A DNA stretch of 63,805 nt, counting the filler, from Sluysia triapertura (Eukaryota), in NCBI GenBank assembly GCA_046118255.1. It is 5 parts of 5 records of this genome, joined end to end, with 100 filler letters (N's around TTAATTAATTAA, not from the genome) between each part and the next. Parts side by side here need not be neighbours in the genome. Positions count along the whole stretch, not along the records: positions 11,852 to 24,741 come from JBJNIA010074275.1; 4 more parts are not named here. One strand, given 5' to 3'. Shown one piece after another: positions 1 to 63,805 of the stretch. Position 1 is the first letter of the stretch; the number at the start of each line of letters is the position of its first letter. A program made the position numbers and the translations under genes. The notes under the pieces were generated by a model. That model ran no database searches, had not been told where the DNA came from, and saw only the letters and a list, made by a program, of their open reading frames with translations.

Positions 1-13144: not shown

Positions 13145-14697
13145 TTACGTATATCTAAGATCTTCGTGTACCCTTATTGTGGACGACTTGATATTATTAT
13201 TAATTTTATTTCTGATATCGTCATCCATGTATAAGTAATCGTAACATTGGTGCTTATGGCACAAAATTTTTATCATTTTGAAAGTTTTTACATAAAAATA
13301 AGACGAAAACTTTTTATTAATTTTATACACATAAAAAGAAGGCGTTTTATACATTTGTGCAAAAGCCGCTTTTACATATACGTAAAAAACACATGAATCG
13401 AAACATTAATTAGACTAACGAACATGACGCGCTACGTGGCTCTAGCTGGGACTGACTCAATAACCAGTTTCCTCAAGATTCATCTCAACACGTCCGACTC
13501 AACCGTTTTACCATTACATACTCTAGGAATTTTATCCCACTTTAAAAAACGACATCTACGCTGAAATGTATTAGCACAAAAACTATAAAAACTAAAGAGG
13601 TACACTACATAGTCTTAGCTAAATCTTATTTTTATAAGGTCGGTGATTGGAACACAACTTATTAAAATACTCGTTGCATACGGCTTTAAAACTTGCAAGC
13701 CTGCGTCGTTGGTAGAGACCGTACGCATACTCGACAGTTCATTATGTATGACTGGTAGAATAAGTGTAGTCACGGCTACTTAATTCGTCCTGATTGATAC
13801 GGTTGCGAAGTTTAACTTCAGGTAGGCTACAGCATTCACCGAGAGGTATATTATCTAGCACGTACAGCAATACGTACTCTCAAGACTTCTGCCAAATCTT
13901 TGGTTTGAAGACTAACAAGTGAAACTAAACTTGTTAAATATAATAGCTTTTGGACAACTTTATTAAACTCTTTAAACCGCAAAATATATCTATCGGCTTT
14001 CCGATATTTTTCAAGATAAACTGCACATGGGTTTGAATTTATTGATACACCCAATGATGCAGAAACAACAGCATCTCTAGCATGAATAGACAGAAAATTC
14101 TTTTACGTTTTGTAAATATGTATGATCATGTTTAATAGGTATAAAAGGTATAATAAGCATAGTAAAACAATCAACGATCGTAATAAAAAAATCCTTCAAG
14201 TTTTGTGAAACGGCATAATCATTAAGTTCAGAAACTCCAAACGACAGACTGGTCGGGTTCTCCATCATCTCGACACATCCACCGATAGCCGTAACAGCCT
14301 TTTTCACTAGTTTTAAATTAAACTTGTTATATTTCAAAAAAGAAAGTTCGCATTTTGATCCGTACATCTACAATTTGAAAAGTATGTCTACAACATCAAT
14401 AATATTCAAAACTTGGTGAAATAATGCATCCACAGCATAATTCGGACAATTCGAGTTAACTTCAGTCACCCATTTGTTAATTTCAAATTTATGTGGGTCT
14501 TTATTAAATATATCATTACAAACTTTGCAATTAATTATATCTTTATCAACGGGAAGCCAGTGAAATTCTTTCATTTCACGTAAATCTTCCAATAATGAAA
14601 ATTTTGAATTTCTTGTAAATGGGCATTGCTGAGTGAACAATCTAAGCTTGTAAGACAATGATTCATATTGGCTTTCAAAATCACTTGATTCATTCAC
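13145..14697 (-). pseudogene. Fragmented ~500-codon intronless ORF of unknown function (probable mobile-element cargo)
   Basis: Track ORFs 14368..14697 and 14077..14367 are in frame across a single TAG. Coding-like sequence continues through 13851..14054 and 13145..13354 with frameshifts, and GC is higher than in the flanks. Confidence 0.55.
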
Positions 14698-14817
14698 AAC
14701 TCATTAGAAACAAAATTTCAAAAAAAGCATATGAAAATTATTTTTTAGTTTATTCAAAATAGTGCTTAATCTGGAATTTTTTTAAACAAAAGTAGGGACG
14801 AGAATTATAATTTCTTT

Positions 14818-15760
14818 CTAATTATAATTTTCTTTTTTTATGTGGACCGCACAATAAAATGCATCTTTATGTTCAACATATTGAGCATCTTTTAATAAAT
14901 ATGAATAACATATACATTCATTAATATGCTTAATCATGAACTGAGAATCAACCGAAGGTGTAAAACTAAAATAATAAGGTAAAAATAAACCGCAATCAAT
15001 ATCAAAATATACTTCTCTTAACTGCATTTTTCCACAACTTGGAGATATTTGGTGATATTACCATGTATTTACATTTCCCTTCATTTACAAACCATAAATT
15101 ATCTATAATTTCTCAATATTAAAATGACATGTAGAGCGAGCTATTAATAAAATAGGACTATTATAGAACATAAAAAGATTAAGATTATAAAATTACAAAA
15201 TTACGGAGTTGTAAAAATGCAAAGTGTTAGAGTTATACACTTGTAACATTAAACAAAAGCATAAAAATGGAAGATTGAGAGGCAGAAGAAAAGGCATTTA
15301 GTCATAATGATGAGATGACAGGTGTATTGTATTTGATGTTATAATATTTGTGGTTTTATAATATTGAGAATAATATAATGTTGTGAATGATGTAGACAAA
15401 ACATGTTATAATGTATTTTTGTGATGAGGTTCGTGTGTTGTTGGTTATATGATTTATGTGATGTGAACGTAGTCGTCCGCTGAACCACCACAACCGTATT
15501 TTCCGGATTATAGGCGCACCTTTAAAAAGATTTTTAGTTAAATTCTGGTTCATTTCGTAGGATGCACTTTCTAATTGGTAACATTGCCTTGTTAATTGAT
15601 ATAGTTTACTAATTTTACCACCATTGGAAATAATGATAATCTGGCACAATCGGTCTTGTATTTCTTTACTAATTTCTATTTCGGTGTTTTGACACAGTTC
15701 GTAAACCTTAAGGTCATTTACATTTACTTGACGTAGTCCGTTGACACGGTTCGTTTACTA
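14818..15760 (-). pseudogene. Two further degenerate small ORFs of unknown function
   Basis: Track ORFs 14818..15027 and 15356..15649 both extend upstream as coding-like sequence and lie on the same strand as their neighbours. Confidence 0.35.
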
Positions 15761-16653
15761 TATTCATATTTACTTGATATTCATATTTAACGTTATTCAT
15801 GATTTAATTCATTGTTTTCTTTTACATCATTGTTCTTACACGTAATATAGCCCTTTTGAAGTTTTAAATAATTATTACACTCAAACCTGTTTTTGTGCAG
15901 TGGATAGGGACCGCACAAAAAAATCACATAAAACTTCACAAGTATCTATAAAAATAGTTTTCGAAATCTTTATTAAAAAAATCTCACAAATAAAAAATCA
16001 AATTAAATTAAAATTAATTTTTTCACTCAATTAATTTTTTATACTAATTTTTATTAATTTATTAAATTTTTGTCACATAATCTTTATAAATTTTTTTTCT
16101 TTCTATTTTTTATTTTAATTTTTCAGTTGGTACTAATCTTTTTAATTGACAATACATGCATGCAATTTACCATTACTTGTCTATTCTACATAAACATCCA
16201 ATGAATTGTGAATTGACGTAGAGGTAGCCAATTGAAATTTGATTGGAATTGAATGTACAACATCAATTATATTTAAAACAGTTTTTGGCAACCATTTGGC
16301 ACTTTATTTAGACAATTAATTTTATTATTATTATCATTATAATAATTAAATTCCTGAGAAAAATAAATATTTTATTCATTACTGAAAATACTGAATCCAT
16401 ATTTCAAATTAATATATTGAAGAAAATTTGTATTTATGAACAATTGTCGACTAATTAACATTAAGCAATTAAACTTTTGAAAGAAAAGATAACAGTATAT
16501 AATTAAGTACTATGTAACAATATATAATTAGTAAGTTATTTATAAGTAATAGATTTTGTTTTACAAGAGCATAAAATTTAAAAATACATGTGATGTATTA
16601 TTGATTAAATTCATTATTAGCATTGACTCTATCAATACTGGAAGCAGTTGTAC

Positions 16654-17795
16654 TTATACTTTTGGTTGGTAAACATATTTGTTAATTATAGAATAAACAT
16701 TACGGTGGTTATTACGAGCTTTATAATATCTGTATTTGATTAGAAATATATTAACAACATTAATTCTGACGTTATTGCTTCGTCTTAGTACAATATTATG
16801 ATAAACAAAAGCAAAGAATTTAAAAAATGTAAATTTATTAATTATTATTACACATAAAATTTTGATTTCTTTTATTGTATCACTATAAACCTTACTGACC
16901 AGAGTCTTTAATTGAATCTCTAAAATAAAAACAATACTTAAAAAATTGTAAAGATAAACTAATAAAATGATTACATTAATATGCTTCGTCAAGAAATGGA
17001 TCGTTGTTAAACTGGCAGACTTATCATTTTCTTGTTTTCCGCAATGATACATGATTGTGATGTTTGCTGTCTCTTGTAGTTTATAATATTTTAGTGGGAA
17101 TATTAATTCATCAAGTCGATGATAATTTACACTTCTTTCAGTAGCCGAAGTATACGTATGACTAGAATGATTCCAAAACCACATTTTTACTTTAAAAGAT
17201 CCATCTTTGGTGCAAACTACTCCATGTTGTAGAATTTTAAAATACATTCTGTATTTGTGTAAATTAGACTTTATTAATGATGACGTTACAACTTGTTCAA
17301 GAATCAAACAGTGTTTCATAAATTGGCATTTCAGGTTTCTTAAAATTTGTCTGCAAACTGTTTGTTGAGGTACTCTGATGAGACCTAAGTCGTAGTGCTG
17401 ATAATCACTTAGTTTTGGATAGACATCTGCTAATTTCCAACAGTTTCGTACAATCATTGCATTATAAATATGATTACTAAGGCATAGTAGCATTCAAAGT
17501 CTTTTAATTGAAAAAGGCCATCTTTAAACATAACTGGTTTCAGTGGATCAAATAACAGTGTTTTCATGTTACATGCTGTTATCCATAGGAATATTACTCT
17601 AGCTTTTTCAATTTCCTGTAGGTGATATGGATGTATATCATCACAGATTAAATCATAAAATGATAGATATTCCTCTTGACTTATTCGAATAACATGAGAT
17701 TTGACTGTTACTAATACGGATGTATGGTCATAGATTTGAAATGACTTGATGGTTTCGACAGTGAAGCTTTAGAACTATCTGCTGGTTTCAGACAT
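16654..17795 (-). pseudogene. Intronless Hillarin/kyphoscoliosis-peptidase (KY)-like transglutaminase-superfamily pseudogene
   Basis: An upstream frame gives SQEEYLSFYDLI..EIEKARVIFLWITACNMKTLLFD (17577-17609), compared with Hillarin/KY/CYK3 EKARAIFxWIT. The track ORF gives HIYNAMIVRNCWKLADV (17472-17424), compared with the TGase motif HAWNAVxxxGxWxLxDV. ATG at 17795, two early stops and one frameshift. Confidence 0.7.
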
Positions 17796-17904
17796 TTTTT
17801 AATTATAAATCTTTTATTGAAATTATTATATCACTTTTCTCGTCTTCCTTAATTTTTTGGTACTATATTTAAGAAAGTATTAAATTGTGATAATTGAATT
17901 ACCT

Positions 17905-17938
17905 ATTTTATATGGCCGTTGATTGGCGGACCAATCAA
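17905..17938 (-). promoter_or_regulatory. Pol II promoter: inverted CCAAT pair plus TATAAAA
   Basis: Minus strand TTGATTGG-tccg-CCAATCAA-cggcca-TATAAAA, about 110 bp upstream of AAAAAATG at 17795. Confidence 0.55.
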
Positions 17939-18949
17939 AATTTAGTGTAAGAAAATTTTAATATAGAACAAAAACATAAATGAATGAGTAAGAACCATCA
18001 TCAGTATTGACAAATGAATTTACGATGATGAGTATTGTCAATAACGTCATTATTATAAACTTTGTAAATTTTAATAATTATGAAGAGAGACATTTTTATA
18101 ATTAAATAAAATTATAATATTTAATGTTAATAATAACAATAATGTTGCTGCTATTATTAACACTAATTAAATACAATAAGTTTAAAGTACATAAACTCTT
18201 TCCGACTTTTACATGGGCTTTCTTTATTTTTCCTTATGTTTCTTAACATATTTTAGATCTAATTAAAGTGAAAATTGATAAATTTGAATGCAGTAGCAAC
18301 AATAATAAGATGGACAATTTTATAGTTATTGTTATTGCATTACTTAAACTTGAATTGTACCCTATCTTCCTTTGATTCTTCGAGATTTCTTGACATATTG
18401 TAATAATTTTAAAATATGTTTAGAACTAAAGTTTCTGAGTAGAAATTGCTTTGAATGAATTGGTAAGTGTAGTTAGCGTTTCAAGATATGATAGTTGATT
18501 TATGTCGTGAAATGAAATAGAGAATGTTGGAATGAGTTTTTAGATGGTGATTAACGTTCATGGTTGAAAACGACATTTGAGTATTGGAAGATCGTAGATA
18601 AAAGACCTAATGAGAAGATTGTAATTTGGAAAACGTAAAAAGGCAACTACAATACAACTCTTGGTATATTTAAATTATTATTGTGCAGTATTTTATGTGA
18701 TTTGTTTATTTGTTGTTTTTAAAAGGTATTGCATTGTGTTGTTGGTGATTATGCAGATACAAATGGTGAATGTAAGGTGTTGTAACTGATTATTATGAAT
18801 GTCGAATAACATGTTTTTGGTGGATTAGTTGGTGTAAGTTGGCAATGTTGGGTGAAATTGTGATTTGTGTAATTGTGGGTATGAATTTATTTTAGCAGGT
18901 AAATTGTTTTGTGAGTATAAAGGAAATAGATGTGTGGATGTTAAAGTGT

Positions 18950-19560
18950 TAAAAAAATATTAATTTCTAATAAAACTTTAATGGTTATGAAGGTTGACGA
19001 CCACAATATTCATAGTATTAGAGAGCATACGTATTTATTTGGAATTATTTGACGTATTATTTGTACAATTGGCTGAACTCCTTTATGTTGACAATTTGTG
19101 TATTATACACATCCCATTCCAATTACTTCTGTGACCAAAAGTAGAACATTTAAATGGTCGATAATTCTTCAGATTCAAAAAAATTATATCATCTTGATTG
19201 TTTGCGGTTGTCGAATTTAAATGCGCCTGGAGTGTTGCTTTAGTTCCTTCGAGAGTTAATTGCTACTTTTCAGATTCTGTATCTCTTTGAACTCTTCTAA
19301 TTCATTTTTTTCATTATTAGCATTAATTGCATTTTTATTTAAACCTTAAATTTGTTCTTATAAATGTTCAATTTAGGAATTAGAAAGGATATCACTACAG
19401 TCTAGTTCTCTGTGTTTCTTTTCAATTTCTTGGTTGTTTTGCTGTAACCTTTCGATTTCTTCATGTTTTTGTAACTGTTTTTCAGTTCTAGCGAAATTGT
19501 ACTTCAAAACTGACAAATCATCTTTGCCGAATCTAATTTTCGAAAATCAAGACGCAAATA
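18950..19560 (-). mobile_element. Degenerate coiled-coil ORF with zinc-knuckle-like remnants (gag-like)
   Basis: Reads EKQLQKHEEIERLQQNNQEIEKKHRELD..EKNELEEFKEIQNLK, then FKCSTFGHR and NCQHKG, with many stops. Confidence 0.4.
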
Positions 19561-20404
19561 TGTGTCGTTCCGATTCTGCTTAATCTCTGGCCTTGCTTAA
19601 TGTTGACAAACTGTGTTTCAAACCTTGACGTTCTGTTGTGAGTCTTGGTTTTAAAAGTATTGCTAAGGGGAAAATATATTTGTAAGAGAATGAATACAGA
19701 AACTACAAAAGAAAAACAATTCAATTTTTATAGAAATTTCATTATCATGATATTTTGTTATTTATAGTTAATTTAAGATTTAAAGATTTTGCGTGTTGAA
19801 GCTTTTAAATGTTTGTGTACATGATTTAGGGTTAAAGTTTAAGTTGTTGTATGAGTGAATTTTGCTAGAATTTTTATAAGTTGAACTCTACGTAAAATTA
19901 TTTAATCGGGTTCGCCTATAGTATATGGTTTATCTTTTATACAAAAGGACTTTCCTATAGGTATTGAAATGTTGACTTTTGTATTTCTTATATTAGCGAG
20001 TCTGTTAACTTCTCATATAAACAAAATTGACTAGGACAAGTCAATAAATAAATGATATTATAAAAACTAAAAAAATAATGTACAATGTGTAGTAATAAGA
20101 AAATATTATATTACTAGAACTTTACTTCTAATGAAAAGATAAATGAATTTTAAAATGATAAGCTTAAGCCAGCCTAAATCAAAGATATTTTACATGGAAA
20201 ATTGTACAGTTAATGGATACAATAGACGAGAAAATCCATAGCGATTGATAATAATTTTTCTGTCCTTGAATAAGCGTTCAAAATTAAAATCCGTCAACGA
20301 CTAAGCTTTTTAAATCTTCTTACTCGAATTCTGTTCGACATTATAAAATTATTGGTTTAAAATAGAAAAATTGTTTCTTTTATACTAGAAGATTAATTAC
20401 TTGA

Positions 20405-20600
20405 TGGAGACAAAATCCATTAATATTCAATTAAAAATTCATTAATTTTATGAGAAAAATCATTAATCAATTATTTAAAAATTTAATTATTGAAATTCTA
20501 GTCAAAATCCATTACGACAAATTATCAAAATTCCATTAATTTCAGAAATGATCTTTTAAAAAATCCTTTAATTTGAAATATTACATCCATTAACCTATAA
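20405..20600. repeat. Degenerate minisatellite
   Basis: Recurrent AAAATCCATTAAT-like units every ~20-35 bp. Confidence 0.55.
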
Positions 20601-20686
20601 AAATTTCAATTGGTTTACAAATATGCATTAGTTAAATGGATTTATTTTATCAAGTATTGTCTCAATTATTATTATTATTATTATTA

Positions 20687-20737
<51 letters not shown>

Positions 20738-21899
20738 GTACACATATGTACAAAACTACACAACCTAACAATTTTGATGTTTATTCTGAGCTTTGTGAAT
20801 ACAATGTTAAGTGGAAAGGTTGAACCACTATAGCAAATACATTTTGTTTTATCGAATATTTTAGTTATATTGTTTTTGATATTTTAATTTTATTTTATTA
20901 ATAACATTTTTTTGATAACTACACTTACTTTTTAGTTTAAGATGCATGTGTAGTATACAGTTAAAAAGTTTTCAGATTTATATAAAAGAAAATTTTGTTA
21001 GACTGTATAAAAATTTAGCCCTTTAAAAAGGTTATCAAGGGCTATTATGATAATGCGGACAATGAGAACAATAATTTATGGTTGTTTCGTGTTTACGTCT
21101 TATAAATGAAGATATTTTTAAACTAGATTACAGTCACACTATTCATTATAAGTGTGTGAATGTAGAGAATGAACCTGCTCTTCTGATAAAACCTTGATTA
21201 TTTATGGGTGGTTAATATCATCTTTATTAATTTAGATAGTAGTTATATACATTTTCAATTAGTCTTGCCAAGTTAATTTTGGTCTTAAAAAATCTTAATC
21301 TCGAAAACTATATCCACTCTATTATGTCTTTAATTTATCTTAGTAGATATTAATTAATTCAAGGAGTGATTCTATACTCGTCCCATTATTCGAGATAGAA
21401 GTGCTTAGTTAAAAAAGGTTATAATTCTTATAATTTTCAAACTTTATTCCTCAATCCTTTCTCCTATTCGCTTTAGTACAAATTAAGCAGACAAACTAAA
21501 TATATTTATTTATAAAATGATTAATGTTATTAACTAATTTTGTTTGTTGTATTTATATTCAATTTTAGCCATTATATTTAGTTTTAATATGTATTATAAA
21601 ATATAAAATTCAATTTTGGCCAATACTGTACAGAATAATAATATTTAATAATATTTAGCCTACATTTTTACTGCAGATTAAATTTCATTTATTAATCATA
21701 TAGACGATATTTAATGTAAAATTTTATTCATATTTTCAGTTATTGTGGTGGTTCAATTGTTTGCTTAAAATTTTATCTCACTTTATTACAACATAAACAT
21801 CAAATCAAAAACATAATATTTAAACAACTCAATATATAAAATTTATAAACTCTAAAATAACATGATGAAATTTCTCTAAATGTAAATAGATTTTTTTCC

Positions 21900-23510
21900 G
21901 AGGTATCTACTTTTCTCTTAATCGTTCTCCTTAAATTTTTAAGCCTTAAAAATTTAATTGAAGAAAAAGAGATGAAATTAGAGATTTGCGAAAATTAGAA
22001 CAAAATCTTCATTTTGAATACATTGAAAATGTTCCAGTTCTTATTTCAGAATTGGATAATGTTTTGGGTGTAAATGTAAAATCGTTGATTTTATTTTGTT
22101 TTGCCTCTTATCGGAATTATGTAAATTAAATTAAAAATGTTCTTAAAATTATTTATTGATTTAATTGCATTTAAATTTAATAATTTGTAATTTTCTTTTT
22201 TGAACAATTTTACAAAATAAGGATACATATCATTATTATTAAATGATCTACACATAAAGTCTAAGGAAATATTAAAAATTGTTAATTTTATCATCATATT
22301 GGTTAGGCCATTAACACTTAGACATATCATGAGTCTTCTCGATTGGGAATTCCTTAAATAAAAAAATCAAAATCACGTGTTTGTTTATAATAAAAATTAA
22401 AAGTTACTTTCAATCCTGAATTATCAGCATCATGGTAGACATCAACATGATATTTGAACTTGATCTTTGTTGGTTGAAGAATGTGATTACAACCATTAAA
22501 TTGCAAGGATATTAGCAAATTGTTTAAACGTTCCAAATGTTCATTTAGAATTTCGTTTTTGTGCCATTGTAGTATACTTCAGCAACATTGTGATAATAGT
22601 GACAAGATAATAGTACAAGATAATAGTGACAAGTGCCAAACTTGATACATTCCGAATTCGTCTACTTGGGATGGACATTGCGCCGAACATTTGTGCATAC
22701 GAGAAGTTAGAATTGAATTAATAGTAACAGGTTTAACGTGATAGTTTTCGCAGTTTATCAACTCGACATTTATGTTTTCTTTGTATCTGGCTTCATTATC
22801 TCTAATCATATACTTTTGTGATCGCATCTATTGTGCAAATAAATTTTCTTTAAGAGTAACGAAAACTAAAACGAATTTCCTTACGAATATATCTAACAAT
22901 GAATTCAATTGTTAAGATCTTGATACGAATGATACACTGCATTGTGATCGCTGAATTCCAAATTTGACATGATTTGATTATACTTTTAATCATTAAAATT
23001 TAGTTCGAAATTCATATCTTCACAATTTTGGTAATTTATTAATATCATGATAACAAAAATTTTGCATAAACTTGCATTCTGAATAGACTTGGCTTAGAAC
23101 AAATTTGCTTTCGATATAGTAAAATATCTTCAGAACCAGCATAATTTAAACAATAGACTTATTTTCAAATGCTACATAATTATAATTTAAGGTAATATTG
23201 AAATTATTTAAATCATAAAACTTTATTTCACCAATTCTTTTCTTTTTTTCATTAACTCTTAATTCTTTTATTTCGCGGTTTTTCAAATGTTGTTTTTAAA
23301 CATCTTTGGCTTGATCTGTTGAGATTATAATATCTTCATGATTATTTTTCTTTTCAATTTCATTAAAAGGCTTAATGCAAAGAGCGACTTTCATATTACT
23401 TTTAACCTGATCAATCATTTTATTTTTTAGAAACATTGTGCTAAAAAGTATACTTTTTAGAAAATTTTTATATTGCTTATCTTCAATGCTAGTTTCGTTT
23501 CCAATCAATT
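21900..23510 (-). pseudogene. Fragmented intronless ORF with a MYND-type zinc-finger remnant
   Basis: Chain of track ORFs 23296, 22579, 22354 and 22091. The segment KCSAQCP..ECIKFGTCHYY..SQCC*SILQWHKNE lies at 22550-22690. Confidence 0.5.
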
Positions 23511-24741
23511 ATTATAAATATTCTGTATCCTTGTCTTTTTTTGTGAGTACTTTATTATTGTACACTAATTTTAAAACACAAATTTTTCTTAAAAATGATT
23601 GGTAGGTGAATCAGAATCAGAACTGATTCAACTAATTTTACTTCAATTTAAAATAATGTTTGAAATGCATGCTTATCACCTTGTAGTTTTTAAAACTAAT
23701 GAATCAGTGATTGAGAAATGGTGACAGGTAATTCAATTTTTTGTTATAATAATCTGTCGCAACTGACAGATTAAATTAAAAGTTTTTAATAATGATTAAT
23801 GTTAATGATATTAATAATAATAAAATAAAATTAACAATAATAGAGTAAAAATAAAAATAATGATAATAAAAATGTTGATAATAGTAATGATTTGAATAAT
23901 AATAAATAATATCAATAACAATAAAATAGAAATAATAATATGCAAAAAAACTAAAAATAAAGTATTAAAGTTTTAAAATAAATAAAATACTAAAAATTCA
24001 TTAAATTACAATTTATTATTTTTATCTCAAAACTGTTATACCTTGTGTGATTCGAATTGCAAATAAAACGAATAATTCTTATTTTTTTTTGTTTTTCCTA
24101 TTAATTATATAATTGACTTTAATTATAGTTTTTCAATTATACTATTTGTTAATTGTAAGGACCTTGAGTCCATTTTGAACTTAAATAATGAAAATTTATA
24201 TTTTAAATCCATTACGGATTCAATTATAGCCCTGCCATCACATGAAGTAACAGAAGGTGTAACCAAATTTCGATTTGAAAAATTAAGAATCTTTGTTGTG
24301 GTGGAATTGGCAAGTCAAATATTTGTGTTTTTAAGTCAAATTACGCATTCTATTTATATTAAATTTTATGAAGGTCATTACTATATTAGGTAATTTAAAC
24401 AAAAATTATTATATCACAATTTTAAAATATTAAATTATAAAATTATGAAATTATACTCAATATAAAATACTAACATTATTCAAAAATTATAAAATTACAT
24501 TAAAAATACTAAAAAATATAAACATAGAAATATACAAAATTATTGATTAGTTTAATTAATGTGGATTGATAGTAAATTATGTGATATAAATTATATGAAT
24601 TGTTAATGATATAAATTGAAACAGACATGACATCATTAAACTACTATCATTTATTAACATACAACCATACCAGTTGTACAATAATCGACATTGATCCATT
24701 TTCATTCATTATATTTTAATAATACAATTAGTTGCATATCT

Positions 24742-24841
24742 NNNNNNNNNNNNNNNNNNNNNNNNNNNNNNNNNNNNNNNNNNNNTTAATTAATTAANNN
24801 NNNNNNNNNNNNNNNNNNNNNNNNNNNNNNNNNNNNNNNNN
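24742..24841. other. Artificial assembly spacer
   Basis: N44-TTAATTAATTAA-N44; the next block starts in an (AAT)n run at 24842-24900. Confidence 0.98.
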
Positions 24842-24901
<60 letters not shown>

Positions 24902-27529
24902 TATAAGCCAATGTGAACAGTTGACTCATTAAATCATTGCCATAATTAGCTTAACCTTATAAGGACTATTCCCTAAGAGAACCTTCAGAAATATCTAATT
25001 TAAATTATTGTAAATAAATTTATTCTGATATAAAATAAATTTTATCTAAAATGATATCGAAATCCATACACGCAAACAAGTAGTTGCTTAAGTTAAGGCA
25101 AAAACTATTTGTAGCACGTATATATTTATTGTAAATTTTAAAACAAAATTATACAAAATAATAACATTATAAATACCACATAAGAGATAGAATGTATTAA
25201 TATTATAGAAAAATTAGAAATATATAATATATAAACAAGTAATTAACTCAGTTTTATATTTGTAATTTAGTTTAATTTTAACTTTTGACAATCTTTCTAA
25301 TAATTGGATTTATGATAAGCAGCTACATATATAGAGACTAAAATATTAGATTTTGTGTCAATAACGCAAAAATCAAACGATATATTACACAAGAGTAATT
25401 CGTCGATTTATAATTTACGTTAATTGTTCGAAGACAAATATTATAGAAAAAGATCAACTGAGGCAGATTCATATTATTTTGTTTTTTGATTTGAAACACT
25501 TTGGTTAGTTTAATTTGATTCAAATCTTGCGTGTTTACAGCGAGCCTAACATCCAATTAGATTTCTTTATATAATTTATTGCTTACAATGAAATTTCTCA
25601 TTAAAAAATTTAATGAAAATAAATATTTAATATTTATTTATAAAATCGCCATATTATGTTCCAATTAACATACTTGTATACCATTACATATTTGCACAAT
25701 ATAGTTTTTTGCTTTATAAAAGTACTCTAGAGATTACGTTTGTCATACAATAAACATTCACGTCTTACTATTATTATAAAAGAATTATTATAAAAGAATT
25801 AGAGACACCCTTAAAATTGATTAATCTAATACATACTCTAATCTAATATATACAAAGAATTAAGACCTCCATAACTTATAATAAGTTATAATAACTTATT
25901 TTAAGTTTTAAATCCTATAGGAAAAGTCACCATAAGTCTTTTTACTCTAGCCGAACCCGTTGAGTTAGATTTTAATAAAATACACACACTTAAGAAGATA
26001 ATCTCGCATAAATCTCGCATAAATCTCGCATAATCTCGCATCGGAGTAATATAAGTAAATTTGAACGTAAAGAAAAATTTCCGCAGAGATGTGAAGAATA
26101 TTCCCTACATTATTATCATCACGTAATAATATAATCTCGCAAGAAGATAAGTTTGTATAAGTACATTCACCCTCAGTAGTTAGCAAAGGTTCAATAAATA
26201 CTTTAACTTCTGTTAAAATCCTACAGGTACGTCACTCAAGAGTTTAAACCGTATACTATAGGTGAACCCTTGATTGAAGTTAGACACAAATTTTTCGAAA
26301 ATATGTAATATAAGGGCGTAACGCCCATAAAATCTCAATAAAATAGAAAATAAGTAATTACTTTTTAGAGAAATACGCCCTATCGTAAAACAATATAAAA
26401 TTAAAAGTAGAAAACGAAAGTAGGAACAATAATCAATTTAATTTTTTAAAGTTCGAAACATTTATATTTGATCTTTGTACTCATCATATTTGTTAGAAAT
26501 ATATTTATTCGTAATATTCATATTTGGTATTCATTTATTTGCCTAATGCTCGCCACATTGGGTTAAAGTAAATATTCGATGCTCGTTGTATTTTCATAAT
26601 TATACTTGAATTCTTGCAAAATTGAACAACCAAAAAACTCGTCGTACTTAATTAAATTTGGTTACAAATGTTACTGCAACTATTCGATTTCAAGTGTTAC
26701 GACCATAATTTGGTTCCCAGTACTCGTACAACATACATAATTCATAAGTTTGTTTGTAACATGCTTTACAATCTTTGTTTAAGGCAAGGAAGTAAAATAT
26801 TACTTAAAATCTAATTAATTTTCTGGGAGTTTAGACTACCATTAAATTAAAGTTACTTTAAACATTTAAATTTCGATATTAAGGAAACTTGATATCTAAC
26901 TTTCTATCTTTTTCAAATATTTTTGTGAATATTATGCCATATTATAATAGATATAATAAATCTTATATCTTATTATATTGTAGATCTTATTTTAATTGTT
27001 GAGTTTTTCGTTGCAAAATTACTAAAATTAGAAGTTAAATTGTCCATTAATTAGTGTTCGATTACTTAGAAATAAATTGTTTGATTAAATGGGAGCAAAT
27101 TTATTTATTTATTTATAAATAAATTGTCAAAAGGATTAATACATTTTAGAAAATTGTTGAGGATATAACAGAACCTATTCCAAATTAAAAAGATAAAATA
27201 CCGAAGGTGTAAGCGATTGTTAGGCTTAGGCTCCAATATAAGAATAGTTATTATTCCCATATTTGACTTTAAACTCAAATATCAGTGAAAGTAGCCTGTA
27301 TTGTTCCAATTTTTCAAGCTTTAGTCTTTTAGAAAATATATAAGTACTTGAAACTACCTGCAAAAATCTTACAAGCGTGCCCCATAAAGACGTAAGACAT
27401 TCTCTATAGGTGAACCCTAAGCTTCTTTATCGCATAAACATATTCGACATTGGTTTTAAATTTCGAAACGATAAACAAAAGTCGTGTTGCACGTATGTTT
27501 TTGAACGTATTAAACATAAGTAGCTGAAT

Positions 27530-30020
27530 CCAAATCACTAATAAAAATCCAACCAAGAGACAAATAGATCAATTAGATGATGTTATTTATAGAAATCCAA
27601 GGGGAATAGCAAAAAATAAATGATATAGGAAACTCAGTGATAATTACACACGAAATACCATTAATAATAGGTAAAGTAATTCGGAAGAAGCCATATAGGA
27701 TACCCATATATAACCAGAAAGAAATGCAGGATCAAATAGATACTATGAAAAAGGCTGGGGTAATAAGGCCAAACTTCTCTCCATTTTCATCGCCTGTTTT
27801 ATTAGTTAAAAAGAAAGACGGAACAATGAGATTTTGTATAGACTTTAGAGAATTGAATAAAATAACAAGAAAGGATGTATTCCCGTTACCTCGTATAGAT
27901 GAAATGTTGGATAAATTTGGAAATGCAACATATATTACAACACTCGATCTGCAAAGCGGATATTTGCAAATAGAGATTGCTGAAAAAGACAAACATAAAA
28001 CTGCATTTACCTGTGGTGATGAATTATATGAATGTGAAAAAATGCCATTCGATTAACCGGTGCACCAGCAACTTTTCAAAGATGTATGAATTTTGTATTG
28101 TCTCGGTGTAAAAATGTTATGGTGTATATTGATGATATAATAACATTCTATTAAGACTTTGATACACGTAAAAGATATTGATAATATTTTAAATAGATTG
28201 GAATTAGCTAGACTAAAAATTAAAAAATTGGGCAGAATTTCTAGGACACAGTATCAAAAGAAGGAATAAAACCTAATCTGAGAAACATTGAAAAAGTGGT
28301 TAAATTTACAAAACCAGATAAGGTTAAAAAGATACAAAAGCTTTTTAGGATTAGCCAATTATTATAGAAGATTTGATAAAAAAATTCGCTAAAATAGCAC
28401 AGCCACTTAGAAAATTAACAAAGAAAGATGTCGAATTTAGATGGACGTAAGAACAAACAAACTTTTAAGGAACTAAAAGAACGACTACAACACCAATATT
28501 AATATTCCCAGATGTCAATAAACCATTTATACTTACAACAGATGCTAGTAACTATGTTAGTTACTTATACACGGATCATAAACCATTAACGTATCTATAT
28601 AATCATAGAATTGAAGTTAGTAGATTAAACAGGTGGTTTAACAAATTATCAGAATTCGACCTAGAAGTTATCTATAAACCAGAGTCACAAAACAATGGTG
28701 CTGATTGCATGTCACGATTAACAAATATGGACAATAAAGGACACATAAATTTAATAAAAATAATGACAATATCGAGCAAGATACTAAGGAAATTATCAAA
28801 CATCAAATGGAAGATAAAGAAATTGCATCTATTATTGATTCACTAGCAAAAGGGACACTAATCGAAAGTCAGGCAAAAAGATTGGCCCCTACAGACGGAA
28901 TCCTTAGATTTAGAGATTCAAAGGAAGACAGGAATGCCTTAGTTCCCAGATCATTAATAACACCAATTTTAATACTATTTCACGATGGTCAATTAGGTGG
29001 ACATTTGTCTCTAAGGAAAACATTATCACGTATAAAAGACAAATATTATTGGGAGAATATGGAAGACATTAGAAAATGGTGTGAAGACTGTTCAATCTGT
29101 TGTAGAAGGAAAATACTGGAATTCGGACAAAAGTACCACTTAAACCAATACCGGTACCACTGTCACCTATGGAGTTTACTGCAATGGATATAATGGGGCC
29201 ACTACTGGAAACTATCAATGGAAATAAATATATTATCGTATTTGCTGATTACTTAACTAAATGGCCTGAGGCACACCCAATGCCGAATCAAAAAGCTGAA
29301 ACCGTCGCACAAATATTTGTTGAAAAAATAATTTATAGATACAGTACACCACGAAAATTACTTACGGATCAGGGCACAAATTTTACCAGCGACGTAATCA
29401 AATCAGTGACAAAAATATTCTATATTTTGAGAATTTACATATCACCTTATCATCCGCAGACGGATGGGCTAGTTGAACGATTTAATATGATTTGATAAAT
29501 ATGCTTCAATTATACGTAAATGATAGGCAAACAGACTGGGATTTATATATTGCACTGTGCTTATTCGCATACAGAAGTTCGGTGCATCCAGCAACAAATT
29601 TCACTCCATTTTATTTAATGTACGAACGCCATTCGAATATGCCAGTGGATTTAGAATGGATACCACCTACATCTCAATATATGGAAACGCCTGAATACAT
29701 AACAATAATGCATGAAAGACTGCAAGATGCTTGGAAGCGTGCTGGTTTACAAATAAAGTTTTCACAAGAGGCATGTAAGGATGCATATGACAAGAAAGCT
29801 AAAGAGCACAATTTTCAGATTGGTGATAAGGTACTCATCAATATCCACTAACCAAACCAAAACAATCACCGAAGTTACATAAACCATTTAAAGGACCGTG
29901 CTGATGTAGTGAAAATTATCGACACCAATTTATTTGTTAAAGATACAACCAAACTAGATTCTGAAACTTTTGTAGTACATGCCAACAGATGTAAGAGAGC
30001 ACCAAGTGATGAATACTAAT
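27530..30020 (+). mobile_element. pol: Ty3/gypsy LTR retrotransposon pol remnant (RT-RNase H-integrase)
   Basis: RT motifs PYRIP, SPFSSPVLLVKKKDG, RFCIDFRELN and YIDD (~28125). RNase H TDAS..YTDHKPL has the intervening segment deleted. Integrase has HHCC (HDGQLGGH..CEDCSIC), MDIMGP, TDQGTNF, YHPQTDGLVERFN and a GPY/F-like KPFKGP..VHANRCK. Frameshifts and stops throughout. Confidence 0.97.
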
Positions 30021-30134
30021 TAAGAAATAGAACTGTTAAGAAATCTAAATTAAAAGTCAAGCCAAAGACAAAAGACCGCGATAAACCACCTTCGATTCAA
30101 TCATTGGTCGATAAGCAAATAGTAATGATGTATC

Positions 30135-30620
30135 ATGTATCAACTGGAATATGCACACATTATCCAAAATGTACGATTCAACGGTAGATGGATTCAATCG
30201 GTTATAGACACAGGAGCAACCACATCGATGATACATTATAATTTTCTGACCACATGGGTTATAGTATTTATGGATCCACCGCAAACAATAATTTATAATC
30301 TGCAGCGGACACCGATAAATATAGATGGAATAATACTTGCACATTTGGATATACTAGACAAACGAGTAAACGAATATATCTATGTTTGGAAGGAATCCCC
30401 TTTTGACTTAATAATTGGATTAGATAAACTAGATAAATTAGATGATACAGTTATACATAGTATGGTCTTATAGAATTTCCACAAGGCACGCAATTAATAC
30501 TTCCAAAGGTTGTTATTCCATCTCCTAATAGTAATATTGCTCCGATTCATATCCCATCGCCGGATATCCAACCGAGTATTCCAGTTTTTCTACCAAGTCG
30601 ATTATCTGATTTGTTATGGT
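30135..30620 (+). pseudogene. Retropepsin-like aspartic protease downstream of integrase
   Basis: VRFNGRWIQSVIDTGATTSMI (DTGA at 30207-30218) and PFDLIIGLDKLDKL. After a frameshift it continues YGLIEFPQGTQLILP and a Pro/Ser-rich linker. Confidence 0.85.
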
Positions 30621-30639
30621 AAGAGTCATCCACAGACTC

Positions 30640-32650
30640 ATCAATGTCAGCAGTAACAGTGAACTTTCGGAATCATCATCATCAAGAATTGGTTCTGCTG
30701 ACACAGTAATGCTTACATTTACTAAAGTAAATAATCGTAAGAAATCATGGTAGATGATATTGCTAATAATAAAGGTTGTATTCCTATCTCTAATTAATTT
30801 TGTCAAATCTATAGATATTGAGGAGGATGAAGAATATAGGAATTTATATGCAGCGATTAATAACGGAAAAGAGCAAAAAATATCAATTACAAATATTTAT
30901 ATTGAATACTGGGAGATAAAATTTAGCTCAAAGAAAATGTTCTTAAGGCATAGACTTGATATATATTGTATTTATCTAGACCCATTATTAATCGGTAAAC
31001 CACATCATGTAGATAAAATCCCGCGTTGTCTACAATGTGCATTGGATACAAAGCGAAACACAAGAAAGGTGCAAAACATTAGAATGAATAAATATGTGAA
31101 TAATTGTATATCTACAATTAAAAATAGTAAGTAATCCAACAAACGATATATGGCCTAACGTTGTTGCATTAATATATAAATTCCTATTTCAGTAATATAC
31201 GCAATTTGGATAATATTACATGTAATCGACTTTAGTATAAAAATAGGTGTAGTTGCAATTAACAAAAAATCAATACCTTTAATGCTAGTCTTAGTAATTA
31301 CCATGGTTCAATGTAATACATATGATGTACAAATTTACAAAACCGAATACCTTGGATTTCGTAATTATGATACTGAAGTAAGAGTTAAAGTACTACAGAA
31401 TGACATTCAAGTAAGATTTAACCAGCCAGACTTAACTTTAGTTTTTGGAACGTGAAGGAATATTATATTAATAATTTGGTAAATCCTATTGCTATGTGTA
31501 CTGACTTCTTGGCTAACTACGGGCGACATATATTGCTACGATATATGTAGCACCAGCGAAATTAGAACTACATTTTGCACTAAAAAGTACCCGAAAATAT
31601 CTATCATTATCAGAAATGTTAAAAATGATCCAGCATTGCTAATATTAATTTTAGCTGCACTATTATTCATCATTGCTTTATCAATAGTTATACTAGTAAT
31701 TATCATGTTTGTGTCGAACAAATGCAGATATCCATGCTTGCTTCCAAATAACGACGATGATCGATATCCTATCCCACGCAGAAATAATATTGAGCCACCA
31801 CCAGGATTTCCGATAACACCACCTCCTGCTTACGAATATGCAACAGTTAATTATTCACCATTAATGTACGGAGATTGGCAAATGACAAGTTTACAGTCAG
31901 TTATGATAGCATGTATATGTATAGCATGTATAATTAACGTACATACAAAACCATTTAAATCTCTCCAACTATATATGTAAAAGTACAAAGCAACATTGCT
32001 AAAATTACTAACATTTCTATGAGTTGTTGCTTGATTAATTGGTGTAGACATAGACTGGATTTTAGTAAACATACAAAATATCAGTTAATGATGTGCAATG
32101 GACTTGTGGAAAATCAATTATTTAATATTACTTTGGAATTAGAAATTGAATTGGAACCCAATCAAAATTCGAAAATTATATCAATACACAATTATAGAAT
32201 TAGAACAAAACTTTATGTTTTTTTCATTTATCAATAACTATAAAATTTCAAATGTTACTATTTAGGGAAAGTAATAATTTTGTAAAAGTAAGAAACCCGT
32301 TAACGGAAAATGATATATTAATTGGTTACGAAGTAAACAAAAAGAACCCACCCAAAAAGGATTTTGATGAGTTATTTGATAAAGAACAGGACTATGCACT
32401 AATACTTCGTAAAACTGATATTTATCTATTTTTTGCACTTGAACAAAATCTTACTTTTATCGAGGTTTAGAAATTCACAATACACTCGGATTTTGGCCAG
32501 AATAGAGTATGCGACTTACGTGTACCAATTTTAGATAAAGTGGATATTAGTGCTACTCCAAAACTCGTCATCACTACTACTGCTATGTTAAACAAAGTAA
32601 AAGTTCACATATCTTACCTTGACTATAAGTTATTTGGACAATTTAAATAA
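30640..32650 (+). pseudogene. Degenerate multi-pass membrane (env-like) polyprotein of the gypsy element
   Basis: Signal-like stretches at 30754, ~31280 and ~31900; TM segments at ~31155-31215 and 31630-31710; PPPAY at 31819-31833; Cys-containing ectodomains with NIS/NIT/NLT sequons; final TAA at 32648-32650. Confidence 0.7.
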
Positions 32651-33717
32651 AAATATAAGTTTACAAAATAAGACTAATTCACAGAAAAAAATAACAAATT
32701 ATAACATAACAAAACTTTATCAAGTTATACTGAGTTACTATATTTTGACTTCGTTTTTTTTCTTATAACAGCAATGTACATTACATAGAAGTCATCTTTT
32801 TATAAAAACAAACTATAAATGAAACGTAGAATATGAGCAATAGTCTCTTCTGCTTACTGACCATATGCGACGGCTGTTAACTGTCCATTCTCGGTCGTGA
32901 GCGGATTGGTGATAAAACTCATATCTTGTTTCATAATTAGAATATTTCTATAAATTCTGTAATTAATTTACTTCCTTATAAATTTACCTAAATTTTATAG
33001 GATTTTCTGCAGAAACATTTTGCTAAGATAGTTACTTTGCATATTTAACCGTTAGTTTGTACTTACAGGTGCTACATTGTACTAGTAAAATAATACTTAA
33101 ATTTCATTTAAAATTTTTTAATAACCGTTTAAATTTGATTTTATATATAATTTTTCTGTTTAAATTTCTTTAACGTCTGATTATTAGTATTCAAATAATA
33201 ATAAAGTTCGTATTTATACCATAGTGTTTCTAAAAATATTACATTATCACGATTAAACCCTTTAATATTATTACCATAGCGTCGTTAATATTTGTATATA
33301 CAGATAAATTTTGATATACATTAATTGGTTTGCTTATTATTGACATTGTTTTTGACTTACATTTTTAAAGCAAGCTTTTATTTGTATTTTTGTAAAGCTA
33401 AAGTTATATTTCCTTTTCGTCAATTATATTGTTACAAAATCAAAATGAATTTTATAAAATTTATATATTTAAAAAATTAATTGCAAGTTTTCCTAGATCC
33501 CAATAAAAGTGGATCTCACGTAAACTAATCTAGCTTGACAAGAACTTTTATTAATAAAGTGGGACTCCTAGATTAAAATTACTTAGTTATAAATTTCTAA
33601 AATTGATCGTTTACTATACAAAACAACCGATTCTACGATTCGGTGGAAAATTCATTTTGCACAGATCCTTTTTAATTGGAATCAGATTTAAAATATTAAA
33701 ATCTACTCTCGCTTTAG

Positions 33718-33820
33718 TGCAATAAAATGGTTTAAATCATATTTAAAAAGACACCAATACGATTGATTGAATAATGCGAAATCAAATGAGGTATTTTCAA
33801 AGCATGGAGTTCCTCAGGGA
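33718..33820 (+). mobile_element. Non-LTR (LINE, CR1/L2/Jockey-like) reverse transcriptase fragment
   Basis: AIKWFKSYLKRHQY..LNNAKSNEVFSKHGVPQG matches the WFxSYLxxRxQ...GVPQG signature. Confidence 0.8.
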
Positions 33821-35669
33821 TTGGAATATACCGAGAAAAATGTTCAGCAAATTTTATTCATAATGAAAAAATTAAGAAAAAAATTCGTATTACTAAACAA
33901 AAACAGATTAATAAAATATAAAAGAATAAATCTGAGAATGAAAGATAAATTATTATAAACTATTCGCGCATCGAAAAAATTTCGCTATTACTTAAAAAAT
34001 GTATAACCGATTCATCTGTATACAAAAGTCACGAATATAAACGATGAAATTTCCTAACGTAACTCAAAATTTGCATAAAAACCCTATCAATTTCAATCAG
34101 ACTAATCATTTCTAGTCCATTATTACTCAGTGGAGTTAAATCAATCAACAATGCACCTCACAAAAGATTTCACAAGAATAAACAGTATCAATTATTATTA
34201 AATTTAGTCCATGTTTAAATTTTGCATACGTTTAAATACGTTTAAAATTCCTTATTAAACGACAATGATGTAAAATTAAAATTAAAAAATTACTTCAATT
34301 AAAATAACACTTTAATCCCAATAACAATTTTGATATTGAAAGTTTTGTAGAAACTTGATTCTAAATAAAACTGAATATTTTCATTAAAAAGTTTATCACA
34401 CAATTTAGGTACCTAGTATTACTGAAATTACTTTTTACGCTTAGATTTATTTCTATTATAAAAAAATATAGAGCATAATCTAAAAACAAACTATAATATT
34501 CAAAAAAATCATCACTATTTCCATTTGTATATTTCTATAATCGTTTACCGAATTATCAAGATTTAAAATATTAATATTAAATTAAAATTCCGCAAGTATA
34601 TGAAAACAATAAATTATGCAAAAAATATAAAATGAGAAATCATACATTAGAAATCATTTTTTATGTATTCCAAATTAAAAAACATTCAAAAATGATGAAT
34701 ATTTTAATGTACCTTTAGATTTAAATTAAATCATTATTTAAAAACAAAAAATATATTATTCATTTTTATAGAAACAAAAAATAATGAAAATAATAATGTA
34801 GTGATTATTTTCTTATAACTTTAATCCTAGGCTTTACAATCTTTACGTCTATAACTTGTACGTGAAATAAGGACTACAAATTTAACTTAGTCCGGAGATT
34901 AGCAGTTAATTTAGCTTCATACTTTAAAATTTACAAGCCACAAACGTTTTCTTAAATGTGTTCAAACTTAACTTAAGTAAATTAAGATATAAGTTAATTT
35001 ATACATTGTACACTAAATGTTTTAATACTAAATACATTAGTCAAAATATTCAACAATAAACAGAATATATCAAAGAACATAAAACAATTTTCAAATATGA
35101 TTATTAAAAATTCGATTTCTTTCTTAAAATTTAGTAAAACGATTTGTAAAGTTTTACATCTTTATTTTAATTTAATGAAATAATCCACAAAAAATTAAAC
35201 GAGTGAAAATTAGTATTAGTATGATATTAATAAGATTGAATAGGTTGACATTACCAGGAAATGATCCATGGATTAACATATAGAGGAATTAAAAGATGAT
35301 ACTAGACTTCTACTAAAATTATCTATCACTAAAGAAAGCCGTAGAAAATGTAAATAAATATTTTAGATCAATTTATTTCAATACTAATAACATTCTGAAC
35401 TTAATACTACCTTATTTACTTAGTCTATGAATCTTACAAAAAAACATACTTCAACTAATTAAGTTTTGACTTAATATTATTTGGATTAAACTGCATTGGA
35501 CAACGAATACTTGATTGAAAAATTCAATAGAATTCATTTTTCAGAAGGTTCTTTACATTCTAATTTTGAATAAACTATAATTTTCTTAATTATCATAAAA
35601 CTATAGTTTGTATTTCCTGTTTATATGAACATAATTTGTGTTTGAATGTATATTACATTTAGAAATAAA

Positions 35670-36342
35670 GAGTAAATTGGCTGGGGCTTATTTCAATCCT
35701 AATACCATATTTTCTGGTAACGATGTTTTCGTGTATGTCGAGATTACCAGAAAATGGTCCACAGACTAAAGAAATGCGAAATATAAAAGAAATTTGCTTA
35801 ATTTAGATTCAGATTTAACTTAGTACAACTGAAACTTGTTTCTGCTATAAATCAAAAAACAATATTGATGAAAATACTTGAAATTGTGAATTGTTTACTA
35901 TCTTAACAAGTTGCCTTTAAGGTTTTGATGTTAATGCAAAATAGTTCGAACAGATAACAGAAATAGCTAATTGCCTGAAATTTGCAAGCAATTAAAATTC
36001 ATTTGTGGTTTAATTTTAATTACTTATTTTAACACCTGAATCAGAAAGTGCTATATTTAGATATCAAAACTATCGAGTTTGTGCGAAGAATCGTCTAAAA
36101 TCAAGTCTTCCTAACTACCACTTGTTGCATTGATTAAGATTAATAAATCAAAATTATCTGAAGATTTTGAAAATCCTTTACTTTTGAGAGAAGTCTCTAT
36201 TGAAAAATATAGAACATTTCGAGAACTAATCGACATGAGAGATATTATTGGCAGAAAATGTATAGTTCAACGTGATTTCAAAGTAAGATATTCGTTACAT
36301 AAATTACATAAAACTAATGTCCATGAAACTGAATTTAAATAA
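35670..36342 (+). pseudogene. Degenerate unknown ORF
   Basis: Coding-like segments (KLAGAYFNPNTIFSGNDVFVYVEITRKWS and track ORF 36130..36342) separated by stops. Confidence 0.3.
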
Positions 36343-36749
36343 AATTTATGGTAATCTAAATAATAGTCATCATGGCTGATAAGAATTGGTTTTTCAATTT
36401 TAAAAATTTTATTAAATAAAAGGTAGACAATAAAATAAATATTTCATAAAGATTAAAATAATAAGAGGAGTCAAGTCGTTCTAAAAGATTATAAACGTGG
36501 CAAAAATAACAAATCAACAATTAGTCGAAGTTTTTATTTAAGTAACGTAATATTAAAAGAAAATATGTCAATGATTTAAATGATGAGAACTTGAATTTCA
36601 AGCAAGAATTTGTTGGCATTCTAGAGTTAGTATACAAAACCAATTTAAAGGGTAAGAAAATTTAAAATATATTTAAGAAAAAGTTATATAAAATAGCTGA
36701 AATGTGATAATAAAATATAATACTCTAGAGCAAGAATAATGAACAGTAA

Positions 36750-37410
36750 AATATTTATAATCATTTTGAAACCGAAGAATACCTTGGAGTTCCAAAGACC
36801 TTTGGAGGGTATTGGGACTTTTGTGATGACTTAAGTAAGGTTTTGAAGTGTAAAAACAGTTTTGAACTTCTGAACCTTGTTGATCTTTTGGAATATTTGA
36901 AGACGTTTGAGAACTTAATGAATTTATATAGACCTTAATAGACCTATGAGTAACATTTTAAAATGTTTGGAACTTTTAAAAATGTTCAAAAATTAAAATC
37001 ATGGTTAATAATATTAAAGATAAATTTAACACGTTAATAATTGAAATAAAAAAATAGAAAAAGAAATCAGAGTGGTGAAGTGAAAACACCTAGAGCCTCC
37101 TGAGTACTTTATAAAGTATTTAACAACTTTATAACCATAATAAAACCTTTCAACTTAGAATAAAATAAGTTAAAATAAATAATTAATTAAAATATTAATT
37201 ATCTTAATTACGTTAAGTTACGTTTGTCTAAATAACTTTTGAATGAGGAATGCTATGCTCAAACTGTAATTGCGTAATTAGGGAATGTGTTTTAAAGAGA
37301 CCTTCCAATGAAGATAAGGTTTGACCGAGCCTTAATATTGAGCAAAGTCGAATTTTAATTAATTTTTAATTAAAAATGATGAAATTTTATATTTAGAATG
37401 TTGAAGAGAT
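36750..37410 (+). repeat. Diverged direct repeat copy 1 (LTR-like)
   Basis: Co-linear with 38922-39583: AAGAATACCTTG, TTCCAAAGACCT, AATCAGAG.GGTGAAG, AATAACTTTTGAATG.GGAAT, GGTTTGACCGAG, AATATTGAGCAAAGTC. Confidence 0.85.
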
Positions 37411-37921
37411 GACAAATTAGGTACGGAGTCATTTCTATAAAATAGGATGAGCCGAAAATGATGTTGAAATGTTGTGAAATTGTTTGTTTTGGAAAGAGAA
37501 CTGTAAAAACTGTAGATATTAAATTTCATGTAATTGTGTTTCATGTAATTGTTAAAACTTAATAATTAAAAAGTACAGAAAATTAAAATTAGAGATTATT
37601 TTATTAATTAGATAAAAGTTTTAATTAAATAGTACAGAAAAATAATAATTAATAAAACGTTTACATTTAAAGATTATTTTAATTAGAACATCTACATTTA
37701 AAGATTATTTTATTTGATTATTAACTTTATCTTTATAAAAACAAAAAATTAATATTACTTGTAAAAATCTAATTCAATTATCTTTCAATACGTAGTAAAT
37801 TTTTGATACAGATTTTAATATAAATAGTTTGCGATTTTACAAGATTCTCACAAGTAAAAAGCACAATAATAATTTTAAATATTTTAAAAGTATTGGACTC
37901 AGTCCCTAGAGACAAAAGTTA

Positions 37922-38030
37922 TTAGTTGGAAGCATTATTTGGAGAAAATTTATATGGGAGTCGATATTCGCTATACTAATTGGAAACATTATTTGGAGAA
38001 AATTTATTTGGGAATCGATAGTCGCTAAAT
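37922..38030 (+). repeat. ~53-bp tandem duplication
   Basis: TTGGAA(G/A)CATTATTTGGAGAAAATTTAT(A/T)TGGGA(G/A)TCGATA(T/G)TCGCTA occurs twice. Confidence 0.85.
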
Positions 38031-38921
38031 TGGATATTTTTCGGAAAAGCAATCGTAAGCTATTTATATTAGGTTTTTATACAGTAATATTCTGTATTTA
38101 AATAGACTTAAAATCATCTTCATATTTAACATACCCAAGTATTCACCTGGGTAAAAATCATTTTGAACTTGCATTTTAATCTGAATTAGGAGAAATCCTA
38201 AGACTAATAAGTTAAACTTTATTAATATTATTGTGAATATTTCTGTTATTATTGTGAATATTTTGCTTATACTAATCTTCTTCTATAATTATAACCATAA
38301 TTGTAAATTTGTATTTAATAAAAATTCATAGGATACAAGCACTTTGGTTTGTTTTCGGAATTATTTAAATTGACAAAAAGTAGAAAATTGAGGTGGAACT
38401 TTAAAATTAGTTAAAGACATTAAAATCGGTATTTACTTTAGGAAGTACAATTAAAGTGATATAGATAAAGACCCTCCATTATTAGATAATAAGGAATATT
38501 TCATAGTTTTGACATATAGTATTCCTATAACTAAGTCTTCCTCGAGATATAAAACTTAGATTATGGGCGGACCCGTTTTAACATATTTTTATGATTGTCA
38601 GATAAGTTTTTAGATAAAATCTGAACATAACTAAAATTAAATTCATAATTTTTAAGAATGTCAATAATAATAATAATAATTTTTATTTTAATGTAAGAAG
38701 TGATTCATGAAAAAATAGAACGAGTAAAGTAGAAAAAATGAGAGTTGAATGTTAATCGAATTGTTTTGTTTTGTTTGACAGGTCTTACTGCTGGAATTGT
38801 CAAACTGTGGATTAGGAGATGAGTAAGAGGCATATAGAATCACATAATCAAGGAAGAACGGATAGAAAATGATGGATTGAACATTATAAACATTGTTGAA
38901 ATAAGAATCATGAAAAAGCAA

Positions 38922-39583
38922 ACATTTATAATGATGTTAACAGCTAAAGAATACCTTGACATTCCAAAGACCTATATAAGGTGTTGAGACCTTGCGGAAG
39001 CTTGAAAAGGACTGAGAAAACCTTTGAAGGCATTAGAGTACCTTTGAACTTGTTAATTTTGAGATCATTTAAGATTCTACTAACCCTTAAGTATTCTGGA
39101 AACCTTGATAAGTATCTAAGATCTTCGAGTAATATTATAAAGTGTATAAAATATTTAAAATGATTGAGAAATAAAATCTTTGTTCAAAATAATAAATATA
39201 AGTATAACACGGCAATAATTAACATGAAGAAGTAGAAAAATGAATCAGAGAGGTGAAGGTGAAAACATCTAAAACTACTAAAAAACGTTAGAACCTCATT
39301 AAAACCTTTAAACATAAAATAAGATTAAGTCTAAAAATAGATTAATAATTAAAAATCTTAATTAACTTAATTAAGAAAAAGTACGTTTTTGTGAATAACT
39401 TTTGAATGTGGAATACTATGTTAAATTTGAAAGTGTGCATGTATTTGTTTTGAAATGACCTCTCGATGATGGTATGGTTTGACCGAGTTCATGCAAGGAA
39501 AGCCTGAATATTGAGCAAAGTCAAATCTTAATTAATTTTTAATTATGAAATGTTAAATTTTTAATACTTAGAGTGATGTAAAT
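38922..39583 (+). repeat. Diverged direct repeat copy 2, truncated by the spacer
   Basis: Same co-linear words as 36750-37410, offset by about 2.17 kb. Confidence 0.85.
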
Positions 39584-39683
39584 NNNNNNNNNNNNNNNNN
39601 NNNNNNNNNNNNNNNNNNNNNNNNNNNTTAATTAATTAANNNNNNNNNNNNNNNNNNNNNNNNNNNNNNNNNNNNNNNNNNNN
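39584..39683. other. Artificial assembly spacer
   Basis: N44-TTAATTAATTAA-N44. Confidence 0.98.
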
Positions 39684-39730
39684 GAAGAAAATTAATATAA
39701 GTATCAAAAAATTCATTATCATGTATAATA

Positions 39731-39765
<35 letters not shown>

Positions 39766-40359
39766 CATAATCATAAGTTTTAATTATCAGTAACGTTTTT
39801 TATTTAGCTTTTTAAATCTTACAAGGTATGAAATATTTTTTCGATAATAATAATAGCAATATTAATTTTATTAATATTAATAGCAATAAAATTTTATACT
39901 TTTTCTTGCTCTTAATCTAAGACAAAATATTTTTCAGTAGAGTCCAGTTACAGTATACGGCTTACGACTTAAATATAACTATCATTTCTTGATGAAAATA
40001 TTTGCTCAATTTATGCAGTCAAAGTTTTTAAATATAAATATAGTTCTATTCCAAAAATTTCCAAAAAATGACAATACAAAATGTAACATTACTTTACACT
40101 AATAAATTCTTACAAAAATTAAGAATAATAATAATAAAAAAGTTAAAATTGAAGCTTTATAGTCTTTAAATTTTTCGTACAATTTTCCATCAGTAAATCA
40201 GCATTAAAAGTATTTTTAAGAATTTAAATTTGTTTTATGATTTGTACATTAGTGAGTAAAACCTCCTTACAATAAATAAAACTTACTAACTTTTTTTGAA
40301 ATTATAGTTTGTTTGTCAATTGAAAAATAAACGTTATGTTTTTTTAACGATGACATAAA

Positions 40360-40481
40360 TTCGTAAAAATAATATTGCTTGAACATATATTAGTCCTCAG
40401 CCAATCACAATTAAGAAAAATTCTGGAAAAATCTAGAAATTATTTTTTCGAAATTTTGTAATTTTAAGGGTTGGGATGACA
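40360..40481 (-). mobile_element. Putative LTR 5' end
   Basis: Minus strand starts TGTCATCCCAACCC, then TTCTAGA/TTCCAGAA, ATTGG and a TATA-like word. Same layout as 62370-62635. Confidence 0.45.
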
Positions 40482-42229
40482 ACATAATACTATTAATAGC
40501 AATAGTAATAGTAATATTTAATCGTAAAACAATTAACTTTCTTGAAAGTTACACAACAAATGAAGTTTTACTTGAAATTGTTTTCATTTTCTAATATTAA
40601 AAACATAAATAATTATATTTTAAAGCATATATTACAATCAAAATATATAGTAATAAGCTACACTAAAACAAATCGAACAAATTTTATTTATACAAAATTA
40701 TATTTGAATTATATCAATAATAATTAACGTTATTGACATATATATTAACAATAATTATTAATAATTAATATTATTAATAATTATTATCATTCTCATTATC
40801 TTAATTAAAAAGTATTGAATGTTTTATCATTATAATTAATATAAATTATAAAAATTAATAATATAAATTATTTAAATTTTTATATGAAAATGTATTAAAT
40901 ATAAATTTTTAACTAAAAATTACAAAATTTGGCAATAAAATGTATCATTTAGAGTCATCGAATATAAAATCATTTTATTATATTTTCCCAGCTGTTTTGC
41001 TGATTATTTTGATACATTATTAGTCTTATAATAATAATAATAATGATAATAATAATTATTATAAAGTGCTTTAAATATTTTAAAAAATTGACACCCATAT
41101 TAAACTTCATCAAATAAATAGAATAGGATTCGAACCTTAATTGATTATAGTTATAGGTATACTGATTAATAATAATCATAATATGCATTCGAAAATCAAT
41201 TTAGGAATATATTTTATTATAATTAATTATAATCAGTTTGTTACATTTTTCTTAAAATTAGATTTTAGACTTTTAAAAACTTTTATACGAAATATTACAC
41301 TTTTATGCCATTATTAATAAATTGATTGAAATAATAAATACATTTAATAATTTTTCATGTGATTTTAATTTTTTGTTAATATTATAAGATAAATTTTAAA
41401 AACTCGATTTTAAAGTAAAACAAAAAGTTAATAAAATTAAATATTTTATAAAATAATATTAAAAAGCAAAGTAAAAATACTTTTTTCAAACCTAAACAAC
41501 AAATAACATCAATTATAAAACTCAGTAAAATGACATACAAGATTGCATTAAAACAAAATATAGCAATAAAGATTAAAGTAAGAACAATGACATTGTTGTA
41601 CTTTGCTATAATTGTTTAGTTACAAGTATGCAAATTACAACATCTTCAATTAACAAAGTAAGACAGGTTATTATAATTATAAATAATTATAATTTATAAA
41701 ATATAATAAATTATTTCAATGGCACAAAATATTAATGTTGAATAAATTTATCGTTAAGTTAAAGAAAATAAATATTGAATATGTACGGATTTTGTTTACA
41801 AACAAATTACATAATGTGATTGTAAAACAATTAACAGACAATAATAGTTTATAAACGAATGAAATAATAGTTTATATTTTAATATATTTTAATATATATA
41901 ATAGATGGTACTAGAATAACAGAATTCAATAATTAATCAAAAGCTTTTAAATGTCAGCAGAAGGAAATTATAACTTAAGAAAACAGCATAAAGATTCAAT
42001 AAAGTCACAATGTCGGTAATTTAATATTGGTTTACAGAAATCGATTTTAAGTACATAAAAAAAGAACTTTTATAATAATTATTATTTATTATATTTTTAA
42101 AAATTTATTATACATTGATTATATTAGAAATATGACTGCCTCTTGAAAAACTTGCCAGAATTATGGAAGTTTTCATTTACAAAATTTTTCATATATAAAA
42201 TCTTGAAACCTTTTCTAATCTCCACTGTG

Positions 42230-42498
42230 ATGATCCAACTCATTACAACTGATTTTACTACAAAATTAGCACATAATTAACAGGTAACCCAGGGAATGCT
42301 TAACAAAATTCTTTAAAATTTCACAGCCCGGTGTGGTATTTTCCGGTACACTGACGATTACGATGTAGGATTGTGTATTGAATGTTTCACAATATATCAT
42401 ATTAAAACTACTTATTGAGTAAATTAATTGTACTTAATTAATAGTATTAATAAATGTAGTCAAATAAAAATAAACAAATCAGACTGTTAAGTGGTTAA
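42230..42498 (+). mobile_element. piggyBac transposase C-terminal Cys-rich remnant plus right terminus
   Basis: RYTDDYDVGLCIECFTIYHIKTTY* (to 42418) matches the VxLC..CFxxYH ending. It is followed by GTTAAGTGG-TTAA. Confidence 0.75.
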
Positions 42499-44379
42499 AA
42501 TGTTTACAGTCAAGCAATTTCCAACGTCATTCAATCAAACATTTTATAATCTTAAATCGGTAAGTGTTTTTTCTTCAAAACCAAACTTACAAAATGAATT
42601 TGCAATATGAATATAATGATGTATCTATAGGATTCGAGTAATTATAATTACTTGAAGGTCTTTATGTCTAATTTATGTTTGTTATATTCTTTTACATTAT
42701 ACAATTATTACAATGTTGATCCTTTTCTATTTATTTCTACATTTTATTTACTTACAGTAACTGACTTAACCTATGAAATTCTACTACTGATTCGACTCCC
42801 CTTCTTTCTAACAAACTAATCAAATAAAACACTAAACATGAGTATATTATAATACGCAATAAAAATGAAATAAACAAAATTTATTACTATTAAGGATTAC
42901 TCATTCATGCAAAAAATAAATGATTCTATCACTGACTTAGATCAACAGCAAACAGTTTTTAATTTAAGTCTGAATTAGAACTTAATTAAGCAAAATTAAA
43001 CGTATCAGTAAAAATTTACGAATATTATTGTTACAGACTTTCGGATAGGATGATTTATTTTGTAACATATCAGTGAAGTAACTAGTTTAGATCAATCGAA
43101 CAACTGTCCAAAATATTAATGTGACATTTTAGTTATTCTGTTGTTCTACCTGAGCTTTTCTTAATGTTCTTTATTTATGTTGGAAGACTGATAAATGTTT
43201 TATTTAATAAAATAATATTTATTTTTATTTATACGTAATGATAAGTTACTGACATATGTTATTTACAATTATTATCTAAATTATTGATTTGTTTGTCACA
43301 ATAAATTACTATTATAATTTAGATATATTATTCACATATTTTATTTCTCATACTAATAATTAGTTAATGGATAATGATAATAATTTAATTAATTAAATTT
43401 TGAAAATTTAATATTTTACAATTTTTTAAACATCTCAACGAGTATCCTGACAAATATTTTACATTAGACAAATTCACCATACAAATCATTCACAGACTTG
43501 ATCGTTTGACATAAATACAATATTAAAATAATATCACAACATAATAAATGAATTCACTTCATATTTACCCATTATAGAATACGGAAAAACAACATCCAAC
43601 ACAAGAGAATCTGCACTTGACAAATCGAGTTCAGTTTGATAATCCATAATACTGATCATCCAAAACTTAAATAAATTATATTTCCATAGTATTAAAGAAG
43701 AATAGAGTAAATCCACGTTATATCACACGTTTAGAATTCATCAAATAATTCTTATACATCGTATATCATAAATGATAATATTCAGGCAGTTCATAATATT
43801 GTCCCTTTAAAAGCATTCTTACACCAGACAATCATATTTGATTTAAGAATATAATAAACAGAAATGAAAAGAAAAAACCCCAATGTTTTATATATAGAAA
43901 GATTCAACACAAATATAAACATACTTAACTCACATTCTTACCTTATTCTCAATATCACAATATATTTACGTAAGATAATGTTGTGGATTAGAAACAAAAA
44001 TAATTTTAATTTTAATTTTAAAATATGCCAAAATATGCAAAGATCCTGTTTTTTAAAGAGAGAGAAATTTGAGGATTTTTAATAAAAGTAAAATCCAAAA
44101 TGGCCGAAATCTAGGCCTTAAGTAAATAAAAATTCGTCATTATAATTGTTTTGATCGAATTGGTTTTTTCAGTGCCACTTCACATTTCATTGGACAAAAA
44201 TATATGTGTAAGACCGTGTGACTTCAAGATTGAAAAAAGTTTTTAAAATAATCTTATATATAATCCTATATAATCCTATAGAAATTACGACAATCATACT
44301 TTTCATACCTTCTGAAATATGAAAGACATTTACAGTTACTTGATAAAATCAACCCTAGTAAAAATGGGATAAACAATAA

Positions 44380-44728
44380 TGACGCATTGTGAACTACTGC
44401 AGCTGAATAATTATGTCTTTGTGATCGTGTTAATGAAACTCAACAGCAAAGATATAAAGTACTTATGAAAATAAGTAAACAGAGTAAATAATTGCTAATC
44501 TTCATATAGATTTACAATAACTAACACTATGAGAAATTTATCCAGCATTTTGGTCGCTATTTCAATGGAAGAAATTTGAACTCCAATGAATGTATTTATA
44601 AATTTAGCTGTATCGGATTTGATTCAGTTTGTTAACAGATTATAGTCGGAACTTGGGTGTAACAATTTGTAAACTGACAATCACGACGCAGACGATGAAC
44701 ATTCTAGTCAGTACCTTCAGTAAATTAG
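44380..44728 (+). pseudogene. Class A (rhodopsin-like, neuropeptide-receptor-like) GPCR pseudogene fragment, TM1-TM3
   Basis: RNLSSILVAISMEEI*TPMNVFINLAVSDL (44532-44621) and GTWV..ICKLTITTQTMNILVSTFS (44648-44721), with stops and frameshifts. Not in the ORF track. Confidence 0.75.
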
Positions 44729-47357
44729 GTATTGTTTTTTAAATTTGTGCCTTTATGTGAATTTTATATGATATAAATATAAAATTATTATTATTGTTTA
44801 TATAAGCAACTTAATTTTTGAATATAGATTGTTGACTTAGGTTTATACTTTTAGAAAAAAACTCATATGACAATGGCTAATAAATTGAAAAACAATAGAA
44901 TAATTGTTGCTATAACTCAATATTTAATGATTATAAAAATTGATTCACAGGAGTTGCTTATGTAGAGCGTTGTATTATTGTATTAAAATTATTGTATTAA
45001 AATTGTTTATTATCTGTTTTTAATAGGTGGACTCACAACTATTTTAATTTAAAAATATCACTTGCTCAGATATGTTAAAAAGGATAAAGAACGAGGTAAA
45101 TTTAAATATTAACTATTCAGGTTGATATAAATCAGAGCCGAAATTTAGTTAAAAATTCATGGTTAAAAATTTAAAAGGTAATGTAGAAAGGTATTAATAT
45201 CATAATAAAAAATTAAAAGAAAATTTAGTAAATGATAAAAAAGTTAACAATTTCTCTGATAAGGTAGTTTTATAAAGTCATACTACAAGCATGCCTAATC
45301 TGGAACTATAATATCCTAAACTAAACTATAACCTAAGGTAATTTCAAAATAACTTGATAACACATCCTACCTTCAAGCTCATTATTTAATAATTATATTA
45401 TATAATAATTATATAATAACAACTCAGCTCACCAATACTTTAAAAAACATAAGCTTATGCTCGAATAAACCCTCAACTCCTATGATTTTAATTACAATAT
45501 CCACGACATAGAAACTAATAACCTAACTCATAATTTATGTCATACTTTCACATACATCTATACCTCTTTTTACACGGTATTTTTTTTACACGTTTTCGCT
45601 TTTTTATGGTTCAAAAAATTTAAAATTAAATATTGAACATATGTTCCTTTTGATTTTTTGATTTATTTTCAATATTGAATTTTAAATTTTTTTGAATCGT
45701 CTAATATAGGTGTATTTATATTTATTACAAATCAAAGAATTTTAAAAGTAATTAATATGAAAAATATTTAAATTAATAATTATTATTTTTAGATTAAAAC
45801 GCATTAAAAAAAAACATCTTTCATCTTTAAAAATTTCAGTGATATTTTCGTCTTTTGTACTTATTTTAAAATGTATTACAATTTTTAAAAATTGTGATAT
45901 TTTACGAAAATAATGTTTATGAAATTTAAACAAATATACGATTGTTTTCTTTCTATTTTGTTATTTTATCTAAACATATAATATATTAGATTTGTTTTTA
46001 TCTCCGAAATAGTTTTAATTACATAAACAAAAGAATATTAATTACAATTTTATGTATATTTAAACTAGTATTATTTAAAAGTATGATAATTATATACTAA
46101 AATTATGTCAGCTGTGCTAAAGTTGACGTTTTGTTAAAAGCTTTCATTGTTTAAATAGATGTTTAATTTAAATTTTTATTTTATTCACATTTTAAGCATT
46201 TTGATATCTTTTCTGAAATCTCTTTTATATTTTGTCCATTTTGCTCGATATTGGAATTTCTTTTTCATATCCCGAAATACTTAACATTGATAATTAATTT
46301 TACAGTTGATTAAATCTGTAAATTATTTTGTGATTTTTCACTGTCTTTTTACTTTTATTTTTACAATTTTCATAGTTATATATCTATTTAAACTAAACAA
46401 TACAAAGTAGATACAAGAATTATTTTGAAATTATATACAACGGAAGACTTATGACATTCTAAAAATAGAAAGAGAAATTCTATTGTTTATTTTGATAATT
46501 TGTTTGTTGTACAAAAATTTTAGTGCGCTTTATGAAAATAATTTGTTATTTTAATTTTTTCATTTATGATAAGCAATAAAAACTTCAAAAAGTTTCAGCG
46601 TGTACCTTGATAGATATTTTAACAGAAACTTAACGTTAGACAATTTCGCCATGCAAAATAATTAATATAAAGACGATTATCTCCTTTGTAATAAACTTAA
46701 ATTCTGATTTGATTTTGGAATTTAATAAAGTTAATCTAATTTATAATTAATCAAATTTAAACATTAACCACAGAAAATAAATCTTTCATTATTTATGTAC
46801 AAATTGAATAAAAGTTGTTTTTACTTAATTTAAACTTAGAAACAAACAAAAAAAGAGAAACAAGAGAAGAGAAATATTTTTTCTTTTCCCATTTGACGAG
46901 AAAAAACTTGTAAGTACTAGTTTCTCATAATCACATTCACAACTCTGGAATTATAATATTGGAATTAAACTTTTTGCGAGTTAATTATGAAATTGAGTGC
47001 AACAGATTATTTATCTCTGACCATTTAATAAGTTTATTCCAAATGTAGTCTTAAAATATACTTATAATCTTAGTCTTTTAATATCCAACTTAATGAAGAT
47101 GAAATTTTTACAAAATTTAAATCAGAAATTAAGGTCTGGCAATTTTAATTCTAAATTTGTTTTAATTCTAAATTCTTTTATAAATATTAATATTATTTAC
47201 TTTTTGTAATTTTAAAACATCTTGACTAAGACATTTCCCCCACATAAAGTTTCATCTTTACAATTCTTGCTAAATATATCTATGATTCGTAATAATTATT
47301 TGGATGGAACTTAAGATATTTTAAGTAGATATTGAAGCTGTCAAAAGTTGAAGCTTC

Positions 47358-47557
47358 AAACTAGTTCATGTGTGTTTACTTAGAGCATGCTAACTTCTTA
47401 GAGGAATTCGTGATGTTTAGTCAAATGAAAGAAAGCAATAACAGGTCTGTGATGTCCGGGCCGCACGCGCGCTACAATGGCAGTACAGACGAGTTTATTT
47501 CCTAGCCTGAGAAGGTCGGGTAATTGTTAATTGCTGTCATATCAGGAATAGTGGTAT
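47358..47557 (+). pseudogene. 18S rRNA pseudogene fragment
   Basis: Contains AACTTCTTAGAGG, GCAATAACAGGTCTGTGATG and GGCCGCACGCGCGCTACAATGGCAGT. The conserved CCCTTAGATG is deleted. Confidence 0.9.
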
Positions 47558-48268
47558 GAAAAAAATTTTTAACTATTAATTATGTGTTCTTAGTGTAGTG
47601 TTCAACTCATACATAAATTTCCAACACAGACAATCATAAATATTCACCACTTATCACACCAACATATAACAATCTAGTAAAATAAAATATTATGTAATAA
47701 ATTTACAATAATTTGTATTTTCAATCCGCCAATATCGCTCTACACAATATATCACCTTAATGTAATTTTTACATTTTCCTTTTTTAAAAAAAATGACTAT
47801 TAAATTCACTAGCACCAGAAAATAAGGAATAATATTTTTATCTCAAGAATAGCCATTTTTTATAACTAAATCTAAAGTCAAATAAAGCTGTAAATCTTAC
47901 GATTATGATTATGATTATTATGTTTATGTATTGTTATTAAATTCTAATTTTATTACTTTCATGTATTATTATTAAATTGTAATTTTATTATTACCTTATG
48001 TATCATCATTAAAATTTAATTTGTATTATTACCATTATCATTAATTTTATTATTATTTTTATGTTATTTATTACGATTATTATTTTCAGTATTATTATTT
48101 TTATTATCCTTTTCGTTTCAAGTCTCGCCATTTACTTTTTACCATTTTGTTTTAATATTTGGCCAAAGACTAAAATTTTAAAAATTTTTAAAATATCTAC
48201 GGTTACACACGAAGTAAAATTTTAAATTTATTTTTAAAATACTTTTTTGCCAATAGAAAAACTACAAA

Positions 48269-49633
48269 ATGATGAGTTTACGAGATTTTTCTGTAAATAG
48301 CATATATACTGATCGCCCGATACTTGATGGTAAGATAATTGGAATTTTCTTATGAATTCATTCAGGTGTTAGTTTTATAGACTTGAAGGCGTCAAAAGTA
48401 CCCGAGTCCGAAATTATGCAAGATAATTTTAATATTCTGTTAGCTCAAGGAAACCTTATCCAACTCCAAATGCAACAAACAAATGCAATATTTGGTTCCG
48501 GTTCAACTTCAGTAAACGATGTCTCTCAGTTTTCAGATAACCAATCTAAACTTGCACAAACTTCTACATCTAATTCATTATTCGGACAAAACCCTGGAAG
48601 TGGAAATGATTTTAATTTTGCAAGGACATCTGGATCTTTAGTGATGAATAATAATTCCAATCCAACAGTATTCGGTCAGGTTACCGGTGCATTTAATACT
48701 AGTAATGTTTTTATGACAATGATCAAACCTAGTAATACTTTTATGAAAGTAATTAGTACTCTTATTACTTCTATGATAACAAATAATACTAGTGATACTT
48801 TTACGTTAACTAATAATACTAGTAATGCTTTTATGATAACAAATAATACTAGTAATACTTCTATGATAACAAATAATGCTAGTAATGCTTTGATGATAAC
48901 AAATAATACTAGTAATACTTCTATGATAACAAGTAATACTAGTAATACTTCTATGATAACAAATAATACTAGTAATACTCTTATGATAACAAAGAATACT
49001 AGTAATGCTTCTATGATAACAAATAATACTAGTAATACTTCTATGATAACAAATAATACTAGTAATACTTTTATGATAACAAATAATACTAGTAATGCTT
49101 CTATGATAACAAATAATACTAGTAATGCTCTTATGATAACAAATAATACTAGTAATACTTTTACGATAACGAATAATACTAGTAATACTTCTATGATAAC
49201 AAATAATACTAGTAATGCTTCTATGATAACAAATAATACTAGTAATGCTTTTATGATAACAAATAATACTAGTAATGCTTTTATGATAACTATTAATATA
49301 AGTAATGTTTTTATGATAACTATTAATATAAATAATATTTTTATGATAACGATTAATAAGAGTAGTGTTTTTATAATCACGATCAATACGACTAATGTTT
49401 CTAAGATGACGATTAATATGTGTAATGTTTTTATTATATCTCTTAATATCTGTTATGGAATAAAAATTAAATATATCAACGCAATTTCTTATGTTTTAAT
49501 TCAATTATTTACCAACGAAAATTTAAAATATTTGAATAATTTTATAGACCTTAAGTCATGTTTTGCTTTAATTAAATTTGTCAAGTTGAACTTTAAATAT
49601 CTTAATATTACGCCCCGGCCATTACACCACTAA
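48269..49633 (+). CDS. Spliced ORF with FG motifs and a 10-aa Asn/Thr/Ser-rich repeat array (FG-nucleoporin-like N-terminus, tentative)
   Basis: ATG at 48269. A 36-nt GTAAGA..TTCAG intron (48330-48365) removes an in-frame TGA and joins to track ORF 48383..49633. Motifs AIFGS, SLFGQ, VFGQ. Confidence 0.5.
48691..49440 (+). repeat. 30-bp tandem array, about 25 units
   Basis: Unit AAATAATACTAGTAAT(A/G)CTT(C/T)TATGATAAC. Near-perfect at 48781-49290 and degenerate at both edges. Confidence 0.97.
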
Positions 49634-52500
49634 CATTCAGGTCCTCATCGATATCCAGAAAGTCAATCAGCAATTCTGGAAGGTTCAATGGTATCTACTA
49701 TTACCATAATAAATACCAACAAAAGGCAAAATGTTGTGTACTAGAATGCAGATACTCCAACAAATTGAACACGCTTAAAATAAAAGATATTTGTATATAC
49801 CATGCACATTTTAAATCTCTAGCAAAGCGATGCATGGATGGCTGCAACCAATTTAACATGTTCAATGCAACGGCAAAAAACGAAATTCGCCACTGGTCGT
49901 AGCGGTCCAACCCCACAATATGGCGATCAACAATATATTTTCAGTACTGCTCAGATTCATCAATTTCCAGCATGTCTCCCTCGAATTTCTCATTGACACT
50001 GAAGCCGCCATTTCGGTGATACCATAAAAAATAATAAACAACAGCGCCAAAACATGTTCTTATTTAACAGCAGCCAACGGAACGGCCATTGCTTGCTACG
50101 GCTCATAGAAACTCAAATTTAAAATCCACCCGTTCAAAGAAATACTTTTCTAATAGCTGCAGTTCAGCAACCAATATTAGAAGCAGACTTTCTAAGTCAT
50201 TACAATTTCTCCGTTGACTGCCACACAAGGACTTTGAACAAAATCTCCGGACAGTTGTCGCACATAAGTATAGAAAAAAATCAAATTTACGAAACAAATA
50301 TCCTTTCTTATCCAAACTTATTTCAACAACAATTTAATCCGAACTATACACCTTGCTCGGAACATTTCATCAATACATTAACACTCCACCATGTAGACAG
50401 CGACGAAAGGAATTAGCGCAAAAGGTCCGTTCCCAAGCAGAGCGATCTTCTTCACCATGGGCCGCATCTCTGCAAATCGTCACAAAAAAGATGGCACTAT
50501 TCGCATATGCAGTGACTACAAAATGTTAAACAAAGTCACTATTCCCGACGCGTATCCGATGCCTCTTATAACAAATATTCTACACCGATTTACGGGATTC
50601 AGCGTCTTTTCCTCAATGGGTCTCGAAAAGGCCTATCGCCAAATACCGGTACATACTGCTGATATATCAGAATGCCTTTCGGTCTACGGAATTCCGCTCA
50701 AACTTTTCAACGGCACGTCGATCAAATACTATAAGGATTACCATTTGTCACTGCATACATCGACGACATATTGATCCCTTCTAAGGATGTCCATCAACAC
50801 CAAACCCATTTAGATACAGTGTTAAATAAACTAGCAGACAATAATTTGGTAATCAAACCCACGAAATATCGATTCTTCCAATCCAGAATTACATTCCTGG
50901 GACACAATATATCTGATTACGGCATCGAACCATTGGAAACCCATACAGCAACAATGAGAGATTTCCCGCAACCTCAAATGCGGTGTTTCTTAGGATTCGT
51001 AAATTATTGCCGCAGATTCATACCGAGGCTGTCCCAAATAATAGTTCTTTCCTCGGGAAAGAAATCCCAGTCATTTACATGGAACCAAACATCCTTAACA
51101 TCCTTTTTACCGTACAAAAGAAGCGATAATGGAAATGAAAAGTTTAGCTTTTCCACTTCCACAAGTACCTTTTATTCTAACTACGGACGCTTCCAATATA
51201 GCGATCAGCGCGGTAGTTGTGCAAATACAAGAAGACATCCTTAAACATATCGAATTCTTTTCTCACAAATTATCAGCGTAACAAACAAGGTACTTCACAT
51301 TCCTATCTTCCTTTGAATATTTGTTGATACCAGCTCAATCCACACTTCGATCCGACCACAAACCGTTGTTGCACATATTCAACATAAGTTATTTTTCCCA
51401 GTTCACTTTTAACATTGAATACATTACGGTACAAGAAAATGTGGTCGTGGATGCCTTATCCCGTATAGGTATAAACAGTATTGAATTTTTACCAAAGTTC
51501 ACCATTGAAGACCTACAAAGGAACCCTCCAACAAATCAAGAAATCCCTCAGTTCAGCGTAACACCAATATTGCGCAAGGGAGTTTATTTTCATAATCAAT
51601 TATCAGGCATTGCACGCCCAGTTATTTTCCACCAATTACTTATTCCAGCTTTCCAATACGTTCACAACACGACTCATTGCGCAGCTAAGGCAACATATGA
51701 AGTCTTATGCTCCAAAGTCGTATGGCTATCAATGCTGAGAGATATCAAATATTGGTGCAAACATACAAAACCGGGACTGCTTCATTTTCTTACAGGCCAT
51801 CTGTTCGAAACAATTCACATGACATTGTCGGTCCATTACCACAATCGCGTGACTATACTTATATTAACAATAATCGACCGACACAGCCACTGGCCTGAAG
51901 CCTTCAAGATCAGGAACATAACTACCGAAAACATATCGAGAATCCTGGTTTCCAATTGGATATCTCGCTTCGGAGTTTCTAAACGAATTATTACAGAGCA
52001 GGGAGTTCAATTCGAATGTGGCTTATTCAACGAACTAATAAAACAATTAGGCAGTACCGGATTACGAACGACATCATACCATCCTCAGTCTAACGGCATG
52101 ATTGAGCGCTTCCACCGCACTCTAAAGAACTCTTTCCGCGCGTTATCGGTACAACATAATTGGGCTGATGGCCTTCCCTTAATTTTATTAGGTTGGCGAA
52201 ATATACCACTCACTATACTGGATATTCACCAGCCCAGGTAGTTCTAGATACAAACACATGATTACCCCCAACGACTATTCGAATCAGAAAATTCTAATGA
52301 GAAAATCTATTCTCCTTTATTACGGAAGTATTTCAATGAGCTAGATAAATCACCCGGACATAATGAGAACTCATATATACACATGCCAAAAGACACGCTG
52401 GATACACAATTTGTCTGTGTAGCACTGGAAAACCCTACATCTCTACAAAAAAAGATATTCTGGACCATATAAAGCCATACAAACAAATCCTGAAAACTGT
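49620..52500 (+). mobile_element. gag-pol: Ty3/gypsy retrotransposon remnant, CsRn1/Kabuki-like (gag end, PR, RT, RH, INT)
   Basis: CHCC finger CIYHAHFKSLAKRCMDGC (49792-49845); PR FLIDTEAAISVIP..LTAANGTAIACYG; RT KKDGTIRICSDYKMLN and YIDD (~50756); RH TDAS and SDHKPL; INT WPEA and YHPQSNGMIERFHRTLK; GPY at ~52463. Confidence 0.95.
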
Positions 52501-52574
52501 AGAGTATATTTAATATATTTAAAAGTATAATTATGTAATTGTATGTATTTTATTTTCAAATATATTATATTTTA

Positions 52575-52674
52575 NNNNNNNNNNNNNNNNNNNNNNNNNN
52601 NNNNNNNNNNNNNNNNNNTTAATTAATTAANNNNNNNNNNNNNNNNNNNNNNNNNNNNNNNNNNNNNNNNNNNN
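52575..52674. other. Artificial assembly spacer
   Basis: N44-TTAATTAATTAA-N44. Confidence 0.98.
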
Positions 52675-53936
52675 TTTAAACAACTAATTTAAATGAAATA
52701 ATTTTTTATTAACAATTTTTTACAAATATTAATAATTTTAGAAATAACTTTTTACATTTTTATAAATAATTTTATAAATAATGATTTTTATAATAATAAT
52801 AAAAATAATAAAATCAAACATATACCAACTTGGAAGATTCGAATCCTTTTTTGAAAATAATTAATATAATTTAATGATTTGAAAATAATTAGAATAAATT
52901 AATGATTTAAAATAAATTACTCGTCTATTTATTCGAAATAGTTTAGATTAAACTGGACTTTAACTTTACTAATGGTTAAAATATACTAATTTAAACTTTA
53001 GATGACTAATTTAAACATTGCATTTACTATTAATAACATTACAACAAGATTAATCAGGAATGAAACATGACATAGCATTCTGAATTGATAAACATAGTTT
53101 GTTGATCGTGCAACCTTAATCATATCTTTGAACATAAATGAAAATAAATTATAAAAATTAATATTAATCATAAACTATATCAAAAAAATCAATACTGAAA
53201 ATCTTGAATGCTATTCAAATTAAGCAATAAAAATGGAATTTTACTACATGTACTTACTTTGTTTACTATGCTTAATAATTTCAAATACTCATGTGGTGTG
53301 ATTTTAAGGCTAATGTAGAATCCATGACAAATGTGGAATATGTTGAAATTTAGGCAGAATATATAGATATTCCTGTTTATTTAATAGTTGAAAATTCTCT
53401 GAAAGAGCCTGATTTAAAAACAGATGACAACTAAATACTAAAAGTGGTGGTACTTACAAACATACTATTTATTCTGATCACAAATATTTGGTAAAAGCAA
53501 ATAAATTTAGTTGGTTAACTTTTATTACGAATGATTATATTCATTTTTTTCTATTATCGTTTATATTAACATTCTATTTGTTCTATAAAAATTTTGTCAT
53601 TAATATAAATACCATCCGTTTATTGTTCACTGAAATTATTATTGTTTTAAAGGGCCTTAAACCCTATATACGTGTTAATAGATATCTTTCCTGGTTAATT
53701 TATAAAGCTCATGTTTCGTATACGAATAATTTAAATAATTGAATAAAAAATTTTGTTAACTTATTTTAATTAAAGCAGGTTGTGTAATAAAAATATATGA
53801 TCCCCTCCAATTAATATTAACAAACAATCGAAGATTATGTATAAGGATATAATTCAAGACAATATTGTATTATTCTGCTCTTAATTAATGATTGGCATGT
53901 TCAATTGAATTCTTCGTGTTTTCAATTTATGTTTAA

Positions 53937-54003
<67 letters not shown>
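53937..54003. repeat. (ATT)n microsatellite (others at ~1424-1470, 2183-2263, 20667-20733, 24842-24900)
   Basis: Perfect trinucleotide run. Confidence 0.97.
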
Positions 54004-55039
54004 GAATACAGGGCATTACAATGTTTATAAAGTAAAATATTGTAAATTCGCTAAAATTTAAATATGTTGAAAAATTTTGTTTTGATTTTATATAATTGAA
54101 CAAATAATTTTTATATTGAGTAGCTTAAAGATTTTTATAACATTTTAGACTTAACGAATATTATCCTTTTTTAAAAGGGAACAAGAAACATAAGGTTAAA
54201 AAGTGAATATGAGTTAGTGTTTTTATCATTTTCTTCTTGGATTTTATCATATGCGATGGCTCACTCATTAACTAAAAATTTCATCAACGAAAAAAACATA
54301 AAACACCCATAAAACATGCACTACAAAGCATTAACTTTTTCAAAACTTCATACATTTAAAAGAACAGTTTGCAGCAATTCTTTTATATCCTAAATATATT
54401 TATTTTAAAACACATTCATTAATCAACTTTCAATTCATATAAATAAATTATTTATATTTTCATTTCCTAATTTATGCGAAATTATTCATAGATAGTTTAG
54501 CTTATGATTTCCATTTTATATTCTATGTTAACCAGATATTCATATATAATAGTAAGATGTGCTAATCGCCTGACTGGCTTTTAACGTTGCTTATTTTTCA
54601 TTTTCAGTAGGAAAAGTAGTTTTTAATAGTCCAAGTTATATGGGACAAACTTCGTAAAATTCGTATTATTGCGTCTTTATAATAATTTTAGATACTAAAT
54701 ATCTTAAAATTCAAGCACAAAGTCAAAATATGATTTAACCGCAATTATGTTATCAATATTAGAAAATAACAAATTATAAATTTACAAATTAATTTCAAGA
54801 ATGAATTAAATAATACTTAACTATTATTTAACTATTAATTAACGATTAAAAATTAAAGGTAAAAAATTTATAATCCCAAACTATCAAAATTAATAAACCA
54901 GATTCAAACAAAATATTATGTAAACGCAATTCTTAAATAAATCGGAATCAAACGATTTCTGCGTTAAGTCCTTAGAAACAAAATATTCAATTATATTATA
55001 TTTTAATATCAATAATTTTATTGTGAAATTAGTAACGAA

Positions 55040-56560
55040 ATCAACTCGCTTATATAGTAAATTTCTAATCACTTATTCTAGTTATCCAATATCGATAAAC
55101 ATAATACAATAAAACTCTCAATCCCTTTGCCTTTATTTAGCGGAAAACCATTTGTCAAATCAATGTAATCAAATGTGATAGTCCACCTCAAATTCCTAAA
55201 CTGACAATAATGATTGATGCGATTAATTAATTTTACGATATCCATTCTTTTCTACTTTTAACAAACACTTCTTACTTTAAAATAACATATGGTAAAATTA
55301 TATTTCCTCGTATTACTATCAACTTAACTTTAGATATGATTTTTACTGCCTTTAATATATGGGAAAAGTAATTTAAAGTAGAATAAAGCAAAAGTTTTGA
55401 AAGACTCATGTAAGTAATTAATATACATGTTCTCTTCATCATCATGTTTACTTTTAGGTTGTCTTTCCTCGTTCTCAACATTGTCCATCTTCGCTCTACG
55501 GAACTCCCTTAGCAGTTCTTCTTCGTCCGTTAGTCTACGTGGATGTCCGTCATACTCATTCACGCTCCTCATCATAGTTATCGTAATTACAATTTATTTG
55601 CCCTTCATTCCTATTTTTATCGAATCTTACTTTCCTGGATGTGGTTTGTTTAGTCTCCGGTATACTGTTTAAGTCTTGTTTGAAAGTATCTTAGTTTATT
55701 ACAATTTCGAGCGTAATGTCCATGTCTACCGCAATTGTGACATACTATACTTCTATATTCGTTCGCATTTCATTATTATAATTAGATCTTGCATGGCTTT
55801 TATTTCTTACAGAAAAGCCATTGTTACTATCCGGCCATCTTGGTGATGGATTTGGTTCATACTCCCTAAAACCAAAATTATTCGGTTGTCCTGTCCCAAA
55901 TCCTCTCATATTTCTACCTGTATTATTCCTTACTGAAAAATTATACGTATTTCCATTATTTCCTCGAAAATTATTACATTCAAAAGAATTTTTATTACTT
56001 CTTGCTCCTGTAGTATTAGTATCGTCATCTACATAATTTACGTTATTTTTCTTTGTCTTTCCAATTCTTTCAATAGCTCTTACTTTTTTGATTATATCTC
56101 TAAATGATAAATTATCTATTAAACCCACATATTCCTAGTTGGGACATAGCCCATTTTTAAACTCATCAATTAATGTTGCCTCTATTATTTTCCGGAACTT
56201 TAGCTCTTGAATTTAAAATTTTAAGTGCACAAGCAAATTCATAAACTGTTTCATCATCTTTGTTTTCTTATATTTAACATTTTTGCGTAATATTTTCCTA
56301 TTTCCTCTAAAGCTATTTCTTCGATAAAGTGATCAACAAATGTATTCCAATCTTATATTCATCATCCATTTCCTTATAAGTTTGTATTGTATCCTTTTAA
56401 TTTTTTCTAATCCTGCCCAACCATTCAACCATGCTATCAAATTCAAACAAGAAGTCACAGAGATCCTCCTCCTTACCATTAAACTTACCGCTGGTTTAAT
56501 ATTCTGGGTTAGTTCAGACATACCGTCTTGAAATTCATTAAATGGTACCGTCATTGCAAA
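55040..56560 (-). mobile_element. gag: Ty3/gypsy gag plus degenerate protease remnant
   Basis: ETVYEFACALK (capsid-like), an N/G/R-rich linker, CCHC knuckle CHNCGRHGHYARNC (~55701-55742) and a degenerate protease site FIDIG..VIRNLLYKR (~55050-55100). Confidence 0.85.
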
Positions 56561-56880
56561 TCTCTAATGAATTGCTTCTTAAAGTTCGTTTAGTTCTGTT
56601 GTTAGTTTTTTCTTTATTATTATTCTTATCGTTATCTATTCTTAAATCTTAACTATGGTTACTTATCAATAAACTTAATAGCTTAAAATGAAATAATATA
56701 TTCAACAAAATGCAGGCATCCAGATTCGATTAAGCAACTCAGCACCTTAGAGGTATTATTAAAACCAGAAAGTCGTGTCTCGACAGTCAAAGAACCTAAC
56801 TTATCAATAAATTAAAAGGCGTGGCACAATGGATGAGTACCAGAAATCAAAATGAAGAACAGAATTTTTTGCAAAGTGAA

Positions 56881-56907
56881 GGAATCGAACCCTCACTCTG
56901 GACACCA
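56881..56907 (-). promoter_or_regulatory. Primer-binding site
   Basis: Minus strand ..TGCA-AAAT-TGGTGTCCAGAGTGAGGGTTCGATTCC is complementary to a tRNA 3' end including CCA and lies upstream of gag. Confidence 0.75.
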
Positions 56908-56911
56908 ATTT

Positions 56912-57700
56912 TGCAAGTGTTATTTCCTAAAAGAATTTACTTAGCAAAAGAATATCGTCTGAAGGCAAGTTCGGCTAATTAGAGACGGTTTACGTCACTA
57001 GCCGACGACGGTCTAATTAGACTTAAATCGTAACGGAATTAACTAGAAAAGATAATCCGTCGTAAAACAAGATACCTGACAGGATTGGATTTTTTAGCGT
57101 TAAACAATGTGTATCTTTAGCTTAAGTTGTAGGTTGAGACAGCCTTTTTACGGTCTGGTTAAATTACTACAGATTTTTAAATAACACAAGTTAAGATAAC
57201 TTTTAAATAATTCTATTTTATACGAAAATTTAAAAAACAAATCTTACAATGAACACGAAGATCAGTTTAGAATCTTAAGAAGGTTTTTCTTAGATCCAAA
57301 AAGATTTTAATGTGATTTTAAGTCAGCCTTTTTACGGTCTGACGTATATATTTTAAGTAAGAATTTATGTCCTATTTTAGTAAAATTAGGACTTAAGAAA
57401 ACTTATACATAACAAAATTACTTTTTCATGGACATTTGTTCGCGAATTGACGTTTATAAACTGAGAAATTTTCTTTTTCTTTCTTTCCAAAAGTTTGTTT
57501 GAATTGCCTTTTCTTATCTACTAAATATTCAATTTTGTCAAAAATTAACTTACCTTATATACTAAATTTGTTTCCTCCATTTTGTTTGTTTATAAAATTA
57601 GTTAATTAAAACAATTACAGACTTATTTGGGATTAGATAATTAAACACGTATTTTATATTGTCCTATTTTTACTAATAAATGTTTTATATTTTAATTTAT
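56912..57700 (-). mobile_element. 5' LTR of the gag remnant (outer boundary uncertain)
   Basis: Ends in CA next to the PBS. Internal 18-bp direct repeat CAGCCTTTTTACGGTCTG (~57140 and ~57324) and TATATAAG at ~57555-57562 on the minus strand. Confidence 0.55.
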
Positions 57701-59033
57701 TTTGTATTTATATTTTTTATATTTTTTGTTACGTTTATATTTATAATAATAATAATAAATAAATAAATTTTGAAGATAAAATACAATGATTTAATAAAAT
57801 AAATCAAATATTCATAAATAACAGTCAAATATTGATCAAATAAAATAATTGTTCAGTTAGAACCAAGTTAGAGTCAATTTAGCTTTAGTTAGTTTGCTTG
57901 CTAGTCTGCTCTTCTGTGCTTCCTCACATAGCAATGAATATTCCTCATACTTTTTATATCAAAGCAAATTTTTTCTCCATCAAACGTTGGCTTCACTCAT
58001 TTTAGTCATCAATAAGCAGGATTTTAATGAAGTAATTTCGGAAAATGTGAAGGTCCTCCATTTCTTATTCTATAAAAATGAAGGGCTGACATTTTTATTT
58101 CATATAAAATACCTGTAAATGCTTCAAATTTATTTCAAGATAAACCCTATTTCTCATAAAGAACTTCTTGCTTTCAATTCTGTACATTATATAATATATT
58201 TAATATAATACCATTGTCAAACACTAAATAAATGAATTACGTACATCTTCGAAATATGGTAGAAATATGTATATTACATACCATTGAAATAAAAGTATAC
58301 TCATTAATTAATTCAACAGCCATTAGAAGAAAAGTCAAAAATTTAATTGAGAAACGATTAAATAATGACAATAATTTTAAGTGGAAATTTCAAAAGGTGT
58401 CGTGATATCTTCGGCAGAAACACCGTTAAGCAAAATCATTCTTTTTCGATTGTATAATCCTTTCTTTATATGATGGTTACATTGTACAACAAATTATGGT
58501 TATGTACCTTTTTTTACCTAATATTGCACCTATGATTTACTAATAGGTTTTTTTCATACTATAAAAACTTCAAAATTTAATCTATTTAAATTCGAGATCT
58601 TTTTTCTTTGATTACTTTAAAGGTTGTGAAGTATTATAAATGTATAATAAATTAACAAGACCTAAAAAACTGAACTTTTAAACACTCAGATATTGAAAAG
58701 TTAAAATTTTTTATACTTTGTGTATGCGTAAATTCAACATACTGTTTTACCTAATCGCGTTTAGGACAATTTTATTTTCATATCTATTTTTTTCAATTTT
58801 CGTCAGGTTATAATTTTTTAATATAATTTAATAATTTTCTTATTTCGCATATGGTGAATAAACAATTTCTGCTCGTTTTTATTTTACTTCATTTTACTTA
58901 TTACTTACACGGAATTTTAACGTAAGAACTATGTTTATAATTTGTTTCGGCCAACCTCATTTTAATTAGTTTTTCAATTATATTAAAATTCACTTAATAT
59001 TTAATTTAAACTTGAAATTTTTATAAATTTTAG

Positions 59034-59234
59034 GACTTCAAAGATGGGGTAGTGTATGTAAAACTTCAAGGTGCCTGTAGTAGTTGTCCAAGTTCTATTG
59101 TCACTTTGAAAAATGCAGTACAGAATATGCTTCAATTTTATATACCTGAAGTTAAGAGTGTGGAACAAATAGAAGATGACGTTGATAAAATTTCTAATCA
59201 AGTATTTGATGATTTTGAAAAGAAACTCAAATAA
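59034..59234 (+). CDS. NFU1: Terminal exon of the NFU1 iron-sulfur cluster scaffold (NifU C-terminal domain)
   Basis: Acceptor aaattttag, then [45 protein letters not shown] with the CxxC motif. Stop at 59232-59234 and AATAAA at 59344 and ~59431. Confidence 0.95.
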
Positions 59235-59927
59235 TGTTATGTAATATAAGATAATAGTTTTGCATTTCATGATAATTTTTAATTTTGTTTATGTACAAGC
59301 TAATACAGTTTTTGCAAAGTACACACATAATGGACATCTGCTAAATAAACCGTAAGAAATTCATCCTTACTGTCATATTTTGAATATTGAAAGTAGAATT
59401 TTACTTTAAATTTTTTTTATTCAGAAAAATAATAAATAAAAATTAACTTTTCTGTTGTTTATATATTAATGATCATTTCAATTCCAAATAAAATATACAT
59501 GAATAAGTTTCTAAACAACATTTTATTTATCACAAGCTCAACGACTCCTAACAAAATGACAATACTTAGTCATAATATGAGTTTTAAACCAAATTGTATT
59601 GGTGGTTTTGTAAAAGAACATAATGTAGAATAAACATAATTCTATATTAAATCAAGTAGATTTACATATAACTTGTCAAATAATGCAAAGAATGTACTAT
59701 AATTTCAAGGTTTAGTACAATTTGTTTGCGATAAAACGAAACTCATTCTCTATTGTCATTGATCAAAAATCAGTTAAAACATTGTCGGAGAAATTGTTCC
59801 GATAGATTTGTAAAATGCATAGGTATAATACTCATTCTTCATTTTAATTTTAATCAGTTTTAATAATTTATCATTTTTAATAAAATAAATTCATTTTAAA
59901 GTATTGTTTAAAAGTTATTAAAATTTT

Positions 59928-60400
59928 AATGCTTTAGTATCAATTTAAAATGAGATTACATATAGTCAATACAAATTGAAATTTAATAACAATTAAATTT
60001 AAAGTAAAAATGTGAAATAATTATTTTAAAGTTAGTTAGAATTCATAATTATTAAATCTTGCTACTATAGTCTAAATTATCTTAAAATGAGAATTAATAA
60101 TAACAATATGAAATCAAATTTTAAGAGCATAAACATGATAAAAATTAATTTATATTAAGATTGGGTAGAGTAGAAAAAATAATAAGTAAAAATTAAATTA
60201 TATTAATATAGAATTCAGACAAAAATGATAGTTGTATGATTGTTATTAGTGCAGAATAACATTACTAAAGAAAACAGTTATTTAACCATTTATATATGGT
60301 ATTAATTGAACTGCATTATTATTGACAATTTATATTATATAATGAGTTGTATTATTACTGACAATTTATATTTTATATTGAACTGGATTATTATACAATC
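59928..60400 (+). repeat. Interspersed AT-rich repeat plus minisatellite (copy 2)
   Basis: Homologous to 6337-6985. Confidence 0.7.
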
Positions 60401-62369
60401 ATTTATATGCGACAAAATTAAAACTACGACTATAAAAATAAACATTTATTACAAGTGAGGACAGTAACATTAATATTAACATTATACAAAAGAACAAAGA
60501 ATTTTAATTTTGGAGATTCAAATCATCAAATTCAGTGAAAGATCGTCTACAATAATTCAATTAAATCAGAGTTATATAATTTAAAATTTATTGAATTCTA
60601 AAATTTGTGTTTCAGTTTTAATCATTTAGTTGAAGTTAAAGTCTCAAGAATAACGAATTAAAATTGAGTGTTAATAAAATTAATTATAGTTGTAAGCATA
60701 TTAATCATATTTGTAACATTAAAATTAAAAAAATTAATAACTTTAACTGCTTTGATTTAATAAAATTAACTTATTACTTTTAAGTTCCGCTTGAACGTAG
60801 TAACTGTTACATATTTTTTTAAATAAAGTTAATTAAAGGGGTTGATATTAGAGTCCACATAACTATGTCCAGTCAATTAAACAAGGAAAGCAGTTACTGA
60901 AGGATTTAATAAAGTCCAGAATTAAGTAATATTTAAAGAGTTAAAAAAATTTTCATTAAGCATTACTATTCTGAACAACGAGGACGAGTATATTAATTCA
61001 TACATCCAGTTGAGTTTAATTTAAAGTAATAACATTAATAATGAAGTTCAGAATATTATAAGAATTTAAAGAGATTTAAAGTAATAGAAAAGAAAAATGT
61101 TTTTTCAAGTACGTACAAAAATTTAAAGTATAGAACTGTATTCAGACATAAATTTGACGAAAGTTTAATAAAGTGAAGACAAAGGAATAACGCATAAATT
61201 TTTAAAGACTTAGCAGAAGTAAAAAAATTTAAATTTTAATATATATAAAACCAATTTACAGATTTAATCATAAAATACTTTATATTTTTTAAATAATTAT
61301 TAATTTATAATTTTGAGACACTTTCCATGAGGTGAAACTCTGTAATCTACGTTTAGATCACTGGTCAATAAATATAAAAATATTCATGATTAGATCGATG
61401 TGTAGTGATTCAACCTTTCGCACAAAATTGTATCAACAATTTCACAAGTACAACAAACTAAATCCCAAACCCTAATCAGAAACATTTAAACAGTTCAACA
61501 TAAAATCTTTTATATCTTAAAATAATAAAACAATAAATCAACATAATAATGAAATTTCTTGTAAAATCATGATATTTTACAACTATATTCAAATAAGATT
61601 GTGTTTAATCTACACAGTATTTTTATCATATTTATTGTAAATTTTCATTATTTTTGATTGCCTTTATAAATGAATTGGTGCAGACAGTCGTTGGAGAAAG
61701 CTGAGAGATTTTGTTACCATGAGTGGCTATGGTTTTTCTAACTCTTAACTACGGCAAAATATTTTTTGAACATGGTCCGGTTAGAGTAAACGTCTTATGT
61801 CGTGAAGAGGATGTTTCAGTAACTAAGTGAGGTAATAATATTATCTAAATATAAATAATATATGGCTAGGGTCTTAACAAGTGCTCAAGAGTAACTTTAT
61901 CAGAAAACTTAAAAAATTTATACTTAAACTTTTAATAATCAAATAATGCAAAAAACGTTAATTTTATTTATAAAATACAAAATTTTATCAATAATAATAG
62001 TAAGACAAAATAATATAAAAATAATTATTTTAAGGATTAAAACTCCGAGAACGTTTAATCTAATGCCAAAATATGTTAAGTTGCATTATCCCTCAATATA
62101 TCGGGACTTAAAAAGTTTACAAATAATTAGAAATTTAAGTATATTTTAAAATTTCAACATCTAAATATATAATTTATATTATATATAATTTATATAATTT
62201 ATAAATATATAACTTATAAATATGTAATTTACTAATGAATCGATTTGCTGTTATCCAGAAAATGTTTTCCAATTTTGAATTACTGCGAACCATTACTAAA
62301 ATTCCTCGAACGAACGCGCTGAAAATTAAATTAAACTGATATTTCAAAATGACGATTTTCATTAAACTT

Positions 62370-62635
62370 ATGCAAGTTTATATACTTCATCAACCAATGA
62401 AAATCAATGGAATGTTCTAAAACATTCTAGAAGCTTCTTTCTATTTTTAGAAGCGAAACTTCTTTTTTCGAAAAATAATTTCTTTTTTGGAAAATAAATA
62501 TTTTTAAAGTGATTTTAAAGATTTATAAATAGTTTTAAAGCATTTTATATGATTTTACTTGATTTTTAAATGGTTTTAAATAATTTTCAAGTCTTATTAT
62601 GACATTTTAAATTATTTTATAGGATTGTGATGACA
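62370..62635 (-). mobile_element. Putative LTR 5' end
   Basis: Minus strand TGTCATCACAATCC...TTCTAGAA...CATTGG..TATATAAA, with an abrupt junction to coding-like DNA at 62636. Confidence 0.5.
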
Positions 62636-63330
62636 ACCTAACAGAGCTAAAGAATGCTCAAAAGGAAAAGATAATGTGAAAAAAGCGCTTAATTAATTAA
62701 AAAATAATGAATCTCAAAAATAGAAACTGATTTAAAAAAGAACAACAAAATGACGAGTTATTAATGGCAGGTGATGAGTTACCCAAGAACGTTTGAAAAT
62801 TAATAACTCAGTAAAAAATTTGAGAGGAAACAAAACGTGCAGAAATTAATACATTAGTAACGAAACTGTCAAAAACAGATGCTGAATCGAACCAGTTGAA
62901 AAAAGTACTTGAAAATAGAGAAAGTAGTGAGAAGAAAATTATTGAAGCTGTCAATCAAATAACGAAAACAGTGAAAATATTGGAAAAATAAAAATGCCAT
63001 TTTAAATATCCTTGAATAATGTTGTAAAAAAAGTCAACTGAAGAATTAACACTTGTTAAAAGTCAAGTGAAACAAATCGAAGTAGAACTAAAGCGATTAA
63101 AACAATAAATTTTCAACCACTTAATTAACATTCAGATAAATCAGATCAGTTATTGCAATATGAACAGTAGTTACAAGAAAAGAATCAAGAAAATCAGTTT
63201 TTACAACAGAAATATGTTATAAATAATACAGAGTTCAGTCATCACAAAGATGAAAATAATTAGCGAAAATCAAAATCAAGAAATTATTTTATCTTTAAAA
63301 GAAATAAAATTAGATGTTAGAATAATTATT
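62636..63330 (+). pseudogene. Degenerate coiled-coil ORF (gag-like?) cut by an LTR-like insertion
   Basis: EETKRAEINTLVTKLSKTDAESNQLKKVLENRESSEKKIIEAVNQITK..EELTLVKSQVKQIEVELKRLKQ, with several stops. Confidence 0.4.
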
Positions 63331-63805
63331 GAAGTTATTTATGATTTTATGTGTTAGTTCCTGGCTTCTACTTTACTTATAGATACTAAGATTTTAACTT
63401 TAGTTTAAGATGATTATTCTAACACTGATAATAATATCTGGAGGTTACTGTTCACTCGTCTCTAGTTTAAGAGATGAAAGTGCAATTTTGTTTGATTAAC
63501 GTTAAAATTCAAGCTCTTCTCCTTAAAATTAAATATTATAAACGAAACTTACTAAAAGTTTATTTAACAAATGTAACTAACAAATACAAAGTCTACAAAA
63601 ATAGTTCGGATAATATTCACAATTTAAAATGTACCACATGTAGTTATATTTTGGGTGCTTATAAACTTCTTTTCAAATTTAAATTTAACACTCAACTTGT
63701 TTTAAATGTTATTCTGATGAAAATTCATAATCAAATATTAATGTATTTTAAATTGTAAAATGTCAATTATTCAAATACCTTGACTCGGATATAATAAATA
63801 CCTTT

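What the first reader, a model, noticed from the sequence alone, without database searches (positions are those of the whole stretch)
16654..17940. Intronless transglutaminase-like (Hillarin/KY) gene with a private CCAAT/TATA promoter inside mobile-like DNA
Seen: EKARVIFLWIT and HIYNAMIVRNCWKLADV motifs with His and Asp at triad positions, a nearby ECYYA candidate Cys, a beta-rich C-terminal part (GVVCTKDGSFKVKM), no introns, and an inverted CCAAT pair plus TATAAAA upstream. The segment between the Cys region and the His motif is shorter than in the family and appears deleted at the frameshift. Established: these motifs define KY/Hillarin/CYK3 transglutaminase-like proteins. Inference: a host gene captured as cargo by a large element. 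I do not recall a TGase-like cargo in LTR retroelements.
Basis: partly seen in the sequence, partly recalled or inferred. Interest (0 to 1): 0.72.

Follow-up and report, generated by a model that had tools for sequence, protein, structure and literature searches.

The report
Retrotransposon ends stuffed with host mRNA
The flagged gene is a broken, spliced piece of a host transglutaminase-like gene lying inside a 2.3-kb mobile repeat that is most likely a lone end-repeat (LTR) of a Gypsy retrotransposon; about 15,000 such ends exist in this genome, many followed by a different gene-like frame, and the frame appears to be kept open, likely because it reads on towards the element's gag gene, while the borrowed protein itself drifts freely.

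Summary
The sequence is real, but it is not a working gene with its own promoter. Window 16661-19005 (-) is one decayed copy of a 2.3-2.8 kb repeat with sharp ends and a 5-bp target duplication. Its transglutaminase-like (TGL) frame comes from a host Hillarin/KY-type gene: homology starts and stops at a host exon's splice sites, so the cargo was spliced mRNA. The 'ECYYA' Cys is out of catalytic register. The 13-bp 5' terminus occurs 15,421 times (control 20) and follows the polypurine tract of a CHCC-Gag Gypsy element in 28 of 30 loci. Related units end at a tRNA primer site, and one locus shows tract, 3.4-kb unit and primer site together. So the unit is most likely a solo LTR. Sister LTRs carry other cargo (RRN3, an RRM, a helicase-like frame). 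In changes shared among copies, stops are purged (0 of 129; 1 of 276) but amino acids drift neutrally, unlike gag and integrase. The frame runs out of the LTR in the primer-site frame, so I infer read-through towards gag. No TGL-bearing LTR was seen joined to an internal region. The scan noted similar gene-carrying leaders before, on other DNA of this genome, without identifying the mover.

The parts
16661..19005 (-). Whole unit, 2345 bp: most likely a solo LTR of a Gypsy retrotransposon carrying captured host mRNA
   Evidence: Sharp shared ends across copies; terminus follows the polypurine tract of the Gypsy element
18993..19005 (-). 5' (U3-side) terminus, one mismatch to the family 13-mer TGTRGTGGYCAAC
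   Evidence: 15,421 hits, control 20
16661..16669 (-). 3' terminus ...CCAACCAAA, an imperfect inverted repeat of the 5' end; ends in AA rather than CA in most copies
   Evidence: 12 of 54 ends have this exact 9-mer; 2 of 54 end in CA
19006..19010 (.). Target-site duplication, 5' copy (matches 16656-16660 at 4 of 5)
16656..16660 (.). Target-site duplication, 3' copy
17870..19005 (-). About 1.1-kb non-coding C/A-rich arm, inferred U3/promoter; its first 800 bp are 73% identical to the arm of the RRN3-carrying family
   Evidence: function inferred, no start site mapped
17906..17935 (-). Inverted CCAAT pair (17922-17935) and TATA-like box (17906-17912), shared within the family
17454..17768 (-). 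Cargo piece 1: N-terminal part of the TGL unit, ending at the frameshifting loss of about 106 nt near 17475
16654..17493 (-). Cargo piece 2: 279 open codons with the His and Asp motifs, the host-exon-derived stretch and the 3' arm; the frame runs out through the 3' terminus
17043..17364 (-). Stretch derived from one host exon (L122, AG..GT borders), 72% identical, joined to upstream coding sequence without the intron
47594..49633 (+). Second family member in the window: variant terminus at 47594 and a 425-codon frame with FG-like motifs and 30-bp repeats
49606..52238 (+). Decayed gag end (CHCC knuckle), protease-like stretch, RT and integrase of the Gypsy lineage whose 3' end is followed by the family terminus
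11914..11926 (-). Third family terminus, running into an assembly gap

Best explanation
The unit is most likely a solo LTR of a CHCC-Gag (CsRn1-like) Gypsy retrotransposon, and it contains a spliced 5' fragment of the host's double-TGL (Hillarin/KY-type) mRNA, which likely entered by template switching during reverse transcription. Shown: sharp ends, 5-bp target duplication, spliced host origin, the same terminus after the Gypsy polypurine tract, sister units ending at a tRNA primer site, purge of stops without amino-acid constraint, and a frame that leaves the LTR in the primer-site frame. Inferred: the 1.1-kb arm is U3 with the promoter. Translation starts inside R/U5 and reads through the primer site into the long gag leader. 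Any captured piece is then tolerated if it keeps that frame open, and it is copied into both LTRs at each cycle. LTR-LTR recombination leaves thousands of solo copies that decay, the window copy among them.
For: Ends and target duplication: of 20 copies with both ends, 8 match 5 of 5 as scored, 9 after correcting one mis-called start, and 3 match 4 of 5. Terminus: 15,421 hits against 20. It follows the integrase end and tract GGAGGGGG in 28 of 30 loci by strict pattern; of the other two, one has no flank and one a variant terminus. Tract plus terminus has 16 exact hits against 0. L432 shows tract, terminus, 3.37 kb with two frames of 173 and 226 codons, then TGGTGTCA, and its arm resembles TGL-family arms (68-71% over 164-215 nt). 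RRN3-type units L159 and L168, and L368 (67% over 999 nt to a TGL-family arm), also end at TGGTGTCA. End motif plus TGGTGTC has 13 hits against 3. A tRNA-like T-arm and 3' end complementary to this site has 54 hits against 0. CHCC knuckle in 22 of 30 gag loci. Spliced cargo: matches to host exon L122 start and end at its AG/GT borders, best copy 91%. Selection: stops 24 against 170 expected (41 TGL copies) and 30 against 180 (31 RRN3 copies). Among changes shared by 4 or more copies, stops are 0 of 129 (8.2 expected) and 1 of 276 (15.4 expected), while non-synonymous/synonymous ratios equal those of singletons (4.16 vs 4.21; 2.57 vs 3.28, P 0.19). The same test on integrase and gag shows purifying selection (0.53 vs 3.89; 0.34 vs 2.7). 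At solo 3' ends the longest open frame is the one in phase with the primer-site TGG in 24 of 28 copies (median 57 codons against 6 and 6.5). At seven LTR-end/primer-site junctions that frame is open for 13-110 codons upstream, and in L406 and L433 for 86 and 77 codons downstream.
Against: No TGL-bearing unit was seen joined to a polypurine tract or primer site: 0 of 62 5' ends and 0 of 54 3' ends shared a terminus-adjacent flank or began TGG, and the first pattern tests were negative. The link for the TGL family rests on the shared terminus and arm homology. No whole element with two LTRs was seen (contigs are short). 8 of 20 copies lack a matching target duplication. Most 3' ends are AA, not CA. 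The 400 bases behind the 11 TGGTGTCA sites held showed no DNA similarity to one another, and only L406 and L433 are tied to gag, so many carriers may have had non-coding internal regions, where read-through into gag cannot be the selective reason. Five frameshifts are shared by 3 or more TGL copies and two by RRN3 copies, and one stop is shared by 6 TGL copies. A continuous frame from LTR to the Gag core was not seen in any single copy. The upstream host exons were not found, so intron loss is shown at one junction only. 15 of 16 exact tract junctions are TGTAG-type, whereas many TGL copies are TGTGG-type.
Confidence: 0.68

Rival explanations
1. Same solo-LTR anatomy and RNA capture, but the frame is kept open because transcripts that look like normal mRNAs escape nonsense-mediated decay or translation-coupled piRNA production, not because the frame feeds gag.
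For: Stops purged without amino-acid constraint. Sequences behind most primer sites are unlike each other and not shown to be gag. In planarian stem cells poorly translated transcripts are processed into piRNAs (PMC10954484, abstract and outline seen). Named cargoes include housekeeping genes (RRN3; an RRM).
Against: Does not by itself explain why the frame is in phase with the primer-site TGG in 24 of 28 solo ends and stays open across it. No expression or small-RNA data were available. The host is not shown to be a planarian.
Confidence: 0.2
2. The TGL unit is a self-contained non-autonomous DNA element (Pack-TIR or Ginger-like) that borrows an integrase-type enzyme; its ends only resemble those of the Gypsy LTRs.
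For: No TGL copy seen joined to an internal region. TGTNR termini also mark Ginger elements, and TDD-4/5 make 5-bp duplications (PMC2836005, passages).
Against: No 40-270 bp terminal inverted repeats. The terminus follows a polypurine tract in 28 of 30 Gypsy loci. A sister family with a 73% identical arm ends at a primer site. The cargo is spliced, whereas GingerRoot cargo keeps introns (PMC6839031, passages). A DNA cycle gives no simple reason to purge stops.
Confidence: 0.07
3. One reading: a functional transglutaminase-like cargo gene with its own promoter that benefits the element or host.
For: His kept in 37 of 56 and Asp in 34 of 54 copy stretches; open frames of up to 397 codons in some copies; median dN/dS to the host exon 0.73.
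Against: Cys out of register and absent from the source clade. Shared changes are as non-synonymous as private ones. Only about a fifth of the host protein is present. The window copy is frameshifted twice.
Confidence: 0.03

Closest known systems
CsRn1-clade Gypsy retrotransposons (CsRn1, PwRn1, AgCR; PMC2582038, passages seen)
   Same: Gag with the CX2HX9CX3C knuckle (22 of 30 loci, often twice), gag-protease-RT-RH-integrase order, polypurine tract before a TG-start LTR.
   Different: PwRn1 has 381-bp LTRs, a 4-bp target duplication and a tRNA-Trp primer site. Here the LTRs are 1.6-3.4 kb with coding cargo, the duplication is 5 bp, the primer site is TGGTGTCA (tRNA-Leu type, identity recalled), and most 3' ends are AA. 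No RT tree was built.
LTR-mediated retrocopies in animals (Tan et al. 2016, PMC5131818; abstract and section 5 read)
   Same: Partial, spliced host mRNA captured by template switching; often sense and in frame; re-amplified after a single capture; several genes can be combined.
   Different: There the mRNA replaces part of the internal ORFs between two LTRs, in a handful of copies. Here it lies inside the LTR unit itself, is amplified to hundreds of solo copies per cargo, and shows selection for an open frame only.
Host-mRNA-capturing endogenous retroviruses (crocodilian KIT-ligand and nectin3 lineages; PMC4299795, passages)
   Same: Captured host mRNA replicated with a retroelement.
   Different: There the cargo is internal, and the nectin3 frames are intact and under purifying selection. 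Here cargo is in the LTR and amino acids are unconstrained.
Pack-TIR, Pack-MULE and GingerRoot gene-carrying DNA transposons (PMC8277862 abstract; PMC6839031 passages)
   Same: Many elements with shared ends and different host-gene fragments.
   Different: These have long terminal inverted repeats and DNA-level capture (introns kept in GingerRoot). Here the capture is spliced and the ends are LTR ends.
Hillarin/KY/CYK3 transglutaminase-like proteins, spiralian two-unit form (P0003, P0007; catalytically inactive subclass discussed in PMC3718969, passages)
   Same: Source of the cargo: first TGL unit and start of the Ig-like KY domain.
   Different: Fragment only, no catalytic Cys, broken, no protein-level constraint.
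Burro giant Gypsy elements of planarians and plant Ogre (PMC6431247, passages)
   Same: Gypsy elements with extra host-like domains (Burro) or multi-kilobase LTRs (Ogre).
   Different: In the passages seen, the extra domains lie in internal ORFs. A different host-derived frame inside each LTR subfamily is not described there.

Membership tests
Solo LTR of a Gypsy retrotransposon | 4-6 bp target-site duplication around the unit | tested here: met
   9 of 20 copies 5 of 5, 3 of 20 4 of 5, 8 of 20 no match
Solo LTR of a Gypsy retrotransposon | 5' terminus preceded by a polypurine tract at the end of pol in full elements | tested here: met
   28 of 30 loci; 16 against 0 exact hits. Shown for the shared terminus, not for a TGL-bearing copy
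Solo LTR of a Gypsy retrotransposon | 3' terminus followed by a tRNA primer-binding site | tested here: met
   L159, L168 (RRN3 type), L368, L432, L444; complementary tRNA-like 3' end 54 against 0. Not seen for a TGL-bearing copy
Solo LTR of a Gypsy retrotransposon | TG...CA termini | tested here: inconclusive
   TG start in most of 62 ends; CA end in 2 of 54, AA in the rest (the end-calling pattern allowed only these two)
Solo LTR of a Gypsy retrotransposon | Two near-identical copies flanking one internal region | not testable with these tools
   Contigs too short; L432 shows one unit between a tract and a primer site
CsRn1 clade | CHCC (CX2HX9CX3C) Gag knuckle | tested here: met
   22 of 30 loci; definition from PMC2582038
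CsRn1 clade | tRNA-Trp primer-binding site | tested here: inconclusive
   Site is TGGTGTCA(G); the matching tRNA was found by its 3' end only; that it is Leu rather than Trp is recalled
CsRn1 clade | 4-bp target duplication and short LTRs as in PwRn1 | tested here: not met
   5 bp; 1.6-3.4 kb
CsRn1 clade | RT phylogeny within the clade | not tested
   No reference set fetched
Active transglutaminase/papain-like enzyme | Cys-His-Asp triad with Cys three residues before the helix Tyr/Phe | tested here: not met
   Lys at that place in 40 of 48 copy stretches, Glu in the window copy; Cys one place off in 17 of 48
Hillarin/KY-type TGL proteins (as source) | TGL core followed by Ig-like KY domain | tested here: met
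   47% to P0003; host exon matches PF23265 at E 6e-16; copies themselves below Pfam cut-offs
Ginger/Pack-TIR DNA transposons | Terminal inverted repeats of 40 bp or more | tested here: not met
   No self-match in the window copy and none joining the two ends of the L126 copy; only a 9-14 bp imperfect repeat
LINE-made processed pseudogene | Poly(A) tail, variable 5' truncation, variable-length duplication | tested here: not met
   Both ends fixed, three terminal A, fixed 5-bp duplication

The most novel reading that the evidence does not exclude
One Gypsy lineage has turned its LTR into a translated cargo bay. Any host mRNA piece that lands in frame becomes the start of the element's first reading frame and is copied into both LTRs. 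Recombination then scatters promoter-plus-open-frame cassettes by the thousand, so the genome holds a very large stock of chimeric frames selected for being translatable, not for what they encode: a retrotransposon-built nursery for new genes, and possibly a shield against translation-coupled piRNA surveillance.
Probability: 0.45. Interest if true: 0.88.

Novelty: new variant of a known kind. Interest (0 to 1): 0.76.

Why it matters
Retroelement capture of host mRNA is known, but as rare internal cargo. Here the capture site appears to be the LTR itself, at the scale of about 15,000 termini in a 619-Mb assembly; 8 of 14 termini picked by pattern alone are followed by a sense frame of 150 codons or more, against 0 of 14 antisense. 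Two cargo families give a clean natural case of selection on frame openness apart from protein sequence, with gag and integrase of the same lineage as controls. That makes two open questions testable: how non-functional open frames persist long enough to seed new genes, and whether translation protects retroelement RNA from surveillance. In practice, these frames will be mis-annotated as large orphan gene families. The result also offers a candidate mover and far end for several earlier unexplained notes on this genome.

Tried and rejected
Pfam on the window pieces and on 8 repeat members: no TGL hit. PDB sequence search: nothing meaningful for single copies; the profile of alignment A2, which includes three host-type rows, hits FAP246 at E 6e-6. 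Protein search with a copy and with host RRN3: none at E <= 0.001. Flank sharing among 62 5' and 54 3' ends and purine-preceded termini (30 of 64 hits examined): no shared internal region; these tests were underpowered against thousands of solo copies. The first primer-site pattern (98 hits, control 61; 30 examined) picked up an unrelated repeat and missed true junctions, because it allowed no spacer base. 3-bp and 4-bp duplications were considered and dropped for 5 bp. Upstream host exons were sought three times and not found; C246762 (L191) proved to be another chimeric copy. Sequencing runs: no RNA holder listed. The one run behaves as DNA, since a contig covers host intron and exon with no differences; many 85-95% relatives pile on the exon and several stop at its borders. 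The other Gypsy-like element in the window (27500-32500) was considered as the partner, but copies of the unit interrupt it at different places and orientations. Literature: ten searches listed no paper whose title or abstract start describes host mRNA captured inside LTRs in frame with gag. Only open-licence papers are searched, no supplements were read, and Repbase-type entries are not held, so absence from print is not established. bioRxiv 10.64898/2026.02.11.705288 (abstract) and PMC12440569 (abstract) did not fit; PMC8532177 (passages) gave context only. No structure or complex prediction was run.
Full report
1. The observation. Neither piece has a Pfam hit. A search of the genome with the region gave 82 matches from 40 scored of 118 candidates, and a protein search with a less broken copy gave 152 matches from 150 scored of 250 candidates, among them the one locus that passes the Transglut_core cut-off (L040). 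L040's best named relatives are two-unit TGL proteins of a trematode and of annelids, so the host is probably a flatworm or other spiralian (inference). The first TGL unit of P0003 matches the best copy at 47% identity (E 2e-80) and the window copy at E 4e-8 and 1.5e-6. The window copy lacks about 106 nt near 17475, out of frame and private to it, and 36 nt near 17415, in frame and shared with L002; it has a further frame break near 17740.

2. Not an enzyme, not a private promoter. Of 157 aligned stretches of relatives, 59 have Cys three residues before the helix Tyr/Phe and none two before; the closest relatives have no Cys there. Copies have Lys at -3 in 40 of 48 and Cys at -2 in 17 of 48, so the ECYYA Cys is out of register and probably arose later. 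His is kept in 37 of 56 and Asp in 34 of 54. A catalytically inactive TGL subclass is discussed together with Hillarin and Ltd-1 in PMC3718969 (passages). The inverted CCAAT pair is in 6 of 8 aligned stretches and in 11 of 68 termini at +700 to +1500, against 0 of 68 at 0-700 and 0 of 42 upstream flanks. It is a feature of the repeat's arm; promoter function is inferred.

3. The cargo is spliced host mRNA. L122 holds a host exon with AG and GT borders that matches Ig-like_KY at E 6e-16. Copies match it from its first base to its last and no further: 91% for the best copy, 72% for the window. Upstream they continue in TGL coding sequence without the intron; downstream they continue in element sequence, not in the intron. 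The upstream host exons were not found, so intron loss is shown at one junction. The cargo covers about 310 of about 1500 residues.

4. The unit. Copies share sharp ends at window 19005 and 16661. Of 20 copies with both ends, 8 have a perfect 5-bp target duplication as scored, 9 after correcting one mis-called start, 3 (the window among them) match 4 of 5, and 8 do not match. Lengths are 1.6-2.9 kb. The 13-mer TGTRGTGGYCAAC has 15,421 exact hits against 20 for the reversed control, many of the listed ones pointing into contig ends, as young collapsed repeats do. The same ends and a 73% identical arm carry a second cargo, an 840-bp internal piece of host RRN3 (PF05327, 46.8 bits, cut-off 25; 865 candidates), fused in frame to an element AUG and to downstream sequence; its borders are not splice sites. 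Other members carry an RRM (E 3e-9), a helicase-like frame (Atlas lead only, score 0.94), a weak Unkempt-type finger (below cut-off) and unnamed frames of 290-445 codons. Of 14 termini picked by pattern alone with 2.5 kb behind them, 8 have a sense frame of 150 codons or more and none an antisense one. The window itself has two more termini, at 11926 and 47594.

5. The mover. My first tests for an internal region were negative. Scanning integrase loci then gave L346: integrase, a polypurine tract, then the terminus. Of 30 loci of that integrase end, 28 show the junction by strict pattern; one has no flank and one has a variant terminus. Tract plus terminus has 16 exact hits, control 0, 15 of them TGTAG-type. 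The LTR sequences diverge right after the 13-mer although the internal regions among the 30 loci are 82-90% identical to L346. The gag of this lineage has the CX2HX9CX3C knuckle in 22 of 30 loci, the mark of the CsRn1 clade (PMC2582038, passages); a decayed copy lies at window 49606-52238. At the other end, TGGTGTCA follows the terminal AAA plus one base in the RRN3-type units L159 and L168, in L368, and in L406 and L433, which lead into the gag leader. L432 shows tract, terminus, 3.37 kb with two long frames, and primer site in one natural stretch, and its arm resembles TGL-family arms. End motif plus TGGTGTC has 13 hits against 3; L444's site reads 18 bases complementary to a tRNA-like 3' end that has 54 hits against 0 (that it is tRNA-Leu is recalled). 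No TGL-bearing unit was itself seen at such a junction; in L059 and in the window at 47594-49633 a unit abuts a piece of gag with no primer site, which reads as insertion into the element.

6. What is selected. Against the natural host exons as yardsticks, 41 TGL copies have 24 stops where 170 are expected if all divergence were neutral, and 31 RRN3 copies 30 where 180 are expected. Among changes shared by 4 or more copies but by under 80% (to set aside host-lineage changes), stops are 0 of 129 (8.2 expected, P 2e-4) and 1 of 276 (15.4 expected, P 2e-6). Non-synonymous to synonymous ratios of shared changes equal those of singletons (4.16 vs 4.21; 2.57 vs 3.28, P 0.19) (copies covering under 60% of the yardstick were left out). 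The same test gives 0.53 vs 3.89 on integrase (32 copies) and 0.34 vs 2.7 on gag (16 copies), so it detects protein constraint where there is some. Against this: five frameshifts are shared by 3 or more TGL copies (three of them within 10 bases of each other, possibly compensating or misaligned), two by RRN3 copies, and one stop by 6 TGL copies. At solo 3' ends the longest open frame is the one that would put the primer-site TGG in frame in 24 of 28 copies (median 57 codons against 6 and 6.5). At seven LTR-end/primer-site junctions that frame is open 13-110 codons upstream against at most 23 in the others, and 86 and 77 codons downstream in L406 and L433.

7. Mechanism. Shown: LTR-type ends, spliced capture, amplification after a single capture per family, selection for an open frame. 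Inferred: U3 is the 1.1-kb arm; translation begins in R/U5 and reads through the primer site towards gag, so parent elements could not afford a stop in the cargo but were indifferent to its residues; capture is by template switching as in PMC5131818 (abstract and section 5 read); solos arise by LTR-LTR recombination, and unmatched duplications by recombination between loci. That gag frames can begin inside an LTR (yeast Ty1) and that some LTRs carry ORFs (MMTV sag) is recalled, from no call. The main rival keeps the anatomy but explains the open frame by escape from nonsense-mediated decay or translation-coupled piRNA production (PMC10954484, abstract). It gains from the fact that the sequences behind the 11 primer-site-like motifs held are not alike. 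The two can coexist.

8. Known and new. Internal capture of host mRNA by LTR elements and ERVs is known (PMC5131818; PMC4299795, passages), as are gene-carrying DNA transposons (PMC8277862 abstract; PMC6839031 and PMC2836005 passages) and giant planarian Gypsy elements with extra domains (PMC6431247 passages). Capture into the LTR, many different cargoes on one lineage, and selection for frame alone did not appear in my ten searches (titles and abstract starts seen; open-licence papers only; no supplements read). Earlier notes of this scan describe similar leaders with varied cargo, and one describes stop-free drifting frames, on other pieces of this genome. They are unchecked AI notes; a sequence look-up did not tie them to this window. 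Verdict: the transglutaminase itself is a dead passenger; the system that carries it is a new variant of LTR-mediated gene capture, interest 0.76.

Noticed in passing
window 27527-32467 (+), with a second remnant at 9385-10125 (-): A different Gypsy-like element: RT, RNase H and integrase, then an aspartic protease placed after the integrase (30129-30470) and membrane-protein-like frames. Copies of the LTR unit often interrupt this family (L033, L056, L060, L164, L176).
   Followed up: partly
window 47594-49633 (+): Family member whose 425-codon frame has FG-like motifs and about 25 copies of a 30-bp repeat; it abuts the gag remnant directly, at a gag site where L420 also has an insertion, in the opposite orientation.
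   Followed up: partly
L191 (G000:C246762) 1-700: A TGL exon end is joined, at the host exon border, to a different downstream frame with a CCCH-type finger (read by eye), so exon ends may be preferred switch or splice points.
   Followed up: partly
L243, L254, L259, L269 and about ten more loci: An unrelated abundant repeat about 2 kb long with a conserved internal motif that mimics an LTR end plus TGG; not classified.
   Followed up: partly
L350, L351, L353, L354, L355, L358, L360: Contigs with long unbroken gag/pol/env-like frames that look vertebrate-retrovirus-like and unlike the other integrases here; possibly foreign DNA (host or food) in the assembly.
   Followed up: no
L429 gag leader; L404, L410, L416, L419: The Gag of the partner lineage has a very long N-terminal leader, with a stretch ending in LLGG just before the DUF7041 domain, reminiscent of a ubiquitin-like end (recalled resemblance, untested).
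   Followed up: no
L159 2726-3419: An RRN3-type LTR and its primer site are followed within about 100 bp by part of a second arm of the same family, suggesting a tandem or very short internal region.
   Followed up: partly
window 36700-39580: Two or three copies of another dispersed repeat, found in the flanks of many loci; not classified.
   Followed up: no
window 13854-14700 (-) and 55333-56134 (-): Decayed frames without Pfam hits; the second looks like a gag remnant.
   Followed up: no

Follow-up and report, generated by a model that had tools for sequence, protein, structure and literature searches.

The integrase of a decayed Ty3/gypsy copy in Sluysia triapertura is followed by a retropepsin and a series of membrane modules, and in relatives of this element such a retropepsin and such modules are found in frame with pol. 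The explanation we prefer, and consider fairly probable, is that the fragment belongs to a likely Burro-like element whose post-integrase block is accessory cargo for handling the host and not an envelope. Two parts of this explanation are very likely to hold, namely that the architecture is linked and in frame, and that the block is not the fusogen. The window referred to below is the whole stretch of DNA that was analysed, 63,805 nt in length.

The region from 27.5 to 32.9 kb is a decayed Ty3/gypsy copy from a family with many diverged copies (Table 1). Reverse transcriptase (RT), RNase H (RH) and integrase (IN) follow each other with gypsy-type domains, as is the case in Ty3/gypsy elements (Metaviridae). 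When the contigs of one sequencing run were compared with the stretch, 8,303 records were placed, most of them less than 95% alike. The summed contig depth, which is not taken as copy number, was 2,244-230,700 in 17 of 17 bins across 27536-32924, against 19-112 in most flanking bins. Because this depth is continuous and drops in the flanks, the sequence from RT to the end of the membrane block behaves like a single repeat family. The copy breaks off shortly before RT, at about 27530, and no LTR-like direct repeat pair was found for it. One diverged copy (30372-30848, 69 differences) runs from the end of the protease through signal 1 into ectodomain 1, and the integrase-protease junction is spanned by none of the own-genome contigs listed. 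Contig joints such as that from 29830 to 30457 come from a run at 80% likeness and are therefore given little weight.

Table 1. Features of the retroelement copy, in window positions (TM, transmembrane; FN3, fibronectin type III).
Feature	Position	Strand	Basis and remarks
Repeat block, a 5'-truncated internal gypsy fragment	27536..32924	+	Contig depth; no LTRs seen
Pre-RT linker and reverse transcriptase, broken	27560..28380	+	RVT_1 E 5.5e-12 (Pfam), tblastn; linker start by eye
RNase H, broken, with internal deletion	28373..28720	+	RT_RNaseH E 2.5e-7 (Pfam)
Integrase: H2C2, core, C-terminal domain	28897..30037	+	H2C2 7e-17, rve 1.4e-10; tail interrupted by in-frame stop 30017-30019
Hydrophobic I-V-M-M, candidate retropepsin cut site	30119..30130	+	Putative cleavage; frame change right after
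Post-integrase retropepsin; DTGA 30207-30218, LIIGLD 30408-30425	30165..30449	+	Pfam and profile search
Pro/Ser-rich linker and basic NNRKKSW	30461..30753	+	Three-frame translation; stops and one frame change within
Internal signal-like sequence 1	30754..30810	+	Hydropathy 2.8; n/h/c pattern as in 15 relatives' signal-like segments
Ectodomain 1, 4 Cys	30811..31131	+	FN3 profile: 68/500 shuffles as high; P 0.32
TM-like segment 1	31150..31227	+	Hydropathy; frame change near 31180 inside
Internal signal-like sequence 2	31270..31314	+	Hydropathy
Ectodomain 2, broken	31315..31635	+	FN3 profile: 325/500 shuffles as high
Transmembrane helix 2 (predicted)	31636..31713	+	Hydropathy 3.6
Predicted cytosolic tail, PPPAY at 31819-31833	31714..31887	+	Putative topology
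Internal signal-like sequence 3	31888..31947	+	Hydropathy
Ectodomain 3, weakly FN3-like, 2 sequons	31948..32220	+	Both Cys and C-x-x-L motif in register
Last coding piece, no TM	32204..32650	+	Stop at 32648-32650

Several other repeats were seen in the window. An 11-nt tandem array (26000-26041) and an exact 15-nt repeat (26256-26270 and 27404-27418, by eye) lie upstream of the truncated RT, and a separate repeat with high summed depth, distinct from the element, lies at 33559-33875. Another decayed gypsy remnant, unrelated to the first (RT-RH-IN, + strand), is found at 50395-52241, with about 22-44% identity to the proteins compared. An open frame of 425 codons runs over a 30-nt tandem repeat at 48356-49633, where the opposite strand also has long open frames; Pfam found nothing convincing in it. 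No tRNA genes were found.

Integrase searches returned ten close proteins at 64-72% identity, with the next tier at 55% or below. A metagenome scan kept 78 loci, and of ten examined, five were taken as clade members (L001-L004 and L010). As L002 equals P0026 (99.8%), this leaves 14 non-redundant relatives; the longest clade contig read was 12.9 kb. In a quick 30-row tree of integrases, the window falls inside a 14-row clade (SH-aLRT 99) that consists of the window and 13 relatives, L010 being too short and rows lacking the anchor motif having been dropped. One clade member, P0020, carries the NCBI label of a Turicibacter MAG protein and probably represents animal DNA that was binned with bacteria.

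The relatives show how the block is connected to pol. In six of the 14 (P0002, P0024, P0025, L002, L003, L004) the ORF continues past integrase into a retropepsin, which is the case in 0/101 other pol proteins. Signal, ectodomain and TM segment come after integrase in 12/14, and the post-integrase protease precedes them, in the window's order, in five; three serial membrane modules after integrase are seen in the window copy only (0/14 relatives). L001:2-10279 is a single ORF of at least 3426 aa. It opens with a fusion glycoprotein, continues through a TM segment, two extra proteases, a signal-FN3-TM module, the canonical protease, RT, RH and IN, and closes with a signal-FN3-FN3-TM module. An upstream protease is also present in P0021-P0023, L002 and L004, and partly in P0003 and L003. 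The cassette of extra protease and FN3 can be placed before pol (L001, P0021, P0022) or after it (P0002, L002). L002:3-7106, L003:1-6660 and P0024 each have an intact extra protease and, behind it, a protease-like domain without the DTG triad and then ankyrin repeats; these three DTG-less domains form a supported group in the tree.

The ectodomain of 11/14 relatives is built from one to three copies of a domain of about 90 aa with two conserved cysteines. By profile comparison and structure modelling, this repeat is a fibronectin type III domain, a seven-stranded beta sandwich. An alignment of 18 ectodomain rows matches Sevenless (E 1.6e-4), then fibronectin, Dscam and IFNAR1, and the AlphaFold model of the relatives' ectodomain (pLDDT 81) has RPTP-eta and fibronectin FN3 as its top Foldseek matches (E 2e-5, TM-score 0.64-0.70). 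A profile built from the relatives' own domains recovered 8/9 held-out domains above all shuffles in a leave-one-out run. A different ectodomain, Cys-rich and non-FN3, occurs with a PPSY tail in L004:4039-4338 and P0027, and no Pfam match was found for it.

In the window the resemblance is fainter. Ectodomain 3 was scored against the FN3 profile as one of five pieces tested, with 4/500 shuffles as high, and hhalign gave a weak match (P 0.007, probability 5.7%); its single-sequence AlphaFold model had a pLDDT of 47. Ectodomains 1 and 2 did not score above shuffles against the profile, nor did the window's domains rise above background when it was run on six-frame windows. Since the match of ectodomain 3 is weak and the other two have none, we infer FN3 in the window from position and partial motifs. 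A by-eye likeness (CxxC) of ectodomain 1 to one subtype of the relatives' ectodomains was rejected, as 289/500 shuffles scored as high. The ESM Atlas gave one 0.75 lead for ectodomain 1 and nothing usable for the P0025 ectodomain, and 29 pattern matches in viral contigs yielded 0 confirmed. Signals and TM segments were called by hydropathy and the -3/-1 pattern alone, and the signal-like segments share the n/h/c pattern of those in the relatives. The block does look like the accessory system with internal signal peptides that had been proposed. The sequence-only reading ended the block in a Cys-containing, N-glycosylated ectodomain. This final Cys and sequon region is present up to 32650, with two sequons each in ectodomain 3 and the last piece, and none were found in the tested pieces of ectodomains 1 and 2; the last module is not succeeded by a TM segment.

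Many of the relatives' C-termini share a further feature. Of the 12 relatives that end in a TM segment and tail, nine (P0003, P0021, P0022, P0024, P0025, L001, L002, L003, L010) terminate in [S/T]-x-[V/L], against 1/126 other proteins. We take this end to be a class I PDZ-ligand-like motif; the window's end has neither a TM nor a PDZ ligand. A PPxY motif is found in the tails of 2/12 relatives and in the window, where it had been read as a budding late domain. In membrane-protein tails, PPxY serves more commonly for NEDD4-dependent turnover than as a late domain, and because the motif lies in such a tail and in just two of the 12, a conserved late domain is doubtful.

A mechanism that would fit these features starts from a single polyprotein. 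The extra protease would cut the hydrophobic (x-M-hydrophobic) site after integrase, so that the replication enzymes would not be tethered to the ER. Internal signals and signal peptidase would split the remainder into three products, two of them type I surface proteins and the third an unanchored and possibly secreted last module, and the alternating topology would place PPPAY in the cytosol. Beside ankyrin, RING and exonuclease cargo, the FN3-like proteins might act as mimics of host receptors or of adhesion molecules; the PDZ ligand would keep them at cell contacts in most relatives, and PPxY and NEDD4 would turn them over in the window copy. Any fusion would be left to a gB-type protein encoded before pol, of the kind that L001 has. 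That receptor or adhesion mimicry is the job of the modules is a tentative proposal, falling slightly short of an even chance. The cargo may work by analogy with the FN3 cytokine-receptor decoys of poxviruses and the IkB-like vankyrins of polydnaviruses, which are separate genes of DNA viruses.

The main rival makes the modules attachment or cell-contact proteins for the passage of particles from cell to cell, as partners or replacements of the upstream gB-type fusogen. The neighbouring ankyrin, RING and exonuclease cargo, which suggests host modulation, and the unanchored last module of the window make us regard this as unlikely. In its favour are the predicted type I topology, the likeness of the relatives' FN3 folds to adhesion molecules in Foldseek, their PDZ-ligand-like ends, the joint presence of env and FN3-TM modules in L001, and a Drosophila precedent of env-independent transfer by a small TM protein in the available text of PMC11952523. 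A broader form of the accessory-cargo reading, which we offer as a speculation that may well be wrong, is that a giant animal retroelement lineage added a large-virus-style accessory arm to pol. The arm would consist of duplicated retropepsins and of captured receptor mimics of FN3 type, whose tails bear PDZ ligands or PPxY and which are serially multiplied in the window copy, and the element would be an infectious invertebrate retrovirus with surface decoys or attachment proteins beside a gB-type fusogen. The ORFs of several relatives hold two or three extra retropepsins, some without the catalytic triad; in such an arrangement these would release the accessory arm and perhaps also cut host proteins.

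The claim that the block has its own retropepsin after integrase stands, as the D[T/S]G triad, the flap and the hydrophobic-hydrophobic-G-x-D motif are all present in the window. The protease is matched by Pfam gag-asp_proteas at E 6.8e-5, with a score below the curated cut-off, and by a profile built without it at 59.6 bits (E 3e-19). The distance from the integrase end motif to the catalytic Asp is 77 codons, against 61-81 aa in six relatives. Near the position equivalent to the candidate cut site, x-M-[I/L/V] occurs in 8/10 of the relatives' extra proteases listed. A protease-only search among longer proteins gave 0/54 candidates.

We consider it quite improbable that this is the sole protease of the element, relocated to give the order RT-RH-IN-PR. 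The canonical proteases of P0023 and P0022 do give its best scores (57.8 and 50.8 bits, against 40.4 at most for the extra proteases), and the window copy has no protease upstream. However, this copy is cut before RT, which makes the upstream absence uninformative, and the check for a canonical protease before RT found both proteases kept in 3/3 informative relatives (L002 and L004 with the whole domain, L003 with its second half at the contig edge). In the protease tree the 14 extra proteases all fall on one side of a branch with support 89. Free trees put the window protease on the canonical side without support, but the AU test does not reject a constraint that places it among the extra ones (p 0.585). 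Nor is the window protease followed by a dUTPase remnant, a candidate rejected with 363-889/1000 shuffles scoring as high.

The sequence-only reading had called the block env-like, and with signals, TMs, sequons and a PPxY in the usual place of env after integrase, a fusion glycoprotein precursor is what one might expect. Our results speak strongly against it, and we hold it to be very unlikely. Pfam found no fusogen among the window's membrane pieces, the ectodomains are about 100 aa long, and the large F- or gB-homologous fusion ectodomain of errantivirus env ORF3s was not found in the block. In the clade, the fusogen is upstream of pol: aa 470-1109 of the L001 ORF match Monjiviricetes_fusion at E 4.7e-94. 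An env is visible in 1/14 relatives, as only L001 reaches far enough upstream; the truncated window copy shows none. The FN3 ectodomains of the relatives and this upstream fusogen together indicate that the block is likely accessory cargo and not env.

Three-frame translation recovered every feature that had been listed for 30135..32650 in its place, with a total of about 839 codons. Across 30661-31980 one frame holds six internal stops, whereas the best frame of the null sequences averages 30.9 (0/1000 as low), and 30020-32650 needs 12 breaks (stops or frame changes), against 36.3 +/- 3.7 in composition-matched nulls (0/200). Pol also needs 12 breaks (null 33.5), which gives a density of 4.6 per kb in the block and 4.9 in pol, and the 2.6-kb flanks need 41 and 35, matching their nulls. 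Because the break density is equal, the block is decayed coding DNA about as old as pol, and this shared decay argues against a separate insertion. The spacing of 115 bp between the integrase stop and an ATG at 30135 is as claimed, but the block can no longer be called a new coding region, since the relatives have it inside the pol ORF. Integrase alignments of P0002, P0021 and L002 cross the stop and reach 30031-30037. For this reason we read the stop as a probable lesion, and a new ORF beginning after it is improbable. The frame of the window is broken at the integrase-block junction, where the relatives are in frame with pol. Although a phmmer search of the membrane block (X-read frame) found 0 matches among 1.84 billion representative proteins, and off-frame hydrophobic runs also occur in this AT-rich DNA, separate nested insertions of the protease and membrane ORFs or chance hydrophobic frames are extremely improbable, given the strong stop depletion, the decay equal to that of pol, the continuous depth without an internal LTR pair and the same layout intact in relatives, all of which uphold the linkage to the gypsy pol.

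The cargo of the relatives bears on the lineage. Ankyrin repeats occur in L002/P0026, L003 and P0024 but not in the window copy, and a BCL-3 match covers nearly all of the L002 stretch (E 1.8e-8). Downstream ORFs with a DEDD exonuclease (RNase_T E 1e-5 and 1e-11) or RING domain are found in L001:10617-12104, L002:9043-10371 and L010:2055-3389, and an L002 ORF has a SUMO-like domain at E 0.095. No BCL2-like or dUTPase-like domains were detected in the partial L001 and L002, whose N-termini are missing. The spaces between ORFs of L002 and L003 contain short repeats in two copies, 43-89 nt long.

It is commonly assumed that an LTR retroelement has a single protease, placed before RT, and membrane ORFs found behind integrase tend to be called env. 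The clade departs from both expectations, with extra proteases after integrase, and with receptor-like FN3 surface proteins that have conserved PDZ-ligand-like ends and a fusogen before pol. If the lineage is Burro, with thousands of copies in planarian genomes, these proteins are testable candidates for host-cell handling or intercellular movement in a stem-cell model animal.

In the parts of the article available, Burro is described as having an env that precedes pol in the same frame, together with ankyrin and SUMO-like domains (PMC6431247). Burro-like elements are further characterised by an internal region of up to 25 kb and long LTRs. The fusogen in frame before pol in L001 and the ankyrin repeats of three relatives are Burro-like traits, and they fit Burro and the flatworm GAG-ENV-POL elements as far as the accessible texts describe them (PMC6431247, PMC13524379). 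We thus consider it likely that the clade belongs to the Burro/Smed-errantivirus lineage of planarians, with Burro compared by description only. The suggestion of an undescribed lineage is accordingly divided: the lineage is probably this described group and the element type probably known already as Burro-like, and the post-integrase anatomy was not found in print. In the literature searched, seen in part and with the original Burro paper (Grohme 2018) and Repbase GYPSM1 outside its scope, we found no post-integrase proteases, FN3 type I proteins or PDZ-ligand-like ends in gypsy elements.

Burro/GYPSM1 shares with our relatives a huge single ORF, env before pol, ankyrin and accessory ORFs, spread here across L001-L003 and P0024 (Arkhipova & Yushenova 2019, PMC6431247, available sections). 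Those sections mention one protease, and name no FN3, post-integrase signal/TM module, PDZ ligand or DEDD exonuclease; conversely, the partial relatives yielded none of the Burro-group domains BIR, MATH and BCL2. Smed_errantivirus_1-6 have the order GAG-ENV-POL and a gB-type env (Chary & Hayashi, PMC13524379, main text), and the L001 env, likewise before pol, is similar by eye to the Smed_errantivirus_1 row (21/37 positions). The main text of that article does not describe the post-integrase block; the word protease occurs in it once, and fibronectin, ankyrin, exonuclease, accessory and Burro are absent from it. The bdelloid Juno, Vesta and TelKA elements carry non-env cargo after pol, as here, some of it DEDDy exonucleases and small TM proteins that used to be called env (Rodriguez et al. 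2017, PMC5408684). However, their ORF3s are separate, typically spliced units, and the accessible part of the article describes no second protease or FN3. The sORF2 of the Drosophila MDG1 group is, as here, a TM protein of a retrotransposon and distinct from Env (Voichek et al., PMC11952523, as far as available). It differs in being a short separate ORF resembling cell-cell fusogens, whereas the elements studied here have ectodomains of about 100 aa with signals in a polyprotein.
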